Source: Ignavibacteriales bacterium (GTDB lineage: Bacteria; Bacillota; Clostridia; Acetivibrionales; UBA4821). From it: 64,000 nucleotides of DNA. Positions within the stretch are counted from its first letter, which is position 1. Each line of letters opens with the position of its first letter. Of this stretch, positions 1-64,000 are shown piece after piece. The stretch covers positions 17,761 to 81,760 of the forward strand of contig JBLNBO010000042.1 of NCBI GenBank assembly GCA_050260055.1, written 5' to 3'. The translations under genes were made by a program, and so were the position numbers. Under the pieces are notes generated by a model. It worked only from the letters and a program-made list of their open reading frames with translations. It had not been told where the DNA came from and did not search any database.

Positions 1-869
1 GATTTTCTATAAGCAATAAATGAATCAGCAGTTACCACCATCTTATTTATAAAATCACTGGTATATCCCGCCTTTTCTATAAGCCCATTTATTCTTTCCT
101 GTTCATAATCTAAAAGTTCAAGACCGTTTACATTATCAATTTCATCCAATGAAGCAACAAAAGTAATAATCTTTGTTTCCAGAGGTTTAAGCTTAATATC
201 AAAATAACCAGGAATATAATGGTCTTCAACTGCTTTTAATCCTCTTTCTTTTTCTGCCGCATACTCCATATTTGTAAACCAGCCATTATCAATTCCTGTA
301 AATGTGCCTTCAGATGCTTTAATTTTTATAGTTTTATCTAAGTCGTATGGCCTTATATAAACACTGCATTTTTCAGATTTCTTTGAAAAACGCATAAAAC
401 TCTGAGAAGCATCACCATGATAATCTCTGAAGTTAACAACAGGGGTTACTTTAAATACCGCTTTATCATTTCCATTAGAAATCTTATATAATATAACAAC
501 AGAATTCTTTTTATAAATCATGAATATTTTCTTTTCGATAGTAACATCATGGATGCTATAAATGAACGTAGGAAATGGATTAATCACAAATCTTTGCAGA
601 TAGTGATAACCTGTACCAGTATACCCCGGAGTTTGATTAGCGAAGATATCATATTTTTTACCGTATATTTCGAATGATTCATCGAGTTTGGAAAGAATAA
701 GGTGTCTATTTACGGGAGGATGAAGTGCTGCAGTTAATAATCCATGGTATCTTCTTGAGTTGGCTCCGATTATTGTGGAAGAAGCAAATCCTCCAATTCC
801 ATTTGCTACTATCCATTCTCTCTGTATTCCCTGTTCAAAGGTTCTCCAATATGCCTTCCCAAATTCCAT
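1..869 (-). CDS. Glycogen debranching enzyme family protein, N-terminal part (ORF runs off the left edge of the window)
   Basis: Absent from the ORF track because no stop codon lies inside the window. Reverse-strand ATG at 867-869 is preceded by AGGAGAA, and the frame stays open to position 1. The translation MEFGKAYWRTFEQGIQREWIVANGIGGFASSTIIGANSRRYHGLL... resembles the conserved N-terminal domain of bacterial/archaeal-type glycogen debranching enzymes. Confidence 0.6.
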   Translation of the reverse strand, partial: MEFGKAYWRTFEQGIQREWIVANGIGGFASSTIIGANSRRYHGLLTAALHPPVNRHLILSKLDESFEIYGKKYDIFANQTPGYTGTGYHYLQRFVINPFPTFIYSIHDVTIEKKIFMIYKKNSVVILYKISNGNDKAVFKVTPVVNFRDYHGDASQSFMRFSKKSEKCSVYIRPYDLDKTIKIKASEGTFTGIDNGWFTNMEYAAEKERGLKAVEDHYIPGYFDIKLKPLETKIITFVASLDEIDNVNGLELLDYEQERINGLIEKAGYTSDFINKMVVTADSFIAYRK

Positions 870-937
870 CGTGTTTTCTCCTATCTTTTCTTATCCTTAA
901 ACATTGGTTTCTACATATAATCCTTTTCAATACCATT

Positions 938-2326
938 TTAACTAATGAAATCCTTTTCGTTCCTCCCTTTAAGAAAGGAAGAAGGTTTGGGGGCCGATAC
1001 AATTTTATTGATTTTTCCCTTATTGTATAAATATTCTATCATTTTCTTTTTATCTTTAAGTATAATTTCCTCGTTAATCAGTTTAATTATTGCTAACGAA
1101 AGCTTCTTTGCATGATGTCTTACAAAACCTCTTTCAACATCTATGATATCTGCTTTGATAATTTTTATCCCCATTTTTGAAATATTTGCTTCATCAATGA
1201 TAACCCTGCTGGCGCCATCCTTACTATATTTTTGTTTTAATGATTCTTTTATTGCTCCTTTATTTGCTATGCAGTAATCAACTTTTTGGAGTTTGGAATT
1301 GTTAATAATAGCCTTTAAGTGTCCAGAAGCTGTATATTTATCGGTTTCTCCTCTTTGTGTCATTATATTGCAAACATAAATCTTTAAAGCCTTACTTTCA
1401 TTAATAGCCTCACAAATTCCATCTACCAATAAATTAGGGATTATACTTGTATATAGGCTTCCAGGCCCTAATACAACAGCATCCGCTTCTTTAATCCTCT
1501 GAATAACTTCTGGAAGTGCCGGTGGATTTGTTGGTTCAAGAAATATATGCTTTATTGCTGCATTTCGGTCTTTGCACTCACTTACAATATTTGTTTCTCC
1601 AAGAATAACACTTTTGTCCTCAAGTTCAGCACACAATCTTATATCTGAAAGTGTTACCGGTAAAACATCTCCGGTAACTGCTAAAACATGGCTCATTTTC
1701 TTAACTGCTTCCTCGAAACTCCCTGATACGCCTGACATTGCAGCTAAAAATAAATTCCCGAAGTTTTGTCCTTTCAGCATACCTTCAGTAAATCTATATT
1801 GAAGAAGTTTTTCAAGTATAGGCTCAGTTCTTGCTAATGCAAGAATGCAATTTCTGATATCTCCGGGCGGCAGAATTCCAAGGTCTTCCCTTAATACACC
1901 GGAGCCGCCTCCATCATCAGATACTGTAACAACTGCTGTAAGATTTGAGGTAAAATCCTTTAAACCTCTTAACATAGTTGATAGACCAGTACCCCCGCCT
2001 ATAACGACAATCTTAGGCCCTGATTCAAGATAACGTTTCTCCAATAGCATTGTACCGATTGTTTTTGAATTTACCTGTCCATGATAACCTGCTTCATTAA
2101 CAACTCTAATGATTGTTCTTCCAATAAAAATTATAGATAGGATTAGTATGCATAGGCCTGATGCTATAGCTGCAACAGCAACAAGAACATAAGAATCGTA
2201 AGGTATGTTAGAGGTCATAAAAAGAGCAATTCCATAGCTTTGCATAAGTATTCCTATTATTCCGAGAAATACCCAGCGTTTTATATTCAATCCAGGTCTT
2301 AGCCAGTCAATAAACCTCATCTGCAA
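938..2326 (-). CDS. yvcK: YvcK-family gluconeogenesis/cell-shape factor (CofD-like) with N-terminal membrane anchor
   Basis: 462-aa ORF with the VVIGGGTGLSTMLRGLK loop typical of YvcK/CofD proteins. The first ~90 aa are hydrophobic (predicted TM segments). It lies directly downstream of rapZ, as in the conserved rapZ-yvcK arrangement. Confidence 0.85.
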   Translation of the reverse strand: MQMRFIDWLRPGLNIKRWVFLGIIGILMQSYGIALFMTSNIPYDSYVLVAVAAIASGLCILILSIIFIGRTIIRVVNEAGYHGQVNSKTIGTMLLEKRYLESGPKIVVIGGGTGLSTMLRGLKDFTSNLTAVVTVSDDGGGSGVLREDLGILPPGDIRNCILALARTEPILEKLLQYRFTEGMLKGQNFGNLFLAAMSGVSGSFEEAVKKMSHVLAVTGDVLPVTLSDIRLCAELEDKSVILGETNIVSECKDRNAAIKHIFLEPTNPPALPEVIQRIKEADAVVLGPGSLYTSIIPNLLVDGICEAINESKALKIYVCNIMTQRGETDKYTASGHLKAIINNSKLQKVDYCIANKGAIKESLKQKYSKDGASRVIIDEANISKMGIKIIKADIIDVERGFVRHHAKKLSLAIIKLINEEIILKDKKKMIEYLYNKGKINKIVSAPKPSSFLKGRNEKDFIS

Positions 2327-2339
2327 TCAATCCCCTCAT

Positions 2340-3203
2340 TTAGCAGCTGTCCTTGCCTATATCCCTGTGTTCGACAATAATGCGGTGGCCTTTGGATTCA
2401 AGCATGCCCGCAAGTTCTTCAGCAATAGTAATTGACCTATGCTTTCCTCCAGTACAACCAATTGAAATTACCAGCTGTGATTTGCCTTCTTTGATGTAAT
2501 TAGGAATCAAAAATTCTAACATATCATTAGTCTTTTTAACAAATTCTTTGGTTTCATCAAATTGTAAAACATATTCTTTTACAAGCTTATCTTTTCCTGT
2601 TTGTTTTTTAAGGTTTTCAATATAGAAAGGGTTAGGTATAAATCTAACATCAAACACTAAATCCGATTCTATAGGTATTCCATACTTAAATCCAAAAGAA
2701 ATTACAGAAATAATTACTCCTTCAAAACTTTTCCCTTCAAGGAATATACTATTAATCTGTTCTTTTAATTGCCGCGTTGAAAGATTGGATGTATCTATAA
2801 TATAATTTGCTCTCTTCTTAAGACCCTCAAGAAGCGCTTTTTCTTTTTCGATTCCAGTAATAATCCTGCCTTCCGGTGAGAGTGGATGCGAACGTCTAGT
2901 CTCCTTAAATCTTTTTATAAGAACCTGGTCTGATGCTTCTAAAAAGAGAATTTCATATGAAAAGCCCTGCTCTTTCATTGAGGATAGGTATTCGAAAAGT
3001 TCATCAAATAGCTTTCCGCCTCTAATGTCTATTACTATTGCAACCTTTTCGATGTTACTGTTAGTTTGACTGCAAAGCTCAGTAAATTTTGGCAGTAAGG
3101 CCGGCGGCAAATTATCAACACAAAAAAATCCATGATCCTCAAGGAATTTTATTGCCTGACTTTTTCCTGCCCCTGATAAACCTGTTACTATTACAAACCT
3201 CAC
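2340..3203 (-). CDS. rapZ: RNase adapter protein RapZ (YvcJ), P-loop ATPase
   Basis: N-terminal Walker [16 protein letters not shown] and C-terminal GCTGGKHRS motif. Length 287 aa. Confidence 0.9.
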
Positions 3204-3230
3204 TTTTTTTATCCTTTCATTCTTTAGTAT

Positions 3231-4148
3231 TTAGTCTTCTCCAATTATTTTTACTTCTGTTTCAAGTTCAACCCCAAACTTTATTTTAACAATTTCTTTT
3301 GCATATTCAATCAAATGGATAATATCCGACGCTCTAGCCTTACCTCTATTAATTATAAATCCAGTATGTTTATCTGAAATTTGCGCACCACCATGGATTA
3401 TTCCCTTTAAGCCAGCATCTTCAATTAATTTTCCGGCGAAATAACCTTCTGGCCTTTTAAATACACTACCTGCGCTGGGATATGCAAGCGGCTGTTTCTC
3501 ATTTCTTTGGAGCATAAGGTTAGTCATTTTCTCTTTTATTTCAGCCATATCACTCATTACAAGCTTCAAGGCCGCTTTTATCACTATTACTTTTTTATCA
3601 CTGTAAAAACTTTTTCTATAGCCAAACTTTTGCGCATTACCATCAAGTTCATGAATAGTACCATCCATATCAATATATTCAGATTTTACTACTAAATCAC
3701 CAATTTGTTCTCCATATGCGCCAGCGTTCATTACAACCGCTCCACCCAGTGTGCCAGGAATCCCGCTGGCAAACTCCAATCCTGAAAGGCTGTTTTTCAT
3801 AGCAACATTTGATAATTTTGATAAAAGTACTCCTGTATCGGCTTCTATTATATCATTTTTAACTGAAATATTATTAAAGTTATCTAAAATGTTTATTACA
3901 ATACCTCTTATACCGCCATCTTTTACAACAAGGTTAGAGCCATTGCCAATAATAAACATTGGAATGCCTTCTTGCTTAACAAATGCTATAAGGCTTTTAA
4001 GTTCGTCAATATTTGCGGGAGCAGCAAATATGTCTGCCGGTCCCCCCACACGGAAGGATGTATGCTTGTTCATAGGCTCATTAATATGTATGTTTTTAAT
4101 CCCGATATCATCTCTGATTTTTTTAAAATATATTTCTTTATTTTCCAC
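3231..4148 (-). CDS. murB: UDP-N-acetylenolpyruvoylglucosamine reductase
   Basis: TSFRVGGPAD, GNGSNLVV and SAGSVFKRP motifs. Length 305 aa. Confidence 0.9.
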   Translation of the reverse strand: MENKEIYFKKIRDDIGIKNIHINEPMNKHTSFRVGGPADIFAAPANIDELKSLIAFVKQEGIPMFIIGNGSNLVVKDGGIRGIVINILDNFNNISVKNDIIEADTGVLLSKLSNVAMKNSLSGLEFASGIPGTLGGAVVMNAGAYGEQIGDLVVKSEYIDMDGTIHELDGNAQKFGYRKSFYSDKKVIVIKAALKLVMSDMAEIKEKMTNLMLQRNEKQPLAYPSAGSVFKRPEGYFAGKLIEDAGLKGIIHGGAQISDKHTGFIINRGKARASDIIHLIEYAKEIVKIKFGVELETEVKIIGED

Positions 4149-4180
4149 GCAAATTCACCTCGTTGAAATTTTCTTACAAC

Positions 4181-5128
4181 TTATTTTCCTAGCATTGCTG
4201 CACCTATTAAACCTGCATCCACACCTAATTCTGCAACTTTAATAACCGTCTTTGGCTCACTCTTTGTATAAATCTTTTCGTAGACTCTACTTCTAATCAT
4301 ATCTAATAAATAATCGCCCTGTCTGCTAATTCCTCCTCCAATTACAAACACCTCTGGCATAAGAACATTTATTATATTTGCAACACCTTCAGATAAGTAT
4401 TTAGCATATTTATCAATAACTTCCTTTGCAATCTTATCTCCTTGTTTTGATGCCTCAAATATAATCCTTCCATCTATTCTGGATAAATCTCCGTTTGCCA
4501 TTTTGAGAATAAGAGAATCCTTATTCTCATTACTTTGCAAGAGTTTTTTAGCTTCCCTGATAAGTGCTGGGGCTGATGAATATGCCTCCCAGCATCCTGA
4601 CCTTCCGCATGGGCATTTTTCCCCATCTGTTACAATAACAATGTGTCCTGCTTCAGCTCCGGCATAATTGAATCCGCTGTAAACTTTTTTATTTATTACA
4701 ATTCCAACACCTATTCCGGTTCCAAGAGTAATTGTCACTGAATGGTCTACATCCTTTGCCGCTCCAGCAACAGCTTCTGCTAAAGCTGCACAGTTTGCAT
4801 CGTTTTCAACATTAACTTCGATATTATAATACTTCTGGAACTCTTCCCGTATTGGAGCATCATCAAGCTTAATACTACTGTTGCATGTTACTGTGCCCAT
4901 CGTATTATTTGGAGTTCCAGGAATACCAATACCAACAGATTTAATCTGAGAAATTGCCATTCCTTCTTCATCTAGAATTTTTTTGCACAAATCTGCCATA
5001 TTCTTTACATATTCTTTATAAGTCTTGTTAATCAGGTTAGAACATGATACCTTTTTTAAAAGCTTTCCTTCTTCATTTACAAGCCCTGCCGCAATATGTG
5101 TTCCGCCGAGGTCAATTCCCAGATACAT
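4181..5128 (-). CDS. ROK-family glucokinase
   Basis: GIDLGGT N-terminus and the ROK zinc motif CPCGRSGCWEAYSS. Length 315 aa. Confidence 0.8.
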   Translation of the reverse strand: MYLGIDLGGTHIAAGLVNEEGKLLKKVSCSNLINKTYKEYVKNMADLCKKILDEEGMAISQIKSVGIGIPGTPNNTMGTVTCNSSIKLDDAPIREEFQKYYNIEVNVENDANCAALAEAVAGAAKDVDHSVTITLGTGIGVGIVINKKVYSGFNYAGAEAGHIVIVTDGEKCPCGRSGCWEAYSSAPALIREAKKLLQSNENKDSLILKMANGDLSRIDGRIIFEASKQGDKIAKEVIDKYAKYLSEGVANIINVLMPEVFVIGGGISRQGDYLLDMIRSRVYEKIYTKSEPKTVIKVAELGVDAGLIGAAMLGK

Positions 5129-5152
5129 ACAAAATCTCCTCTCACTTCTGCA

Positions 5153-5899
5153 TTAATTTATTTTTAAATGATTCAGAATCTTTTCTTTAGAAGTATTAAT
5201 AATTATTTCTTCTGGTATATCACAATCAATAATTATTTTCTTGATTATATCAAAGCTTCCTACCTCGAAACTGCTATGCGCATCACTTCCGCAGCAAATT
5301 TTTGTACCGTATTTTTTGGCTGCAAGCGCAATATTTTTCGTATATTTTTCAGAACCTTTTCTAACATAAAAAGATTTATTATTCATTTCCAAAAGTTTTC
5401 CGTATTGCTTTGCAGCGGCAACAACTTCATCTAAATCAAATTCGAATATAGGATTGTCAGGATGCCCAATGACGTCTATATTTGGGTTTTCCAGCGCCTT
5501 GATTAAGGCGTTCGTGTTCTGCTTTATTGTTCCAGGCTCAATACAAATATCATGCAAAGAAGCAATTACTATATCCAATAATTCCAAAGTTTTTTCGGGC
5601 ATATCTGTATTGCCTTCAAAATCTATAATATTTGCTTCTATTCCTTTTAGAACTCTTACTCCATCAATAATTGATGGAAAAGACGCCATGTTTCTGAAAT
5701 AATAACTATCCGGACTCCCATTCATAGAAATCCCATGATCTGTAATGGCAATTACTTCGAGCTCTTTTTTTTGTGCTGCTGCAATAAGTTCCTGAATTGT
5801 ACTATATGCATGGCCACTAGCAATAGTATGGCAATGCAAATCCGCTATTAAGTTCAAAGCATTCACCTCAAATATTAATTCCGGTACTGCCAAAGCCAC
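5153..5899 (-). CDS. PHP-domain metal-dependent phosphoesterase (YcdX-like)
   Basis: DLHCHT, ITDHG and GSDAHS histidine motifs of the PHP fold. The listed start overlaps dut by 32 nt, so the true start is probably an alternative codon near 5857-5866. Confidence 0.7.
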   Translation of the reverse strand: MALAVPELIFEVNALNLIADLHCHTIASGHAYSTIQELIAAAQKKELEVIAITDHGISMNGSPDSYYFRNMASFPSIIDGVRVLKGIEANIIDFEGNTDMPEKTLELLDIVIASLHDICIEPGTIKQNTNALIKALENPNIDVIGHPDNPIFEFDLDEVVAAAKQYGKLLEMNNKSFYVRKGSEKYTKNIALAAKKYGTKICCGSDAHSSFEVGSFDIIKKIIIDCDIPEEIIINTSKEKILNHLKIN

Positions 5900-6326
5900 C
5901 GGTTCTTGTAGTGGTATCTAAATCCTCAACCATTTCCCAGCAAATATTAACAACAGGCATAACAACAAACTGTGCAATCCTATCTCCGGGATTGATAGTC
6001 TGTTCCTCTAAGCCGATATTTACCAGGGCAACTTTAAGTTCATTTATATAATCAGAATCAATAAGGCCTACTCCATTGCTAAGGGCAATTCCTTTTTTAG
6101 AAGCTAAGCCCGACCGTGCAAAAACAAAACCTGCAAGATTTTTATCATTAATGTGAATTGCAATTCCTGTATCCACAAGTCTTCTATCTCCAGGCTTTAA
6201 AATTATTGGTTCTTCAACACATGCGCATAAATCAAGTCCTGCCGAGCCCTCTGTAGCATATTTGGGCAGTCCCCATTCAAGTATCTTTTTGTTTAGTACT
6301 TTAACCTTAATATCTTTTGAATTCAT
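5868..6326 (-). CDS. dut: dUTP diphosphatase
   Basis: GSAGLDL, ARSG, IDSDY and C-terminal GGFGSTG dUTPase motifs. Length 152 aa. Confidence 0.9.
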   Translation of the reverse strand: MNSKDIKVKVLNKKILEWGLPKYATEGSAGLDLCACVEEPIILKPGDRRLVDTGIAIHINDKNLAGFVFARSGLASKKGIALSNGVGLIDSDYINELKVALVNIGLEEQTINPGDRIAQFVVMPVVNICWEMVEDLDTTTRTGGFGSTGINI

Positions 6327-6356
6327 GACCCCACTCTAACCCTTCTTCAATTATAT

Positions 6357-6968
6357 CTAAATAGTATTAAATACTTTTTCTAAATCCATTATAAATTTTG
6401 TATATTTATATTCATCATCCGGAGTGCTAAATTCTTTAATAGAAATACCGCATTCATATCTGTCATCAGATGTATCTTTTAATCTTACAACTTCTCCAGT
6501 CATAGTACAGACTCTTGATGGATATGACAATAACAGTTTAACATCCAGCAGTTCATTCTTCTTATATAGTTTCTTTGTCTCCAGAAGCAATCCGCGCCTG
6601 CTTATATTTATAATTGATGCAGGCTGTTTTTGTTCAGTAAATGCCATTATCCTCATATTTATTCTCTTAGCTGCTCTTGCATTATAAAACCGCTCGATGT
6701 CTGTTTCCGGCTTGATTATAAGTGTTAAGCCTTCACTTCTGATATCAATTCCGGTAATTCTTGCTTTAAAATAATATTCTAAATCACCTTCAGGAACCCT
6801 GCAGGCAATTACATCATCTATAAGTAATCCAGTTTTCTCAAAATCTCTTGATATTATTAGAAATATCTCCTCGTCTTCAATCTTGGAGACCACGCTGTAA
6901 ACATACTGATGAACCGGGGAATAATCAATAAACAGGTATTTGTTCAAGAATTGGCAGAAATCGAACAT
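6357..6968 (-). CDS. PilZ-domain protein (putative c-di-GMP receptor)
   Basis: RINMR (RxxxR) followed by NISRRG (D/NxSxxG) in the C-terminal half. The track start at 7025 is a TTG. The ATG at 6968 has a better RBS (AAGAAAGGGA), so it is used here. Confidence 0.55.
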   Translation of the reverse strand: MFDFCQFLNKYLFIDYSPVHQYVYSVVSKIEDEEIFLIISRDFEKTGLLIDDVIACRVPEGDLEYYFKARITGIDIRSEGLTLIIKPETDIERFYNARAAKRINMRIMAFTEQKQPASIINISRRGLLLETKKLYKKNELLDVKLLLSYPSRVCTMTGEVVRLKDTSDDRYECGISIKEFSTPDDEYKYTKFIMDLEKVFNTI

Positions 6969-7076
6969 AATTTGTATCCCTTTCTTGTCAGCAAATAAAA
7001 TTTTAAGTGACAAATTTTTTCCCAACCATAACTATTATATTTATATAATTCTGCCAATTCAAGCCAAATAATAAAT

Positions 7077-8039
7077 TTATTCTTCTTTCTTTTTTTCCAT
7101 ATCCTTTAAGTTATCAATAACTAGTTTTCCCTTCAACCTTATTAAAGGATAATCATTTATTTTAACTACTTTTTCTAAATCCATAATGGCAAAATCAACT
7201 TTATTGACTTTTTCTTGCTGTTCTTTCTCAATTGTTGCCCTTAGAGTTTGAAACAAATTTTTAGCAAGGTTCATGTTTTCAAAAACCTTATCCCATTTCT
7301 TTACAGCAGAATACAATATTACATTTCTTATATAGTATTTTAGTTTTAGAACATCTACCGGGTAATCCAGCTTGTAATATACCCAAAAATTAATAAGTGA
7401 AAAATTTAAGTTATTTGCAATTATTGTGGCTTCCTCTTTCTTCTTTAGAAGAATCAAATTAGTAAATTTGTTTAAAGTACTTTCAAAACTGTCTATGTTA
7501 TTTTTTGATACGCCATCCTTTGCCGCCTGAGATACATAATCGTTCCATTCAATATGAATTTTTTGTACGTCTTTTACAGCTTGCTCCCAATTAACAGGCT
7601 GTTCTTGTTGGAGTAAGCTTTTTTTCTCAGACTTGTTCTGCCCAGCCGACTGTTGGCTACTGCCCTGTCCTTGTGAAGAACCGGATTTGCCGCCTTGTTG
7701 TGATTGTCCTCCCTGCCCAGAACTGCCTGTCTGCCCTCCTTGTTGTCCTCCTTGCTGTCCCCCTTGCTGTCCCCCTTGCTGTCCTCCCGATTGTGATTGC
7801 GATTCTTGTTCCTTTTTCTGTTGTTCTTTTAAATCAATCACAGGAATCCCGGTAAGCATTGCAATCATAGCCTCAATATCATCTTGAATTTTCTTAAGCT
7901 TCTCGGGATCTTTCTTTTTTTCCCCCGAGCTGGATTTCTGAGACTGCTGTTGACCCTGTCCCTGCTGTTTGTCTGGACATCCGGTTAAGATAAGCGGTAT
8001 TAGGGCTAGTATGGTTAGAACAATAAACTTATTTTTCAT
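7077..8039 (-). CDS. Lipoprotein with Gln/Gly/Ser-rich low-complexity linker
   Basis: Signal peptide with lipobox LILTGC. The central region is SGGQQGGQQGGQQGGQQGGQTGSSGQGGQSQQ. The C-terminal ~170 aa are globular with no recognised motif. Confidence 0.5.
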   Translation of the reverse strand: MKNKFIVLTILALIPLILTGCPDKQQGQGQQQSQKSSSGEKKKDPEKLKKIQDDIEAMIAMLTGIPVIDLKEQQKKEQESQSQSGGQQGGQQGGQQGGQQGGQTGSSGQGGQSQQGGKSGSSQGQGSSQQSAGQNKSEKKSLLQQEQPVNWEQAVKDVQKIHIEWNDYVSQAAKDGVSKNNIDSFESTLNKFTNLILLKKKEEATIIANNLNFSLINFWVYYKLDYPVDVLKLKYYIRNVILYSAVKKWDKVFENMNLAKNLFQTLRATIEKEQQEKVNKVDFAIMDLEKVVKINDYPLIRLKGKLVIDNLKDMEKKKEE

Positions 8040-8103
8040 TTAAATCATACCTCTTTGTTAATATGTTTTTATTATTATTTCCAATAAATAACGGCATAAT
8101 TCA

Positions 8104-8139
8104 AATAAAAAAATCCGAAAACAAATTCGGATTTTTTTA
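8104..8139. terminator. Bidirectional intrinsic terminator
   Basis: AATCCGAA (8112-8119) pairs with TTCGGATT (8126-8133), flanked by an A-run and a T-run. Confidence 0.7.
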
Positions 8140-8185
8140 TTTGAATTATGCATGCTGCTCTTTAAAAATATAGTTAAAATTAATA

Positions 8186-9232
8186 TTATTCAAATATGAC
8201 CTTTGAATTTACCGGTATAATTTGAATCCATATCTGCCCCTTATTAAACATTACCTCAGAGCCATCCAAATATTTATATATTGTCCTTTCAGTTGGTGTA
8301 TCTTTCTTCCAGGTAATGGGTACGTATTTACCGTTTGTAACAAAGTAACCCTTCCCGCTTCCTACAGTATCCATCTGCTGTCTTCCTTTATTTTTGCCAT
8401 TTTGGTCTGGACCATCACCTAATGGATAATTTTTCACTCTTTCAATTATAATGTTCTTAGCTGTATATTGCACACCACTCACAGCATCAGTATGCGCCTT
8501 GATGCCGACAAATCTCTTGTACAGCTTGGTCTTTTCGTCATACTCATAGTTAATTTTCTTAAATCCGGAATATATTACATTAACCTTATTGGATGCTGTT
8601 CCATCTTTCAACTCTACTTCAATAGGGCTGTAACTGAAAACGCTCTCTGTTGTTGTATCTCTATATTTCTTTTTCTTTGCCAGATTTTTAATTTTTTCCA
8701 TACTTGTAAAGGCATTATGCCAATCACTCCATTTTTTAGGGTTTCTCCAGAATATCGAACCATCACTTGTGACACCATTTATATTGTTTACACGAAGGTC
8801 TCTGATTGTTTTCTGAGCAAGAGGACTCCATCCGTAATGCACATATATTGCATCATGCTCCATCGCATAATGAATAAAATAATGTCTCGAACTTCTTACT
8901 GGTCCAATTGTAGATGGATTTACCCCTTTGAATAATGCCATCAACCTTGAATCTGAACCTTCAACAATCATTTCATACACTGCATAAGCCTTATCTAGTC
9001 CAGAATGTCTGGATGTAGCAACTCCTTCATTATCTATCATAACCGCAATTGGTCTTTCATCAGTTTGAACAACTATATCTGCTGGTGAATTTTTTGTTTC
9101 TTCTATAGCAGTAGTTTTAGGCTGTTGATTTGGAACTGAAATAGGGTTCCCATCTTTTTTTACGCAGCCAGGTAACAGCATTATCAATAATGATATCAGA
9201 GCAAATGCAGTAATTACCCAGATTTTTTTCAT
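8186..9232 (-). CDS. DUF3048-family lipoprotein (YerB-like)
   Basis: Lipobox LLPGC. PIAVMIDNEG...AYAVYEMIVEGSDSRLMALF resembles the DUF3048/YerB family. Confidence 0.6.
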   Translation of the reverse strand: MKKIWVITAFALISLLIMLLPGCVKKDGNPISVPNQQPKTTAIEETKNSPADIVVQTDERPIAVMIDNEGVATSRHSGLDKAYAVYEMIVEGSDSRLMALFKGVNPSTIGPVRSSRHYFIHYAMEHDAIYVHYGWSPLAQKTIRDLRVNNINGVTSDGSIFWRNPKKWSDWHNAFTSMEKIKNLAKKKKYRDTTTESVFSYSPIEVELKDGTASNKVNVIYSGFKKINYEYDEKTKLYKRFVGIKAHTDAVSGVQYTAKNIIIERVKNYPLGDGPDQNGKNKGRQQMDTVGSGKGYFVTNGKYVPITWKKDTPTERTIYKYLDGSEVMFNKGQIWIQIIPVNSKVIFE

Positions 9233-9411
9233 ATGTATACCTCCAAAGATAATTTTTCATTACCTATTTTAGCATTTATGCTTCAATTTTTCTATAAAAA
9301 ACCTCCATACTGCTCCTGCAAAATTTTGTTAGCGGCAGTTTTTTTATTTATATACTAACAAAAAAATGCTATAATTATAATAATAAGATATTAATAAAAG
9401 GAGATAATCAA

Positions 9412-10575
9412 ATGAGAAAAAAATTTATTAAGCTTTTATTTGTTACGACTATAATTTTCGCTTTTCTACAAATTAGCTCCTATGCAGAAACTAGTACATA
9501 CTCACATTGGGCATATGAAAATTATCTTATAGCCAAGGAAGATAATTGGCTAATAGGTGAAGACGGCGGAGGTTTTTCGTTTGATAAGGCCTCATCAAGA
9601 GAAAGAGCTATTGCAACACTGGTACAAGCATGGGAAAATGCTGTAAATAACGGTAAGACTAGCAACTATTTAAAGTCTGCACCAGCTGATACATTAAATA
9701 ACTTTACCGATGTCTCCAAGATATCACCAAGATTCAAGGATGCAGTTGCAACTGCTGTAGCAAATGGAATAATAAAAGGAGATGCAAATAAAATAAATCC
9801 TAAAAGCAGCATTACAAGGGCTGAATTTGCAGTTATACTCTCAAGAATTGTAAAATCAAATACAACTTCAGGTAAATCTGTTTTTAAGGATAATCTTCCT
9901 GACTGGGCAAAAGATGGAATATTAAAAGCTTATTCTGTCGGCCTTATAAAGGGATATTCCGATAATACATTTAAACCTGGGTTAACTATCACAAATTCCG
10001 AAGCACTTACAATGATAAAGAGATGGGCTTATGGTGAAGATATTTATACGGTTTTAAATGATACCCAGATCAAAAGGCTCATGTCATATCCAGTATATAA
10101 GGGAGAAAGTTATTTAGATAATGCCAGTTATCGAAAGGATTACAAGACAGAATTCCACCAGCTTGCGAAAGCAGCAAAAGATTATGTTACTGTAATGGGC
10201 ACATATAACTATAAGGATTTGCAGGATACCCAAAAAAGAGAGGCATTAAAAGATTTCTATCTAAAATACTCCATTTCACCAGTCAATGGTGAGAAATTTA
10301 TTAATACATATATAGATGATATCATTAAGAACAAAAGAGTAAAAACTACACGATTTTTATTAAGCAGTTCCACAATATACAAGGATGGCAAATATAAAGC
10401 AACGCGCATCAAAGGAATAGAAGAGTCCGTATTGCTTGGAGGCGTACCAGAAAGTAAAAACATTAATGTTGGTAAAAAATATCAGCAAGATATAGAATTA
10501 ACCATTGTGAAAAGTTTAGACAAAACAACTTTACTTTTTGTTAACAATCTTTCAGAGCCTATGCTTGTTAAATAA
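9412..10575 (+). CDS. S-layer homology (SLH) domain surface protein
   Basis: Signal peptide, then three SLH-like repeats (e.g. FTDVSKISPRFKDAVATAVANGIIKGD...ITRAEFAVILSRI and FKDNLPDWAKDGILKAYSVGLIKGYSDNTFKP). The C-terminal domain is shared with the next gene. Confidence 0.65.
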   Translation: MRKKFIKLLFVTTIIFAFLQISSYAETSTYSHWAYENYLIAKEDNWLIGEDGGGFSFDKASSRERAIATLVQAWENAVNNGKTSNYLKSAPADTLNNFTDVSKISPRFKDAVATAVANGIIKGDANKINPKSSITRAEFAVILSRIVKSNTTSGKSVFKDNLPDWAKDGILKAYSVGLIKGYSDNTFKPGLTITNSEALTMIKRWAYGEDIYTVLNDTQIKRLMSYPVYKGESYLDNASYRKDYKTEFHQLAKAAKDYVTVMGTYNYKDLQDTQKREALKDFYLKYSISPVNGEKFINTYIDDIIKNKRVKTTRFLLSSSTIYKDGKYKATRIKGIEESVLLGGVPESKNINVGKKYQQDIELTIVKSLDKTTLLFVNNLSEPMLVK

Positions 10576-10613
10576 TTTGTTATTATAATTTTTCTTATAT
10601 ATCTCTAAATAAA

Positions 10614-10660
10614 AAAGCTGGAAAATGCTATAAAAGCTGATATTCCAGCTTTTATTTTTT
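10614..10660 (+). terminator. Intrinsic terminator
   Basis: AGCTGGAA (10616-10623) pairs with TTCCAGCT (10643-10650), followed by TTTTATTTTTT. Confidence 0.7.
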
Positions 10661-10927
10661 TAATTTAAAGTTTTATTTATTTTATTTTTATTTCTATTTT
10701 TAACTCTTGAAAAATTTGGTAATTATGATATAATATTAACGCATATTTGATGTTACAATATAAGATTTTTATCCTTGCAATAATAATTGCGGGGAACGTC
10801 CAAAAAAAGTGTACATATGATTAAACACAGTAAGTTTAGTAGTTTCTTGGGACGTAACAGGTGTTCTCAGCACAGCGGAATCATCCATGTAGGCACCCAA
10901 AAAGATGTTTAAAGAGGAGGAATTCAA

Positions 10928-12073
10928 ATGAAAAGAATTGCAAGTTGGACGTGCGCAGTGTTTCTATTCGTTTTGGCTTTTACAGCCATAAACTCTCCCC
11001 CTGCCTATTCAGCAGGAAATGTTAATATGGCCATAAATGGCAGTATCGTGGACTTCCAAGGTCAAGAACCTTTTATCGATTCTGCCACCGGCAGAACCAT
11101 GATTCCGCTTCGGATGGTTGCGGAAAAAATGGGCGCTCAGGTTTCATGGGACGGAATTGACACTGCATTAATCACAAAAGACGGTTTGACAATTTCAATG
11201 AAGGTTGGTTCGAATGCTCCGTTAGTCAACGGCAGTGTGAAGTATCTGGATGCTCCTGCCAAACTGGTAAACGGCCGTACTATGGTACCGGTTAGATTTA
11301 TCAGTGAAGCAATGGGATGTCAGGTTGAATGGAATGCTAATACCGGCTGTGTCAATATCATAACCAATGGTAACGTCGTACCGGCACCGCCAATCCCTAA
11401 TCCACCTGAATCAGCACCATATATTCCAAACCCCAGCCGCCAGCTTGTAACTCCGCGCGGCATGCTGCCAAACGAGGAAAATATTCAGAAGTCGCTGACT
11501 CAGGAAGATTTCGCCAGGCTTCGCAGTTATACCATTCGCGGCGCAAAAGTACAAAAAGATTTAGACATCGCACCTCCTGAGCTAGCAGCAACGTATACCT
11601 TTAACTTTGATACCTTCAACCCAGACCGCAGGCAAATTTACTTTAATGCTGTGAATATTGTAAATAATGGCTTTACCTTTGACTATACTAAATTTACTAG
11701 CCAAGCTTATACTGATGAATTTACAGAAAATAACTTCAAGGTCGGCAATTATAGCGCTAGTGAACTGGCTAACTTTAAAAAATATGTCACTAATAAAGTT
11801 GCCAGCAAGCTTCAGATAAAGACATACTTGCTGACTGATAAATTTCTGTTATATCAGGCTTCGCCCAAATACACAGCAATTAGAGTAATGTACATCTTTT
11901 ACCAATCAAATGGTACAAAGCTAGAAGAGCCGGGTTCATCTATCGGAAAATGGTATAAACAGGACATTGACCTATTGTTTGTAACACCCTTAGGCACCCC
12001 TCCTGGAAATACTACGGGGGTAATATATGTCGGTATGCAGCCACTTAGTGCTCCGCAGCCATATTTTAAATGA
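10928..12073 (+). CDS. Secreted protein with copper amine oxidase N-terminal-like (stalk) domain
   Basis: Signal peptide. TMIPLRMVAEKMGAQVSWDG and GRTMVPVRFISEAMGCQVEWN are the repeated halves typical of the Cu_amine_oxidN1 wall-associated domain. There is a Pro-rich linker, and the C-terminal domain is homologous to that of 9412..10575. Confidence 0.65.
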   Translation: MKRIASWTCAVFLFVLAFTAINSPPAYSAGNVNMAINGSIVDFQGQEPFIDSATGRTMIPLRMVAEKMGAQVSWDGIDTALITKDGLTISMKVGSNAPLVNGSVKYLDAPAKLVNGRTMVPVRFISEAMGCQVEWNANTGCVNIITNGNVVPAPPIPNPPESAPYIPNPSRQLVTPRGMLPNEENIQKSLTQEDFARLRSYTIRGAKVQKDLDIAPPELAATYTFNFDTFNPDRRQIYFNAVNIVNNGFTFDYTKFTSQAYTDEFTENNFKVGNYSASELANFKKYVTNKVASKLQIKTYLLTDKFLLYQASPKYTAIRVMYIFYQSNGTKLEEPGSSIGKWYKQDIDLLFVTPLGTPPGNTTGVIYVGMQPLSAPQPYFK

Positions 12074-12104
12074 TGTTTTATACCATATTCGAATATTTTC
12101 TTAG

Positions 12105-12142
12105 ACTGCTGTTAAATTTTATTTAACAGCAGTTTTTCTTTT
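12105..12142 (+). terminator. Intrinsic terminator
   Basis: ACTGCTGTTAAA pairs with TTTAACAGCAGT, followed by TTTTTCTTTT. Confidence 0.75.
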
Positions 12143-12266
12143 ATACAAACTACTAAAAAAATGTTATAATCAGGCGAAATATTTCAAAAATAATGTTATA
12201 ATTATAATAAGAGGATAATAATGTTAACTTCTTAAATATAAAATTATTTCTAAAAGGGTGATCTTG

Positions 12267-14444
12267 ATGAAGAAACGGGTATTTTTGCTATCTTTTGCTT
12301 TCATGATACTTTTTATATTTACAATGAATTATTCATGCTTCGCATCTGGATACGAGAATTCGTATGGTTTGACAATTAATTACGATAATAACAATTTTCC
12401 TATCGGCTTTACATCCAATGTCCAAGATACACCGCCTAGATCATCGGTACATTATCGAACTGCTATAGCCAGTTATAATATTACTGCTTATACAGATGCA
12501 AGCTGTAATAATGCTGTCGATCCCAATGGCATAACAATTATTAATGCTCCTGTTGCGTGGGATCCAAACATCTCTACGGAATATTCAGGTATTTTTCCTG
12601 GAAATATTACTCAATACTTTAACAATAATCCTACTTGTTATTTTAAAATGGTTTTATTTCCAGTTGTTCAGGCTTACTTTACCAAGCCGAATACATCGGT
12701 TGCATTACGTTCAATACCTTTAAATGAACATGTTAATCATCCAGATGATCAATGGGGTTATCATACAAATTTTCCTGGTGATAGCAGAGCATATTCTGAT
12801 ACAAATATAGTTATCGAATCCTTTAGCTGCAAGGATAGTGTTTTTTGGAGCCACCTGGATTGGATGGATGGTTCTGAATACTCTATAAACACCAGATTCC
12901 AAGAACAAAGTCTAGTTATTCCTCCTCCAACTCCTAGCCCTCGTATCACATTTTTAGAATTTGTTGGTTCACAATATACTAAAATAGAAGACGAAAAATG
13001 GGAATGCAGTAATATGCCTGTTTCTGCAACCAACGATATTCAATTTAAATATAAGATTGAAAGTAAGGCGGTACCAGTAGCATCATATAACGGTCAAAAT
13101 CCTAGAACACCTGACTTTATAGTTGCAATTTACAAGAAAGACCCTTATTCTGATAATTATATAGATCGTAAAGATATGCTTACCTCACCTTCCCCAGTAT
13201 ATGAAGCATCTGCCAGAAGATATCTTGCTCCTAATACTGGTACTAATGGTCGTTCAGCCAGCTGTTCTGAAGTTATCAATGTAGGTACAGGCTATACTGC
13301 TTCATTTAATTTGGATACTTCCACTCTCACGCCTGGTAAATATAAGGTGAGTTTGGTTATTAATGACCCAACTAGCCCAACAAATCATGGAATTGAACTC
13401 TATGTTCCCCAGAGGCACCATGCCGAATTTACATTTACTATCGGCAGTGGTTTAAATCTTGCTATTACTGGCATTACTGCTTCAAGCCCAAATCTTTTAC
13501 CTGGGCAAACATATACCGCAACTGCAAAATATAGTGTATCAGGCTCCTTCCCTGCCGGAGCAAAAGTAACCGGTTTAAGAAAGCTTCCTGCACCAGTGGA
13601 TACAACAGTAAATAATCAATTTGCTGCCAATTCTACTTCAGGAACCGGGCTGTCACCATCCGCAGTTCCTATGACAGAAGGAAATAACTATATATTTCAA
13701 TTCCCTTTTACTGTTCCTGCTAATATTCCTGTCGGTGACAAAATTACCTTAAGGGCCGAAATAATACCTGTAGATAATACTGTTGTTGAGACCATCCCAT
13801 ATGATTCCAACCCTGCGCTAACTGATAACGTAAAAGAAGTTGAGTTGGAGGTAATTAGTGATAGCGCAGATACAGCTGGCTATTTGAACGTTGGAATTCT
13901 GCCAGCGTCAGAAATGCTTAAATATTTTAAAGATCAGGTCAGAGTAAATTCATATTGGTATCCTATGGGAAACAGCAACTTCACTGATTGCTCCTGGGAT
14001 CCTCAAGCTACCAATCCTGTAAACTCTTCCGGCACAGCTTATCTTGGGGAACCAACTGTTAATATAAAAACTCAGAGCGTCAGTGGAACGACTACCTTAT
14101 CCGGTGATACAAGCAAGTATCACGCAGGCTCTCCTCCAACCTATGAGTTGTATTGCGCTAATACTGGTAGTAATACACTAGTTGAACGCTTTGAAGATAC
14201 GGATAACGACAAAATCCTTGATAAATATTCTGATGCCGATAGCGATGGTACTCCTGATAAAGATGAAATCATAGAATTAAGCTGTCAGACAGATTCTCAT
14301 ACCGCCAATCATCAAAACCAATTAGATTTTGGGACCAATCCAAACCATGACCATAATTCACATAGCCATGGCGGTACCAGCTTTGGAAACTTCAGCGGTC
14401 CTGATGAAGGCGGCTGCACTAATATTGGAGAAGATTACCCATAA
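12267..14444 (+). CDS. Large secreted protein of unknown function with acidic Asp-repeat and His-rich C-terminus
   Basis: The ATG at 12267 (MKKRVFLL..) has RBS AAGGGTG, whereas the track start at 12258 is a GTG. It has a signal peptide. The C-terminal DTDNDKILDKYSDADSDGTPDKDE resembles TSP3-like calcium-binding repeats. The tail is HTANHQNQLDFGTNPNHDHNSHSHGG. Confidence 0.5.
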   Translation: MKKRVFLLSFAFMILFIFTMNYSCFASGYENSYGLTINYDNNNFPIGFTSNVQDTPPRSSVHYRTAIASYNITAYTDASCNNAVDPNGITIINAPVAWDPNISTEYSGIFPGNITQYFNNNPTCYFKMVLFPVVQAYFTKPNTSVALRSIPLNEHVNHPDDQWGYHTNFPGDSRAYSDTNIVIESFSCKDSVFWSHLDWMDGSEYSINTRFQEQSLVIPPPTPSPRITFLEFVGSQYTKIEDEKWECSNMPVSATNDIQFKYKIESKAVPVASYNGQNPRTPDFIVAIYKKDPYSDNYIDRKDMLTSPSPVYEASARRYLAPNTGTNGRSASCSEVINVGTGYTASFNLDTSTLTPGKYKVSLVINDPTSPTNHGIELYVPQRHHAEFTFTIGSGLNLAITGITASSPNLLPGQTYTATAKYSVSGSFPAGAKVTGLRKLPAPVDTTVNNQFAANSTSGTGLSPSAVPMTEGNNYIFQFPFTVPANIPVGDKITLRAEIIPVDNTVVETIPYDSNPALTDNVKEVELEVISDSADTAGYLNVGILPASEMLKYFKDQVRVNSYWYPMGNSNFTDCSWDPQATNPVNSSGTAYLGEPTVNIKTQSVSGTTTLSGDTSKYHAGSPPTYELYCANTGSNTLVERFEDTDNDKILDKYSDADSDGTPDKDEIIELSCQTDSHTANHQNQLDFGTNPNHDHNSHSHGGTSFGNFSGPDEGGCTNIGEDYP

Positions 14445-14473
14445 TCTAGAATTATATCTTTATACTATATAAA

Positions 14474-14520
14474 TAAAAAATATCCCGATTGTTTAACAAC
14501 AATCGGGATATTTTTTATTT
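14474..14520. terminator. Bidirectional intrinsic terminator between convergent genes
   Basis: ATATCCCGATTGTT (14480-14493) pairs with AACAATCGGGATAT (14498-14511), flanked by an A-run and a T-run. Confidence 0.8.
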
Positions 14521-14545
14521 ATAATTATTCAATTTCAAGTATCAG

Positions 14546-16429
14546 TTACCTTTGTTGAGAGCTGTAATCGTTTAGTGCAGTCCAGTCAAGGTTATAAAAG
14601 AATACTGCATCTCCTCCTAATCCACCTTGAGCCTTGCCCTTATTAGTGAAATGATAAATATTATTACCAGCCAATACATTAGGAGCAGCAGAATCAAGCG
14701 TACCTTGAATATCAAAGGCAACTTTTATCAAGCCTTTCTTCTGTAATGTGTTAAGCTTGGCAATCTGTTCCGGTGTAGTATATTGAGCCGGATTAATATT
14801 TGAGGGATAGGCTTTAACATTCGGCGGTAAATAGTATACAAAGCTCCACTTTTTTACCTCTTCATTAGCATTAGTAGAAACTAATGTAATTTGCTTCTGA
14901 ATCGTTTCAGTCCCTGGTATTGTTTTAGTAGGATCATTCCTGTTAATAATAATCGGTGAATACTGTGATCCCCAATATACATAATTTGATAAAGGAATAT
15001 TGTATTTTCTATTATTGACTTCATCATAATATAATTTTATCGACTGCCCATCGCAAGTATAGCTTGGAGTAATTTTTATTGAACTGAAATAGGCGCCAGC
15101 ATCCGCTATAGGAGCACCATCAAAATCAGTAGAATCTATTGCGAACTCGAGCATATATCCCAGTGAAATATGTCTGTTATTAGCTTGCCTGTTGGTCTTA
15201 TAAGGCATTTCATTAACGCCAAACCCTACTGCTGGCACAGCATTTTTCCAATAGATATCCAGAACCTTATTTATTTTAAAATTATTTAATTTAGGCTGTT
15301 TGACATTAAAGTTTATATCACTTGGCAAGTTCTCAGCGGGTATACCCGAGCCGGGTGGTATAATTTTTTCTGTATAACTTTTATCATTAAAATCCCATGC
15401 ATTCACTACGCTGATAGTACCACCCTGGGATGTTGAGTTCGGTTGAGGTTCAGAAAACAACCCATAACTTTTAAGTTGAAACTTAAAAGTCCATTTTACT
15501 ATATCGCCATTATTTCCACCTGAAGGGGTTACCTTTTCTACTGTACATCCAATATCCCTTATTTCAGAAATACTAGAAGCATTAGTACTAGTATTAGCAA
15601 TTTTCATATCAGGATCATCAAAGTTTAAATTATTATCAGCAACACCTACACTTCCAGTATGCCTTATTAAATCTATATTAGCATCTCCTGCATCTCCACT
15701 AATTTTAATTCTTAATTTTTTGGTATATGCACTGGTATAAAACTCTACCGTATTCGCATCATTATAATATGTAGCAGTTGTTGCGCCTCCAAAATTTCCA
15801 TTGAATTGTGTAACATAAGGAGAAGTAATATCGTGATATGTCCCATTCGTACTATGAGTAGAGTCGGCGGTAAAATAATTAAATATCGGGGTATATATAG
15901 AATACTGAATACCTGCATATTGGACTTCATTGCCTTCTTGCACTATTCTGTTATTAAAAACAAAATCATTTGTATAATTCTTATCAATTACATTTCTATA
16001 TATATCTAAATTATCCTCATTACTTCTGAAGTTATAAAAATGATATCTTGACTGAGTATTCTCGCTTGCCGTATCACAATGTGCAACACATTCGCATTCG
16101 CACTCGCATTCACATTCGCATTCGCACTCACATTCACATTCACATTCACAATCACAAACACAGCAATCATCACATCCACATTGACAGCAATCATCACATC
16201 CGCATTGGCAGCAGCAGTCACTTGTAACAGCCAATAACATTGAGTCATCCTCAGTCAGTGCCAATTCATCATTTCCTCCCATATTATCATCAAAATCAAA
16301 ACCTGTAGGAAATGAAGTATTTAATAATTCTGTTTGCTCCTCACATTTCTGTTCCTGTGCAAATGCAGATAAGGGTGAATGTAGTCTCGTCATAAGAAAT
16401 ATTAAAAGTAGAACCTTATTCCCTTTCAT
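14546..16429 (-). CDS. Secreted 627-aa protein with N-terminal Cys/Asp/Glu-rich module (candidate radical SAM substrate)
   Basis: Signal peptide MKGNKVLLLIFLMTRLHSPLSAFA, then an acidic stretch. Residues 72-116 read CCCQCGCDDCCQCGCDDCCVCDCECECECECECECECECECECVAHC. The remaining ~500 aa are Asn/Thr/Tyr-rich with few Cys. It is on the same strand as, and 109 nt downstream of, the radical SAM array. Confidence 0.7.
   Translation of the reverse strand: MKGNKVLLLIFLMTRLHSPLSAFAQEQKCEEQTELLNTSFPTGFDFDDNMGGNDELALTEDDSMLLAVTSDCCCQCGCDDCCQCGCDDCCVCDCECECECECECECECECECECVAHCDTASENTQSRYHFYNFRSNEDNLDIYRNVIDKNYTNDFVFNNRIVQEGNEVQYAGIQYSIYTPIFNYFTADSTHSTNGTYHDITSPYVTQFNGNFGGATTATYYNDANTVEFYTSAYTKKLRIKISGDAGDANIDLIRHTGSVGVADNNLNFDDPDMKIANTSTNASSISEIRDIGCTVEKVTPSGGNNGDIVKWTFKFQLKSYGLFSEPQPNSTSQGGTISVVNAWDFNDKSYTEKIIPPGSGIPAENLPSDINFNVKQPKLNNFKINKVLDIYWKNAVPAVGFGVNEMPYKTNRQANNRHISLGYMLEFAIDSTDFDGAPIADAGAYFSSIKITPSYTCDGQSIKLYYDEVNNRKYNIPLSNYVYWGSQYSPIIINRNDPTKTIPGTETIQKQITLVSTNANEEVKKWSFVYYLPPNVKAYPSNINPAQYTTPEQIAKLNTLQKKGLIKVAFDIQGTLDSAAPNVLAGNNIYHFTNKGKAQGGLGGDAVFFYNLDWTALNDYSSQQR
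16082..16216 (-). repeat. Coding repeat: two CCQCGCDD units plus a (Cys-Glu)n tract
   Basis: Imperfect hexanucleotide TGY-GAR repeat on the minus strand, with 23 Cys codons in 45 codons. Synonymous TGT/TGC and GAA/GAG codons are interleaved. Confidence 0.9.
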
Positions 16430-16538
16430 TCAAATCCCCCTCGTATAAAAATATATCAAAAATATTATAATACTCTAAATTTATTATAACGCAAAATCTG
16501 CCAACAGTAAATAAATTATCAAATTGCTTTGGCAATAA

Positions 16539-17717
16539 TTAGTTTAAAGCCTCAATAAATGTAAGTTCATTGCATTTATTATGTTGAAATTTGTCATAGA
16601 GCTTATCAAACTTCTTTTTTGTTTCAATTAGAAAATTCCATTTTGCTTTATACATTGAACACACTAATGGATTACACTTTAATACGTCATTACATTGTTC
16701 ATAATTTGACGCTAAACATATTTTACATATTGTAGCACAATCACCACAACTATTATTACCTGCATGCATATTGCTTCTATAAGCATCAAAAAAGGTCTTT
16801 CTACTCTCATTATCAATAATGCCATCATATACATTTCCGAGTTTGAAGCTTCGATTGTAAAAATAGGTCCTATGGCAAGGATATATATCTCCATTTGCGG
16901 TAACTGAGCAAAATTTCTTACCTGCTTCACAAGTTTTTGGAGGAACATTAAAAGATTTTATTTTAATTAAATTCGCATCTTCATAAGGCTTTAACGAACC
17001 TGTAGATATGCATTCTTTATATACATAATCAGCAATTAGTGATAATTGTTCTATATAAATTGAAACATCGTTTTCATTCCAAGCTTCTTCATTGGATAAC
17101 ATGAATTCAGACCTTTTTACTCCAAGCTGTTTAAAGTATTTATAACTTGAAAAAAACTTAGAAATGTTATCCTTTGTAATTACTGAATGTGTATGAAAAG
17201 AAGAAGCATTTATTTTATTTTCTTCTAAAAACGTTTTTAGTTTTAAAATATTTTTTACAACCATCTCTGAAGTTAGTTTACCATTTGCAGTTATTCTATT
17301 TTTATCCTGAACCTCTGGAATCCCATCAATTGAAATTTGAATGTTGACACTTTTAGTAGTTTTATACCAATCTAAAATAAACTCTTCGAATTTCTTATTA
17401 TATATTGTACCATTCGTAATAATTGAAAAAAACAGCCCCATATTGCATTGTTTTGCTCTATCTACAACATAATTGAAAAATTTTATCATTACATCAAGAT
17501 TAAGAAGCGGTTCTCCTCCAAAGAAAGTTAACCTAAGCTTCTTCACACCGTTTTTTAACGCATTCTCAATCAAAAATTCAGCTGTCTTTTTTGCAGTCTC
17601 AAAAGACATATAGCTTTCAGTACATCTATTACCATTTTCGTAACAGTACTTGCATCGCAAATTACAATCTTCAGTAAGAATTAAATAACATGATGAGAAT
17701 GGTGAATTTTCAATCAT
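16539..17717 (-). CDS. Radical SAM/SPASM-domain maturase paralogue (anSME-like architecture)
   Basis: TEDCNLRCKYCYE (CX3CX2C at C18/C22/C25), FFGGEPLL, and a C-terminal auxiliary-cluster block CEAGKKFCSVTANGDIYPCH...CGDCATICKIC...CNPLVC. Confidence 0.85.
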   Translation of the reverse strand: MIENSPFSSCYLILTEDCNLRCKYCYENGNRCTESYMSFETAKKTAEFLIENALKNGVKKLRLTFFGGEPLLNLDVMIKFFNYVVDRAKQCNMGLFFSIITNGTIYNKKFEEFILDWYKTTKSVNIQISIDGIPEVQDKNRITANGKLTSEMVVKNILKLKTFLEENKINASSFHTHSVITKDNISKFFSSYKYFKQLGVKRSEFMLSNEEAWNENDVSIYIEQLSLIADYVYKECISTGSLKPYEDANLIKIKSFNVPPKTCEAGKKFCSVTANGDIYPCHRTYFYNRSFKLGNVYDGIIDNESRKTFFDAYRSNMHAGNNSCGDCATICKICLASNYEQCNDVLKCNPLVCSMYKAKWNFLIETKKKFDKLYDKFQHNKCNELTFIEALN

Positions 17718-17718
17718 T

Positions 17719-18804
17719 TTAAGAACTCCTTTTTGAGGGTAATTGATAATTTTTCTTTAGCAAATCATATAATTTATTTTGAAATACACAAAACTCCTCA
17801 GGTATTTCACTAAAATCTCCATATATAAAATAATTCGTTGCAAAGCAGACATAACATCTGTTTCTAATTTCCGGTTTACACTCTCTGCATTTTTTAGGAA
17901 ATATATTATAATTATTTTTTTCTTGAATAAATTCTCTTTTTTCAGCATCTACCCCTTTTTCAACATCGCCCATAATGAATAAATCGTCATCGCAAAAAGC
18001 ATTGCGGCACTTGTGGCAGGGATATATTTTCCCACTAGGAGCCGCTGAAAAACCGCAGATTCCAGCCCCGCAGCAGCTATTTATTTCATAGGGATTTGTA
18101 ACTGCACAGATTTGTTCCGTATTTGTAACAGAAAAATTCCGGCTGTGTTCGACAGTATGCTTTTGAAGCTTGACTATGTCTTGGGTTAGATACTCAATAT
18201 CCTCACTTTCCCAATAATCACTATGGTCAAAAATGCTGTAGTTGTAAAACCCCGAATAGTCATAAAGAAAAAGAAGAACCTTTGCAAAATATTTGACACT
18301 TCTTTTCTTAATAATTGATGTTAGATTCATTTTCACACCATATTTTACACTTAGAGCAACCAAATACTTCAATTCATTATAAATAGGGTTATTTCTATCG
18401 TTATATTTAATATCTGAATCTATATCGTACCCATAGGTCTGGATACTGATATGGAGCTTTGGTCCCAAAGTTTTAAAGAATTCCATCTTTTTCTCATCAA
18501 TATCTGTTTGATGAATGGATATGGAGTATATAGGGGTATTACCTTTATAATTTTTAAATCTGTCAAATGATTCCGTATATTCAATAACTTTTTTTATTAC
18601 ATCAAAATTTTCAAGTCCTTTTTTCATAACAAAAGATATCGTTGCTTTAATAACTTCTTCTGTTAATTGATTTAGAAACAAATCTACAGCTTTTCGGGCT
18701 GTATCCCAGCTCATTATCTCAGCACTATCTATCTCTTCAGAAACAACCAAAGTCAAATCCCAAAACGGTTTTGTATTCATTATTATCTGATTATCACTAT
18801 TCAT
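17719..18804 (-). CDS. Degenerate radical SAM/SPASM paralogue lacking the CX3CX2C SAM-cluster motif
   Basis: 361 aa. The position aligned to the CX3CX2C of its neighbours reads VVSEEIDSAEIMSW. A Cys-rich C-terminal block is retained (CCGAGICGFSAAPSGKIYPCHKC...CRECKPEIRNRCYVC). Its stop abuts the start of the next gene. Confidence 0.7.
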   Translation of the reverse strand: MNSDNQIIMNTKPFWDLTLVVSEEIDSAEIMSWDTARKAVDLFLNQLTEEVIKATISFVMKKGLENFDVIKKVIEYTESFDRFKNYKGNTPIYSISIHQTDIDEKKMEFFKTLGPKLHISIQTYGYDIDSDIKYNDRNNPIYNELKYLVALSVKYGVKMNLTSIIKKRSVKYFAKVLLFLYDYSGFYNYSIFDHSDYWESEDIEYLTQDIVKLQKHTVEHSRNFSVTNTEQICAVTNPYEINSCCGAGICGFSAAPSGKIYPCHKCRNAFCDDDLFIMGDVEKGVDAEKREFIQEKNNYNIFPKKCRECKPEIRNRCYVCFATNYFIYGDFSEIPEEFCVFQNKLYDLLKKNYQLPSKRSS

Positions 18805-18847
18805 ATGAGTCCCCCTATAATCATCAAAGAAATTATTGACTTCAATA

Positions 18848-18876
18848 AGTATATGTCAAAATATCTTATCATTCAA
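18848..18876 (-). promoter_or_regulatory. Sigma-A-type promoter upstream of the degenerate paralogue
   Basis: Minus strand TTGAAT (18871-18876), 17 nt spacer, TATACT (18848-18853). Confidence 0.55.
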
Positions 18877-18921
18877 GATATTTAGGTATCCATTTTACAA
18901 TAAGTCCTATATTAAAACCAA

Positions 18922-20097
18922 TTATAAATTTCTAGTATTGAAAAAAGTCATTTCATTGCATTTTTTATAATCAAGTTTGTAAGTAAGCTTATTAAATTTC
19001 TTTTTTGTTTCAATCACGAAATTTGATTTTGCCTTATACATTGAACAAACTAAAGGATTACACTTTAGAAAATCATTATATTTCTCATAATTGTAAATCT
19101 TACATATCTTACATACAGAATTATCACATTTACCGCAACTAATATTACCAACATGCATATTATCTCTAAAGGAATCAAAGAAAAGCTTTCTTTTATTATT
19201 ATCTATAAATCCATTATGTACATTTCCGAGTATTAAATTGCGGCTTGAAAAATATGCTCTTGTGCAAGGATATATATCGCCATTCGGTGCAATTGCACAT
19301 AATAATTTTCCTGCTTCGCAAGTTTTTTTACCTATTTCGCCAAAAAGTGTACCCATATTTCTATAAGGATCTAAAAGTGCTGACATAATACATTCATTGT
19401 ATACATAATCTGAAATGAGAGATAATTGTTCAGTATAAGTAGAAATATCATTTTCATTCCAATCTTCCTCATGTGAAATCTCAAATCGAGTCTCATTTAT
19501 GCCAAGCTCTTTTAAGTATTTATAGCTTGAAAAAAGATTAGATACAGTATCTTTTGTAACCACTGAATGGGTACGTAAAGAAGAAAACTTTATCTGATTT
19601 TTTTCAAAAAACTTTTTAAGCTTTAATATGTTTTCGAGAATAATTCCTGAAGTTGGCTTACCATTTACAGTTGCTCTGTTTTTATCTTGTACCTCAGGAA
19701 TCCCATCAATTGAAATAATAATGCTAACTTGTTTTGTCGCTTTATACCATTCTAAAATAAACTCTTCAAACTCTTTATTATATATCGTACCATTTGTAGT
19801 AATTGAAAAATTTAATTTAATGTTATTCTCCTTTGCTTTATCTCTAACATAATGGAAAAACTTTATCATTACATCAAGATTAAGGAGTGGCTCTCCCCCA
19901 AAAAAAATCCAACTAAGCTTTTTCATGCCAAATTTTAAAGCATTGTCAAAGGATAGATCTGCAGCCTTTTTGGCTGTATCAAAAGACATGTAGTTATTAC
20001 TGCATCTATTTGTACTTTCATAACAATACTTACATCTTAGATTACAATCTTCAGTCAAGATTAGATAGCATGAAGAAAATGGAATGACTTTATTCAT
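18922..20097 (-). CDS. Radical SAM/SPASM-domain maturase paralogue
   Basis: TEDCNLRCKYCYE, FFGGEPLL, CEAGKLLCAIAPNGDIYPC and CGKCDNSVCKIC. Confidence 0.85.
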   Translation of the reverse strand: MNKVIPFSSCYLILTEDCNLRCKYCYESTNRCSNNYMSFDTAKKAADLSFDNALKFGMKKLSWIFFGGEPLLNLDVMIKFFHYVRDKAKENNIKLNFSITTNGTIYNKEFEEFILEWYKATKQVSIIISIDGIPEVQDKNRATVNGKPTSGIILENILKLKKFFEKNQIKFSSLRTHSVVTKDTVSNLFSSYKYLKELGINETRFEISHEEDWNENDISTYTEQLSLISDYVYNECIMSALLDPYRNMGTLFGEIGKKTCEAGKLLCAIAPNGDIYPCTRAYFSSRNLILGNVHNGFIDNNKRKLFFDSFRDNMHVGNISCGKCDNSVCKICKIYNYEKYNDFLKCNPLVCSMYKAKSNFVIETKKKFNKLTYKLDYKKCNEMTFFNTRNL

Positions 20098-20123
20098 ATC
20101 CTAACTCCTAATAAAATACTATT

Positions 20124-21308
20124 TTAATTCATAGATTCGAAAAATGTTACTTCATTACATTTATTGTAATTAAAAATATAAGAAAGCTTTTCAAATTTCT
20201 TTCTAATTTCAGTTATGAACTTCCATTTTGCTTTGTACATTGAGCATACTAACGAATTACATTTTAATATATCACCATATTTTTCATAATTATATGCCAT
20301 ACAAACTATACAAGCCGCATTATCACATTTACCACAGCTGATATTATCTACATGCATATCCCTTCGATAAACATTAAAAAAGGCATCTCCACTCTTATTA
20401 TCACTAATGCCATTAAATACATTTCCTAGCTTAAAATTATTATTTGAAAAATATATTCTGTGGCAAGGATATACATCTCCATTTGGAGCAATTGCACATA
20501 ACGTTTTCCCTGCTTCGCAAATAATTTTACTAATTTCCTGCTCTTTTATGGATATTATGTTTCTTGCTTCCTCATAAGGTTTCAATGAGTTTGCTAATAT
20601 GCATTCATTGTAAACATAATCCGAAATTAGCGATAATTGTTCAATATAAATTGGAATATCATTTTCATTCCAATCTTCTTCATTTGAAAGCTTAAATCCA
20701 GGTCTGCTTATGCCAAGCTGCTTAAAATATTTATAGCTCAAAAAATGGCTAGACATTGTATCCTTGGTAATTACTGAATGTGTTTGCAAAGAAGTACTCT
20801 GTATTTTGTTTTTCTCAAAAAGCTTTTTTAGTTTTAATATGTTTTCTAGGATAATTCCTGAAATTGGTTTGCCATCTATATTTACTCTGCTTTTATCCTG
20901 AACCTCCGGAATCCCATCAGTAGAAATTTGGATATTGACATTCTTTGTAGCTTTATACCAATCTAAAATGAACTCTTCGAACTCTTTATTATATATAGTA
21001 CCATTTGTAATAATTGAAAAAAATAAACTAATATTGTACTGTTTTGCTTTATCTACAGCATAATGAAATGATTTTATCATTACGTCAAGATTGAGAAGTG
21101 GCTCTCCTCCAAAGAAAGTCAATCTAATCCTTTCAATACCCTGCTTAAATGCATTATCCAATACAAAATCCATAGCTTTTTTTGCAGTATCCAAAGACAT
21201 ATAATTATTTTTGCATCTATTAGCATTTTCATAGCAGTACTTGCACTTCATATTGCAATCTTCAGTAAGAATTAAATAACATGAAGTAAATGCAGAGGGT
21301 TCAATCAC
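20124..21308 (-). CDS. Radical SAM/SPASM-domain maturase paralogue
   Basis: GTG start with AAGGAG RBS. TEDCNMKCKYCYE, FFGGEPLL, CEAGKTLCAIAPNGDVYPC and CGKCDNAACIVC. Confidence 0.85.
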   Translation of the reverse strand: MIEPSAFTSCYLILTEDCNMKCKYCYENANRCKNNYMSLDTAKKAMDFVLDNAFKQGIERIRLTFFGGEPLLNLDVMIKSFHYAVDKAKQYNISLFFSIITNGTIYNKEFEEFILDWYKATKNVNIQISTDGIPEVQDKSRVNIDGKPISGIILENILKLKKLFEKNKIQSTSLQTHSVITKDTMSSHFLSYKYFKQLGISRPGFKLSNEEDWNENDIPIYIEQLSLISDYVYNECILANSLKPYEEARNIISIKEQEISKIICEAGKTLCAIAPNGDVYPCHRIYFSNNNFKLGNVFNGISDNKSGDAFFNVYRRDMHVDNISCGKCDNAACIVCMAYNYEKYGDILKCNSLVCSMYKAKWKFITEIRKKFEKLSYIFNYNKCNEVTFFESMN

Positions 21309-21412
21309 AACAGTACTCCTTATTTTTTTGCATAATATAATTTTATTTACATCTCTTAAAAATATTATCTTAGATGAATTATATCAAAGTTATAGAACAA
21401 CTATTTTACATA

Positions 21413-21441
21413 ATTATATGCTAAAATATCTTATTCTTCAA
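21413..21441 (-). promoter_or_regulatory. Sigma-A-type promoter
   Basis: Minus strand TTGAAG (21436-21441), 17 nt spacer, TATAAT (21413-21418). Confidence 0.6.
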
Positions 21442-21488
21442 TAATCCTTTTTTTACTATGGAAGAACTTGAAAAGTTTAGAACATTCC

Positions 21489-22676
21489 TTAATTCTTAGT
21501 CTTATAGAATACTGTTTCACTACAGCTATTATAATCAAGTTTATAAGCAAGCTTATCAAACTTCTTTTTTGTTTGATTAATAAATTTCCATTTTGCCTTA
21601 TACATTAAACAAGCAAGCGGATTACATTTTAATATGTCATTATATTTTTCATAATTTAATACCATACATATCTTACACATAGTATTATCACATGTACCAC
21701 AACTAACATTACCTACATGCATATCATTTCGACAAGCTTTTAAAAAAAGCTCCCTATTACTGTTATCAATAACACCCTCAAATATATTTCCAATTATAAA
21801 ATTACTGCTTGAAAAATATGCTTTATCACAAGGATAAATATCACCTTTTGGATTAATTGCACATACTGTTTTTCCTGCTTCACAAGTATTCTCATGAGCT
21901 TTATCAGTTTTCATAGCAATTAAACCTTTTGCATTTTCATAAGGTTTTAATGAACATGATGATACGCATTCCTTATATACATAATCAGCAATTTGTGATA
22001 GTTGGTCTATGTAAATAGAAATATCATTTTCATCCCAATCTTCTTCATGTAACAACTCAAAGGAAATATCATTTATTATGCCAAGATGCTTAAAATATTT
22101 GTAACTAGAAAAAACCTTCGGTATAGCCGCCTTCGTAACAACTGCATGTGTATGTAAAGAAGAAATATCTATTTTATTTTTTTTAAAAAGCGTTTTTATT
22201 TTTAATATATTTTCTAGAACAATTCTCGAAGTTGGTTTACTATTTATAGTTATCCTATTTTCATCCTGAACTTCAGGAATTCCATCAGTTGAAACTTGTA
22301 TACTAACTTGTTTTGTAGCTTTATACCATTCCAATATAAATTCCTCAAACTGCTTATTATATATTGTACCATTTGTAACAAGCGAGAAATTTGATTTAAT
22401 GTTGTTTATCTTAGATTTATCTACAACGTAACGAAAAAAGCTTATCATTACATCAAGATTAAGAAGTGGCTCTCCCCCAAAAAAAGTCCATTTAAGACTT
22501 TTAACACCATGTTTTAAAGCATTATCAAATAAAAAATCTGCCGACATTTTTGCAGTATCAAAAGACATGTATCTCTTAGTACACCTATTGGCATTCTCAT
22601 AACAGTATTTACATCTCAAATTACAATCTTCGGTGAGAATCAAATAACATTTGGAAAATACCGTTGTCGCAGTCAT
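21489..22676 (-). CDS. Radical SAM/SPASM-domain maturase paralogue
   Basis: TEDCNLRCKYCYE, FFGGEPLL, CEAGKTVCAINPKGDIYPC and CGTCDNTMCKIC. Confidence 0.85.
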   Translation of the reverse strand: MTATTVFSKCYLILTEDCNLRCKYCYENANRCTKRYMSFDTAKMSADFLFDNALKHGVKSLKWTFFGGEPLLNLDVMISFFRYVVDKSKINNIKSNFSLVTNGTIYNKQFEEFILEWYKATKQVSIQVSTDGIPEVQDENRITINSKPTSRIVLENILKIKTLFKKNKIDISSLHTHAVVTKAAIPKVFSSYKYFKHLGIINDISFELLHEEDWDENDISIYIDQLSQIADYVYKECVSSCSLKPYENAKGLIAMKTDKAHENTCEAGKTVCAINPKGDIYPCDKAYFSSSNFIIGNIFEGVIDNSNRELFLKACRNDMHVGNVSCGTCDNTMCKICMVLNYEKYNDILKCNPLACLMYKAKWKFINQTKKKFDKLAYKLDYNSCSETVFYKTKN

Positions 22677-22757
22677 ATCAAGGGCTCCTTATTTTTATTT
22701 CTTTTCAATGCAGAATACAGGCTTCTTATGAAATGCTAAGTCTTAATTGTTTACCTT

Positions 22758-22786
22758 ATTATATGGCATGATACCCTATTCTTCAA
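22758..22786 (-). promoter_or_regulatory. Sigma-A-type promoter
   Basis: Minus strand TTGAAG (22781-22786), 17 nt spacer, TATAAT (22758-22763). Confidence 0.6.
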
Positions 22787-22989
22787 GCAGTACGTTTTTA
22801 CATATTAAGCTCTTTCTGGTTCTTTATATCTAAAGCCGCTATATTTCTTGACTTAACTGGTAATTATGGTATAAAATGTAACTATATTATACTCTTTTTT
22901 ATATTTTATCGTTTGCCCTGAATAAAATTAGGAAGGGAGTGAAAAAGCTTTTACCTGGTGATAAATAATTTTATGAAGGGGTTGGTAGT

Positions 22990-23661
22990 ATGAAAAAAGG
23001 TATCCTTATCTTCTTATTGGTGGGTATGCTTGCCGCTATGTTTACGTATCCTGCGAATGCAGTTTCAAAAGCTCATAAAGATTTTACTCAAACAAGCATA
23101 AGCTCACCACGTAAATTTTTTTCATCTGATATCAACTACATGCAGTTAGCATTGCTTCTTAAACTTGAAGAAAACATGAAGAATGAAAAAAATATTTCCA
23201 AGGATATGAGGCAATCACTTAGGAAGCTTAAACTTGCTCATAATTTATTGGACCCCAAGTTGGAAGCATTGGCTTTTTTTGCAAACAGGTCAGTTTTGAA
23301 AGATCAGCAGACCCAAAAGCTCCTAAATAATATCTCTTCATCTAATGAAATCATTAAATGTACTAAACCATCAGATGAACTATCAAGGACATTGATATCA
23401 AATGCAAAGAGCATACGATTCATAAGTACCCTGCAATTAGTCGATTATATTCACTGGAAGCTTGAAAACAAAGGATTTTGCAAAAGCGAAGTAGACTTAC
23501 TGGTTTTGTCCAGCTACAATGATATTCTGATTACCGAACCGGTCTTTGGAATTGAACTTAAACATTTTTTTGAAGTTGCTAAAGATGAAAAAAGTATCAG
23601 CCAGAGTACAAAACAGCTGATTGATTTGATAGATAGAAACCAATACTGTACTAAACTATAA
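22990..23661 (+). CDS. Secreted hypothetical protein
   Basis: 223-aa ORF with signal peptide (MKKGILIFLLVGMLAAMFTYPANA) and RBS GAAGGGG. No recognised motif. Confidence 0.45.
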   Translation: MKKGILIFLLVGMLAAMFTYPANAVSKAHKDFTQTSISSPRKFFSSDINYMQLALLLKLEENMKNEKNISKDMRQSLRKLKLAHNLLDPKLEALAFFANRSVLKDQQTQKLLNNISSSNEIIKCTKPSDELSRTLISNAKSIRFISTLQLVDYIHWKLENKGFCKSEVDLLVLSSYNDILITEPVFGIELKHFFEVAKDEKSISQSTKQLIDLIDRNQYCTKL

Positions 23662-23662
23662 T

Positions 23663-23698
23663 AAAGAAATCCGGTGCTTGCACCGGATTTCTTTATTA
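23663..23698. terminator. Bidirectional intrinsic terminator
   Basis: AAAGAAATCCGGTG (23663-23676) pairs with CACCGGATTTCTTT (23681-23694). Confidence 0.8.
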
Positions 23699-23709
23699 TA
23701 TAAATTTGG

Positions 23710-24435
23710 TTATTTCAAAAACGGAATCAAATTATAATTATTTACAAGCTGGAATAACATAAGCATAATCAATACTCCCAAGAAAGCTCCGACTATAACC
23801 TCATAAATATTATGAATCTTGGCTTCCAATCTGCTCTGAACAACTAATAAACTAAGTACAAGTGCAAGTGTGAATATTTTTATATCATTTGTTAATACCC
23901 ATATGCTGGTGAGGATTGCAAAGGCCAAAGCTGAGTGTCCGCTCGGCATTCCTCCTTCAAGCGGGGTACCTGTTCTAAAATATGCTTTTACGAAAATTAT
24001 GCAAATCATGGTTATGAGCAGTGCAATAAATATAATATGCATAGGAGTATTATTTAATTTATTCATAATACTTAGAGCCGTTGGTTCAACCTTACTAAAG
24101 AATAAAAGGTAACCTACTATTACTGCATTTCCCGCTGTAATCAGGACAGCCCCAGCAGCTACATCCTTAGCCACCTTGGCAAATGGATGGAACTCATCTA
24201 CAATAATATCTACAACAGCTTCGATTGCAGTATTGACCATTTCAGCAAAAATGACTAATGAGATAGTCAAAAACAGAGTAATCATCTCTACTTTTTCAAG
24301 ATTATAAAAAAGGCTTAAGAATAGCACTAAAATTGCCGCCGAGCAATGAATCTGCATGTTCTTTTGAGTTCTTACTGCATAAATTACTCCGTTTATTGCA
24401 TTATTAAATCTGTCAATAATATTCCTGTTTTTCAA
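23710..24435 (-). CDS. Diacylglycerol/undecaprenol kinase (DgkA-type) fused to a PAP2 phosphatase-like C-terminus
   Basis: The N-terminal half has DgkA-like FAEMVNTAIEAVVD. The C-terminal half has the PSGHSALAF motif of PAP2 phosphatases. It is a multi-pass membrane protein and sits after ybeY as in the conserved operon. Confidence 0.65.
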   Translation of the reverse strand: MKNRNIIDRFNNAINGVIYAVRTQKNMQIHCSAAILVLFLSLFYNLEKVEMITLFLTISLVIFAEMVNTAIEAVVDIIVDEFHPFAKVAKDVAAGAVLITAGNAVIVGYLLFFSKVEPTALSIMNKLNNTPMHIIFIALLITMICIIFVKAYFRTGTPLEGGMPSGHSALAFAILTSIWVLTNDIKIFTLALVLSLLVVQSRLEAKIHNIYEVIVGAFLGVLIMLMLFQLVNNYNLIPFLK

Positions 24436-24449
24436 GGTCCGCTGCCTCC

Positions 24450-24929
24450 TTATTCTCTTTTGAGATTTAGTAGTTCCATAATCTGCTCTTCTTTTTGCCT
24501 CATTAATTCTTTTTCTTTTTGGGAAATATGGTCATATCCTAATAAATGAAGAAATCCATGGGAAGCAAGATATGCTGTTTCTCTCTCAAAAGAATGCCCA
24601 TACTCTTTTGCTTGTTCCTGCGCTTTTTCTAAAGATATCACAATATCACCCAAAGCAATCATATCTAAAATTTCGTTACTTTTAAGAATACCCTTTAATT
24701 CAGTCTCTTCATACATAGGGAATGATAATACATCGGTTGGCTTGTCCATGCTCCTAAACTGCCTATTCAGCTTGCGAATTCCAATATTTCCAGTCAAAAC
24801 TATACAAACTTCAAAAGGAATCTTGAGGTTCTCAATTTCAGCAGCCTTGATGACTACATTTTTAATCATATTCCTTAATTCTTTATCAACTGCCGCTTTT
24901 TTCTGTTTATTTATTATGAATATTTTCAT
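24450..24929 (-). CDS. ybeY: rRNA maturation endoribonuclease YbeY
   Basis: HGFLHLLGYDH zinc motif. The ATG giving MKIFIINKQ.. (24929) is preferred over the track start at 24962. Confidence 0.9.
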   Translation of the reverse strand: MKIFIINKQKKAAVDKELRNMIKNVVIKAAEIENLKIPFEVCIVLTGNIGIRKLNRQFRSMDKPTDVLSFPMYEETELKGILKSNEILDMIALGDIVISLEKAQEQAKEYGHSFERETAYLASHGFLHLLGYDHISQKEKELMRQKEEQIMELLNLKRE

Positions 24930-27102
24930 TTTCAAGCTCCTTTTCTTTAGTCTCGCCTTCACTTGAAATTAATATATCGAGAGGATCAATAATCTCTATG
25001 GTGTCTTCATCATCAAGCTCAACTGCATTAGCCTCAGGATATTCTATTCTCCCATGGAAATAACCATTTAAAACCTTCATAAATGATTTTGCAATAAGAT
25101 CCAAGTCTTTTAGGGTTAAATCACAAAGATCAAGCTGTCCGTCATCCAATTTATCCTTGATAATCTTTCTTATTAGCCCCTCGATTTTACCTTCAGTTTT
25201 ATCCGGCATTGAACGTACCGCTGCTTCAATTGAATCCGCGAGCATAACGACAGCCGCTTCTTTTGTTGTGGGTCTTGGCCCTTCATATCTAAAGCTTTCT
25301 TTTCTAGTCTGATTTTCAAGTCTTTCGGTCTTTTTGGCCTTATGAAAGAAAAAAGCGACAAGAGTTGTTCCATGATGCTGAAGAATTATATCCTTTATTG
25401 CCATAGGTATTCCGTATTCTCCAGCAAGCTCAGCACCATCTCTAGTATGCGAGGTGATAACTAAAGTGCTTAAGCTTGGAGTCATTCTTTCATGAGGATT
25501 ATCCGTAAATTGATTCTCCTTAAAGAAATAAGGTCTCCTAAGCTTGCCAATATCATGATAATAAGCTCCGACTCTAGCCAGCAGTGCATTTCCGCCAATT
25601 GCTTCGGTCGCAACTTCTGATAGATTACCCACAAGCAGGCTATGGTGATAGGTTCCTGGAGCTTCAAGCAAAAGCCTTTTTATAAGCGGCTGGTTTGGAT
25701 CAGACAATTCCAGAAGTTTCATTGGCGTAATTATATTAAACGAACTTTCCCAAAAAGGTAAGGTTCCAGTTGCCAGAATTATTGAAAAGATTCCATTTAT
25801 AGCACTCATTCCACTATCAATAAGAAGTCTTTGTATTGATTCCCTATGTGCAATTCCGAAAAATGCAGTAATTAATGCAAAGGCTGCTGCAACTACTCCG
25901 CCGGCAAGAACAAAATCCTTTCTTTGTTTCGCTCTTGCAACAGCAAACGCTGCAAATGTTCCTCCAATGAGCGATAAATATAAAAAGTTTATATCCCCTT
26001 TTAAAAGCATCGATATGACTAAAGATACCAAAATATTCATAAATACAGCCAAATTGGTATTAAGCATAATTGAAACCAGGATAGGAGCAAAGGAGAATGG
26101 AATAAGGTAAATTGAAAACTGTGAAAATCCCCATGCCAAAAATAAGGTTATTACATATATAATACTTAACAAAATTAATTCGGCTCTGCTTTCAAGAATT
26201 ATTCTATAGTAGTTGTATATGAAAAGAATGAATAAACCCATAATAATTATTAATACAGCTAAGACTCCCAGGAAAAAGACAACATCAATCTTCTTTCCGT
26301 TCTTTATCAAATTAAGTTTCTTGAGCATTTCAATCTGTTCGCGGGTAACAATATCATTTTTAGCAACAATTATTTGTCCTTTATCATATTTAACTATATT
26401 GCTTGCTCTTGCTCTTGCTTCCTGCTTCGCTCTTTCAGTTTGAACCTTGTCTTCGATAATATTTGGTTTGACAAGACCAGTAAGTAGAATTTGTGCAATA
26501 TCCTTATATTCCGTCCAGTTTAATCTATTGGAAACAAATTTATAGGATGATAATTCGGCTTTGATATCTATATGGCTTCTTTCCAATGATTCTTCTGTAA
26601 TGCCCTGATTCATTATTTTTGTTGTAATTTTACCAAGGGCATCTACAAATTCCTTAAGCTCATCATCCTTTAAGGATATTATTTTATTAATTTGATTATC
26701 CAAAATATTTATTTGCCTTGATTTTAATTCTTTTGAATACTTTTGCAGAAAAATCTTTTTATCATCTTCATCAGAGTCCCTTTTTTGTAAAAGCGAAATT
26801 ACACTAACAGCATCTTTGGTTAAAACATCCTCGCGGCTATATTTGGGGGTAATGGCTGCAGCAGCGGCATCTCTGTTTTTTTGGGTAGAAATGTCGTCAA
26901 TAACCTCACTTGAAGCATAAATTACAAATTCAGACTTGTCTCCTTCTTTAAGTTCATACTTCCTAGGCTCAGCAGCATTGACAACAATAAAGCAAGATAT
27001 TAACATTACTAAAAGCCCTGTCAATATCTTGTGAAAGGTTTTGTTATAAAAAATACCATTTTTAGGTTTTGATACCTTACTTTCTTCCATTTCGGTCATC
27101 AT
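24907..27102 (-). CDS. 7TM-HD membrane phosphohydrolase (PgpH/YqfF-like, putative cyclic-di-AMP phosphodiesterase)
   Basis: Extracellular N-domain, seven-TM block and HD domain (HHSLLVGNL...AYYHDIGK). The start is placed at the ATG pair after GAGGGA, and the track start at 27150 is a GTG. Confidence 0.8.
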   Translation of the reverse strand: MMTEMEESKVSKPKNGIFYNKTFHKILTGLLVMLISCFIVVNAAEPRKYELKEGDKSEFVIYASSEVIDDISTQKNRDAAAAAITPKYSREDVLTKDAVSVISLLQKRDSDEDDKKIFLQKYSKELKSRQINILDNQINKIISLKDDELKEFVDALGKITTKIMNQGITEESLERSHIDIKAELSSYKFVSNRLNWTEYKDIAQILLTGLVKPNIIEDKVQTERAKQEARARASNIVKYDKGQIIVAKNDIVTREQIEMLKKLNLIKNGKKIDVVFFLGVLAVLIIIMGLFILFIYNYYRIILESRAELILLSIIYVITLFLAWGFSQFSIYLIPFSFAPILVSIMLNTNLAVFMNILVSLVISMLLKGDINFLYLSLIGGTFAAFAVARAKQRKDFVLAGGVVAAAFALITAFFGIAHRESIQRLLIDSGMSAINGIFSIILATGTLPFWESSFNIITPMKLLELSDPNQPLIKRLLLEAPGTYHHSLLVGNLSEVATEAIGGNALLARVGAYYHDIGKLRRPYFFKENQFTDNPHERMTPSLSTLVITSHTRDGAELAGEYGIPMAIKDIILQHHGTTLVAFFFHKAKKTERLENQTRKESFRYEGPRPTTKEAAVVMLADSIEAAVRSMPDKTEGKIEGLIRKIIKDKLDDGQLDLCDLTLKDLDLIAKSFMKVLNGYFHGRIEYPEANAVELDDEDTIEIIDPLDILISSEGETKEKELENENIHNK

Positions 27103-27190
27103 TTGTCCCTCACTATTATATAGTTGACAGTGTAAAGTCGACAGATACACTTGCTTTTGGTTTTACACTTTATGTTGTTAAAGCTTAACA

Positions 27191-28375
27191 CTATTTACTG
27201 ATTCTTTCTTCAATCCCTATAACTTCAACTGTCTCAACTAAGACCCTCGTTCTCATATAATTTGGATACCTAAATGAATATTCTTTTTTATTAATTATAT
27301 TAGTCTTGGCTTCTAATTGCGAGTTGATTTTCTCCCATGCCCTTTTAATTCCAATTTGCCTAGCTTTTTCAGGTGTTATTGATTCTTTAACATAGACTGT
27401 TTCTTCGCATTTGGTTATTACAATACCTATAGGGAATATATAATTCTTGCCAATAGATAATAATTTTTCTTCAGTAGTACATGCAGCACTCTTAAAGGGA
27501 TACTTTTTACCGTTTAAAGCGAATTCGCTGCTAATAAATCTTAGCTTATATAAGTTTCTTACCCTTCCGGTCTTAACTTCTTTTATATTAGTAAGCGGAA
27601 CATTTTCAATTACTTCATACCAGATTCTTGCTTTAATATCGGCTTGTGCATGAACAAATCTTGAAATTTTATCAATACCTGTTACTATTCCCGAAACAAG
27701 CATATCTCCCTTCTTCACCGTACTACCCGGCTCCACAAGCGGCGTTCCTGCTTTTACGAATATTGACTTAATTATTCCATCCTTATCAGCTGATATATTG
27801 CACGGTATATCCTTTTCTACAAATTTCGGCGGCATTTTCCTTTCTGCAACTTCTACTATTGCTCTCGTACCTGATAAATCAATACTTATCCATGCAAGCT
27901 GATTTACCTGAATCATCATTTTATTGCAGATTTCTTCTTTATTTACGTAATACCTGCATATTCCGGTTCTCAGCCCAATTACCTTTAATTTTTCTAGTAA
28001 TTTTTCTTTAGGAATAGTCTTATTTCCAACTATATCAATACTCCAAACAAATGATGAAAGGGTGTATATCATTAAGAGAAATATCGCACAACCAGCAACA
28101 AATGTTTTTCTCTTTCTATATTTATAAAAAACAAAAGGCAAACCCTTCTTTGATATTATCTTTACCCTACAGCTTGTTTTCCTAGCTACAAGATGGATTT
28201 TTTTAAAGGCGCCAATACCAACTTTCATTCTCATTATACAGCTTTTTTCTCTTGTAACATCCCATAGAAATATGCCCCTGCTTATGCAGATATTAATAAA
28301 TTTCTCAGGGAAATAACCTTCAACCAATATAATAACATATCCCCTAATATAATTCCACAGCTTGAGAATGAACAT
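27191..28375 (-). CDS. yqfD: Sporulation protein YqfD
   Basis: Characteristic N-terminus MFILKLWNYIRGYVIILVEGYFPEKFIN. Length 394 aa. It follows yqfC. Confidence 0.85.
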   Translation of the reverse strand: MFILKLWNYIRGYVIILVEGYFPEKFINICISRGIFLWDVTREKSCIMRMKVGIGAFKKIHLVARKTSCRVKIISKKGLPFVFYKYRKRKTFVAGCAIFLLMIYTLSSFVWSIDIVGNKTIPKEKLLEKLKVIGLRTGICRYYVNKEEICNKMMIQVNQLAWISIDLSGTRAIVEVAERKMPPKFVEKDIPCNISADKDGIIKSIFVKAGTPLVEPGSTVKKGDMLVSGIVTGIDKISRFVHAQADIKARIWYEVIENVPLTNIKEVKTGRVRNLYKLRFISSEFALNGKKYPFKSAACTTEEKLLSIGKNYIFPIGIVITKCEETVYVKESITPEKARQIGIKRAWEKINSQLEAKTNIINKKEYSFRYPNYMRTRVLVETVEVIGIEERISK

Positions 28376-28544
28376 TGCTTTTTACTCCCCTTTACATCAA
28401 CAAACTCCCTACCTAACATTCCCTCACGATTGAGGGAATGAAACAGAATAACTCTTAAGTCTCACCAATACTCTCCTCCGGTTGCGAGTGAGAGCTAGAA
28501 AGGGAGTTAAAATTGAGCAATTTATTAATATTTTACTAACATGC

Positions 28545-28844
28545 TTAGTTCTGAAGGAATTGGATAGTATATATTTCACCGGTAATCATAATATCTTCAG
28601 AAGTAATTTCTTTTATATCCATGCCATTCCCCTCAAACTGAATAATTCCCTCTTTTGTATTCACTTTTATACGATAATCTTCATACTCTACAATTCCTTT
28701 ATGATTTTCAAGAAACAACTGCTTTTGCCCAATAACAGTGAGCTTCCCTGTATCCATAATAAGTTCCTTAGGAATCTCCAGCACTTCGCCCATTTTCTCT
28801 TTAATTGATACTTTATTCTTTTTTCTCCGGCGTTTTCCAAACAT
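28545..28844 (-). CDS. yqfC: Sporulation protein YqfC (YabP family)
   Basis: 99 aa with a YabP/YqfC-like pattern (LTVIGQKQLFLENHKGIVEYEDYRIKVNT..I.F.G..M.I). It is upstream of yqfD. Confidence 0.75.
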   Translation of the reverse strand: MFGKRRRKKNKVSIKEKMGEVLEIPKELIMDTGKLTVIGQKQLFLENHKGIVEYEDYRIKVNTKEGIIQFEGNGMDIKEITSEDIMITGEIYTIQFLQN

Positions 28845-28912
28845 AAAAAAACCTCCTTCACATAAATTTATGCGTGAAGAAGGTTCTTAATACCATTCAT
28901 GATTTCATGTTT

Positions 28913-29842
28913 CTATTTATTGAACTGGTCTAACGTCCCAAAGTTATAACCTTGCGCCTTTAACTCCTTTATTATTCTATCCAATGCTTGCGCGTTGTCG
29001 CTTGATACTGCATGCAGTAATAAAACTGCACCGTTGTGTATATTGTTAATTACCTTGTTATAAGCATTATCGGCTCCCTTTTGTTTCTTAATATCCCAAT
29101 CATCATATGCAAAACTCCAAAATACATTTGTATAACCAAGGTCTTTGGAGATTTTCAATGTCCTTTCACTAAACTCTCCTTTGGGTGCACGCATGAACTT
29201 CATACTAACCCCTGCTTTTTCTTTCAAGTATAAATCTAAGTCTACAAGCTCTTTTTCTATCTTTTCATCTGATACATCAGGAAGGCTAGGATGATGGACC
29301 GTATGGTTTCCAACTATATGCCCTTCGTTTAACATTCTTTCAACCAAATCACTATTATTCTTTAAAAATGGCATTGTAATAAAGAAAGCTGCTTTAACCT
29401 GATTATCCTTCAATGCATCAAGAATCATTGGCGTATAACCATTTTCATATCCCTCATCAAATGTCAGATATATAGTCTTCTTTGTTGTGTCTCCAATATA
29501 GATTGCTCCATACTTATCTGCGAGTTCAACATATTGCTTTGTAAACGCAGGCGGAAGATTATCCTTTTTTCGGACGAAACTCCATGATAGTCTCTTGTTC
29601 CAGCCTGGTTGTGAGGATGCAGAACTCTTCAATGTATCATCATTATTTTTTGTTTCAGGCTTCTCATTAGAGTAAGTCCCTGATGTTACACTTTTCATAT
29701 TATCATCAGAAGGGTTATCTGTCCTAGGAACATTATTATCTATAATATTTTGCTGTTGAATTATGCTTTGTTCCTTCTGGCAGCCACAAAACAATATTCC
29801 AATAGTACATATAACTATAAATACCTTATACAACCTCATCAT
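28913..29842 (-). CDS. Polysaccharide deacetylase, PdaA-like (delta-lactam-biosynthetic de-N-acetylase family)
   Basis: Lipobox LFCGC. YLTFDEGYENGYTPMILDAL...AAFFITMPF...EGHIVGNHTVHHPSLP. The start is placed at the ATG after GAGGGTTGG. Confidence 0.7.
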   Translation of the reverse strand: MMRLYKVFIVICTIGILFCGCQKEQSIIQQQNIIDNNVPRTDNPSDDNMKSVTSGTYSNEKPETKNNDDTLKSSASSQPGWNKRLSWSFVRKKDNLPPAFTKQYVELADKYGAIYIGDTTKKTIYLTFDEGYENGYTPMILDALKDNQVKAAFFITMPFLKNNSDLVERMLNEGHIVGNHTVHHPSLPDVSDEKIEKELVDLDLYLKEKAGVSMKFMRAPKGEFSERTLKISKDLGYTNVFWSFAYDDWDIKKQKGADNAYNKVINNIHNGAVLLLHAVSSDNAQALDRIIKELKAQGYNFGTLDQFNK

Positions 29843-29968
29843 AAATATCCAACCCTCATTCAAATGTTATTCTAATCTCTGATTATAGTATATTTAAAGC
29901 AATTGCTCCATATGCAGTATTTATCCAATTATGGAAAACGCATGGAGCAATATAATAAGGTCTTAGTT

Positions 29969-31384
29969 TTATTTAATAAATGCAAGATAAGCCCTATAAG
30001 TCATATAAATATCAACCTTGCTGGCAATTTCAAATGGAGAATGCATGGATAATAATGCTGTTCCGCAGTCGATTACTTCCATACCTAGGTTAGCAAGATA
30101 GCCGGCTATTGTCCCGCCTCCGCCCTGGTCAACCTTTCCAAGCTCACCAATTTGCCACGCAACATTATTATTATCCAATATTTTTATAACCTCACTTAAG
30201 AATTCAGCATGGGCATCATTTGCCCCGCTTTTACCTGCATGCCCGGTATACTTTGTAATACATACTCCTTTTCCTAAATATGCGGAATTCCTTTTTTCCA
30301 TAACCCCTTCATAAGCAGGGTCAAGCGCTCCGTTAACATCAGCTGAAATCATTCTAGAATTTCTAAGTGCTCTACTGAGTTTTAGAGAACTTAAACCTCC
30401 AGTTAGCTCAATCAATTCCGATATAAAGTCAATAAGTATCCTTGACTGCATACCTGTATTTCCGACACTGCCAATTTCTTCTTTGTCTGCAAGAATACAT
30501 ACCGCTGTCTTTTTAGGAACTCCAGCTTCAAATATTGCCTTTGCAGCTGAGTAGGCACAAACCCTATCATCTTGCCCATAACCGCCTACCATGCTTCTAT
30601 CAATTCCAACATCTTTTGCTTTAATTGCCGGAACTATTTCAATTTCAGCAGAATAAAAATCCTTTTCCTTTATGCCGTATTTTTCATTTAGAAGTTTTAG
30701 AATATTCAGTTTTACTTTTTCTTTGACTTTTTCATCTTTGTAAGGCTGGTTGCCCATTAATATATTAAGGTTTTCACCAATAACAGCTTCAGACATTTTC
30801 TTTTGCATTTGTTCTTGCGATAAGTGCGGCAGTAAATCACTAATGCAGAATACAGGATCCGAATCATCTTCCCCGATTACAACATTAATTTTTTCCCCAT
30901 CTTCTTTGATAATTACCCCATGAATTGCTAGCGGAATTGTTGTCCATTGATATTTTTTAATTCCTCCATAATAATGTGTTTTAAGGAATCCAAGATCAGA
31001 ACTTTCATATAAAGGGTTTTGCTTAAGATCAAGTCTTGGTGAATCTATATGAGCCCCTACAGCGCTAAAACCATTCTCCAAGGGTTCTTCACCAATAACA
31101 GCTAGAAGAAGTGTCTTACCTCTATTTGAATAGTAAATCTTATCTCCTTTATTTAAATTATGGTTAATGTCTTTAATATTTTTAAAACCATTTTGCTCTG
31201 CTAAACCAATGAATTGGCCGACTGCTTCTCTCTCGGTCTTTGCATTATTTAAAAAGTCTATATAACCCGCACAAAAACTATTTACTGCTTGGCTCTCATT
31301 TTCTGAAAGCTTCTCCCAAGCACTCTTAGATTCATAAGTAAGTTGTTCGTTAAGCTTCTGTCCTTCAGTCTTAATTTCTTCCAT
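29969..31384 (-). CDS. M18-family aminopeptidase
   Basis: 471 aa with VGAHIDSPRLDLK, YGGIKKYQW, GQDDRVC and SMHSPFE motifs. Confidence 0.75.
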   Translation of the reverse strand: MEEIKTEGQKLNEQLTYESKSAWEKLSENESQAVNSFCAGYIDFLNNAKTEREAVGQFIGLAEQNGFKNIKDINHNLNKGDKIYYSNRGKTLLLAVIGEEPLENGFSAVGAHIDSPRLDLKQNPLYESSDLGFLKTHYYGGIKKYQWTTIPLAIHGVIIKEDGEKINVVIGEDDSDPVFCISDLLPHLSQEQMQKKMSEAVIGENLNILMGNQPYKDEKVKEKVKLNILKLLNEKYGIKEKDFYSAEIEIVPAIKAKDVGIDRSMVGGYGQDDRVCAYSAAKAIFEAGVPKKTAVCILADKEEIGSVGNTGMQSRILIDFISELIELTGGLSSLKLSRALRNSRMISADVNGALDPAYEGVMEKRNSAYLGKGVCITKYTGHAGKSGANDAHAEFLSEVIKILDNNNVAWQIGELGKVDQGGGGTIAGYLANLGMEVIDCGTALLSMHSPFEIASKVDIYMTYRAYLAFIK

Positions 31385-31571
31385 ACTATTCCTCCTATAA
31401 TTTAATTATAATTGATAGTTTAGTACTCAATAAGAAATAATAACTTAAATTTTTACTTTGTCTACACACATATTATATACCGCTACATATATAAAATAAA
31501 CAAATATTGAGTAAACATTTTCGATATGCTAGAATTAGCCTTGATTAAGTTAAAAGAACCTGGAGGATATT

Positions 31572-32375
31572 ATGTTCGATTATCATATCCACTCAACCTT
31601 CTCAGGCGATTCAATTATGAGTTTTGAACAAGTTGTTAATAAGGCACTTGAAATTGGTCTTAAAGAAATAGTATTTACAGACCATCTTGATATATATTGG
31701 CCAGATAAAAATATTACTTATGAGCAAATGCAGCCAGAAATATATCAGAAGCGTATTGAAGAGGCTCAGAATCGTTACTGTAATCAAATTTCTATAAAAA
31801 AAGGCATCGAAGTTGGCATTCAGCCTCACTCTATAGTTGAAAGCAACAACTTCCTTGAAAAGTCTGCTTTTGATTTTATAATTCTTTCGGTCCACTGTAT
31901 CGACGGTATTGATATTAGTAAAAAAGACTTTTTTCAGGAAAAGTCCTCATTACAAGCTTGCAATCGTTATTATCAGGAAGTTCTTTTTGCAGTAGATAGG
32001 TTTGATAAATTTAGCGTTCTTGGCCATTTAGACCTCATAAGAAGATATGTTTCTGATCCTTTATACAGCAATCCAAATTATTCAGATTTTTGTGAAATAA
32101 TCGATGAAATATTAAAAATTTTAATTAAAAAAAATAAAGGTATTGAAATAAATACATCCGGGTTTCGTTATAGGCTAAATTCATTTATGCCTGAATTTGA
32201 GCTAATCAAAAGATTCCGAGAATTGGGCGGCAAAATTATTACAGTTGGTTCAGATGCTCATTCAATAGAATATGTAGGATATAAAATCAATGAGGCTATA
32301 GAGTTGGCTAAAACTGCAGGATTTGAACATATTACACTTTTTAATGATATGAATCCACATTTCTACAAAATATAA
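31572..32375 (+). CDS. Histidinol-phosphatase, PHP/HisJ family
   Basis: MFDYHIHSTFSGDS, FTDHLD, GHLD and GSDAHS motifs. Length 267 aa. Confidence 0.75.
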   Translation: MFDYHIHSTFSGDSIMSFEQVVNKALEIGLKEIVFTDHLDIYWPDKNITYEQMQPEIYQKRIEEAQNRYCNQISIKKGIEVGIQPHSIVESNNFLEKSAFDFIILSVHCIDGIDISKKDFFQEKSSLQACNRYYQEVLFAVDRFDKFSVLGHLDLIRRYVSDPLYSNPNYSDFCEIIDEILKILIKKNKGIEINTSGFRYRLNSFMPEFELIKRFRELGGKIITVGSDAHSIEYVGYKINEAIELAKTAGFEHITLFNDMNPHFYKI

Positions 32376-32563
32376 TACAGCCATTTATGCTGTATTTGTC
32401 AATCTTTGTTTCTTTTGTCAAACAATGTGTTGAAAATATTTTTATTTATGTTATTATCATTATAAATATGACATTTAATTATTTAAATACTAATTATTTC
32501 TTCTCTCTTCTATATTTCCCAATAATTGTAGACAAATTATTCTGTTTTTTTTGCGAGGTGACC

Positions 32564-33271
32564 ATGGTAAGAATAGCTATATGTGATGACAATAATCAAA
32601 TCAGAAGCAAGCTTATCAATATGATAAACTTAATAATGGAACAGAATAACATTCGAGGTGAAGTAATTTTCGACTCTGATAATGCAGATGACTTTTTTAA
32701 ATTTGTACTTCAAAATCATGTAGATGTTGTTATCTTAGATATTGAACTAAAATCAATGCAGTCTGGTATAGATCTTGCAAAGAAAATCCGTGATGCAAAT
32801 AAATCTATTAACATTATCTTTTGTACTGCACATATAGAATATGTCTTGCTTGGATATAAATTTAAAACATTTGACTATTTAGTCAAGCCGGTTTCGTATG
32901 AAAAATTAGAAGAATGTATTTTGAGGCTCGTAAAATATATATCTACAGATTCGGTGGATTCGCTGAAAATTAAATCCGGTTCTACTACATATGTAGTAAT
33001 GAAGAACGATATTATTTTTATTGAAAAAGCAAAATCAAAAACACATTTATATACTTCCAGTGAAATGATAGAAACCAATATGAATCTTGAAGAGTTTGAA
33101 AAATCCTTGCCTTCGAATTTTGTGCGGGCTCATAAATCTTACATAGTAAATACCAATAAGATAGTAAAGGTTGATTATGTTTTAAATGAAATTGATATGA
33201 TAAATTCATACAAATGCTATTTAGGAAGAAAGTTTAAAAAACAATTCTGTGATATTTTTATAAACAAGTAA
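32564..33271 (+). CDS. LytTR-family response regulator (AgrA-like)
   Basis: ATG at 32564 with RBS GAGGTG (MVRIAICDDNN). It has a receiver domain (DVVILDIEL) and a C-terminal LytTR domain (FVRAHKSYIVN). The 59-aa N-terminal extension in the track is hydrophobic junk. Confidence 0.85.
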   Translation: MVRIAICDDNNQIRSKLINMINLIMEQNNIRGEVIFDSDNADDFFKFVLQNHVDVVILDIELKSMQSGIDLAKKIRDANKSINIIFCTAHIEYVLLGYKFKTFDYLVKPVSYEKLEECILRLVKYISTDSVDSLKIKSGSTTYVVMKNDIIFIEKAKSKTHLYTSSEMIETNMNLEEFEKSLPSNFVRAHKSYIVNTNKIVKVDYVLNEIDMINSYKCYLGRKFKKQFCDIFINK

Positions 33272-33291
33272 AACTGGAGGGCCTTCTTTGA

Positions 33292-34599
33292 ATGAATGAA
33301 TCTTCTGTCGTTGCTTCAAACCCGATTTTATGGTTTTTAATCTATAATATTTCTTTTGCAATGTCTGCTGCTCTCTTTTATATATTATTATCTATTAAAA
33401 TCAACTGGAAAAGAGCTGTAATCTTTGCAGTACTATGCTCCTTATTAAATGTAATTTTCAGAATTTACACGTCTGTCGAAATGGTTTTCTTTTCTGGATT
33501 GATAATGCTTTTAGCATTGAGTATGATAATTCTTAAATTGAGATTCGTTCAAACAATCATAGTTGTTTTTTTATCTTTTTTAGTTAATCTCGCAGGAGAG
33601 TGTATGGTTCTATTTATTGACAGCTTGCTTGGTATACAATTAAAGCAAGCTTTTCAAGAATCGAACCTTTTTTTGATAAATACTACAATTTCTCTTACTG
33701 TTTTCGGCATTATTACTCTAATGATATATTACTTCAAAATGAGAATTAATTACTTAGAGGATATAAATAGAAAGAAAAGTATTGGTCTTGCTATAAATGC
33801 TTTCATTACAGTAATCCTTATCCTTCCAAACCTTGCCTATTTCTTTTCGTCTGCTAATGCTCCATTCGCTTTAATATCTTTTAACTTGATTTCAATTTTT
33901 ATATTCTTTCTTTTAGCTTTTTATAATACCCGCAAAGGCTCAGAACTTAATTTCACAAAATCTCAACTGGAAAATCAGCTTCTTTACAATAAGACTTTAA
34001 CTGACCTGGTAACCAGTCTTAGAAGCTTTAGGCACGACTTTTCAAATACGCTTAATTCGATCAGCGGCTACTTAATTACTAATGATTTTGAAGGCCTAAA
34101 AAAATATTTCGACGATTTAAGAACTGATTATTCTTCGGTTAACAGCCTAAGCTTTGCAAACTCAACAATTATAAACAATCCTCCCGTCTATGGCTTAATT
34201 GTTTCTGCTTATTATAAAGCAACAAGTAAAAGCTTAAATGTTAATATGGAGATTTTATCTGATTTAATTAAATCGAAGGTGTCACTTTATGATTTATGCA
34301 AAATACTAGGGATATTTTGGGATAATGCTATTGAAGCTGCAGAAACCTCAAGTGATAAGAAAATTAATTTCTATTTAAAAGAAATTGATAATAATTATCA
34401 CATAGTAATTGAAAATTCATATACAGGTGAAATAAACATCCAAAAAATATTTGAAAAGGATTATTCCACAAAAGGCAGTAATCACGGATTAGGGTTATGG
34501 GAAGTTAAAACAATTACACAAAAATCCAAGCTAATTAATTTAAAGACTTCAACCTCAAATAATATGTTTAGGCATGAACTAATAATTCCAATTGAATAA
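33292..34599 (+). CDS. AgrC-like (HPK10) membrane sensor histidine kinase
   Basis: About 6 TM segments, H-box SFRHDFSNTLNSISGY, N-box FWDNAIEAA and G-box GLGLWEV. Confidence 0.8.
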   Translation: MNESSVVASNPILWFLIYNISFAMSAALFYILLSIKINWKRAVIFAVLCSLLNVIFRIYTSVEMVFFSGLIMLLALSMIILKLRFVQTIIVVFLSFLVNLAGECMVLFIDSLLGIQLKQAFQESNLFLINTTISLTVFGIITLMIYYFKMRINYLEDINRKKSIGLAINAFITVILILPNLAYFFSSANAPFALISFNLISIFIFFLLAFYNTRKGSELNFTKSQLENQLLYNKTLTDLVTSLRSFRHDFSNTLNSISGYLITNDFEGLKKYFDDLRTDYSSVNSLSFANSTIINNPPVYGLIVSAYYKATSKSLNVNMEILSDLIKSKVSLYDLCKILGIFWDNAIEAAETSSDKKINFYLKEIDNNYHIVIENSYTGEINIQKIFEKDYSTKGSNHGLGLWEVKTITQKSKLINLKTSTSNNMFRHELIIPIE

Positions 34600-34642
34600 A
34601 AAAATGAGCCCATATCAATATGGACTCATTTTTTTATTCAAA

Positions 34643-34804
34643 CTAATCTTGCTTTATCAATTTTGTGGGCATCTTGGGTTCATAGCCAAACCAGAAAATA
34701 CTTGTTGAGCTTGCTGACATTAAAGCGAACAGAGTAGCTGTCATGCCTAGTAATGAAAGCATTTTGATGTAAGTTTCCTTGACTGCTAATTTAATACCTG
34801 TCAT
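34643..34804 (-). CDS. agrD: AgrD-like autoinducing peptide precursor (53 aa, not in ORF track)
   Basis: The ATG at 34804 lies 6 nt after AAGGGGGG and 36 nt downstream of agrB. The translation is MTGIKLAVKETYIKMLSLLGMTATLFALMSASSTSIFWFGYEPKMPTKLIKQD. It has an amphipathic leader, a hydrophobic core and a C-terminal EPxxPxxL tail as in AgrD, with Ser where the ring Cys normally sits. Confidence 0.65.
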   Translation of the reverse strand: MTGIKLAVKETYIKMLSLLGMTATLFALMSASSTSIFWFGYEPKMPTKLIKQD

Positions 34805-34840
34805 GGAAAACCCCCCTTATTTTTTTTATATAAAGCACTC

Positions 34841-35473
34841 TTATTCAAGAGGCTCTATTTCCTGATTATTAATACTTCTCCAGCCATATTTGCATCCAAC
34901 GATTTTATATATGATGGGCAGCATACTAATGCTTTCAAATAATGTAATCATGATTAACAAGGTTGATATTACCGGACTCTTTATTATTGTTAATGCAATC
35001 ATAAATATTAATCCCATAGAAAATGCTGAGTATAGTCGTTGTCTTTCTCTGAACATTCTGCTTAATATTGGCTTTTGTTCAACATCCGCAGGCGCAAAGT
35101 AATAAATTATAATACAGTTTATAATGAATATTGTAAAAAATAATATACCTGTAAAATTTACATATGAGGATAAAAATACTGAAGAATAGACTGCTCCTAG
35201 AAAAATAATTGAGCTAAAAACAAAACATCCGATGTGGGTATTTGAGTGTGCACCGCCAGCAAAACAGCGATAGAATCCAAATGTCACCATTGATATTAAG
35301 ACTAAATTCAAGATTCCAAGGTAATATGCAATAGCAAGTAAAACAATCGTCTTAATAATTTGAGAAAAAAGTACTGTAAGACCATAGTTGATTATTTCTG
35401 CTTTTTCTTCATCAACATCCTTAACATTCATTTTTATTGTCATGGTCAGTTTATTACTCAGTGCATCCATCAT
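34841..35473 (-). CDS. agrB: AgrB-family AIP-processing membrane endopeptidase
   Basis: Multi-pass membrane protein of 210 aa. FYRCFAGGAHSNTHIGCFVFS contains the conserved His...Cys catalytic pair spacing. Confidence 0.8.
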   Translation of the reverse strand: MMDALSNKLTMTIKMNVKDVDEEKAEIINYGLTVLFSQIIKTIVLLAIAYYLGILNLVLISMVTFGFYRCFAGGAHSNTHIGCFVFSSIIFLGAVYSSVFLSSYVNFTGILFFTIFIINCIIIYYFAPADVEQKPILSRMFRERQRLYSAFSMGLIFMIALTIIKSPVISTLLIMITLFESISMLPIIYKIVGCKYGWRSINNQEIEPLE

Positions 35474-35735
35474 TTCACATCAACCTCTTTTTCTCCAATT
35501 TTGAAGTACAGGTTGCAAATCTATAACGGATGTTCAAGACAATACATATTTTTTACGTTACCATACAATTTTATTGTACTACAAACTAAAAAATAATGCT
35601 GTATAAATGATTGAAATACATTTTTTTATGTCTAAAAAGTTCGATTTTTGCATTTTACAAATAAAAAAACCATGTTTATATTTGCACAAAATATTTTAGG
35701 ATGCATATTATACTACTATCCCCACCATCGGCAGC

Positions 35736-35760
35736 TACAGGATTTTTCCTGTGGTTTTTA
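35736..35760 (+). terminator. Plus-strand intrinsic terminator-like hairpin with no upstream plus-strand CDS
   Basis: CTACAGG (35736-35742) pairs with CCTGTGG (35749-35755, one G-U pair), followed by TTTTT. Confidence 0.4.
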
Positions 35761-35761
35761 A

Positions 35762-35795
35762 ATAAAAAAGCCTGTATATCGCAAGATATACAGGC
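35762..35795 (-). terminator. Intrinsic terminator of the gat operon
   Basis: GCCTGTATATC pairs with GATATACAGGC across a GCAA loop, with a T-run on the minus strand. Confidence 0.8.
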
Positions 35796-35851
35796 AATGT
35801 TTTTAACAGTAAAGTTATAGATTTCGCAGATTTATGAACCTGCCTAATCTA

Positions 35852-37279
35852 TTATCCAAGAAGGTCTTTTAAAATCTTATTTATAATTTGCGGATTTGCT
35901 TTTCCTTTTGTCGCTTTCATTGATTGTCCTACCAAAAATCCCATAGCTTTATCTTTTCCAGCTTTGTAATCTTCCACTGATTGCTGATTTTCCGCAAGAA
36001 CCTGCTTAACTATCTCAATCAGTTCTCCTTCATCACTAATCTGAATGAGCCCCTTTTCTTTTACAATATCTTCAGGTCTCTTTGCAGATACAAACATCTC
36101 TTCAAATACAGTCTTTGCAATCGTTCCACTGATTGTTCCCTTTTGAATCAAGGCTATTAAATCAGCCAAATCTGAAGGTTTGAACGGAATATTTGAATAT
36201 TCGATATTCTTCTCTTTCATAATCCTCATCATATCGCCCATCATCCAATTGCTGACTAATTTAGCATTTTGGCTTACATTTGCTGCCTCTTCAAAAAACG
36301 CTGCTAATACTTTTGAGCTGGTAAGAAGTCCTGCATCATACTCTGGAATTCCGTATGACTCTATATATCTTTTCATTTTTACATCAGGGAGCTCTGGCAA
36401 TGAATCTTTCACTTTCTTTATATAATCATCGGAAAGGACGATAGGAGCAAGGTCAGGATCCGGAAAATATCTGTAATCATGAGCTTCTTCTTTACTTCTC
36501 ATGGAATAGCTTGTTCCCTTCTCATCATCCCATCTTCTTGTTTCCTGCACTATCTCTCCGCCATTTTCTAATTCATCTTTTTGCCTTTTTATTTCAGATT
36601 CTGCGGCATGCAAAACAGCTCTGAACGAATTGAGGTTTTTCATTTCGGTTCTTGTCCCGAATTTTTCTGAGCCCTCAGGCCTGAGTGAAAGATTTACATC
36701 GCATCTTAGTGAGCCTTCCTGCATCTTGCAGTCAGAAACCTCTATATATTCAAGAATTGTCTTTATTTTTTCAAGTACGGCTTTTGCTTCCTCAGGATTT
36801 CTCATATCAGGCTCGGTTACAATCTCAATGAGCGGTACTCCGCAGCGATTCAAGTCAACCAGTGAGCCAGAACCCCATTGGTCGTGAAGCAGTTTTCCTG
36901 CATCTTCCTCAATATGAATCCTTGTAATTCCTATCCGCTTTGTTTTCCCATCAAGCTCAATATCAATATAACCGTTTTTGCAAAGCGGTAAATCATACTG
37001 TGATATTTGATATGCTTTTGGAAGGTCAGGATAAAAATAGTTCTTTCTATCTTGCTTGCTGTATTTTGCAATCTCACAATTGGTTGCAAGACCAGCTTTA
37101 ACAGCATATTCAACAACCTTTTCATTCAATACCGGCAGTACTCCCGGCATACCTGTACAAATCGGACAGCAGTGTGTATTTACCTCTCCCCCGAATTCGG
37201 TTGTACAACTGCAAAATATTTTCGATTTTGTTGAAAGCTCAGAATGTATTTCCAAGCCAATAACCGTTTCGTAACTCAA
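35852..37279 (-). CDS. gatB: Asp-tRNA(Asn)/Glu-tRNA(Gln) amidotransferase subunit B
   Basis: [13 protein letters not shown] and the downstream GatB pattern. A TTG start at 37279 with strong RBS AAGGAGAGGA gives [10 protein letters not shown]. The track ATG at 37330 lies inside the upstream gene. Confidence 0.9.
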
Positions 37280-37313
37280 ATCAAATCCTCTCCTTCTTTG
37301 TATTTGCTTGTTT

Positions 37314-38048
37314 TCAGACTTTCTCAGCACTAATTATTAAATACAGCGGCCTTTTAAGGTATTTCCCTAATTCACCGTTTTTCTCTATATCTTCCTTAGT
37401 TGGAACAGTTTCCATTATTCGTTTAATTTTAAATCCGTTATTAATTAAGGCATCTGTATAATTCCCAATAGTTCTGTGATATTTTACAAACATATGATCC
37501 ATCCATTTTGTTTCTCTAGGCCCTGGTACTCCATAATTATCTAATCTCCAATATAGGTATTCTCCAGTCTTTATATCTATCTCCCACCCTAGATTATAGG
37601 ATGCAGTAGATGTTGGATGCTCAGTAGAAAAGACTAACATTCCTCCAGATGATAATATATTGTTAACCCTTCCAAACAGCTTATCAATATCTTCAATATA
37701 ATGAATTACTATATTGCTTGTAACTAACTCAAACGAGTCATTTTCAAAATCAATTCTTTCTATTGGCATTTTTAGATAAGTAATATCCCTATTTCCCTTT
37801 TTAGATTCTGCCATTTCAATCATTTTTCCGGAAGAATCAACGCCAACTACTTTTGCCCCCATATCATACAGCAGTCTTGAATAATCACCAAACCCACAGC
37901 CTAAATCAAGTATCCTCTTATTCTTTACATCAGGCAGAAGAGTAAGAAAATTTGGTTTCTCTACAAGTTCATTTGCGCTATATTGGTTTTCCCGCCACAA
38001 AGTATATTTTTTAAAGAAGCTGTCAGTATCATAGTTTGCTGCACTCAT
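37314..38048 (-). CDS. Class I SAM-dependent methyltransferase
   Basis: Motif [13 protein letters not shown]. The ATG at 38048 follows AGGTGGTGA. Confidence 0.75.
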
Positions 38049-38082
38049 CCCGATCACCACCTATATTTCTTCAAATAAAAGG

Positions 38083-38724
38083 TTACTTATTCTTTGCTTT
38101 TTCAATGAATTGCTTCATTTTACTATAATCCTTAAACCCATCCTGGCCGTTAACCCCTGATTGAACATCCACCCCATAAGGCTTTACAATTTTTATTGCT
38201 TCAACAATATTCTCAGGTTTTAATCCGCCTGCAAGTATCACTGGCAAAGGACATTCACTTACAATTCTCTTACTAATATTCCAATCATGTGTTAATCCAG
38301 TCCCACCCACAGCACCGTTTGCTTTATTAGAACTGTCAAGCAATATGGTATCTGCATTATTATAAAAATCTTTACAATTATCGATTGATTCTGCATCCAT
38401 CACATGAATAGTTTTAATTATTTTTATATTCTGTATCTCTTTTTTGATTTGAACTATATCTTCCGGAGAGTTATGACCATGAAGCTGAATAGAAGTAACT
38501 CCAATATATTTAGCTAAATCTACTATTTCTTTAATATCGGTTATTGTAACAACCATTACTGAACTGCAAAACGGCGGTAATTTTTGCACAATCTTTTTAG
38601 CAACGGTTGGGTCTATTGAGTTCTTTGAAGAAGTCTTAATCAATAGTCCAATAGCATCCGCCCCAAACTCAACAGCTTTAAGTGCATCTTCTATTCGTTT
38701 AATACCGCAAATTTTCACCTTCAT
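38083..38724 (-). CDS. trpF: Phosphoribosylanthranilate isomerase
   Basis: MKVKICGIKRIEDALKAVEFGADAIGLL and a C-terminal GVDVQSG pattern. Length 213 aa. Confidence 0.8.
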   Translation of the reverse strand: MKVKICGIKRIEDALKAVEFGADAIGLLIKTSSKNSIDPTVAKKIVQKLPPFCSSVMVVTITDIKEIVDLAKYIGVTSIQLHGHNSPEDIVQIKKEIQNIKIIKTIHVMDAESIDNCKDFYNNADTILLDSSNKANGAVGGTGLTHDWNISKRIVSECPLPVILAGGLKPENIVEAIKIVKPYGVDVQSGVNGQDGFKDYSKMKQFIEKAKNK

Positions 38725-38751
38725 AATTCACCTTCATAATGTCAACTGATT

Positions 38752-40215
38752 TTATAAGTTCGGTCTTTTCTTCTCTGCTCCTGTATTCTGCTCATAAGTA
38801 TATGCCGCCCTAAGCATGGTACTTTCATCAAAAGCCTTTCCTACCAATTGGAATCCTATTGGCAGACCCTTGCTGTCAAAACCGCAAGGTACTGAGATTC
38901 CAGGTAAGCCTGCAATATTTATAGAAACTGTACAAATATCAGCTAAATACATTTCTAAAGGATTCTCTGACTTCTCGCCAATTTTAAATGCTGTAGTTGG
39001 AGAAGTCGGGAACATTATTAAATCATATTTCTCAAGTACCTGATCAAAACTTCTTCTAATAAGAGTTTTAACCTGGAGTGCCTTCTTATAATATGCATCG
39101 TAATAACCAGCACTTAATGCATAGGTACCAAGCATAATCCTACGTTTAACTTCTGGTCCAAAGCCTTCGCTTCTTGATTTCTTATATAAGTCAATAAGAT
39201 TGTTGAACTTTTCAGCTCTGTAACCATATTTCACACCGTCAAATCTTGCAAGGTTTGAGCTTGCCTCAGCTGAAGAAATGAGATAGTAAGCAGGCAGTGC
39301 ATATTCTGCCATTGGAAGTGATACTTCTCCAATCTCTGCACCTAGATTCTTTAAAACTTCTACCGCATTAAGAACTGCTTTTTTAACCTCATTATTTATG
39401 CCTTCTCCAAAATATTCTTTTGGCAAACCAATTTTAAGCCCTTTAACATTATTTTCAAGTGCTTTAGTGTAATCCGGATGATTCGTGTTTACTGACGTCG
39501 AATCAGCTGGGTCATATCCTGTAATTGTATTTAATACTAGTGCGCAGTCAGTAATATCTTTTGTTACTGGCCCAATTTGATCCAGCGAAGAAGCAAAAGC
39601 TATTAATCCATACCTTGAAACTGCACCATAAGTTGGCTTCAACCCAATTACGCCGCATAAAGATGCCGGTTGGCGAATCGAACCACCTGTATCAGAACCT
39701 AAAGAGAAAACTGCTTCATCTGCTGAAACAGATGCTACAGAACCTCCGCTTGATCCTCCCGGTACACAGCTTAAATCCCAAGGATTCTTTGTCTTCTTAA
39801 AAGCTGAATTCTCAGTTGACCCTCCCATAGCGAATTCATCCATATTCAATTTACCGAGCAATATAGCTTTTTCACCTTTTAATTTTTGGATAACTGTTGC
39901 GTCATATGGCGGAACAAAGTTTTGCAGTATTTTCGATGAACATGTTGTCAACAAATCCTTTGTACACATATTGTCTTTTATAGCCATTGGTATACCAGCT
40001 AAAGCAGGCATTTCATCTCCGGCATCAAAACCTTTTTGTATTTCTTTAGCGTTATTAATTATTTCTGCTTCATCCAGAACCAGATTATAAGCCTCAACCT
40101 TCGAATCAACCTTTTTTATTCTGTCTATGTAAGCTTTTGCAACCTCAGGTACGCTTGCTTTCTTTTCTCTAAACATATCTTTAAGTTCATGTGCTGTGTA
40201 TTTATATAATTCCAC
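38752..40215 (-). CDS. gatA: Glutamyl-tRNA(Gln) amidotransferase subunit A
   Basis: Amidase signature [11 protein letters not shown] and [12 protein letters not shown]. Length 487 aa. Confidence 0.92.
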
Positions 40216-40490
40216 TATGCTTCCTCCTATCAGAAAAACGTGATAAACTTCGTATTGCTATGTTACCCTTCGGGCTCGGAGCTCTCACATATATGATATA
40301 TGTTCCGAGCTTTTCACCTCGTGTGCCTTGCACTATTCATTTCTAACGTTTTTATGTTTATTATTCAAAAGGTTCAAAAAGCAAGTATTGCTAGAAAGAA
40401 GTAAAGGTTAAAAGCGGAGCATATTTTTATATGTGAGCATTTTAAGCTTTGCTTCTGACAACGCAAGGCGAAGCTTTTTGGGACTTTTGC

Positions 40491-40790
40491 CTATTCAACT
40501 ACTTTGGGGACTTTTATACATCCATTTGCACTCTCCGGTGCATTTCTAATCATATCATCTACATCATAAGATGGTTTCACTTCATCTTTTCTTAAAACAT
40601 TTTTGATATCCAAAATATGTGCTGTAGGTTGTATACCTTCTGTTTCAACCTCGCTAAGCTTGTCCGCAAAATCAATTATTGCAGCTAAGTCTTTTATCAT
40701 TTTTTCTTTTTCTTCTGGCGTTAATTCAAGACGTGCAAGATTGGCAACATGTTCAATCTCTTCAACCGTTAGCTTCATTGCATTTTTCAT
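40491..40790 (-). CDS. gatC: Asp/Glu-tRNA amidotransferase subunit C
   Basis: About 95 aa. LTVEEIEHVANLARLELTPEEKE is the typical GatC N-terminus. Confidence 0.85.
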   Translation of the reverse strand: MKNAMKLTVEEIEHVANLARLELTPEEKEKMIKDLAAIIDFADKLSEVETEGIQPTAHILDIKNVLRKDEVKPSYDVDDMIRNAPESANGCIKVPKVVE

Positions 40791-41040
40791 CCCTTTCTAT
40801 TCTTTTAAGAAAAATTAAATGTAAATTTTCAATTGATTACATATTGAACCCATTTAATTATCGGTGTTCATTATATATTAATATAAATATTTTGGCAATT
40901 GCAAACAATCAATAAGTTTTAAATAATAGGTGAGTTTTTATAGGTCTATATACCTATAAAAATTGGTTCTTGCAGTTTATTAATTATTGCCAGTAATTGT
41001 TATATAATTAAATTAGAAGGATAAAAAAGGAGGAACCTTT

Positions 41041-41454
41041 ATGCATGCTTGTAATTGTGAAAGATGCGGGAAGCTTGTTATGTCGGAAGTAAGCTCCATA
41101 TGCATTGATTGTATAGAAGATGAAGAAAGAGAATTTGATAGAATTAAAGAATATCTTAACGAAAATCCTTTTGCTACTGTTTTTCAAGTATCTGTATCAT
41201 TGAATGTTTCATTTAAGAGTATTAAAAGATATTTAAGGGAAAATAAGTTGGAAATAATAGAAAGAGGCAACCAGAAAAATGAATTTCTAAGATGCCTAAA
41301 ATGCGGAGCGCCGATTCAATGCGGCTGTTATTGTACAAAATGTGCTACAAGTGTACAAACAAACTCTATATCAGAAGAAAGACGTTTGCAGCATAGTTAT
41401 CAAAGTTCTGATTCCAGAAAATCGACTATAGTATGCTCTAGAAAAGCAGTATAA
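41041..41454 (+). CDS. Zinc-ribbon protein (YvyF/TIGR03826-like)
   Basis: Strong RBS AAAGGAGGAA. N-terminal CNCERCG...CIDC and C-terminal CLKCG...CYCTKC zinc ribbons flank a helical segment. Confidence 0.45.
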   Translation: MHACNCERCGKLVMSEVSSICIDCIEDEEREFDRIKEYLNENPFATVFQVSVSLNVSFKSIKRYLRENKLEIIERGNQKNEFLRCLKCGAPIQCGCYCTKCATSVQTNSISEERRLQHSYQSSDSRKSTIVCSRKAV

Positions 41455-41461
41455 TATAGTA

Positions 41462-42118
41462 TTAAGTTATCTCTTTTCTAAACCAGCTTGAAAATAACTT
41501 AGTAAAAAACAAATCATGCTTTTGTTTGATATACAAAAACCCAAAAATTGAAACAACGCCTGCGCCAACAGCATCAACAATTAAATCAACCATTGTATCC
41601 ACCAGCCCATCCTCGCCTGGGTTCCTAAATTTTTGCATATTTAATCCAAATATTCTATCCATTCCGAATTCATAGAACTCCCAAATAACCCCTATGGTTA
41701 ATGCAAAACAAAAGGCAAAAAGAACAATAAAAAACGGGCTTAAATTAACATTTTTGTCATACTGCTGATTTAGCATATATACAAACATAAAGCCAATAAT
41801 ACCTAATATAAATCCCGATGTAGTGTGAAGCATAATATCCCACCACCAGAACCTATCATAGAAACCTCGTAGTTCTCCAAGAAATTGTGCAGCAAATATA
41901 AATACTGTAATTATTATCTGCATCGAAGAAGGCAGATACACTCTAAAACGCTTTTCCAAAACATTAGGGTAAAATGTCAGCATTAAAGTTATTACTAGGA
42001 CAAATAATCCGTCAAATCTTCCCGTGAATAAATATGCAACAATTGCAATTATAAGTATGGCTCTTATTGTCCAGCTTATAATTTCGTTCCATTTCTTTGG
42101 CATCCTGGCTTTTTGCAT
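41462..42118 (-). CDS. Multi-pass membrane protein, function unknown
   Basis: 218-aa ORF with about 6 hydrophobic segments. No catalytic motif recognised. Confidence 0.45.
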   Translation of the reverse strand: MQKARMPKKWNEIISWTIRAILIIAIVAYLFTGRFDGLFVLVITLMLTFYPNVLEKRFRVYLPSSMQIIITVFIFAAQFLGELRGFYDRFWWWDIMLHTTSGFILGIIGFMFVYMLNQQYDKNVNLSPFFIVLFAFCFALTIGVIWEFYEFGMDRIFGLNMQKFRNPGEDGLVDTMVDLIVDAVGAGVVSIFGFLYIKQKHDLFFTKLFSSWFRKEIT

Positions 42119-42220
42119 AACATCACTTCCTTATATGAAGATACCTATAATACTTCCATAATTATAATATATTATATTCACTTACTTATAAAGACTATTA
42201 ATCTTCGCCTATTTTTGTTT

Positions 42221-42709
42221 CTATTCAGAAATAATATTATATATTGTGTCCTTCATATATTTAGCTGCACTTACCGGAGCAACTTTTCCCGGAAGTGATA
42301 ATGCCCATATGGTTTTCAAACCGACTTCTTTCGCTTTTTCAAAGTTTATTCCCCCTGGTTTTGATGCAAGGTCAATTATTAGAGCATCTTTCTTAATGCT
42401 TTCAAGTTCTTTGACATCGAGGATAATATGTGGAACAGTATTAAATATTACATCAAAGTTATTTAAATAGTTTGAAATTTCAGACATTCTTATTGGCAAA
42501 TATCCTGATGTTTCAATCCATGCCAGATCCGAATATTTACGGGCGGCTACTGATACTTTTGCCCCGATGCCTTGGAGCATTTTGGACAATACTTTACCAA
42601 TCCTCCCATAACCGAGAATTAAGATTTTTGAGTTGTGTAATGTTATTGGAAGTTCCTCCATTGCAATTTGTATTGCCCCTTCTGCCGTAGGTATTGCGTT
42701 TTCGATAAA
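42221..42709 (-). pseudogene. dpaA: 3' half of dipicolinate synthase subunit A (dpaA/spoVFA), separated from its 5' half by the inserted element
   Basis: Translation from 42709 down gives FIENAIPTAEGAIQIAMEELPITLHNSKILILGYGRIGK...FNTVPHIILD...IIDLASKPGG...LPGKVAPVSAAKY. This matches the C-terminal ~160 aa of DpaA (about 300 aa in Bacillus subtilis). An in-frame stop lies at 42710-42712, and upstream of it is the recombinase gene, not dpaA. Confidence 0.75.
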
Positions 42710-44268
42710 TCACTATACTCTTCCTCTTGAAAATACACGTCTTTCTCGATATTGCAATTCAAAATAATCTTAAAATGATTACGATTATAGACAACAATTT
42801 TATTTAATAGCTCTTTACAGACTTCCTCACTATAATCCTCTGCCTTTGCAAGTTTACTAATAGTATTTTTTATCCTTTTGCTTAATTCTCTTTTTTCAGC
42901 ATACTTTTCCTTTAGAGCTTTAATTTGTCTCAGATTTTCGTCAAGCTTCTCCAGCCGAACGTTATATTCATCATTCCTATCCTTGAATTCCGATTTTGAA
43001 ATGGTTTCGTCGGAATACAAATCTATTAGCTTTTCTTTCTTCACTTTTATCTTATCAATTTGTGCAGCTATATCTTTTATTTGGTTATTATTATTAGTCT
43101 CTTCAATAACCTTAAAAATTGCCTTTTCAAGATTATTTATTATTTCATCCTTGTTCTTCAACACTTCATTTAATACTGATGTGAAAGCCTGCCTCAATAC
43201 GACTTCATGAATAGATTTTGAACTGCATCCAACCTTATCCCCTGCTTTATTAACCTTCTCAGCACCGTATCTCATGCTTGTTCCGCATTGCCAGACTACC
43301 GTTTCGCAGCCCTTACCATAGTTCCATATCCTTCTTTTGTATTTTCCATCGCATATCCCGCATTCAATCCTTCCAGACCATGCGTATCTATTGGAATACT
43401 TGGTATTTTCTTCTTTATATTTATTTCTTCTCGTAATTTCTTTTTGAACATCTTCAAAGACCTTTTTATCAATTATAGCTTCATGATTTAACTCTTTAGT
43501 TATAAACTCCTCGTTTCCTTTGTTAGTCTTCCTTGAATGCGTAAGGAAATCTGTAGTAAGTTCTTTTCTCTGTTTAAGAGTACCTATATATTTTTCATTT
43601 TTTAGTATTTTAAGAATTGTTGCATTGCTCCACCGTTTAGCTCCTCTTGGTGTTGGTATACCCCTATCCTCAAGCTCTTTACATAATACATGAGTTCCCA
43701 TACCATCTTCATAATACAGTTTAAATATAAGTTGTATTATCTTTGCTTCTTCCTCATTTATATATAGCTTCCCATCCTTGACGTTAAACCCATATATCCT
43801 GTTTCCAAAAACAACCCCTCTTTCCATTGCCCTTTTCTGTCCCCACTTAACCCTTTCAGAAGTCTTTCTGCTTTCTTCCTGGGCAATACTCGCCATAATG
43901 GTTAATCTAAGCTCGCTGTCAGGATCAAGAGTATTTATATTATCGCTCATGAAAATAACAGCTACACCTATTGATTTAAGTTTCCTGGTATAATAAATGC
44001 TGTCTAGCGTGTTTCTGGCAAATCTGCTTATTTCCTTAGTTATTATAATATCAAACTTATTCTTCTCGGCATCTGCAATCATTTGTTTGAATCCGCTTCT
44101 CTTCTTTATGTTTGTCCCGCTAATACCTTCATCTACATATAAGCCAGCAAACTCCCAATCTTCGTTTCTATTTATATACTCCTCAAAATATCTTTTCTGG
44201 CTTTCAAGAGAATTTATTTGATCATCTTTATCAGTCGAAACCCTACAGTAAGCAGCAACTTTTTTCAT
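42643..44268 (-). CDS. Large serine recombinase
   Basis: Resolvase catalytic domain (AAYCRVSTDKDDQ..SLESQ), recombinase domain, Cys-rich zinc ribbon (CGICDGKY...WQCG) and a coiled-coil C-terminus. The ATG at 44268 follows AAGGTGG. Confidence 0.9.
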   Translation of the reverse strand: MKKVAAYCRVSTDKDDQINSLESQKRYFEEYINRNEDWEFAGLYVDEGISGTNIKKRSGFKQMIADAEKNKFDIIITKEISRFARNTLDSIYYTRKLKSIGVAVIFMSDNINTLDPDSELRLTIMASIAQEESRKTSERVKWGQKRAMERGVVFGNRIYGFNVKDGKLYINEEEAKIIQLIFKLYYEDGMGTHVLCKELEDRGIPTPRGAKRWSNATILKILKNEKYIGTLKQRKELTTDFLTHSRKTNKGNEEFITKELNHEAIIDKKVFEDVQKEITRRNKYKEENTKYSNRYAWSGRIECGICDGKYKRRIWNYGKGCETVVWQCGTSMRYGAEKVNKAGDKVGCSSKSIHEVVLRQAFTSVLNEVLKNKDEIINNLEKAIFKVIEETNNNNQIKDIAAQIDKIKVKKEKLIDLYSDETISKSEFKDRNDEYNVRLEKLDENLRQIKALKEKYAEKRELSKRIKNTISKLAKAEDYSEEVCKELLNKIVVYNRNHFKIILNCNIEKDVYFQEEEYSDLSKTQYLRQKGQYKLQWRNFQ

Positions 44269-44333
44269 ATGCACCACCTTAATACCATTTTCTATATTGT
44301 ATTATACTGTTATCTATAATGCAATGTTTTAGG

Positions 44334-44368
44334 AACAAAAAAACTCAATATTATTTAGTATTGAGTTC
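44334..44368 (-). terminator. Intrinsic terminator
   Basis: Minus strand AACTCAATA pairs with TATTGAGTT, followed by TTTTTTG. Confidence 0.7.
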
Positions 44369-44552
44369 AGAAACTATTAGCCGCTTCTTCTATTATAGCT
44401 ATTTCCTTTATTTTATTTTTTGGGGTTAATAATTCTATACATCTATTCATTTGTTCTTCCGAAAGTAGGCTTTGCTTATGTAACTCTCTTATTATTCCAA
44501 TCTGATATCGTAAAATAAAATCTTTATTTTCTTCTTCCATAAGCCTCACCAT
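44367..44552 (-). CDS. Small hypothetical protein (61 aa)
   Basis: ORF only. Helical and charged, with no motif recognised. Confidence 0.35.
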   Translation of the reverse strand: MVRLMEEENKDFILRYQIGIIRELHKQSLLSEEQMNRCIELLTPKNKIKEIAIIEEAANSF

Positions 44553-44609
44553 AATTAGCTTATGAACTTATAAGATTGTCCTATTACTAAAATATTAGGG
44601 TTATCCTTT

Positions 44610-45056
44610 TCAGAATAACCCTTTCTCTTTTAGGCTTGCATAACTTCCACTGTCACCTATAACTATATGATCCAGAACCTTAACTCCTAAGAGCTGCCCT
44701 GCCTCGTTCAAGCTCTTAGTTAGCCCAATATCGTCCTTGCTAGGCTGTACATCACCGCTCGGATGATTATGAAACAGTATTATTGAAGCTGCATTGTTCA
44801 AAAGAGCTTGCTGAAATACCTCTCTTGCTTCAACGACTGTCTGGTTCAGCCCACCAACTGCAATGATATGCAGTCCAGCGATTTTGTTCTTGGTCGTCAG
44901 GGTTATCAACCCGAATTTTTCTACCGGGGAGCTGCTTAGCTCAAACACTTTTTCTATTACATCGCATGCAATTCCAGGAGAGATTACTGATTCCTCCAGA
45001 GAGTAGTTTATACTGCTTTCTTTGACAAGCTTTACTGTGTACCTGTTAATTCTCAT
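44610..45056 (-). CDS. radC: RadC-like JAB/MPN-domain protein
   Basis: JAMM motif HNHPSGDVQPSKDD. The ATG at 45056 (MRINRYTV) follows GGAAAGGGTGA. The longer track ORF (to 45176) reads through the conserved leader repeat. Confidence 0.85.
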   Translation of the reverse strand: MRINRYTVKLVKESSINYSLEESVISPGIACDVIEKVFELSSSPVEKFGLITLTTKNKIAGLHIIAVGGLNQTVVEAREVFQQALLNNAASIILFHNHPSGDVQPSKDDIGLTKSLNEAGQLLGVKVLDHIVIGDSGSYASLKEKGLF

Positions 45057-45225
45057 TACGGTCACCCTTTCCTTTTTGTTGAAAGGGCATAATTTTACGG
45101 AGTGAATTTCAAGTAACCGTGGAATAAATTGAAAAGCACAAGCTTGGTTCTGCTTATGCCGCGAAAGTACTTGCAAATTCTAATGGAGTAAAATTGTACA
45201 ATGAAAAGAGATGGAAAAGGAGCTG
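45057..45225 (-). promoter_or_regulatory. Conserved structured 5' leader, copy 1 (TACAAT -10 box, nested helices, RBS-sequestering hairpin)
   Basis: The block 45087-45225 is ~90% identical to 53623-53759. On the minus strand, outer helix GAATTTGCAAGTA/TACTTGAAATTC encloses hairpin GCATAAGC/GCTTGTGC (G-U pair). CCCTTTC pairs with the GAAAGGG of the RBS. Confidence 0.6.
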
Positions 45226-45335
45226 ATACAAAAACAGATTCCATATAATTTATGTTGAATCTGGTAATGTTTCTTTTTTAATCAACGTTTCTCAGTCAAA
45301 TAGTCTCTGATAACCTTCATATTAAAAACACTTAA

Positions 45336-45497
45336 AACATTTTAATTTTCATTTTAAAAAAGATATTTTTATCTTACTTATCAAAAAGCGGAGCATTTGA
45401 GGATTACCCCTTCGGTTCTGACCCACTTGTTATAAAAATGAGTTTTAAAATGTTTGCACTTATTACAGAGAAAAATAAAAAGATTATATCTCATTAA
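45336..45497 (+). pseudogene. Remnant of an MmcQ/YjbR-family gene (N-terminal ~45 codons, no start codon)
   Basis: The plus-frame translation ..IFLSYLSKSGAFEDYPFGSDPLVIKMSFKMFALITEKNKKIISH* resembles the YjbR N-terminus (..PGA.EDYPFG.D..VFKV.GKMFAL). It is truncated at about one third of normal length. Confidence 0.4.
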
Positions 45498-47369
45498 TTA
45501 GTCCTCCTCGTCATTCAACTTGTGCAATTCTGATTCAGCATCATCTCGAGTTATTTTATAGTATTCCAGCAAAGATAAAATATCAATATCTGTCGTTTTT
45601 AGTGAAAGATCGTTAAAATCATTAGCATGAATAATTTCTTTTGCTGTTTGAAGCTTATCATTGGGCAATGAGTTAAAAGTTTCCCACCATTTATCTGTCA
45701 GGCCATTATCACGATAATAATATCTATAAATAATCATAGCTTCAGGCATATATAAGATTTTTTCAAACTCTTGCTCGTCCCTTCCAAAGGCAGCTTCAAA
45801 AAAGGACTTTCCTCGTCCAATCTTGCCTTTTGTTGAATTAAGAACTGCCTGAACGGATCGGATGAATTTTCTATTCCAATGTTTACCCATAAATGTACGA
45901 TTTCTGAAATACTGCGGGTCCTGTATAGGATGGTATTTCATTGGAAAGGAATAAATTATTACGTCTAACTCTTCGCATAAGTCAATGTTCAATTTTAATC
46001 TTTTGTATAAATCAACTGGTTCCTCGTTGTAGTTGTATAAAAGATAGTTAGACATATTTCTTATACCATATTGGGCTGCTAACCGAACAGCTCTTTCATA
46101 AACATTTCTTAGCTTCCACTCGTCAAATGCAATGCGTAATGGTCTAATTGGGATTTCGGCTAAGCGTGCCATTTTTTCTGGTGTCAGTAATCGTGCATCC
46201 ACACCTTGATTAAAATCCACATATCTTGCTTTTGGAATTACATTATGATATTTTTCAAAAATCGGGGCGAAAAACTCATCTGTATTCAATATTGCAGTTT
46301 TGCTGGCAGTTTCAACAGTTAAAAGTTTATTATTGTATAGGACCTCATAAATTTTAGGCTTCATTTCTTCACTACACCTTTTATAAAGCCATTTATACAG
46401 TTTAACGATACTATTTATGTGTCCACGGTAATTCATCTCCTGATTTCGCAAATCTCGAATTAAGATAGCATAATGATTAGGTTCGATATATGTCGCTCCT
46501 GTATGAAAACCGCAAGCTATTATTTCATCAATAATTTCGTTAAATCTCTCTGAAGCCAAGACATTATTATCTAATAGGAGTAAGTTCCTTTTTTCCCCAT
46601 AATTTTGATTTACATATTCTATTTGTTGTTGAATTCCAATATAATCGTTATACTGAGGCTCAATTTTAGGCACCGCACAAAAAGGGCAGCGGTTTATGCA
46701 CCCCCTTGTCATATAACCATAGTAGCCATTATTTTCTGGGTATATATAATTAATCTCATCCAAAATAGAATAGTCTAAAGGAAGATGATCGATGATAATA
46801 TTGTTATTATCATATTCGCCACCCTTATCTAGTAGTCCAATATGTGATTTAACACCCGTTTCTTTTTCAATTTGCTCTGGCACCAAAGATGCCGCAATTC
46901 CACCAACTTTAACTTGTGATATATCTTTACAAAGTTGTTTGAATGAATTTATTGTATCAATTGTTTTATCCCAGTAAAAAGTAAAAAGGGTTGTTATACA
47001 AATTCTATCCCATTTAGGATTATCCAAGTATTCTTTTTTATAATAATAAGAGCGATAATATTTTAAGTTTTCTGAAACTAAAGTACTACTTGTAAGACCT
47101 GTCAATTTTTTGAATGAAGTTGAAAAACCTTTTCGTATATAATTAATAATATCTGATTTATGTTCTCCCCAACAAACAGTATTATCATTGGCATAAAGTC
47201 GTTCAAGTAATTCTTCATAGATTTCAGTAATAATAAAATCTAAAAATTCCCCTTTAAAAAATCTCACCTCATCTCCAAGTCTTTTATGATATGTAGAAAT
47301 TTTCATGAGACCTATAGGAGGATATTTGTTTTTATAGTTTGGTTCAATTAGAAGTACTCTTCTTGCCAT
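45498..47369 (-). CDS. Radical SAM protein, 623 aa, with N-terminal Rossmann/B12-binding-like domain (defence-operon gene 5)
   Basis: CX3CX2C at C224/C228/C231 (MTRGCINRCPFCAVPK). The N-terminus RVLLIEPNYKNKYPPIGLMKISTYHKRLGDEVRFF resembles class-B-type radical SAM N-domains. Its start overlaps the upstream gene by 26 nt, and it has RBS GAGGAG. Confidence 0.8.
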   Translation of the reverse strand: MARRVLLIEPNYKNKYPPIGLMKISTYHKRLGDEVRFFKGEFLDFIITEIYEELLERLYANDNTVCWGEHKSDIINYIRKGFSTSFKKLTGLTSSTLVSENLKYYRSYYYKKEYLDNPKWDRICITTLFTFYWDKTIDTINSFKQLCKDISQVKVGGIAASLVPEQIEKETGVKSHIGLLDKGGEYDNNNIIIDHLPLDYSILDEINYIYPENNGYYGYMTRGCINRCPFCAVPKIEPQYNDYIGIQQQIEYVNQNYGEKRNLLLLDNNVLASERFNEIIDEIIACGFHTGATYIEPNHYAILIRDLRNQEMNYRGHINSIVKLYKWLYKRCSEEMKPKIYEVLYNNKLLTVETASKTAILNTDEFFAPIFEKYHNVIPKARYVDFNQGVDARLLTPEKMARLAEIPIRPLRIAFDEWKLRNVYERAVRLAAQYGIRNMSNYLLYNYNEEPVDLYKRLKLNIDLCEELDVIIYSFPMKYHPIQDPQYFRNRTFMGKHWNRKFIRSVQAVLNSTKGKIGRGKSFFEAAFGRDEQEFEKILYMPEAMIIYRYYYRDNGLTDKWWETFNSLPNDKLQTAKEIIHANDFNDLSLKTTDIDILSLLEYYKITRDDAESELHKLNDEED

Positions 47370-48957
47370 GTTTTAGCTCCTCTTGTATTTTACTTATCAA
47401 TTCTTCACTTTTGTCTGGAGGTAAATTTTGTATTATTACCTCATAAATTCTTGAAATCAGTTTTTGATGTTCTTTTGCCAAATGCGTTAATTCTTGAGTT
47501 AAAAAAACTTTCTTTTTTGAATGCACAGTAGGTTCATGGTCCTGAATTTCAGGTGTATTTTGTTTTATGTTATTATCAAACCCATTTTCGTTCATGGCTT
47601 TCTTATGTTTATCCTTAATTTTTGAGAAGACAACACGTAAAACATCATTATCTTCTCCTTTCGATTCATATTTCGCTATTTCTTTTAATGATTTCTCCTT
47701 TTCTTCTGCTGCGATTTCTAATGCTTTTTCAAACTTTTGTTGTTCTTTAACGCTAACAAATTTACCTTGTTTTCGTTCGAATTCATCTTGCTTCTTATAA
47801 AAATCAAGTTCCTTTTTAAAAGTATTTTTTACATCATTCGCATAATGATATGTTTTGTACAACTCTTCTTTGAAAAAATATTCAAGTTGGGCTTCTAAAT
47901 CGTTTATAGTTGCATTTTCATTAAAATAGTCCCTGCGAGCATTCGGTGTTAAATCTTTATGAACAGCATGTATTTCACCTACAAAGTACAAGTTACCCCT
48001 ATTTTCTTTAAAAAGAGGGGCTAAGGTACGTTCATTCCCAATTTGTATATTGGCTTGTCTTAAACGAATACCTGCCATTTCGTTAAGTGGAAATGGAATT
48101 TGCTTTTCAAAACGACTAATTCCATACCACATCCATGCAAGCATTTCGCCATTATCCGTAAAAAACTCTTTTATCTTTATAGTATATATTTCATCATACT
48201 TTTCTTTCTGGCTATCGTTAATTTTTTTATACAAAGTAGTAGAATACGGTTTGGAAATGTCTTCACCATTTACATAAATAACATATTCATTACGTGGCAA
48301 CCTCTTGCTATCGATATAGTTAAGAACATCGTGTTTGTAATGAAATTTAGGTCCAAATGGCACCGGAGCATTCATAGCAATATATTTCCTTACCATTTCG
48401 ATAGAAAGCAATTCTGTATTATCTTCACTAATATTAATAAGTTCAACAATAAAGAAATGCTCATTTACATCGCAAGGTTCATATTCATAGCTAATAATAC
48501 GTCTTAATACTTCCGTTGCATCGTCTTTTATAGATTTATCATCTAAGATCCGATTTAATTCTTTAGCATCCCAAGTCATAATAGTCATTGTATCGTCGCC
48601 TACAGCAGTTGTTATAAATCTAAGTTTATCACAATATGCTAATCCACCCAATCTTCCAATACCACGAAAGCCTAATCCTATTTCTTCATTTTTCTCTGAA
48701 TCAGCAACATTTGATAATTTTTCGGGAACTAGCTCACGAGGAATACCTGTTGCATTATCTTTGATATAAATATTCCTTTTTGCAGCATCTATCTTAATAT
48801 CAATGAATAATTCATCATTAAAAGTATTGTTAGCTATTGCTGTGAAAATTTGATATGCAGAATTCTGTATGTATTCACGGTAAATTATTTTTGAATCTTC
48901 ATACATACCTCTAGTCAGATTTTCTAATATTTTCTTGCCGATTTTATTTTCGCTCAT
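47344..48957 (-). CDS. GHKL-superfamily ATPase (Hsp90/MutL/MORC-like Bergerat fold) with coiled-coil C-terminus (defence-operon gene 4)
   Basis: N-box REYIQNSAYQ, motif II IKDNATGIP and motif III GLGFRGIGRLGGLAY. The C-terminus is Lys/Glu-rich and helical. RBS AGGAGG. Confidence 0.75.
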   Translation of the reverse strand: MSENKIGKKILENLTRGMYEDSKIIYREYIQNSAYQIFTAIANNTFNDELFIDIKIDAAKRNIYIKDNATGIPRELVPEKLSNVADSEKNEEIGLGFRGIGRLGGLAYCDKLRFITTAVGDDTMTIMTWDAKELNRILDDKSIKDDATEVLRRIISYEYEPCDVNEHFFIVELINISEDNTELLSIEMVRKYIAMNAPVPFGPKFHYKHDVLNYIDSKRLPRNEYVIYVNGEDISKPYSTTLYKKINDSQKEKYDEIYTIKIKEFFTDNGEMLAWMWYGISRFEKQIPFPLNEMAGIRLRQANIQIGNERTLAPLFKENRGNLYFVGEIHAVHKDLTPNARRDYFNENATINDLEAQLEYFFKEELYKTYHYANDVKNTFKKELDFYKKQDEFERKQGKFVSVKEQQKFEKALEIAAEEKEKSLKEIAKYESKGEDNDVLRVVFSKIKDKHKKAMNENGFDNNIKQNTPEIQDHEPTVHSKKKVFLTQELTHLAKEHQKLISRIYEVIIQNLPPDKSEELISKIQEELKHGKKSTSN

Positions 48958-48967
48958 TACATTCCTC

Positions 48968-50665
48968 CTATTTAAACTGCTTATAAATTGGCTCAGGAAA
49001 TTTAATATTTAGAAGTGATCTAAATATAGGGTTTTGTACGATATATTCACCTTGCTTCAAACGAGTCATCATATTTTTATAAACAGGAGGAATGTATTTA
49101 TATTCGCTATTTGCAAGTTCAATAGCATTGGTTCTGCCATAAGCAAATGTAGAACAGTTCCCAGAAACCCTGTTATGAATTGCGCTTTTAAATTGCTCTG
49201 CCGCAAATAGGACTACTCCTAGAGAACGTCCACGTTCTGCAATATCAAGAATTTGTTTTAGAATAGGAGAGTCTTTTGGAGCGTCTTTTGAGGCAAATTT
49301 ATTTAATTCATCAATGAATACAATAATTCTTGATGGAGGGCATTTACCATTACTATAATCCTTCTCATCCAATTGAAAATCATATAACTCCCTAATAACA
49401 TTGCCAAATACATAAGCCTGCATGTCAGAATCCAACTTTGCAATATCTACAACGAATACATCATTCTTTTGAATTTCTTTTATCTTTTCAGCAATACGTA
49501 CTTCACCATTACTTTCCTCTATATCATTAAATAAAGGATTGTTCCTTATAGATTTATTCATTAGACGCGTAAATTTACGCCAACTTGTTACAGTTATTTC
49601 GTTATTTTTATTTTTTGAAGTGTTCCCAGCCTCACAAAGTTCACCAATTTTTTCAAGGAAGCTTTGCCATGTAGTTATTGAATTAAAGCCATTCTGCCCA
49701 TCTATGACTTGGTTAATTATGCCAGCCATTGTCTGAGTTGAATCATCAATGTTAGAAAACATCAAGTCTATGCTATCCTTATCTTGCTGGTATGTAAACT
49801 TGTATTGAAATGCCTTCTTTTGTTTTCTTTGTTTTTCAAAGAGCTCATTGGGAACATAGGAATTCGTTTTATTTTTTGTCGAGTAGGGATATAGATATTT
49901 AACTTGACTGAAAGGAGTATCAGATAAACCAAGGTTTCTATATATAGATTTTACTTGATTTTCATTTTCTGTCTTGCCATCAAAGTCATTTGGCTCGTCA
50001 ATGGCTAATAAATCCCGACCTTTAACATTAAATACAACAAAAGCAACACTATCGTTTTCAGAGTCAGAGTTCTCCATTTTAAGGTACTTGTCTTGAATCG
50101 CCTTAAGTAGAAACATTGCGTATGATGTTTTCGATGCTAAACCAGAAATACCAGAAATATTTAAATGGGCTCCTTCTGGTCCTATAAGAAATTTTGAATC
50201 AACATTAACTGGCAGTGTTATTTTATTAGATTCTCCAGAACTTTCATACATTTCAAGATATCCACATACAAGCGGATTCTTAATATCTGAAAGGCCAAGT
50301 GCTTTGCTAACTTCATCACGTGTTGCCAAATATACCTTACTGCCACTATGTACAGGAATAAATATATTTTTGTCATTTCCTACAACATTAGCTTTTACAT
50401 AATTCATACCTATTCTTAACGTAGGTTCCACAGATGTAACATCACCAAAATCATTCGATATGAAATTTGATAAAAAGCTTGCTGAATCGGTTATATGTGA
50501 TATTTCCTCAATAACTGCAAATGTTTTGCTGCCATTGATATGATCAACTTTTACCACATCAAAAGGATTCAATATTAAATCAGTATTAGTCCAGAAGCAA
50601 AAACTATCTATTGTTGTAGGTACCTTTTCCGTTGCTATTATGCGTCCTATTAAACTCATATTCAT
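48968..50665 (-). CDS. HerA-like (FtsK/HerA clade) ATPase with HAS-barrel N-domain (defence-operon gene 3)
   Basis: The N-terminal barrel pattern is IGRIIATEKVP...FDVVKVDH...FAVIEEI. The P-loop region is ISGISGLASKTSYAMFLL and Walker B is RIIVFIDELNKFA. The RGRSLGVVLFAAEQFKS segment is typical of HerA. Confidence 0.75.
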   Translation of the reverse strand: MNMSLIGRIIATEKVPTTIDSFCFWTNTDLILNPFDVVKVDHINGSKTFAVIEEISHITDSASFLSNFISNDFGDVTSVEPTLRIGMNYVKANVVGNDKNIFIPVHSGSKVYLATRDEVSKALGLSDIKNPLVCGYLEMYESSGESNKITLPVNVDSKFLIGPEGAHLNISGISGLASKTSYAMFLLKAIQDKYLKMENSDSENDSVAFVVFNVKGRDLLAIDEPNDFDGKTENENQVKSIYRNLGLSDTPFSQVKYLYPYSTKNKTNSYVPNELFEKQRKQKKAFQYKFTYQQDKDSIDLMFSNIDDSTQTMAGIINQVIDGQNGFNSITTWQSFLEKIGELCEAGNTSKNKNNEITVTSWRKFTRLMNKSIRNNPLFNDIEESNGEVRIAEKIKEIQKNDVFVVDIAKLDSDMQAYVFGNVIRELYDFQLDEKDYSNGKCPPSRIIVFIDELNKFASKDAPKDSPILKQILDIAERGRSLGVVLFAAEQFKSAIHNRVSGNCSTFAYGRTNAIELANSEYKYIPPVYKNMMTRLKQGEYIVQNPIFRSLLNIKFPEPIYKQFK

Positions 50666-50671
50666 TGCCTC

Positions 50672-51829
50672 CTAAAATAATTGTATAAATAACTCATGGC
50701 TTAAGTATTTACTTTTTACATATTGTTCGGTCAGATATATTGGGTACAGATGATTCGCCCAACGTTCATCCGCTCCGTAACATACAGGATTACGCTCATT
50801 AATCAAGTATGCAGTAATATTGTTAATTTCATCGGTATCAATACCATTTGTCCACTCGGTATCTGTTACAATTAGCTTTTCTATTTTTAATATACCGTCA
50901 AAAATACTTTTTGTATGTTTTGCATTTCTGATCCGTAAATACCAAATACAAAAGTCTACATTCGCCATCTTTGATTGGTATCTGTATGCCGGTGTTCGTT
51001 CAAAAGGTTTCAAATTAGCAATGATATTTGAGTTAGTACCGCCACCTTCAACAAGGCATTTCGTTGGGTCAAAAGATTTTGAAACTCCGATTACGTAACG
51101 ATAATTCTTTTTTATATGCTCTTCGCTCAAATTTAAGGCTTTTTTGTTATTTTTTTGAGGAATATGTTTATAATCCAAAGAACCGTCTTTTATTAAATAA
51201 TTAGATAAGTTAAGTTTATTGGCAGTAACTAAATTTGAAACCATTTGTTTTTCTAATTCGACCATATAGTCCTGGATTTTGGCAATTCCTTTCTTATCCA
51301 GTTTATCATCTTTATTAGTGTTATATATTAATAAATCGCTGAATTCAATGAATTGTTGATTTCTAAGTTTAACGTTCTTGTTTATCTTATCAAGTAAAGG
51401 TTTAGCTTGATCAGCACCATTCCAATCTGTACTAAATGCTTTATCAGGTAAAACAATTACCAATTTCCGTTCAAAAGGCATAGCAGGGTGAAGTTGCTTA
51501 CTTACCCTTTGGCAAGTACCAACACCTATTTGTCCAGCAATTATTGGATAAACGTCTTTTTGAAAAGACATATCGTCAACTTTATATGTGTGCCTTGAAC
51601 CATCAAGGAAATATGTAAAAATAGAAGGATATTCTGCTTTTGCATCCGCAACATCTTTCAAATTAATAGGTCTCTTCAATTTTTCGGTCTCGCCATATTC
51701 CTTCCATATAACATCTTTATTATCATCGTAATCAATACCACTACGCTCCCCAGTGTCATGACAATATTTATGGGAGTTAAAGCTGCTTCCCTTACGATCT
51801 TCCGCAATAATCTTCATGATGTTGCCCAT
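50672..51829 (-). CDS. NurA-like nuclease (defence-operon gene 2)
   Basis: Two DGS motifs (FLDGSR at D76, IKDGSL at D215) and C-terminal HLYPIYLTEQY resemble the NurA catalytic motifs. It is directly coupled to the HerA-like gene by a 6-nt gap. Confidence 0.6.
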   Translation of the reverse strand: MGNIMKIIAEDRKGSSFNSHKYCHDTGERSGIDYDDNKDVIWKEYGETEKLKRPINLKDVADAKAEYPSIFTYFLDGSRHTYKVDDMSFQKDVYPIIAGQIGVGTCQRVSKQLHPAMPFERKLVIVLPDKAFSTDWNGADQAKPLLDKINKNVKLRNQQFIEFSDLLIYNTNKDDKLDKKGIAKIQDYMVELEKQMVSNLVTANKLNLSNYLIKDGSLDYKHIPQKNNKKALNLSEEHIKKNYRYVIGVSKSFDPTKCLVEGGGTNSNIIANLKPFERTPAYRYQSKMANVDFCIWYLRIRNAKHTKSIFDGILKIEKLIVTDTEWTNGIDTDEINNITAYLINERNPVCYGADERWANHLYPIYLTEQYVKSKYLSHELFIQLF

Positions 51830-51847
51830 GTTTTCACCACTTCCATT

Positions 51848-52033
51848 TTACTTTTCTGAAACCCTACAAGATTTAACCCATTCATCAATTTCAGAAGTTT
51901 TAAATTTCCATAATCGACCAACTTTATGAGCAGGCATATTTTTAATATTTATCCATTTTAAGGCTGTATCCCTGCTAATACCAAGGTAATCACATATTTC
52001 GGCTAAGGAGAGCCATCTATCAACATTTTTCAT
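51848..52033 (-). CDS. Small excisionase/MerR-type helix-turn-helix protein (defence-operon gene 1)
   Basis: 61 aa. LSLAEICDYLGISRDTALKWINIKNMPAHKVGRLWKFKTSEIDEWV is the canonical excisionase-family HTH pattern. It lies 18 nt upstream of the NurA-like gene. Confidence 0.8.
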   Translation of the reverse strand: MKNVDRWLSLAEICDYLGISRDTALKWINIKNMPAHKVGRLWKFKTSEIDEWVKSCRVSEK

Positions 52034-52081
52034 CTATGCAACTCCAAGTTCAAATTATTCACATAACCTTCCAACGCAAAA

Positions 52082-52110
52082 ATTATATTTTAATAAAGTA
52101 GTCTAGTCAA
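52082..52110 (-). promoter_or_regulatory. Consensus sigma-A promoter of the five-gene operon
   Basis: Minus strand TTGACT (52105-52110), 17 nt spacer, TATAAT (52082-52087), about 45 nt upstream of the HTH start. Confidence 0.65.
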
Positions 52111-52121
52111 TCGATTTTTGC

Positions 52122-52153
52122 ATTTTTATGATGATTAACGTATTTTTATGATG
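52122..52153 (-). promoter_or_regulatory. Two 12-nt direct repeats just upstream of the -35 box (candidate regulator binding site)
   Basis: ATTTTTATGATG occurs at 52122-52133 and 52142-52153, a 20-nt period. Confidence 0.4.
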
Positions 52154-52362
52154 TAATAAAATGATATATCATGCAAGCTGAGATGTTTGATTTTACTGCA
52201 TTCTTTTGATATACATGTACAAAATAGTCTTATTTTTTAAATTTCACCCCGGAACTTTCCGGTAAAACATTAGCGGTCGTCTTGCAATACAAATACGCAA
52301 AATTACCTCATCTAACGTGTATTTGTTTAATTCTGCGTAAGTGTCTTAATAGAGTCAATTAC

Positions 52363-53133
52363 TCAATCTTCAATATCTCTAATATAAGGAACATATTGAA
52401 TGTTCCCTTCAACTCTTACTTTTCCCGATTCAATAATGGTATGTTCCAACCGTTCAACTTCACTTCTTGTCAGTTCAAGCTTGCTGTTGAATTTAGTTTT
52501 ATAATTATTAAGGTAACAAACGAATTTACTTTTGTTGTTTTGATCTTGCAAGATAAATATTGAGTCGCATGCTGATAGCAGCGGGAATTCATCGCTTTCA
52601 ATTTGGGCTTCTTTTTCTACTATATACTCCACACTGGTAAAGCCTCGTTGGGGCTTATCTTCTGTATTGGGAATCAACCAATCACGTCCATTTTTCTTTG
52701 CAAATCTCAATTTCCCACGCCTAATCCATTGTCTGACCGTAATAGGCTCAATCCCAAGCATGGAGGCATATTGTTCAACTGTAAGGTAATCACATTCAAC
52801 CGTGATTAAAGTGTGTTCCACAGTTGAGGTCATGCCACTAATTTCATCATTTTCAACTTCAATCTCGTCAGCCTGACATAGATTCAACTCCATGCTATTC
52901 CCTAAAAATTGATATTCATAGAACCACCAAAGCTCTGTCAAAACTGGAAGTTTGCATTTTTTTACTGCTGCAGTAAATTTTTCGCAAAGCTTTACTCTGT
53001 TTTTTACAACTTCGTTTGAATATATAGGCTCTTCATTTAGTTTTTCGTGTTCAACAAATAACTCCAATGACCTTAAAATATCTTCACGCGTAAACAGATA
53101 GCTTTCACGGAATAATCTTTCTTTAATATCCAT
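52363..53133 (-). CDS. HTH-domain protein (excisionase/MerR-type DNA-binding motif in the middle of a 256-aa protein)
   Basis: LTVEQYASMLGIEPITVRQWIRRGKLRFAKKNGRDWLIP. The ATG at 53133 follows GGGGGGTG. Confidence 0.6.
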   Translation of the reverse strand: MDIKERLFRESYLFTREDILRSLELFVEHEKLNEEPIYSNEVVKNRVKLCEKFTAAVKKCKLPVLTELWWFYEYQFLGNSMELNLCQADEIEVENDEISGMTSTVEHTLITVECDYLTVEQYASMLGIEPITVRQWIRRGKLRFAKKNGRDWLIPNTEDKPQRGFTSVEYIVEKEAQIESDEFPLLSACDSIFILQDQNNKSKFVCYLNNYKTKFNSKLELTRSEVERLEHTIIESGKVRVEGNIQYVPYIRDIED

Positions 53134-53152
53134 AAAGACACCCCCCACATAA

Positions 53153-53205
53153 AAAAAGGTTTGACATTATTGTAACGCAACGTTACAATAATGTCAAACC
53201 TTTTT
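53153..53205. promoter_or_regulatory. 25-bp perfect palindrome containing consensus -35/-10 hexamers on both strands
   Basis: AAAAAGGTTTGACATTATTGTAACG caa CGTTACAATAATGTCAAACCTTTTT. Each strand reads TTGACA, 17 nt spacer, TACAAT. The minus-strand version lies ~28 nt upstream of the 53133 start codon. Confidence 0.55.
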
Positions 53206-53284
53206 AGATTAGCATTCTTCATCTTTTCCTTCAACTTCGTCATATGTAATTTTCAATAATATCATATAATTTAAATTACCTACT

Positions 53285-53336
53285 AAAAAAACAGAATTCA
53301 AAAAGGGAGCATTTGAAGTGCGCCCTCAATACTCCT
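53285..53336 (-). terminator. Possible intrinsic terminator after the 88-aa gene
   Basis: Imperfect hairpin GGAGTATTGA/TCAAATGCTCC overlaps the stop codon and is followed by CTTTTTGAATTCTGTTTTTTT on the minus strand. Confidence 0.35.
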
Positions 53337-53592
53337 CCGGCAGAAGAACTGTTGTAGCACTTCTATCCGCCTCAGTAATGATCCAGAACTTCTTACCATT
53401 CGCTGACTTATACGCTGACAGAATTCTGAAACCTTCCTTCAATGCCAACTCATTCTCTTTCTGGTCTGCTTTACACAAATCGCCCCAGTCACCGCTTAAA
53501 TGTCTCCTTAAAGCACCCGAGATATCCTCCCTTGATAACTCCTTTAACGCTCCTTGTGTTGCAACTACCTGACCCAAATTGAACTTTGTCAT
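53326..53592 (-). CDS. Small conserved mobile-element protein (88 aa), function unknown
   Basis: RBS AAGGAG. The sequence GDWGDLCKADQKENELALKEGFRILSAYKS..KFWIITEADRSATTVLLPEEY looks like a small family seen on plasmids and conjugative elements. I cannot name the family with certainty. Confidence 0.5.
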   Translation of the reverse strand: MTKFNLGQVVATQGALKELSREDISGALRRHLSGDWGDLCKADQKENELALKEGFRILSAYKSANGKKFWIITEADRSATTVLLPEEY

Positions 53593-53759
53593 AATTGACA
53601 GCTCCTTTCATTTTTTGAAGGAGCACAATTTTACGGAGTGAATTTCAAGTAACCGTGGAATAAGTTGGACGGCATAAGCTTGGTTCTGCTTATGCCGCGA
53701 AAGTACTTGCAAATTCTAAAGAAGTAAAATTGTATAATGGGAAGACGTGGGAAAGGATG
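53593..53759 (-). promoter_or_regulatory. Conserved structured 5' leader, copy 2
   Basis: The block 53623-53759 is ~90% identical to 45087-45225. The inner hairpin is perfect here (GCATAAGC/GCTTATGC). GCTCCTT pairs with the AAGGAGC of the RBS. Confidence 0.6.
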
Positions 53760-54035
53760 CACTATACTAAAACTTCTTGTTTACTAGATAGCCAGACTAA
53801 TATGATTGTTAAAAAATACAATAAATGGTATCATTATATAAAATATTTAAGACATTCTGTCATTAATACAACTATATTGGAAGTGTTTCACACACTTTCG
53901 GTAGTCTCGTTATATGACATCAGCGCCAAAATAAAAAGCAAAAACGATTCCTTTCTAGTCTATATTGATTTAATGTAAAGTATCATAACTAATTATTATA
54001 TTTACTACAAGCTAGTTAAGGTTGAGGAGAGTTAT

Positions 54036-54854
54036 ATGAGTGTTAAACTACAAATTAGTCATGATTATGAAAAAATTCAGCTTAATAATAAAGAATACGG
54101 AGTAACAGGATTAACCGATTATACTCCAGCAGTATGGAATGAATTATCAGCAGTTAATTGGTACGTAAACGAAAGAGAATTTATAGAAAATAAAAAAACT
54201 TATATTTATACAGGTTCTAAACGATTTGGAGAACTTAATAAATTGCATCAAATTGTAATGATGCTTTGGTACGGAAAAGAAGCAGTTCAATCTGCTTATT
54301 TGAACAACTATATTATTGAGCATCATAATAATGATGAATTTGATTGTCATATAAGAAATCTATCTTTTGCTTCTAATGATCTTAACTTAGCTAAAGCCCA
54401 TACTTTCGATAAGACTCAACCTTTATTGTTAAATCAAGCTGCTGTGAATTTTTATAAAGATTTTGAAACCAAACAATATCAAATTACCGTTAAATTTACT
54501 CGAGATTATATTCTCAGCGTAAATGGAAAGTCATTTTTGCTAGATAGTTTATTTTTACTTTATGAAGATAATTTTAGAGTTGTATATACTGATGCAAATA
54601 GAATTGTAGATGAACTTTTAGAGATAGGACAGGTTAATTTTAAATTGCTTTCTTATAAAGATTACTCATTTGTTGAAGGAAAAATTTATATTCCTAAAAA
54701 AGATGAAAAGATTGAAGGAATACAAATTAGAACAGATGAGAGTGGCAATAGTTATATTACCGTTAGTGACGATACTTTATTTTTTTTCAATAGAACGCTT
54801 CCTGACCAAGATTTATATAAGAATAATGTGAAGAATGAAGAAAATAAAGAATAA
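54036..54854 (+). CDS. HNH-like endonuclease-domain protein
   Basis: RBS GGTTGAGGAG. IIEHHNNDEFDCHIRNLSFASNDLN resembles the HNH_3-type H-x-D/N...N-L...N motif. Confidence 0.45.
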   Translation: MSVKLQISHDYEKIQLNNKEYGVTGLTDYTPAVWNELSAVNWYVNEREFIENKKTYIYTGSKRFGELNKLHQIVMMLWYGKEAVQSAYLNNYIIEHHNNDEFDCHIRNLSFASNDLNLAKAHTFDKTQPLLLNQAAVNFYKDFETKQYQITVKFTRDYILSVNGKSFLLDSLFLLYEDNFRVVYTDANRIVDELLEIGQVNFKLLSYKDYSFVEGKIYIPKKDEKIEGIQIRTDESGNSYITVSDDTLFFFNRTLPDQDLYKNNVKNEENKE

Positions 54855-54936
54855 AATATAAGCAAGCTGGAGAAGGCGCTGATATCGCATAAACCAATGT
54901 ACTCTTGAAAAAGAATAGTATTAATATATACTCCCT

Positions 54937-57246
54937 CTACCCTACATCCATAAACTCCTCCGGTTTGGTTGTCATCAACCTATATTCCTTTTCACTTATC
55001 TCAAACTTACAAGGAACAATCAACCCCCCAGCCACGATAAGCCCATGCCCACAGTCGCTGTTAGTTACATAATTAAGCTGTGCCTGGCTCAGCTGTAAAA
55101 TATCCGCTAACTGCTTCCTATCCGATGCAGCCTGATCCATTAGTATAATAAACTGACTATTTGAAAGCATCGACCTTGCAATATCACTCTTGAGCAAATC
55201 CTCAACATTCTGCGTTATGCCTGTTGGAATTCCTCCATACTTTCTTGTCCTTTTATATAACTCATAAAGGAACCTACCCGAATATTCGTTATTGAACATC
55301 AGATATATCTCATCCATGTACAACCATGTTCTTTTCTTTTTCCCTCTGTTCGAGACAATCCTGTTCCAAATATTATCCAGAACAACCTGCATTCCAAGAG
55401 GCTTTAACTGATCCCCAAGCCTGTTTATATCATAGCAAATAAGCCTGTTATTAAGATTTACATTCGTCTTCTCCGAGAATATACTCAAGCTTCCCTGAAC
55501 ATACAACTCTAATGACAAAGCAAGTCTTTGAGCTTCCTGTTCTGGCTGTTTCTTCAATATCTCAAAGTAGTCATTCATTGTCGGAATCTTCTCAGCCTTA
55601 AAATGTGAATTAATATAATCCTTATATGTCTGTCTCGTTACTCTGTCCAATATCGCCTTTTCCTCAGACTTTAGTGGACCTATGAGCTGATCAAATATGC
55701 CTATGAGGAATTCTCCTTTAAGCTTCAAAGGCGGCTCGTCATCCCCATAATCCTTCTCCATATCGAACGGGTTTATATGTGTTTCGCTGTTTGCTGATAT
55801 TGTAACTATCTCCCCATCCAATTCCTTAACCACAGGGAAATACTCTCTTTCCGGATCAATTATGATTATGTCATCATCAGTACAAAGAAAAGCTCTATAG
55901 AGCTCTGCCTTAGCAGCCATTGTCTTCCCACTCCCAGGAGTTCCAAGTATAAATCCACTGGGATTCTTTATGTCATTCTTTCTATCAAATACAACAAGCG
56001 AAGAGGTAATCTTGTTTATCCCATAAAATATTCCCTTGTTTGAGAATACATCCTGTGCAGTAAAGGGCAGCAGTATTGCAGCACCGTCAGTCAGTACCTG
56101 CCTCTTAACCTCAAGCCTGTTACTGCAAAACGGCAGCACACTGTTCAAACCATATTCCTGCCTATGTGTTGCAATCAATGCTTTTATCCCATGCTTTCCG
56201 CATATATTCTGGGTTACCTTTGTATAATGCTCAAGCTGTTCCGGCGTATTTGCTGTGAGGCATATGTAAATTGCAGCATTAAAAAGTCTCTTATCATTAG
56301 CCTGAAGCTCATGGAGCAGCTTTTTTGAAGCCTCAAGGTTATATTCAAGATCAAACGGAGGCAGCTTCCCGCTTTTTGCAGAAATCAATTTATCTGACTC
56401 CATCGCTGTAATCCTTCTGCGAATGAACCTGATTGCATCTCCAGGATCAATATTCTCTATGTTAATTGATATATCAACATTAAAGTTCAGGCTTAAAAGG
56501 TCTCCGACAAACCTGTCGGTCAAGGAATTAGGCAGCTCTCTGATAAACATAATCCTTTTGAACTCAGTGCCAATTTCAATGTGATTACTTTTGAACCTGA
56601 AGCTTGAAGGGCAAATAAGGTCTTTAATACTTACCCCTCTTGAAGCAACATCCTGAGAAAGGCAAAATGGCTGTGATCTTTTAAGTCCCGGGTTGTAAGC
56701 ATTATAGAGCAGTTTCAATATTTCTTCAGCTCCCAGCCTGATTACCCTTGCGTTATATTTTTTAAAATGCTGCTCTATTGAAGCAATCCTTCTTTCCAAT
56801 TCTCCTAAAACATCGGTGTATTTAATACCCTCGCATTTTATAGCAAGGAATCTTTTTCTGTCAGCAGCCTTCTTTGATATAGAAATATCGGTAATCCAAT
56901 TACGGTAATACTTAAGATCATCCAAATGAGTTTCATGCTCTTCAGGAATAATATTCATTACCTCTTTTGTATCAAGCACATCATTAGTAAGATACCACTG
57001 AACCCCATAATCCAATGAATTAAGCATGGTACAGTAATTCCTGAATATGTCCTCCTGGTCGTTTTCTCTTGCAAGGCTGTAATTTATATTATCAACTGAG
57101 CATACAGCGACATAAACATTATCTGGCATTTCAATAAGCCCATCCTTGGTTATTGCTTCAAAGGGAAGGGTTTGCTGTGCAGTTCTATTTACCCGGTACT
57201 TTCTTAACCTTTTTCTTTTCAAGGAGCTTAATAATCTTTTTATCAT
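54937..57246 (-). CDS. VirB4-family type IV secretion ATPase
   Basis: 769 aa. Walker A is FILGTPGSGKTMAAK and Walker B is WLYMDEIYLMF. It is adjacent to a PrgI/VirB3-like gene. Confidence 0.85.
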   Translation of the reverse strand: MIKRLLSSLKRKRLRKYRVNRTAQQTLPFEAITKDGLIEMPDNVYVAVCSVDNINYSLARENDQEDIFRNYCTMLNSLDYGVQWYLTNDVLDTKEVMNIIPEEHETHLDDLKYYRNWITDISISKKAADRKRFLAIKCEGIKYTDVLGELERRIASIEQHFKKYNARVIRLGAEEILKLLYNAYNPGLKRSQPFCLSQDVASRGVSIKDLICPSSFRFKSNHIEIGTEFKRIMFIRELPNSLTDRFVGDLLSLNFNVDISINIENIDPGDAIRFIRRRITAMESDKLISAKSGKLPPFDLEYNLEASKKLLHELQANDKRLFNAAIYICLTANTPEQLEHYTKVTQNICGKHGIKALIATHRQEYGLNSVLPFCSNRLEVKRQVLTDGAAILLPFTAQDVFSNKGIFYGINKITSSLVVFDRKNDIKNPSGFILGTPGSGKTMAAKAELYRAFLCTDDDIIIIDPEREYFPVVKELDGEIVTISANSETHINPFDMEKDYGDDEPPLKLKGEFLIGIFDQLIGPLKSEEKAILDRVTRQTYKDYINSHFKAEKIPTMNDYFEILKKQPEQEAQRLALSLELYVQGSLSIFSEKTNVNLNNRLICYDINRLGDQLKPLGMQVVLDNIWNRIVSNRGKKKRTWLYMDEIYLMFNNEYSGRFLYELYKRTRKYGGIPTGITQNVEDLLKSDIARSMLSNSQFIILMDQAASDRKQLADILQLSQAQLNYVTNSDCGHGLIVAGGLIVPCKFEISEKEYRLMTTKPEEFMDVG

Positions 57247-57571
57247 CTATATCATCACCCTCATCCCTATTTATCATCTCTATATCAGATGGTACAAACG
57301 GTCTTTTTTGTGGAATGAAAAACTCTCTTACAACATAATAGATAAACCTTTCGAAGCTCATTCCCTGATAGGTGTAAAAACCTGCGACCGCTATCGGGAG
57401 AACTACCAGAATCACTATAAACTGCTTAATATCCTTTTGCACATTCAAGTAGAAATATGTACTCACCCCCGCAAATGCCGCCGCTGCCAGACAGATTACC
57501 TGCCTTAAGGTATAGTTTCCTGCCACTCTTTCTTTGTAATTACTGATCTGCGCGTTTATATTTACAACCAT
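57185..57571 (-). CDS. PrgI/VirB3-like small conjugation membrane protein
   Basis: 128 aa with two TM segments after NYTLRQVICLAAAAFAGV. It overlaps the virB4 start, as is typical. Confidence 0.6.
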   Translation of the reverse strand: MVVNINAQISNYKERVAGNYTLRQVICLAAAAFAGVSTYFYLNVQKDIKQFIVILVVLPIAVAGFYTYQGMSFERFIYYVVREFFIPQKRPFVPSDIEMINRDEGDDIDDKKIIKLLEKKKVKKVPGK

Positions 57572-57583
57572 AACAACACCCCC

Positions 57584-58606
57584 TTACAATACGGCTATAG
57601 CTGTTCCTATTGCAGTAACCAGACTTGATATGTTGAAGGTAGCAGCTCTCCCTATACCGAGAAGCTCCTCAAATTCCTTTGGTATCTTGAACATTGAGAA
57701 TATTAATACAATCATGCATAATGCACCGCCAAGAATCCCTACCGGAATAGCATTCGGCAAGCTGATACAGGTTATGTAGGTTATAATAATCAGATTGTAG
57801 AAGAACGACTTCAACACAACCGAGATAAATTTTCTCATATAGCTTTTAACTATGTCTGTTGTTTCATTGGTTATGAAGCAAGTAAATACAAGTGGGCCAA
57901 TAAGCATATAAAACATAAGCTGAATTAATCTGAACATAAGCATAAACTGTATGCACAAGGCTGCTATCCAAATAATCCATCCTGTAAGATTAACAAGTAA
58001 GACCGAGCTTAGCGTTGCTGTTGCAGATTCGATTACGCTTTTATCCACTATTGCAGCCCTGAAGCTCGCCACAATATCCATTGACATTCTTGCATCAAGG
58101 AATTGGATAAATGCATCATTAAAATTTATTATCCACTGCAAAAACTGTGCCGAATAACCAACCAACAGTACCGTAACGATAAGTCTTACCGAGCATCTTA
58201 AAACTGTATTCCCATATGCAGCTCCTGCAAGGCTTATAATAAATGCTACCGTAGCAAGCGTAAGGCATATTGGTTTTAATGCATCGGTTACAACATTTAT
58301 TACTGTCGGACTAGATTCACTCCACAAATCAGGTGTATCCTTCAGGAAGTTTGGAATAATACTGAGGCAGTCGTCTACACAGGTGGAGATTATATATGTA
58401 TACATCTCTACCGTCCAATCCTTGAAAGCCTGATATATGGCATCTTTAATAGGCTGTATTATGTTGTTTGGTAAATTAACAATAGCATCAATTATGCCTT
58501 GAATAGAAAAACCACCACCAGAACCACTTTCTTCCGCATATACACAAGGCACTAATATTAGTAGGATTAAAACTGTTATCAGTAAAACTGCAATTATTCT
58601 TTTCAT
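57584..58606 (-). CDS. VirB6/TrbL-like polytopic conjugation membrane protein
   Basis: 340 aa with a signal peptide and 6 or more TM segments. It sits between the pilin-like and VirB3-like genes. Confidence 0.55.
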   Translation of the reverse strand: MKRIIAVLLITVLILLILVPCVYAEESGSGGGFSIQGIIDAIVNLPNNIIQPIKDAIYQAFKDWTVEMYTYIISTCVDDCLSIIPNFLKDTPDLWSESSPTVINVVTDALKPICLTLATVAFIISLAGAAYGNTVLRCSVRLIVTVLLVGYSAQFLQWIINFNDAFIQFLDARMSMDIVASFRAAIVDKSVIESATATLSSVLLVNLTGWIIWIAALCIQFMLMFRLIQLMFYMLIGPLVFTCFITNETTDIVKSYMRKFISVVLKSFFYNLIIITYITCISLPNAIPVGILGGALCMIVLIFSMFKIPKEFEELLGIGRAATFNISSLVTAIGTAIAVL

Positions 58607-58653
58607 ACAGCCTCCTTAAACAGTTATTCAAATACAAACGGAGCGTCTGATAA

Positions 58654-58989
58654 TCATGTAGACCAAGTTCTGATTAAATTTACAATATTGTCAGCCTGGC
58701 TGCATCCTGCAGTAAATATTACAGCTGCCATTGAATGTCTCCATCCTTTTGATTTCATATGAGGGTCTTCTTCCTTCATACCTCTCGCTACATGGAAAAT
58801 TCCATAGATAACCCAGATTACACCGCCTTTAGTTCCCCACCCTTTTACGGCTGTTGCAAGGTTTGTGATAAAGGTATCAACCGGGTCTGTTGCTGCTGCG
58901 TATGTGATTGATGCGAAACCAAAAAGCATTACTGAAAACAAAACAGCGTTTATGAAATTTCTTTTCTTTAAAACCTGAATTACTCTCAT
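58654..58989 (-). CDS. Small membrane protein, possible VirB2/TrbC-like pilin
   Basis: 111 aa with a signal peptide ending AAA, then two hydrophobic segments. The call rests on position and topology only. Confidence 0.35.
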   Translation of the reverse strand: MRVIQVLKKRNFINAVLFSVMLFGFASITYAAATDPVDTFITNLATAVKGWGTKGGVIWVIYGIFHVARGMKEEDPHMKSKGWRHSMAAVIFTAGCSQADNIVNLIRTWST

Positions 58990-58990
58990 C

Positions 58991-60772
58991 CTAATTCCCC
59001 CTTAAATCTGCATTTTCAAAAATACTCATGTTTTCGTACATAGCTGTTTCTCTCTTCTTTGCCGTCTTAGTCTTATTCTGTTGTAGATTTATTACCTTCT
59101 TTTGCGTTTCTTCTGTGTTTTTTTCTAAGGGAGTTTCTTTAAGTACTATTTCATCAGGCGTAAAGGCTGTTCTATAGAAATTATGATCTGCTCTTTCCAA
59201 CTGGTTGAATGATTTATGCTTTTCAAGCTTATACTTTTGAGCTTTAATCGGATAAATTCCTTTTAAAAAGATTATGCTGTTATCCGGTTCCAGCCTTGTT
59301 ACCTCATCAGGAGTAAGAAGCGGCCTTCCTGTTTTTCCTTCATTTTCACTCTTTGAATTTCTTGATCCGTCCTTAAGGTTAACTGAAACAGCCTTGCTTT
59401 TATTAGCCACTGTAGCCTTTCCAAGCCTTTCCGATATATATCTTGCAGTCTCAATATCCTGACTTCCCAGAAATAATAGGGTGTCACAGTTTCCAACAAT
59501 ATCAGACCATTCCTTAAAATATCCTGCCTTGAGCTGGGCAAGAGACTGTACTGCTATTGATACACTTATGTCCCTGGACCTCATTGAAGCAACCTTTGTT
59601 GAGAAATCGGGTATCTTCCCAATATTGCTGAATTCGTCAAGTAAGCATATTACCGGAAGAGGCAGCCTTCCACCGTACTTATCTGCCTGAGAATACATTA
59701 CCTGAAACATCTGACTAAAAAGCATCGATGATATAAAATCAAATGTCCTATGGGTGTCACTTGTAATAATATAAACCACTGTTTTCTTTGACCCTATGTC
59801 AGTCAGCTTCATTGAATCTGCCGAAGTAAGCCTGGCTATCTCCCCATTCTGTAAAACCTGCAGTCTTATACCAAGTCCAATCATTATATTTCCTCTTGTT
59901 TTGGGATCTCCAGACAGGCAGAAAACCTTATAAGCATTCAATGCTGGATTATCTTCCGGCAGCTTAAAAAACAGCTCGTCAAGCTTATCCTCATTAGATG
60001 CAGTCAAAAGAAGCTTAAAGACCCCTGCAAGATTCCTCCTTGCTTTTGGATATTCATTTTTTACATATGTTATCAACGCTGTAAGCAGTGCCAATTCGGA
60101 GCTGCTCCAAAAGCTGTCATTCTCGATTCCTAAAGAGCTGCCTGAGGTATTGTCTATTATTGTCCTGGCAAGAATCTGAATATCCTGCTGTGTTGCTGCA
60201 TATTCCAATGGATTATAGAAATCGGACGTCTGAAGGTTTACCAGATTTAGAACCTTTACTGAGTAATCATTAGCTTCTAAATACTTGTATGTGTCATCAA
60301 ATATCTCTCCCTTAGGATCAGTAATGATGTAGCTGCCATTCATCTGCATCACATTTGGCTTTATATATCCTCTGGATTTGCCTGCTCCGCTACTTCCGAT
60401 TATTAGAATGTTTTTATTTATTGGTGCATCCATGCTCAGGAATGTTCTGCTGCCAAGAATTATTCCGTTTTCAGCATTAAGTAAACTTTTTGTTTCATTA
60501 GGCTTTGCCCACCTTGCCGAACCGCAGGAATCATTATTACTTTGACTCTCACCAGGCTTATATGCGTATCCAATGAATATTGCAAATATAAGTATGTATA
60601 ACCCTTGATAGCTCAAAAATCTATGGAAGTACTCGTAGTTTGTAAACACTTCAAAAACTGCAGCAGGATTAGCAAGTGCCTTGCTGCCAACAGCAATGGC
60701 TCCTGCAATCAAAATGTCAAAAAGAATAAATGTAATTATCCAGAATAATACCCTGCCAAATATCTTCTTCAC
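58991..60772 (-). CDS. VirD4/TraG-family type IV coupling protein
   Basis: GTG start. It has N-terminal TM segments, Walker A IIGSSGAGKSRG and Walker B VICLLDEFSNIG. Confidence 0.85.
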   Translation of the reverse strand: MKKIFGRVLFWIITFILFDILIAGAIAVGSKALANPAAVFEVFTNYEYFHRFLSYQGLYILIFAIFIGYAYKPGESQSNNDSCGSARWAKPNETKSLLNAENGIILGSRTFLSMDAPINKNILIIGSSGAGKSRGYIKPNVMQMNGSYIITDPKGEIFDDTYKYLEANDYSVKVLNLVNLQTSDFYNPLEYAATQQDIQILARTIIDNTSGSSLGIENDSFWSSSELALLTALITYVKNEYPKARRNLAGVFKLLLTASNEDKLDELFFKLPEDNPALNAYKVFCLSGDPKTRGNIMIGLGIRLQVLQNGEIARLTSADSMKLTDIGSKKTVVYIITSDTHRTFDFISSMLFSQMFQVMYSQADKYGGRLPLPVICLLDEFSNIGKIPDFSTKVASMRSRDISVSIAVQSLAQLKAGYFKEWSDIVGNCDTLLFLGSQDIETARYISERLGKATVANKSKAVSVNLKDGSRNSKSENEGKTGRPLLTPDEVTRLEPDNSIIFLKGIYPIKAQKYKLEKHKSFNQLERADHNFYRTAFTPDEIVLKETPLEKNTEETQKKVINLQQNKTKTAKKRETAMYENMSIFENADLRGN

Positions 60773-60773
60773 G

Positions 60774-61712
60774 TTATCTGCTCCTTAATGCTCTGCTCAA
60801 AGTATTTGAATATTGTTTTATCTGATCGGGCTTGATAATGCTACCGCCCTTATCAAACGGATATATTGCAACCTTTGTTCCAGTGCTGCCTTCAATTGCA
60901 TGCCATTTTAAATCCTTGCCGTTTAAATAGCTGGTTATCTTTCTCCTGTCCTTATAATCAAGCTCTATCCGAACAGGACTACAGACGCTTCCCTTGACAA
61001 GCTTGCCAAAGTCTCTGTAGCTCCCGCTCCCAAAGGTTTGCGTCTTAACCCACTTCTTATATTCTTTGAATTTCTTTATGCTTTCTCTTTCCGCCTTAAG
61101 CTTCTTGATTGAGTGCACCTTGTATATAGAATTCAGGATCGGATTTCCTCTTATAATAGTTCTTACTACACCCTTTGCAAGCTGTTTTCCGAATGCTGAA
61201 AGCTTTTCTTTTTCAAGGAACTTTGAGTACTGTCTGTAGTAGCTTATGCTTGTATCATAGCTGTGCAAAAAAACATTCTTAAATTGGGTAAATTCATAAT
61301 TACTCAGCTTTAACTTGTATGAAATACCGTGGCGATCCTCATAAGTTGGCTTTATCAGAATATGTACATGAGGATGACTGCAATTCATGTGTTCAGAAGC
61401 AATCCACGTCAGCTTTCTCCCGAAGCAGTTTTCATATCTACTCATGGCATTCCTTATAAATTCACGATATTCCAATCCTGATTTTTTATATTCATCTCCA
61501 CTCAGGCTTATAACCACCTTGTACACCTTAGGAGAAGAGTAATAGCTTGTTATTTTATCCGACAGGTTCCGGTTAAACTCTTTAACATCTGCATGCTCTC
61601 TATCCTTATCAAAAGCTCCGAGTCCTCCCTCACGGCTCCTGAATGCGATATATTTGGTTGATTTCTTTGCAGCTATAAGATTTTTGGTATATCCGATTTT
61701 AACAAACAGCAT
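60774..61712 (-). CDS. Relaxase/mobilisation nuclease
   Basis: His triad SEHMNCSHPHVHILIKP and an N-terminal Tyr region (TKYIAFRS). The start is placed at MLFVKIGY. Confidence 0.7.
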   Translation of the reverse strand: MLFVKIGYTKNLIAAKKSTKYIAFRSREGGLGAFDKDREHADVKEFNRNLSDKITSYYSSPKVYKVVISLSGDEYKKSGLEYREFIRNAMSRYENCFGRKLTWIASEHMNCSHPHVHILIKPTYEDRHGISYKLKLSNYEFTQFKNVFLHSYDTSISYYRQYSKFLEKEKLSAFGKQLAKGVVRTIIRGNPILNSIYKVHSIKKLKAERESIKKFKEYKKWVKTQTFGSGSYRDFGKLVKGSVCSPVRIELDYKDRRKITSYLNGKDLKWHAIEGSTGTKVAIYPFDKGGSIIKPDQIKQYSNTLSRALRSR

Positions 61713-62115
61713 TGTTATCACCAACCTTGTTCTCAAGCTGCTTTATGGTTTTTCTTCTTGCGGAGTCATAAATACCATCTATTTCATTCATGACCTGCTC
61801 CAGAGTTTCTTTTTCAGTAGTAGTAATATAGTCAGCAGATAAAGGCAGCAGCAGATTAAGGATTATTCCGGCATCGAGCTTTATTCTGAAAAGCACTTCA
61901 AGCAAGTCTTCTTCCAGCGTAGCAAGCTTTTTTTCTATAGGAATAAGAATGCTTGAAAATACCTGTTCGTCATTCTTGCCCTTTTCTTTTGCAATGTAAT
62001 CACGGACAGCATTCTCAAGCTGATTTGAGATAGAATCGTTTTTAACCTTAGACGCTATTTCAGACAGTTCCTTGTAAAGCGAGCTTTCTATTATTATCGT
62101 TCTGCGTTCTCTCAT
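61699..62115 (-). CDS. Relaxosome accessory protein (MobC/ribbon-helix-helix-like)
   Basis: 138-aa helical protein immediately upstream of and overlapping the relaxase. The N-terminus MRERRTIIIESSLYKELSEIA is RHH-like. Confidence 0.45.
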   Translation of the reverse strand: MRERRTIIIESSLYKELSEIASKVKNDSISNQLENAVRDYIAKEKGKNDEQVFSSILIPIEKKLATLEEDLLEVLFRIKLDAGIILNLLLPLSADYITTTEKETLEQVMNEIDGIYDSARRKTIKQLENKVGDNNAVC

Positions 62116-62157
62116 GACTTCACGTCCAAAACTGACTATTGATAAATTTTATGATGG

Positions 62158-62364
62158 AGTAATACTTGATATGCCTTTGAAATGAATATTTTGAAAGATT
62201 GGGACAAGAAAAAGTAATACTGGACAAATTCCAGTAATACTTATAAATGGCTTGATATAGGCTTTTCACTGGTGTAGTAATACACCTTTATCTCTGCCTT
62301 ACCTTTTGAAAAAAGGGTGAAAAGAAAAAAGTCACTATGATACATCCTTACTTATACCATCCTG
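62158..62364. promoter_or_regulatory. Candidate oriT / relaxosome binding region
   Basis: AGTAATAC occurs four times (62158, 62213, 62233, 62276). Inverted repeat TACTGGA-caaat-TCCAGTA joins copies 2 and 3. A nick-like CATCCTG core lies at 62358-62364. Confidence 0.3.
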
Positions 62365-62421
62365 ACTTTCTCCAAATACTATTGCGCTTAAATAATCGTT
62401 AGCATACCGATTCGCAGACTT

Positions 62422-62462
62422 TAAAAAGCGTATCAAAGAGTCGGTTCTTTGATACGCTTTTT
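62422..62462. terminator. Bidirectional intrinsic terminator
   Basis: AGCGTATCAAAGA (62427-62439) pairs with TCTTTGATACGCT (62446-62458), flanked by an A-run and a T-run. Confidence 0.8.
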
Positions 62463-62578
62463 CTACGATTATTTAGGACTGTTTAAATCAACTACTTTAC
62501 CTATAACCATCTATACTCATTTTGTATTACTTTACATCAGTATTTGAATCTGGGCAATATATCCAATTCCCAATTAGA

Positions 62579-63106
62579 TTAATATCGTCTTATTCTTTTC
62601 AACTCATAAAAAGCATTATAGTTTGAATTTGTGATAAGTGTGTTTTCGTCCTCTAGATAAAAGGTTTCGATAAGAAAATCTAAACTTTTATCTGAATAAA
62701 CATCTAGTTTTTTAATAGTAGATTTATTTCTAATATTTAGCCTTCCCAAGCTTCTATTCGGGTAAGTGCCTATATTCTCACCTACAAACTTGTTTTCAGT
62801 AATATCCGAAACTATGTAATAAGGTTTCTTATACAGCAAACTTGCATCACAAAACAAATCAGTTTTTATTATAACTTTATGTCCAACCATATCCCTTTCT
62901 TTTAATTCTTTTTTAGAATAAACTTTTGGTATAATTAAGCACCTAGTTGTATTCCATTCACCAAAGAAATGAGCTAATGCTTGTGTGTTAATTGTTTGTC
63001 TAACTGCATCCTTCCTTACTTCATCATCCCTCTCAATGTCTTTGGTGCAACTAGTAACTAAGATAATTAATATTAACAAGGATATAGTAAATAAATGTTT
63101 TCTCAT
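62579..63106 (-). CDS. Lipoprotein, function unknown
   Basis: MRKHLFTISLLILIILVTSC lipobox. No other motif recognised. Confidence 0.5.
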   Translation of the reverse strand: MRKHLFTISLLILIILVTSCTKDIERDDEVRKDAVRQTINTQALAHFFGEWNTTRCLIIPKVYSKKELKERDMVGHKVIIKTDLFCDASLLYKKPYYIVSDITENKFVGENIGTYPNRSLGRLNIRNKSTIKKLDVYSDKSLDFLIETFYLEDENTLITNSNYNAFYELKRIRRY

Positions 63107-63310
63107 TAAACATTTTTCCTTCACCACAAACTAAATTAGTTATTATCCTCTAGCAGGAATCTTGCAGCTACCGGATCATACATACAATTCATCAGGTAAT
63201 ACAGCCCTGTCTCATTATTGTACTGGTATTCTGCATACCTTGCAGCTCGGCTCTATATGCAAATGGGACAAGGTACCATTCCTCTCCTTGTCCCCAAAAT
63301 CTAAATGTTA

Positions 63311-64000
63311 TTACAAATTTACTTCTCGCTCGAAAGATACTTTTTTGTACTGATTTGCTGTATATTCGTCTACATCAACACCCGCCTCAAGGAACTTACC
63401 CGTTCCAATAAATCCATTCTCTTCTAAAGCAATTTCCAATACCCACATTTTACCCTTAGCATCTTCTATTACAGCATATGTATTATAGTTGTTTTCTTTA
63501 AAATTTCGAATGTAAACTTTGTATGTGCCTGTTTTCTCCCATAATTTTAATCTCTCGACTATTTTATCCTCAATTTCATCAACAATTTTTTCCTTAGTAT
63601 CTGTTAGTTTTGGGAAAACAGGTTGCGTAGTTTTTCCAAATTCAATTTCGCTACTCGTATAATAAACAAGCCCTAATTCTTTAAGTCTTTCTTTTATTCT
63701 CGCTAAACCTATTTCTTCAATACTACCAGAAGGTTGATCACTATAACCTTTATCGCCTTTCCAAAAATCTACAGCATAAAATTCTTCGTCTTCATAAATA
63801 CTGTATTTTCCATGTTTGAATCTCTTATTAAATAATATAGTGACTGAATCAGGGAATTTAGGATTCATATATATTTCGAATTTTGATTTTTGAGATTCAA
63901 ATCCATTGTAATTTGAATACACCCCACTATACCAAATATCATTGTTTATAGCAGTTTTAATTGCTGCTTTTAATTCATCAATGTTAATTTTAGTTATACT
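63311..64000 (-). CDS. Hypothetical protein (5' end outside the window)
   Basis: The frame of the 63311..63922 ORF stays open upstream to position 64000 (..SITKINIDELKAAIKTAINNDIWYSG-VYSNYNGF..). The listed GTG start is therefore probably internal. Confidence 0.4.
   Translation of the reverse strand, partial: SITKINIDELKAAIKTAINNDIWYSGVYSNYNGFESQKSKFEIYMNPKFPDSVTILFNKRFKHGKYSIYEDEEFYAVDFWKGDKGYSDQPSGSIEEIGLARIKERLKELGLVYYTSSEIEFGKTTQPVFPKLTDTKEKIVDEIEDKIVERLKLWEKTGTYKVYIRNFKENNYNTYAVIEDAKGKMWVLEIALEENGFIGTGKFLEAGVDVDEYTANQYKKVSFEREVNL

Follow-up and report, generated by a model that had tools for sequence, protein, structure and literature searches.

To our knowledge, the thioether chemistry of radical SAM (rSAM)/SPASM enzymes has been described for little else than short peptides and a single small enzyme subunit, QhpC. 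CteB is a thioether-forming enzyme of Clostridia, with a SCIFF peptide of ~45 aa carrying six Cys, and anSME/AtsB, which acts on sulfatases, already shows that rSAM/SPASM enzymes can modify full-size proteins bound for export. CXXX-repeat systems combine an enzyme (TIGR04115) with Cys-periodic targets of up to hundreds of residues (TIGR04117) and a second SPASM-like maturase component (TIGR04119), and we could not find any published chemistry for these three families. In the freyrasin system (PapB/PapA), PapB installs several Cys-to-Asp/Glu thioethers in a Cys/acid-rich core, and it tolerates spacings of n = 0-6 in Cys-Xn-Asp/Glu (PMC9413430). The three Cys-to-Asp/Glu thioethers that QhpD introduces into the protein subunit QhpC are formed in the cytoplasm, ahead of export; QhpC has an N-terminal leader, is encoded together with the enzyme, and is exported by a dedicated ABC transporter (PMC7876137).

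The window, i.e. the whole stretch of 64,000 nucleotides analyzed here, encodes on its minus strand four rSAM/SPASM genes and a clusterless paralogue, followed by the gene for a 627-aa signal-peptide protein, hereafter the target. In the direction of reading, these are paralogue 1 (395 aa; 21489-22676), paralogue 2 (394 aa, GTG start; 20124-21308), paralogue 3 (391 aa; 18922-20097), the clusterless SPASM paralogue (361 aa; 17719-18804), paralogue 4 (392 aa; 16539-17717), and, after a gap of 109 nt, the target (14546-16429). This is the layout given by a first-pass annotation, namely five consecutive minus-strand genes with enzymes of 391-395 aa, the 109-nt gap and a signal-peptide neighbour. 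A tentative promoter-like site precedes the first rSAM gene (TTGAAG-17-TATAAT; 22758-22786, minus strand), in a region where such sites are no more numerous than expected from shuffled sequence. A strong terminator-like hairpin, bidirectional with a 20-bp stem and T runs on both strands (14472-14519), marks the end of the array-plus-target unit and of a convergent operon. The same scan gave no match in the intergenic gaps of the array, and a single short minus-strand one within it (6-pair stem; 18685-18703), inside the clusterless gene.

All four enzymes match the Pfam Radical_SAM, Fer4_12 and SPASM models, with 43-53 bits for PF04055 (threshold 29.5) and 23.9-29.5 bits for PF13186 (threshold 21.5). 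The alignment bears out the rSAM motif and the C-terminal auxiliary-cluster Cys read earlier from the letters: CX3CX2C, GGEP and the seven SPASM Cys are present in 4/4, the latter in the pattern CX12GX4C ... CX2CX4CX2C ... C and invariant throughout. The paralogy of the four enzymes stands, and the 70-80% identity estimated by eye for their N-terminal halves was slightly high (65-73% measured, with 56-62% for the C-terminal halves). At 61-67% overall, they are not the near-identical maturases first described.

Concerning family membership, the best NCBIfam match of all four is PapB (NF047865), with 168-186 bits (168 for paralogue 1) against an equivalog cut-off of 340 bits. The CXXX-repeat maturase profile TIGR04115 comes second (137-153 bits; cut-off 350), and lower scores were obtained for SCIFF maturase (TIGR03974; 110-138 bits vs 425), QhpD (TIGR03906; 112-129 vs 453), anaerobic sulfatase maturase (TIGR03942; 63-85 vs 349) and the sactisynthase RumMC (64-84 bits). 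Profile searches, proposed in the first-pass annotation as a check, bear out the Radical_SAM and SPASM domains, but the enzymes miss every curated NCBIfam family cut-off, so that their chemistry is not transferable by family membership. The top profile matches (PapB, CXXX-repeat, SCIFF, QhpD, CcpM) are Cys-thioether or Cys-rich-peptide maturases. The closest solved structure to paralogue 4 is CteB (5WGG; E = 8e-30), with which the enzymes share an alignable rSAM core and SPASM domain. The alignment starts at CteB residue 98, which indicates that paralogue 4 has no N-terminal RRE domain; the enzymes begin 12 residues before CX3CX2C and, unlike CteB, have no counterpart of its residues 1-97 (RRE-like domain).

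The 361-aa paralogue has a 13-residue deletion at the CX3CX2C site and lacks the GGE motif, and it also fails the Pfam score for Radical SAM (PF04055), while keeping the seven SPASM Cys. It is 20-24% identical to the active paralogues and reaches 20.6 bits against TIGR04085 (cut-off 27); its best NCBIfam match is again PapB (70 bits), with a weak match to TIGR04119 (25 bits; cut-off 150). The view of this gene as a decaying pseudo-enzyme did not hold, since its orthologues are 68-75% identical between genomes and represent the best-conserved component of the cassette. We found nine such proteins among 5.8 billion, all of them inside the cassette, and only two GTDB species genomes that carry it. 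A 1-nt gap separates the clusterless gene from the next active gene in the window, and 4-nt overlaps do so in L001, L002 and L007, a spacing from which the clusterless gene is predicted to be translationally coupled to an active enzyme gene. The clusterless paralogue is a probable non-catalytic partner or scaffold.

From its N-terminus, the target comprises a signal peptide, a conserved acidic leader-like stretch, the Cys-rich module and ~500 aa of beta-rich C-terminal region. The predicted Sec signal peptide, read by eye, covers residues 1-24 (16358-16429, minus strand; MKGNK, a hydrophobic core and AFA|Q), and the homologues retain the V/A-x-A|QE site. The leader-like stretch follows (residues 25-71; 16217-16357, minus strand), with L36, F40, F44, F46, D48, N49, L65, L66 and A67 invariant in an alignment of five sequences with overall BLASTP identities of 38-50%, and may serve as a recognition sequence. 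The Cys-rich module, which is the putative core (residues 72-118; 16076-16216, minus strand), contains 24 Cys, 10 Glu and 5 Asp in 47 residues and reads CCCQCGCDDCCQCGCDDCCVCDC(EC)10VAHC; its densest 45-residue window holds 23 Cys, just as had been counted before. In the window a 24-nt duplication has enlarged the module, together with an imperfect 6-nt repeat (11.7 copies). Four homologues keep it with the consensus CxCCCxCxCxxCxCxCxCxCVxHC and 11-13 Cys, but there D/E is matched in frequency by Q, N, G, A, K, H, Y, L or M, and most non-Cys residues are Gln, Asn, Gly or others instead of Asp/Glu, which means that Asp/Glu need not be the acceptor.

We could not assign the target to any family in Pfam, NCBIfam or PHROG. 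Its structure model is beta-rich and of low confidence (pLDDT 40-55), and a fold search with it gave low-quality matches only, mostly to beta-sandwich (Ig-like) folds including pilins and adhesins. The target appears to be a large secreted protein of surface type. About 15 remote relatives share only its C-terminal domain and are devoid of the Cys module; two of these were examined, one having no rSAM gene nearby and the other unrelated rSAM genes only. The module is peculiar to the rSAM-linked subfamily. Module and C-terminal domain are fused in 5/5 sequences.

In 6/6 recoverable contexts of the enzyme clade (the window, L001, L002, L004, L007 and L009, the last being a fragment at a contig end), all of which carry the cassette, an orthologue of the Cys-rich protein comes after the array; the neighbourhood check proposed in the first-pass annotation thus gave a positive outcome. 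In L002 the cassette sits at a different chromosomal site. The nearest relatives of paralogue 4 are the last-position enzymes of L004 (71%) and L002 (69%). The number of rSAM copies varies from two to seven per cassette and does not track the Cys count (11-13 in the homologues, 24 in the window). Enzymes at least 51% identical all come from about eight contigs, after which the next match falls to 38%; the cassette is rare and confined to a few uncultured Clostridia. Since module and gene order are conserved in independent genomes, their association is not due to chance, and the Cys-rich module is very probably the substrate of the adjacent rSAM/SPASM array. The earlier proposal of a Cys/Asp/Glu module as substrate is in this respect strongly backed by the exclusive co-occurrence, whereas its Asp/Glu part is weakened by the variability of these positions in the homologues.

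The nearest enzymes outside the cassette (35-38% identical) lie on four contigs (L011, L015, L016 and L017), in prophage tail modules with a tail fibre or baseplate context. Each directly precedes a protein of 180-464 aa that is Asp-rich with CxC/CxxxC motifs. Like the cassette enzymes, they are RRE-less, have PapB as best match below the cut-off, and adjoin a Cys/acid-rich protein, but their loci hold one or two enzymes with neither tandem near paralogues nor a clusterless partner, and the neighbouring protein has its Cys-rich part at the C-terminus and no signal peptide. L011 also carries a bona fide TIGR04115 enzyme (400 bits), adjoining a 304-aa CXXX-repeat protein.

Compared with the described systems, the cassette resembles PapB/PapA in associating rSAM/SPASM enzymes with a Cys/acid-rich substrate, here a putative one, and the n = 0-6 tolerance of PapB would fit the CE and CD repeats of the module. 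It differs by scores of about half the PapB cut-off, by the lack of an RRE domain, by an enzyme set of two to seven paralogues accompanied by a clusterless partner, and by a target that is a 627-aa signal-peptide protein with CxC motifs rather than a short peptide with CX3D; a short leader and CX3D/E precursor recognised via an RRE domain, typical of the PapB family, is not what this locus encodes. As in QhpD/QhpC, an rSAM/SPASM enzyme is encoded beside an exported protein with a leader-like N-terminus. However, the target is about six times larger than QhpC and has a Sec signal peptide, there is no CTQ Trp context, subtilisin or ABC exporter, and no qhp genes were found in the neighbouring proteins scanned. 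With the CXXX-repeat systems the cassette shares a Cys-periodic target and a second SPASM-like component, but the period is CxC instead of CxxxC, which together with the score places it outside TIGR04115, and the target adds a signal peptide and a large unrelated domain. Contrary to the SCIFF systems, Cys-containing short ORFs are absent within and between the cassette genes; in contrast to anSME/AtsB, Pfam and NCBIfam searches gave no sulfatase domain in the target or the scanned neighbouring proteins, nor is there a C/S-x-P-x-R motif. The absence of a short precursor ORF and of a sulfatase gene had already been noted from the letters. Finally, a RiPP is by definition a short precursor released as a peptide, and the candidate substrate has 627 aa with a ~500-aa domain of its own family, so that the conserved leader-like stretch would resemble a RiPP in logic only.

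Taken together, these sequence data make it somewhat more probable than not, in our judgement, that the locus is a dedicated protein-maturation cassette for radical thioether crosslinking of an exported protein. The 627-aa protein would start with a Sec signal peptide and the conserved acidic leader-like stretch, and its CxC-type core, lying at the extreme N-terminus, would still be cytoplasmic when modified because it leaves the ribosome first. There, RRE-less rSAM/SPASM paralogues, probably in complex with the clusterless paralogue holding the substrate or relaying electrons, would remove hydrogen from carbons in the side chain or backbone of the residues that separate the Cys (Asp, Glu, Gln, Asn), and the sulfurs of neighbouring Cys would bond to those carbons, giving small-ring thioether (ranthionine-type) crosslinks arranged as a dense ladder. 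After export, the product would reside in the cell envelope near SLH and Cu_amine_oxidN1 proteins, its N-terminus forming a stapled and chemically inert cap. We infer the thioether chemistry with moderate confidence, and the role of the clusterless partner, the timing relative to export and the final location are likewise put forward as predictions. Several points speak against the proposal: the heavily crosslinked segment must traverse the Sec channel, whereas the analogous QhpC uses an ABC exporter (PMC7876137) and the cassette has none; acceptor residues are not conserved among homologues, with an enzyme copy number independent of Cys number; the enzyme scores lie far below the curated cut-offs; and the signal peptide is a reading by eye, and the model of the target is poor.

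The same variability could mean that the array acts on this substrate by another radical chemistry, such as sactionine S-to-C-alpha bonds (independent of acceptor identity), formylglycine or dehydro residues as made by anSME, or C-C or S-S-type links: variable non-Cys positions are easier to reconcile with an acceptor in the backbone (C-alpha) than with one particular side chain, and sactisynthase and anSME profiles do match, although more weakly and below cut-off. We consider this unlikely, as non-alpha thioether enzymes (PapB, SCIFF/CteB, QhpD) account for the strongest matches and for the closest structure, Asp and Glu are strikingly abundant both in the window module and in the targets of the phage out-group, and a sulfatase domain is missing. 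Metallothioneins are characterized by CxC and CC motifs and a high Cys content, and in that respect the sequence of the module, with 51% Cys in such motifs, resembles them; Pfam and NCBIfam gave no metallothionein match, even at E <= 10. The module might remain an unmodified metal-binding or disulfide segment beside enzymes that act on an unseen substrate, the adjacency reflecting co-regulation or shared ancestry, and a copy number that does not scale with Cys count would suit this. We regard such an explanation as improbable: the exclusive co-occurrence is conserved across two chromosomal sites, no short Cys ORF or sulfatase offers another candidate substrate, the related enzymes outside the cassette also stand beside Cys-rich proteins, and relatives of the target that lack the module have no related rSAM gene.

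The conserved leader-like/core layout and the RiPP-maturase-like enzymes could also be taken for a RiPP precursor borne on a large protein, from which a crosslinked peptide of ~50-95 residues would be cleaved to serve as antimicrobial, signal or metallophore, the 500-aa domain being a carrier or having a separate role. This seems to us very improbable, given that no protease or exporter gene is present in the cassette (window, L001, L002 and L007), that members of the C-terminal domain family exist alone as secreted proteins without the module, and that none of the five sequences has the module apart from the domain. Crosslinking of the intact exported protein by thioethers remains our preferred reading. 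A bolder extension of it, which we put forward tentatively and hold to be less probable than not, is that the cassette represents a previously undescribed maturation class: a heteromeric multi-paralogue machine with an obligatory clusterless scaffold, RRE-less, building a dense thioether ladder into the N-terminus of a large Sec-exported surface protein and shared with, or descended from, enzymes stapling Cys/Asp-rich phage-tail proteins. Radical thioether stapling would in that case be more than a RiPP chemistry and would serve anaerobes, for which disulfides are no option, as a general means of hardening their extracellular structural proteins.

The locus points to an exported protein of 570-630 aa as an rSAM/SPASM substrate. 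We know of no described counterpart of its variable number of tandem paralogues, strictly conserved clusterless SPASM partner and absence of RRE. If the proposal is correct, RiPP-like logic would extend to whole surface proteins, anaerobes would gain an extracellular crosslink that replaces disulfides and is redox-inert, and leader-embedded, RRE-independent stapling enzymes would become available for protein engineering, along with a handle on the phage-tail pairs of rSAM enzymes and Cys/Asp-rich proteins. As the cassette is small and self-contained, it is directly testable by co-expression.

The convergent operon on the plus strand (9412-14444) codes for envelope proteins according to Pfam, with an SLH protein (9412-10575) and a Cu_amine_oxidN1-domain protein (10928-12073) followed by a 728-aa secreted protein (12258-14444). 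It is absent beside the cassette in L002, while L001 has the same neighbours and L004 a 705-aa homologue; these proteins are possibly functional partners of the target, outside the minimal cassette. P0129, a remote relative of the target that lacks the Cys module, likewise comes after SLH and Cu_amine_oxidN1 genes.

The cassette consists of six head-to-tail genes on the minus strand (window 14546-22676), in the layout described by the first-pass annotation: three radical SAM/SPASM (rSAM) ORFs (21489-22676, 20124-21308 and 18922-20097), the ORF of a 361-aa clusterless SPASM paralogue (17719-18804), a fourth rSAM ORF (16539-17717) whose ATG lies one base past the stop of the 361-aa gene, and, after a gap of 109 nt, the gene of a 627-aa Cys-rich protein with a signal-peptide-like N-terminus (14546-16429), here called the target, which is preceded by the ribosome-binding site GAGGGGGA. 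In a consensus scan, a bidirectional 20-bp hairpin (14472-14519) closes the unit; no terminator-like match occurs in the intergenic gaps of the array, and a single short one, with a 6-pair stem (18685-18703), falls inside the clusterless gene. The window is a chromosomal segment of a low-GC spore-former, with yqfD, a 7TM-HD protein gene, ybeY and dgkA upstream of the cassette. Downstream, a convergent operon faces the target gene; it encodes an SLH protein, a protein with a Cu_amine_oxidN1 domain and a secreted protein of 728 aa. An Rfam search of the window gave no matches, and a search for public expression runs that include this region found none. Domain scans of the neighbouring proteins found no sulfatase, and neither a search of ORFs of at least 20 aa nor a six-frame Cys-density scan revealed a short Cys-containing ORF in or between the array genes, leading us to reject a hidden short precursor in or near the array. 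Both absences had also been reported in the first-pass annotation.

The target starts with a signal peptide predicted from the sequence (residues 1-24; MKGNK, a hydrophobic core, then AFA before Q), followed by an acidic stretch (residues 25-71) and the Cys module (residues 72-118; CCCQCGCDDCCQCGCDDCCVCDC(EC)10VAHC), with 24 Cys in 47 residues. Its densest 45-residue stretch holds 23 Cys, exactly as first counted. About 500 more residues follow, and the whole target contains three further Cys. All four homologues carry a Cys module at the same position, with the consensus CxCCCxCxCxxCxCxCxCxCVxHC and 11-13 Cys in 22-26 residues, about half the length of that in the window. The latter (16087-16221) was lengthened by a 24-nt duplication (CCQCGCDD twice) and by an imperfect in-frame hexanucleotide repeat (TGYGAR, 11.7 copies, 85% matches) that encodes (EC)10, a place where slippage could change the module length. 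In the stretch that leads from the signal peptide to the module, nine residues are invariant in all four homologues (L36, F40, F44, F46, D48, N49, L65, L66 and A67); linkers are rarely so conserved, and residues 25-71 look like an embedded leader. Pfam, NCBIfam and PHROG searches assigned the target to no family. AlphaFold2 reached a pLDDT of 40 with 5 sequences, and a pLDDT of 55 and a pTM of 0.52 with 18. Foldseek comparison of the model with the PDB gave only low-TM matches (0.14 or less), mostly to beta-sandwich (Ig-like) structures, pilins and adhesins among them. This low-confidence model suggests a beta-rich, surface-protein-like C-terminal region.

Homologues of the target are rare: only four, at 38-50% identity, exist among 5.8 billion clustered proteins. 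The genomic surroundings of these and of close enzyme relatives were retrieved, and in all six contexts the array is followed by a target orthologue. These are the window (after dgkA; four active rSAM genes, one clusterless gene, target next), the syntenic locus L001 of GCA_050258375 (also after dgkA; four and one, target next), L002 at a different chromosomal site in Clostridiales UBA4821 (five plus one N-truncated, and two), L004, whose array is cut by the contig start (at least three and one, target next), the Logan contig L007 (seven and two, target next), and L009/L014 (two and one), where the contig end cuts the target orthologue after its first 34 codons. The enzymes form a clade (identity 51% or higher) spread over about eight contigs; the next match reaches only 38%, and all clade contigs with examined context carry the cassette. 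A scan of 185,579 species genomes returned it only in the two MAGs already found, and a metagenome scan contributed nothing beyond a duplicate of L009.

Searched with a profile, 1.84 billion representatives yielded 15 more target relatives with weaker matches (78-1063 aa). The eight that were read (642-1063 aa) have only the C-terminal domain in common with the target, ending in a nearly invariant ...FYYNLDWSALDDYSTQQKW; their N-terminal domains differ, a signal peptide is evident in seven of them, and the Cys module is absent from all eight. Of the two remote relatives whose neighbourhoods were read, one has no rSAM gene nearby, and the other, P0129, has only two unrelated ones. These match the array in the rSAM core alone (30-37% over about 100-150 residues), and were rejected as its relatives. 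Judging from these neighbourhoods, the Cys module and the enzyme array come and go together, the pattern expected of an enzyme and its substrate, and no array was found without a Cys-rich neighbour or beside sulfatases or short peptides. The case for an enzyme-substrate link is strong: the initial proposal that the module is the likely maturase substrate is supported by six contexts out of six and an exclusive clade. The crosslink chemistry proposed with it is putative, and the first interpretation is thus supported in part. The remote relatives P0125-P0131 represent a family of proteins of 640-1060 aa, uncharacterised and mostly bearing a signal peptide, whose shared C-terminal domain (about 400 aa) has no Pfam model.

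The four active enzymes (391-395 aa) pass the Pfam models Radical_SAM, Fer4_12 and SPASM, and display CX3CX2C, GGEP and seven aligned SPASM Cys (CX12GX4C ... CX2CX4CX2C ... C). Their pairwise identity is 61-67% overall; the N-terminal halves are closer to one another (65-73%) than the C-terminal halves (56-62%). An array of four paralogues had been correctly recognised at first reading, but the estimate of 70-80% for the N-terminal halves was slightly too high, and by these values the enzymes are clear paralogues rather than near-identical copies. In a neighbour-joining tree (no bootstraps) they fall into roughly four groups partly common to several genomes, and the target-adjacent enzyme is orthologous across loci (16539-17717 is 71% identical to its counterpart in L004 and 69% to that in L002), indicating that the divergence is old, which argues for paralogue specialisation. 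One enzyme per crosslink was rejected, as copy number (2-7) does not track Cys number. In the amine dehydrogenase system, QhpD, QhpE and QhpG are single-turnover enzymes (PMC7876137); if this held here too, the multiplicity could, speculatively, be partly a matter of dosage. Some array copies look degenerate: a 354-aa copy in L002 (4005-5069) starts after CX3CX2C, and the first enzyme of L009 (5284-6432, equal to L014 5095-6243) reads FTGGEP and has lost SPASM Cys (YPRASLY for YPCHR). In L002, an unrelated rSAM/SPASM gene (1368-2495, on the minus strand, opposite to the array) sits between the first clusterless gene and the remaining array; its best matches are ACGX, SbtM and NirJ-like, all under cut-off.

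RiPP maturases hold the leader through an N-terminal RRE domain. The active enzymes start only about 12 residues ahead of CX3CX2C, and their alignment with the thioether synthase CteB (5WGG) begins at CteB residue 98; they therefore lack such a domain. For all four, PapB ranthipeptide maturase is the top-scoring NCBIfam profile (168-186 bits), followed by CXXX-repeat-target rSAM, SCIFF maturase, nif11-type maturase, QhpD and CcpM, all enzymes with Cys-rich substrates, and the anSME profile scores only 63-85 bits. Every score is far under the curated cut-off, so that membership in a curated family was rejected; of the families that the first-pass annotation named for profile searches, Radical_SAM and SPASM apply (Pfam models), but anSME and the Cys-rich-peptide maturase families do not, and on these profiles the cassette belongs to no curated family.

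What the enzymes make of the module may be approached through precedent. PapB links Cys sulfur either to Asp, at its beta-carbon, or to Glu, at its gamma-carbon, and tolerates spacings of n = 0-6 in Cys-Xn-Asp/Glu (PMC9413430), a range into which CE and CD dipeptide repeats would fall. QhpD introduces three Cys-to-Asp/Glu links into a protein subunit, in the cytoplasm and before export (PMC7876137). Given these precedents and the PapB-type profiles, we favour a ladder of small-ring thioethers. The main rival is an acceptor that may be broader (Gln/Asn side chains) or may be the backbone C-alpha, as in sactionines, because in the homologues Gln, Asn, Gly, Ala, Lys, His, Tyr, Leu and Met are about as frequent between the Cys as Asp/Glu. 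A literature search found nothing relevant on CXXX-repeat systems or on rSAM enzymes acting on secreted Cys-rich proteins.

The 361-aa paralogue is only 20-24% identical to the four active enzymes, has a 13-residue deletion exactly at the CX3CX2C site and no GGE motif, keeps all seven SPASM Cys, and was assigned to no family by Pfam, NCBIfam and PHROG searches. The first-pass annotation took it for a pseudo-enzyme, a reading that its conservation contradicts. Orthologues are 68-75% identical between genomes (mean column identity 78%), more conserved than the active enzymes (about 50-71%). One or two copies occur in every cassette, and all nine family members among 5.8 billion proteins lie inside one. 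In the window the gene stops 1 nt short of the active rSAM gene that follows, and in L001, L002 and L007 it overlaps that gene by 4 nt, which suggests translational coupling and a stoichiometric complex. The clusterless paralogue is thus a cassette component rather than a relic. In the simplest reading it would provide substrate binding or scaffolding, perhaps electron relay. The cassette is alike in logic to PapB/PapA and QhpD/QhpC, but differs from them in its large signal-peptide-bearing substrate, its CxC core, its tandem paralogues of variable number, and its obligatory clusterless SPASM partner and absence of an RRE.

Lying directly behind the signal peptide, the module would emerge first from the ribosome, and the cytoplasmic, oxygen-sensitive enzymes could meet it during synthesis of the other 500 residues. 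That an rSAM/SPASM enzyme can modify a protein ahead of its export has a precedent in anSME, which acts on exported sulfatases. Small thioether rings might pass the Sec channel. Crosslinked QhpC requires its own ABC exporter (PMC7876137), and the absence of a similar one from the cassette is a weak point of this export model.

Genes for SLH and Cu_amine_oxidN1 proteins adjoin members of the target family both with the module (window 9412-12073, plus strand, and L001) and without it (P0129), and beside P0129 (L019, 5390-10760) the SLH gene ends one base ahead of the target-family gene, which hints at an SLH-anchored surface complex involving this family. Together with the beta-rich C-terminal region, these neighbours make a cell-envelope location of the target likely. 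Remaining module thiols may bind metal. If this picture is true, a thioether-stapled cap would represent a redox-inert disulfide substitute in a strict anaerobe. The 728-aa secreted protein (12258-14444, plus strand), for which Pfam, NCBIfam and PHROG searches gave no family, also has homologues of 762 aa and 705 aa beside the target in L001 and L004, respectively, but none beside the cassette in L002. The C-terminal GP[DN]EGGC is invariant among these proteins, and their tail is His-rich. A fusion/split relation with the N-terminal domains of the remote target relatives was rejected, as BLASTP gave no match.

Four out-group enzymes at 34-38% identity (P0042, P0046, P0051 and P0066) were examined in their contexts, and every one belongs to a prophage tail region. 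Three of them adjoin baseplate or Peptidase_G2 tail-fibre genes and have lysis genes further downstream; the neighbours of the fourth are SPbeta-like tail genes. Each enzyme gene is directly 5' of one for a protein whose C-terminal part is dense in CxC/CxxxC and Asp. In L011 (6001-8606) these proteins have 179 and 257 aa; the 180-aa protein of L015 (5001-6764) contains 24 Cys and 24 Asp, that of L017 (5001-7056) has 268 aa, and that of L016 (5001-7780) has 464 aa with 80 Cys. L011 also contains a TIGR04115 enzyme (400 bits) adjoining a 304-aa CXXX-repeat protein. These pairs indicate an RRE-less PapB-like branch paired with Cys-rich proteins, not short peptides. Isolated phage genomes contain enzyme relatives at 29% identity or less only, and we found no publication on prophage pairs of rSAM enzymes and Cys-rich proteins. 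For the Cys/Asp ORF of L017 (6250-7056), the public annotation uses the wrong frame and gives a V/I/T-rich product of 163 aa (6542-7033); such repeat-rich Cys ORFs are probably under-annotated in databases. As to the origin of the cassette, the GC content of the array (window 16000-22000) is 28-30%, versus 33-37% in the flanks; this low GC and the different chromosomal site in UBA4821 (L002, beside a DUF559 gene) are compatible with horizontal acquisition, with phage as a possible source.

Follow-up and report, generated by a model that had tools for sequence, protein, structure and literature searches.

The window, i.e. the whole 64-kb stretch of DNA that was analysed, contains five closely packed genes on the minus strand at 45498-52033, in the cargo region of a conjugative element. 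The genes, with the promoter and repeats upstream of them, are the following:

51848-52033, minus strand: predicted HTH protein, 61 aa (open reading frame)
50672-51829, minus strand: predicted NurA-type nuclease, 385 aa (open reading frame)
48968-50665, minus strand: predicted HerA translocase ATPase, 565 aa (open reading frame)
47344-48957, minus strand: predicted GHKL ATPase, 537 aa (open reading frame)
45498-47369, minus strand: predicted radical SAM enzyme, 623 aa (open reading frame)
52082-52110, minus strand: predicted sigma-70-type promoter, TTGACT-17-TATAAT, matching the consensus at 11 of 12 positions
52142-52153 and 52122-52133, minus strand: 12-nt direct repeats CATCATAAAAAT, two exact matches

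The genes are separated by gaps of 18, 6 and 10 nt, the first 26 nt of the radical SAM gene lie within the end of the GHKL gene, and ribosome-binding sites of the GGAG/AGGAGG type precede all five. The promoter was the top-scoring sigma-70-like site across 45000-52600, a region in which the total count of promoter-like sites was not above chance expectation. The two copies of the repeat lie 20 nt apart, immediately upstream of the -35 box; they are the only copies in the window (0.05 expected by chance), and two matches were obtained in none of 100 shuffles. Packed genes with individual ribosome-binding sites, a consensus promoter and paired 12-nt repeats had all been described in a first-pass annotation of this DNA, and these descriptions held. 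The repeats are a candidate operator for the HTH protein.

The 61-aa protein matched Pfam HTH_17 (E 1.7e-15) and NCBIfam TIGR01764 (1e-15), in agreement with the excisionase type assigned to it earlier. It also matched PADLOC mad1 (4.4e-9) and reached 73.4 bits with the NCBIfam model antiphage_MADS1, under the cut-off of 80, and can with confidence be predicted to be an excisionase-type, MAD1-like HTH protein. Its gene was found at only five of the related cassette loci examined, so the HTH protein is an optional regulator of the cassette and the system consists of four genes, not of five as had been claimed at first.

The 385-aa protein showed no match to Pfam NurA at E<=0.1 and none in NCBIfam or the PADLOC families, and a profile of its family searched against the PDB reached NurA (7f6d_H) only at E 0.64. 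The fold, however, identified NurA: when the AF2 model (pLDDT 87.2, pTM 0.88) was compared with the PDB by Foldseek, the top match was D. radiodurans NurA (7f6d_G, E 6.7e-13), and the only other significant match was S. solfataricus NurA (2ygk_A, E 9.9e-8). Across 66 homologues, conservation reached at least 97% for both DGS motifs (D76-G77-S78, D215-G216-S217) and for H360, Y362, P363 and E368 in the tail. It was as high for D76, E193, D215 and H360, the candidate catalytic set, which in the model fall on the strands and helix expected for NurA. The NurA-like character that had been read from two DGS motifs and a YPIYL..E tail was borne out by the predicted fold, and the two motifs were conserved; the proposed Pfam match did not appear. 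Judged by its model, the protein is almost certainly a NurA with an RNase H/PIWI-like fold. One homologue carries the UniRef name 'NurA domain-containing protein'. The junction between nurA and herA, 6 nt in the window, had a median length of 13 nt in 67 loci.

A phmmer search of the PDB with the 565-aa protein gave D. radiodurans HerA (7f6d_B) at 7.3e-37, with an alignment spanning residues 5-272 and 403-560. The protein has a barrel region at its N-terminus and a deviant P-loop, NISGISGLASKTS, at 169-181, which is the same in 7f6d_B; the motifs NISGISGxAxKTSYA, DELNK and ERGRSLG are common to both proteins. Walker B (DELN, 452-455) and ERGRSLG (477-483), the latter within ERGRSLG..AEQ (477-491), were conserved among homologues, as the first-pass annotation's HerA-like reading would have it, and 157 residues were at least 97% conserved. 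The Pfam check again gave no match (DUF87/HerA, E<=0.1), and NCBIfam HerA_Thermprot gave no more than 20 bits where 800 are required, but the homology to HerA in the PDB stands. PADLOC matches were to mad8 (2.4e-9, partial, 130 residues) and to HerA (2.4e-5 or worse), and weak matches in the PDB (8xau and 8ziq, about 7e-5) were HerA chains of Sir2-HerA/DUF4297-HerA-type systems. By sequence, the protein is very probably a bacterial, Deinococcus-type HerA translocase ATPase.

The 537-aa protein matched Pfam HATPase_c_3 over the gathering score (4.9e-8), and its family profile found the N-domains of HtpG, TRAP1 and Hsp90 in the PDB (8e-11). In 66 sequences, E28/N32, D67-N68..G71 and G96-F-R-G-I-G-R-L-G-G105 showed conservation of 97% or more, and the C-terminal third was K/E-rich and variable. 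With motifs I-III thus conserved, the Bergerat-fold assignment made earlier was upheld, and the protein can be assigned with little doubt to the predicted Hsp90/MORC-type (HATPase_c_3) GHKL ATPases.

The 623-aa protein matched Pfam Radical_SAM at 1.1e-5, and although the 26.1 bits fell under the gathering score of 29.5, cysteines and fold agreed with that family. C224, C228 and C231 (CX3CX2C) were at least 97% conserved in 78 sequences and were the only cysteines among 131 residues so conserved. No similarity to solved structures was detectable by sequence. In the AF2 model (pLDDT 89.9), a Rossmann N-domain that resembles B12-binding domains and is interrupted by a helical insert is followed by a partial TIM barrel and a C-domain made up of helices, in keeping with the domain order proposed in the first-pass annotation. 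Foldseek matched it to radical SAM enzymes only: MgmA (9ccb, 2.1e-7), TsrM (6wte, 5.3e-7), MiaB (7mjv) and AprD4 (6fd2), with neither a viperin nor a DNA-lyase radical SAM enzyme in the match list. Relatives of the protein gave sub-threshold matches to the B12-binding family PF02310. The model indicates, with high confidence, a radical SAM enzyme, whose Rossmann N-domain is probably of the B12 type; its fold resembles class B, the cobalamin-domain enzymes, and the cobalamin-independent AprD4 and MiaB matched about as well as TsrM and MgmA. Identity as a methylthiotransferase was rejected because conserved auxiliary-cluster cysteines are lacking, and identity as a prokaryotic viperin was rejected in view of the lack of a PADLOC match and of top folds of the B12-domain and MiaB types.

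A relative of the radical SAM enzyme is encoded in at least 549 species-representative genomes. Among 68 informative loci, i.e. those with enough upstream DNA, 63 have all four genes, colinear in the order NurA>HerA>GHKL>radical SAM, so that the conservation of the four-enzyme order across unrelated genomes, put forward earlier as a check, was found. Complete cassettes span at least 10 bacterial phyla and one methanogen, the carriers being mainly anaerobic Bacillota, Bacteroidota and others. Measured against the window copies, the identities of the four proteins co-vary (r = 0.86-0.94), and the four genes move as one unit across phyla, archaea included. Median intergenic distances were 13, 13 and -1 nt, and the GHKL and radical SAM genes, which are translationally coupled, overlapped at 44 of 79 junctions. 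Cassettes of Clostridia, Bacteroidota, Planctomycetota and methanogens share 50-70% identity, and comparison of the sequences indicates a patchy distribution and horizontal transfer.

Genes of an integrative conjugative element (ICE) in the window encode a serine recombinase, RadC, a VirB4-like ATPase, a coupling protein and a relaxase-like protein, with the RadC gene directly downstream of the operon. Of the setting between radC, HTH and HNH genes inside an ICE, which had been read as fitting a defence island, the ICE and RadC were confirmed; the neighbour called HNH (54036-54854) had no Pfam match at E<=0.001. Elsewhere, recurrent neighbours were integrases, relaxases, serine recombinases, AbiEi and Schlafen/AlbA_2 proteins, and T4SS-associated and RepA-like genes were also frequent. 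Known defence genes, whose proximity had been proposed as a further check, were present as raw occurrences among 145 cassette-flanking proteins, including Lamassu, AbiE, Mokosh and PDC-S01/S04/S13/S51, and PDC-M33A/B adjoin one variant. Another, unrelated ATPase pair was embedded within the cassette at locus L061, and the temperate Marinitoga camini virus 1 carries a NurA-HerA pair with a short relative of the radical SAM enzyme. Some variants encode, beside the radical SAM enzyme and a second GHKL protein, a protein of 262-267 aa with FIDVLGF and GGIAKG motifs reminiscent of class III nucleotide cyclases; its sole family match was a weak one to PADLOC PycC (E 0.0097), and no Pfam match backed a cyclase identity. 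In some genomes (locus L001) the cassette lies amid housekeeping genes, without mobile or defence genes nearby, a setting that was counted against a defence function.

On alphaproteobacterial plasmids, distant relatives of the radical SAM enzyme occur within cassettes of DpdB/DndB-like, radical SAM and GHKL genes, which a PIN_8 and GHKL pair adjoins, and one member of the radical SAM family is a DndB-like-radical SAM fusion. DpdB/DndB-like proteins bind DNA, and GHKL proteins are a class of DNA-clamping ATPases. This pairing and fusion point to DNA modification, and the sequences suggest that GHKL and the radical SAM enzyme form a coupled DNA-directed module, probably a modifying one, rather than a producer of a small molecule; in the first-pass annotation GHKL and HerA would have been sensor and motor, NurA the effector and the radical SAM enzyme a possible maker of a signal or poison. 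The relatives concerned are only 33-42% identical and occur without NurA-HerA, which was likewise counted against the defence reading, and the window cassette contains no DpdB-like (DGQHR) gene.

The locus is an operon in which a mobile four-enzyme cassette and an optional MAD1-like HTH gene are carried as cargo of a conjugative element. From the sequence comparisons, the cassette is probably an undescribed restriction-like, nucleic-acid-targeting defence system, found mainly in anaerobes. Because this is the known action of HerA-NurA complexes, a HerA hexamer would feed duplex DNA into a NurA dimer, and NurA would destroy the invading DNA. The GHKL-radical SAM pair would act on DNA, GHKL as an ATP-driven clamp or loader and the radical SAM enzyme by installing or reading a chemical mark by which host DNA is told from foreign DNA, in the manner of Dnd, Dpd and MADS. 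The HTH protein would repress the operon via the two repeats.

It seems unlikely that the cassette is instead a DNA repair or recombination module serving the host or the ICE's own DNA processing, with HerA-NurA resecting ends, a MutL-like GHKL protein and a radical SAM enzyme that reverses or processes lesions like spore photoproduct lyase. It is true that the nearest solved relatives form the D. radiodurans HerA-NurA repair complex, that a RadC gene directly follows the operon in the window and that the Methanomethylovorans cassette stands amid housekeeping genes. However, such a module fits poorly with patchy, horizontal distribution at 50-70% identity across distant lineages, with recurrence in mobile elements and near Lamassu, AbiE, Mokosh and PDC genes, with embedded unrelated ATPase modules, with relatives that have DpdB-like partners and with best folds among B12-domain methylases and a methylthiotransferase, no DNA lyase being in the match list. 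About equally doubtful is a small-molecule or abortive-infection system, in which a modified nucleotide or signal, viperin-like or messenger-like, produced by the radical SAM enzyme would poison phage replication or switch on the NurA-HerA nuclease, with GHKL sensing infection. Radical SAM viperins are antiviral enzymes and the 262-267-aa variant protein has cyclase-like motifs, but no Pfam match supports a cyclase, the radical SAM fold is like those of B12-domain methylases and MiaB with no viperin in the match list, and the enzyme's family, through its gene neighbours and through a fusion, is tied to DpdB/DndB-like proteins, which bind DNA, and is tightly coupled to GHKL, of a DNA-clamping class. 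Least probable is a weapon or maintenance module of the mobile element, directed mainly against rival plasmids and ICEs rather than against phage, or stabilising its own element as an addiction module: the ICE cargo, the frequent relaxase, T4SS-associated, RepA-like and recombinase neighbours, plasmid-borne relatives and the need of HerA-NurA for DNA ends, as supplied by DNA that enters through conjugation or transformation, would suit it, but the cassette also occurs without mobile-element genes nearby and in a temperate phage, and the proposal overlaps the restriction-like defence reading, the target alone differing.

No model in PADLOC-DB 2.0.0 or NCBIfam 20.0 fits the NurA-HerA-GHKL-radical SAM set and no paper describing it was found in the literature searched, so that the cassette matches no named system there, as the first-pass annotation had supposed. 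The HerA-NurA of D. radiodurans has been characterised as a repair complex and not as a defence system, which was also counted against the defence reading, and it is not known to have a GHKL or radical SAM partner. The cassette resembles it (PDB 7F6D) in its homologous HerA, with the same P-loop, Walker B and arginine-finger region, and in the adjacent genes in the order nurA>herA; it differs in that the window NurA has no sequence-level family match and the cassette is mobile and sporadic. PMC12977600 describes archaeal HerA-NurA as a machine for the resection of DNA ends and for repair. The cassette has in common with Sir2-HerA and DUF4297-HerA (the 'Her' systems of Gao) that one compact, mobile operon encodes both a HerA-family ATPase and its partner effector enzyme, but the predicted effector here is a true NurA, and GHKL and the radical SAM enzyme are also obligatory. 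Identity with these systems was rejected, no Sir2 or DUF4297 domain being found in the operon with Pfam and PADLOC. The GHKL protein, like prokaryotic MORC/paraMORC proteins of restriction-modification contexts (PMC8011034), is of the HATPase_c_3 type found in conflict-system operons beside nucleases; the NurA-HerA and radical SAM partner set is not reported there, and the nearest PDB sequences are Hsp90/HtpG N-domains.

The methylation-associated defence system MADS (mad1-mad8) requires MAD6, MAD7 and MAD8 plus an N6-methyltransferase and has been reported from Proteobacteria, Actinobacteria and Nostocales (bioRxiv 10.1101/2023.03.30.534895). The operon is like MADS in its MAD1-like HTH protein, in mad8 as HerA's best PADLOC match and in joining ATPases and a SAM-using enzyme in a multi-gene operon, but it has no N6-methyltransferase, kinase or specificity subunit, and its hosts are mainly anaerobic Bacillota, Bacteroidota and others. 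Identity with MADS was rejected, since only mad1 and, partially, mad8 matched and no mad6, mad7 or methyltransferase model did. As in TsrM, MgmA, MiaB and AprD4, the modelled radical SAM enzyme has a Rossmann N-domain followed by a CX3CX2C barrel, but it departs from them in its helical C-domain and in two large inserts that are likewise helical. The substrates of known class B enzymes and of MiaB/AprD4 are small molecules, peptides, proteins and tRNA. Dpd and Dnd/Ssp are DNA modification-restriction systems based on 7-deazaguanine and phosphorothioate, respectively. Identity with Dpd/Dnd was rejected, as no DpdA, DndA/C/D/E or DGQHR protein was found in the window operon with Pfam and PADLOC. 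Distant relatives of the radical SAM enzyme nevertheless adjoin or are fused to DpdB/DndB-like DGQHR proteins, and the proposed logic, a multi-protein DNA-modifying module combined with ATPase-nuclease restriction, would be the same; unlike in those systems, the putative modifier here is a radical SAM enzyme.

The four enzyme genes of the cassette, which are NurA>HerA>GHKL>rSAM (radical SAM) in order of transcription, almost certainly form one functional system. In the window they are encoded on the minus strand behind a gene for a small HTH protein:

51848-52033, minus strand, HTH gene, 61 aa
50672-51829, minus strand, NurA-type gene, 385 aa
48968-50665, minus strand, HerA gene, 565 aa
47344-48957, minus strand, GHKL gene, 537 aa
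45498-47369, minus strand, rSAM gene, 623 aa

All five packed ORFs were found where the first-pass annotation had placed them, with the gaps of 18, 6 and 10 nt and the 26-nt overlap of the last two genes that it had described, and a GGAG/AGGAGG-type ribosome-binding site preceded each of the five start codons. A scan for relatives of the rSAM protein, comprising one genome per species, yielded at least 549 genomes; the family comprised 421 clusters at 50% clustering (E<=1e-30), and its homologues, which number in the thousands, were without exception named 'hypothetical' or 'radical SAM protein'. The 80 best-ranking loci belonged to Bacillota, Bacteroidota, Planctomycetota, Verrucomicrobiota, Synergistota, Melainabacteria, Aminicenantes, Ignavibacteria, Cloacimonadota, Deferribacterota, Methanomethylovorans and Altiarchaeales, and, judged by record titles, largely to organisms of gut, sediment and other anaerobic habitats. 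The gene order, whose conservation had been put forward as a check, was kept across unrelated genomes, the full colinear set being present in 63 of the 68 loci whose upstream DNA was long enough to tell. Across loci, the four proteins co-varied in their identity to those of the window (r = 0.86-0.94), indicating that the genes travel together. Median distances between successive genes were 13, 13 and -1 nt, and the GHKL-rSAM junction was overlapping in 44 of 79 loci, most commonly by 4 nt, which suggests that the two genes are translationally coupled and that their products form a complex. The HTH gene was present in only five of the loci. Of the five-gene system originally proposed, the four enzyme genes are thus conserved as a set, whereas the HTH protein is an accessory regulator outside the core.

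The HTH protein matched HTH_17 (Pfam, 1.7e-15) and the excisionase domain TIGR01764 (NCBIfam, 1e-15), in agreement with its description as an excisionase-type HTH. It also scored 73.4 bits with the NCBIfam model antiphage_MADS1, slightly under the 80-bit cut-off, and matched PADLOC mad1 at 4.4e-9. The consensus promoter TTGACT-17-TATAAT was located at 52110-52082, with 11 of 12 positions matched; it was the top promoter-like site in 45000-52600, where the total count of such sites was not above chance. Immediately upstream of the -35 box, the two predicted 12-nt direct repeats were identified as copies of CATCATAAAAAT 20 nt apart (52142-52153 and 52122-52133). Exactly two copies of this 12-mer occurred in the 64-kb window, 0.05 being expected by chance. 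The HTH protein and the tandem repeats may together set operon expression. A/T-rich AATAAA(T/C)C repeats about 20 nt apart, of a sequence other than that of the window repeats, were observed upstream of the HTH gene in the two closest HTH-bearing relatives, L018 (5100-5336) and L005 (5100-5339). A terminator-like hairpin at 45160-45135 was not counted as part of the operon, as it was weak and such sites were no commoner than chance.

All four enzymes have kept their catalytic motifs. Whereas the other proteins had matches in Pfam, NCBIfam or PADLOC that were no more than generic, the 385-aa protein matched no family there, and neither the single sequence nor a profile gave a significant PDB sequence match; weak matches to PycC and ZoocinA were taken as noise. 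An AlphaFold2 model built from 38 homologues (pLDDT 87.2, pTM 0.88) gave significant PDB matches solely to NurA chains, namely 7f6d_G of the D. radiodurans HerA-NurA complex (E 6.7e-13) and 2ygk_A of S. solfataricus (E 9.9e-8), with Argonaute/PIWI proteins ranking far below. The candidate catalytic residues D76, E193, D215 and H360 were at least 97% conserved among 66 homologues, and both the two DGS motifs and the HLYPIYLTE tail noted in the first-pass annotation include residues conserved to this degree. The NurA-like assignment therefore holds by predicted fold and adjacency to herA, but not by any sequence model, and on these grounds the protein qualifies as the NurA of a bacterial HerA-NurA pair. 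Judged by its sequence, the 565-aa protein is a bacterial-type HerA and qualifies for the same kind of pair. It aligned with D. radiodurans HerA 7f6d_B (phmmer, 7.3e-37) over residues 5-272, comprising the N-terminal barrel and the P-loop region, and 403-560 of the ATPase core, and shared with it the unusual P-loop NISGISGxAxKTSYA, the Walker B motif DELNK and ERGRSLG, in accord with the barrel, DELN and RGRSLG features on which the HerA call had been based. Its best PADLOC match was mad8 (2.4e-9), followed by the HerA model (2.4e-5).

The call of a Bergerat-fold ATPase for the 537-aa protein was borne out by a match to HATPase_c_3 (Pfam, 4.9e-8) and by Bergerat motifs conserved among homologues; its family profile matched the N-domains of Hsp90, HtpG and TRAP1 in the PDB at about 1e-10. 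The Pfam Radical_SAM match of the rSAM protein was sub-threshold, and no PDB sequence relative was found with either the single sequence or a profile. Its only conserved cysteines were C224, C228 and C231, which form the CX3CX2C motif. In the predicted model (pLDDT 89.9), the radical SAM barrel stands between a Rossmann N-domain and a helical C-domain; the model was closest to the B12-domain radical SAM methylases MgmA (9ccb) and TsrM (6wte), then to MiaB and AprD4. Cysteines and fold together uphold the radical SAM call with a Rossmann/B12-like N-domain; the B12-binding domain model gave sub-threshold matches in some relatives.

In most variants of the cassette, rSAM and GHKL were the constant pair, while the nuclease partner alternated between NurA-HerA and PIN_8. 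Variants lacking NurA-HerA included GHKL-332 aa-rSAM in Altiarchaeales and an rSAM-267 aa-GHKL form adjoining the PADLOC candidate system PDC-M33. At the latter locus, L072, PDC-M33A/B (3e-106, 1.5e-44) lay at 4319-7214, immediately upstream. A 262-267-aa protein and a second GHKL directly followed rSAM at L034 (11917-14174), L037 (11912-14154), L047 (11879-14141) and L072 (11895-14167). This protein carries FIDVLGF and GGIAKG motifs, reminiscent of class III nucleotide cyclases; it had no Pfam match, and PADLOC gave just a weak PycC match (E 0.0097). In two Aminicenantes genomes a second GHKL of about 552 aa and a protein of about 330 aa were inserted between the first GHKL and rSAM, and the same pair accompanied rSAM, without NurA-HerA, in an Altiarchaeales genome (loci L066 7352-10004, L040 and L064 7326-9992). 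In a Bacteroidales locus (L061, 6257-8442), a 457-aa AAA_15/AAA_21 (ABC-type) ATPase and a 269-aa protein stood between herA and the GHKL gene, which looks like one defence-like module nested in another.

Short rSAM relatives (33-42% identical, about 537 aa, without the helical inserts) were found on plasmids of Rhizobium, Mesorhizobium, Bradyrhizobium, Roseomonas and Novosphingobium, where RefSeq offers no names beyond 'radical SAM protein' and 'ATP-binding protein'. Both plasmids examined, Rhizobium leguminosarum pR132505 (L085, 7947-15725) and Novosphingobium pNL1 (L086, 3943-14345), carried a DGQHR protein>rSAM>GHKL array beside a PIN_8 nuclease and GHKL pair; in pNL1 a DndB-HEPN fusion was also present on the opposite strand. 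The DGQHR proteins matched DndB in Pfam and DpdB in PADLOC (down to 1.5e-17). This conserved plasmid island seems to be another unnamed relative, found in aerobes, of the system in the window. Among the long rSAM members (680-820 aa), Pfam revealed no fused domain, and the C-terminal extensions of the others had no Pfam match; the sole fusion, revealed by BLAST, was P0355 (791 aa), a family member with an N-terminal DndB/DpdB-like domain at residues 48-277. The rSAM family is thus tied to proteins of DNA-modification systems. A NurA-HerA pair convergent with a 360-aa rSAM relative was also present in Marinitoga camini virus 1, a temperate phage of a thermophile (KP836355; L087, 5866-9692); its HerA was 33% identical to that of the window (3.5e-81), and the locus contained no GHKL.

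The location within an integrative conjugative element was corroborated by the genes surrounding the cassette:

42643-44277, large serine recombinase
44610-45176, RadC
52363-53148, minus strand, second HTH_17 protein, 261 aa, upstream of the operon
54036-54854, plus strand, 272-aa ORF containing an HHNNDEFDCH stretch
54937-57246, VirB4-like ATPase (TraG P-loop)
58991-60772, type IV coupling protein
60774-61736, relaxase-like gene, weak

For RadC, the true start codon probably lies downstream of the predicted one (TTG at 45176), since the RadC domain begins at residue 79. The 272-aa ORF had been called an HNH gene; no Pfam match at E<=0.001 stood behind this call. A metagenome scan for the same element with different cargo recovered homologues of the 261-aa HTH_17 protein, 80-87% identical, on 30 contigs (L088-L117). 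Neither the cassette nor the T4SS genes of the window occurred on any of them, so that the scan is of little weight; cassette and VirB4 gene were likewise missing from all 14 contigs that reached 6 kb, and the HTH_17 gene therefore circulates in other elements.

The cassette is mobile and occurs in defence-rich surroundings. Recurrent neighbours were tyrosine integrases (11 loci) and Schlafen/AlbA_2 proteins (10 loci), besides AbiEi, a YpsA-SLOG protein, relaxases, serine recombinases and RepA-like ATPases. A raw PADLOC census, with no background set, of 145 proteins encoded in the flanks of about 22 loci gave strong matches to Lamassu LmuA/B/C, AbiEi/AbiEii, Mokosh MkoA/C, PDC-S01/S04/S13/S51 and a CBASS-type endonuclease. 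In C. botulinum the cassette adjoined other accessory genes, and in Methanomethylovorans the four genes stood alone amid housekeeping genes.

We consider a defence or restriction-like system the probable function of the cassette, with a good deal of doubt. By analogy with known HerA-NurA complexes, a HerA hexamer would move duplex DNA into a NurA dimer, where it would be degraded. HerA-NurA action requires DNA ends, such as those of phage genomes after injection and of transferred DNA. The links of the rSAM family to DpdB/DndB, its coupling to GHKL and its class-B-like fold suggest that the GHKL-rSAM pair acts on DNA, where it would most plausibly add an rSAM-dependent mark that distinguishes host DNA. 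That rSAM modifies DNA at all is nevertheless put forward only tentatively. Equally doubtful is the fuller proposal, in which a possibly cobalamin-dependent rSAM, loaded on DNA by GHKL, would install a DNA mark of a new kind licensing host DNA against NurA-HerA, and the rSAM-GHKL pair would represent the core of a wider, unrecognised modification superfamily in hundreds of bacterial and archaeal species. Such a superfamily would combine the rSAM-GHKL core with interchangeable nucleases (NurA-HerA, PIN_8-GHKL) and DpdB-like helpers. Alternatively, the cassette might serve in repair, act through a small molecule or abortive infection, or be a module for inter-element competition or addiction.

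Should defence be its function, the cassette would be a widespread and strongly conserved addition to the immune modules of anaerobes, among them gut Bacillota and Bacteroidota, methanogens and Planctomycetota. Because the iron-sulfur cluster of radical SAM enzymes is oxygen-labile, aerobic screens in E. coli or Bacillus may well have missed it. Genuine NurA-HerA is to our knowledge so far a repair machine only, and this would be the first such nuclease-translocase wired into a conflict system; radical-SAM chemistry on DNA could also emerge as a principle of self-marking. Small and with clear catalytic residues, the 6.3-kb cassette puts the hypothesis within reach of a direct test.

Searches with Pfam, PADLOC and NCBIfam for the defining components of MADS, Sir2-HerA or DUF4297-HerA, Dpd or Dnd, and viperin systems did not find them in the cassette, which accordingly belongs to none of these systems; a viperin-like role and a methylthiotransferase role for rSAM were likewise rejected on the criteria for membership. 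The GHKL and rSAM proteins fall outside every model of PADLOC-DB 2.0.0 and NCBIfam 20.0, which sustains the suggestion that no named system combines this enzyme set. The searchable literature, subscription-only papers aside, contained no description of the NurA-HerA-GHKL-rSAM gene set; PMC10853773 (a phosphorothioate reappraisal), PMC3226654 (ProPhylo) and PMC12044746 (T. kivui) had seemed promising and proved unrelated. The marking proposed for GHKL-rSAM would parallel what Dnd, Dpd and MADS do with their modification modules. The cassette is best placed among the multi-gene ATPase-nuclease conflict systems that include a modifying enzyme, and its chemistry stands a substantial chance of being new.
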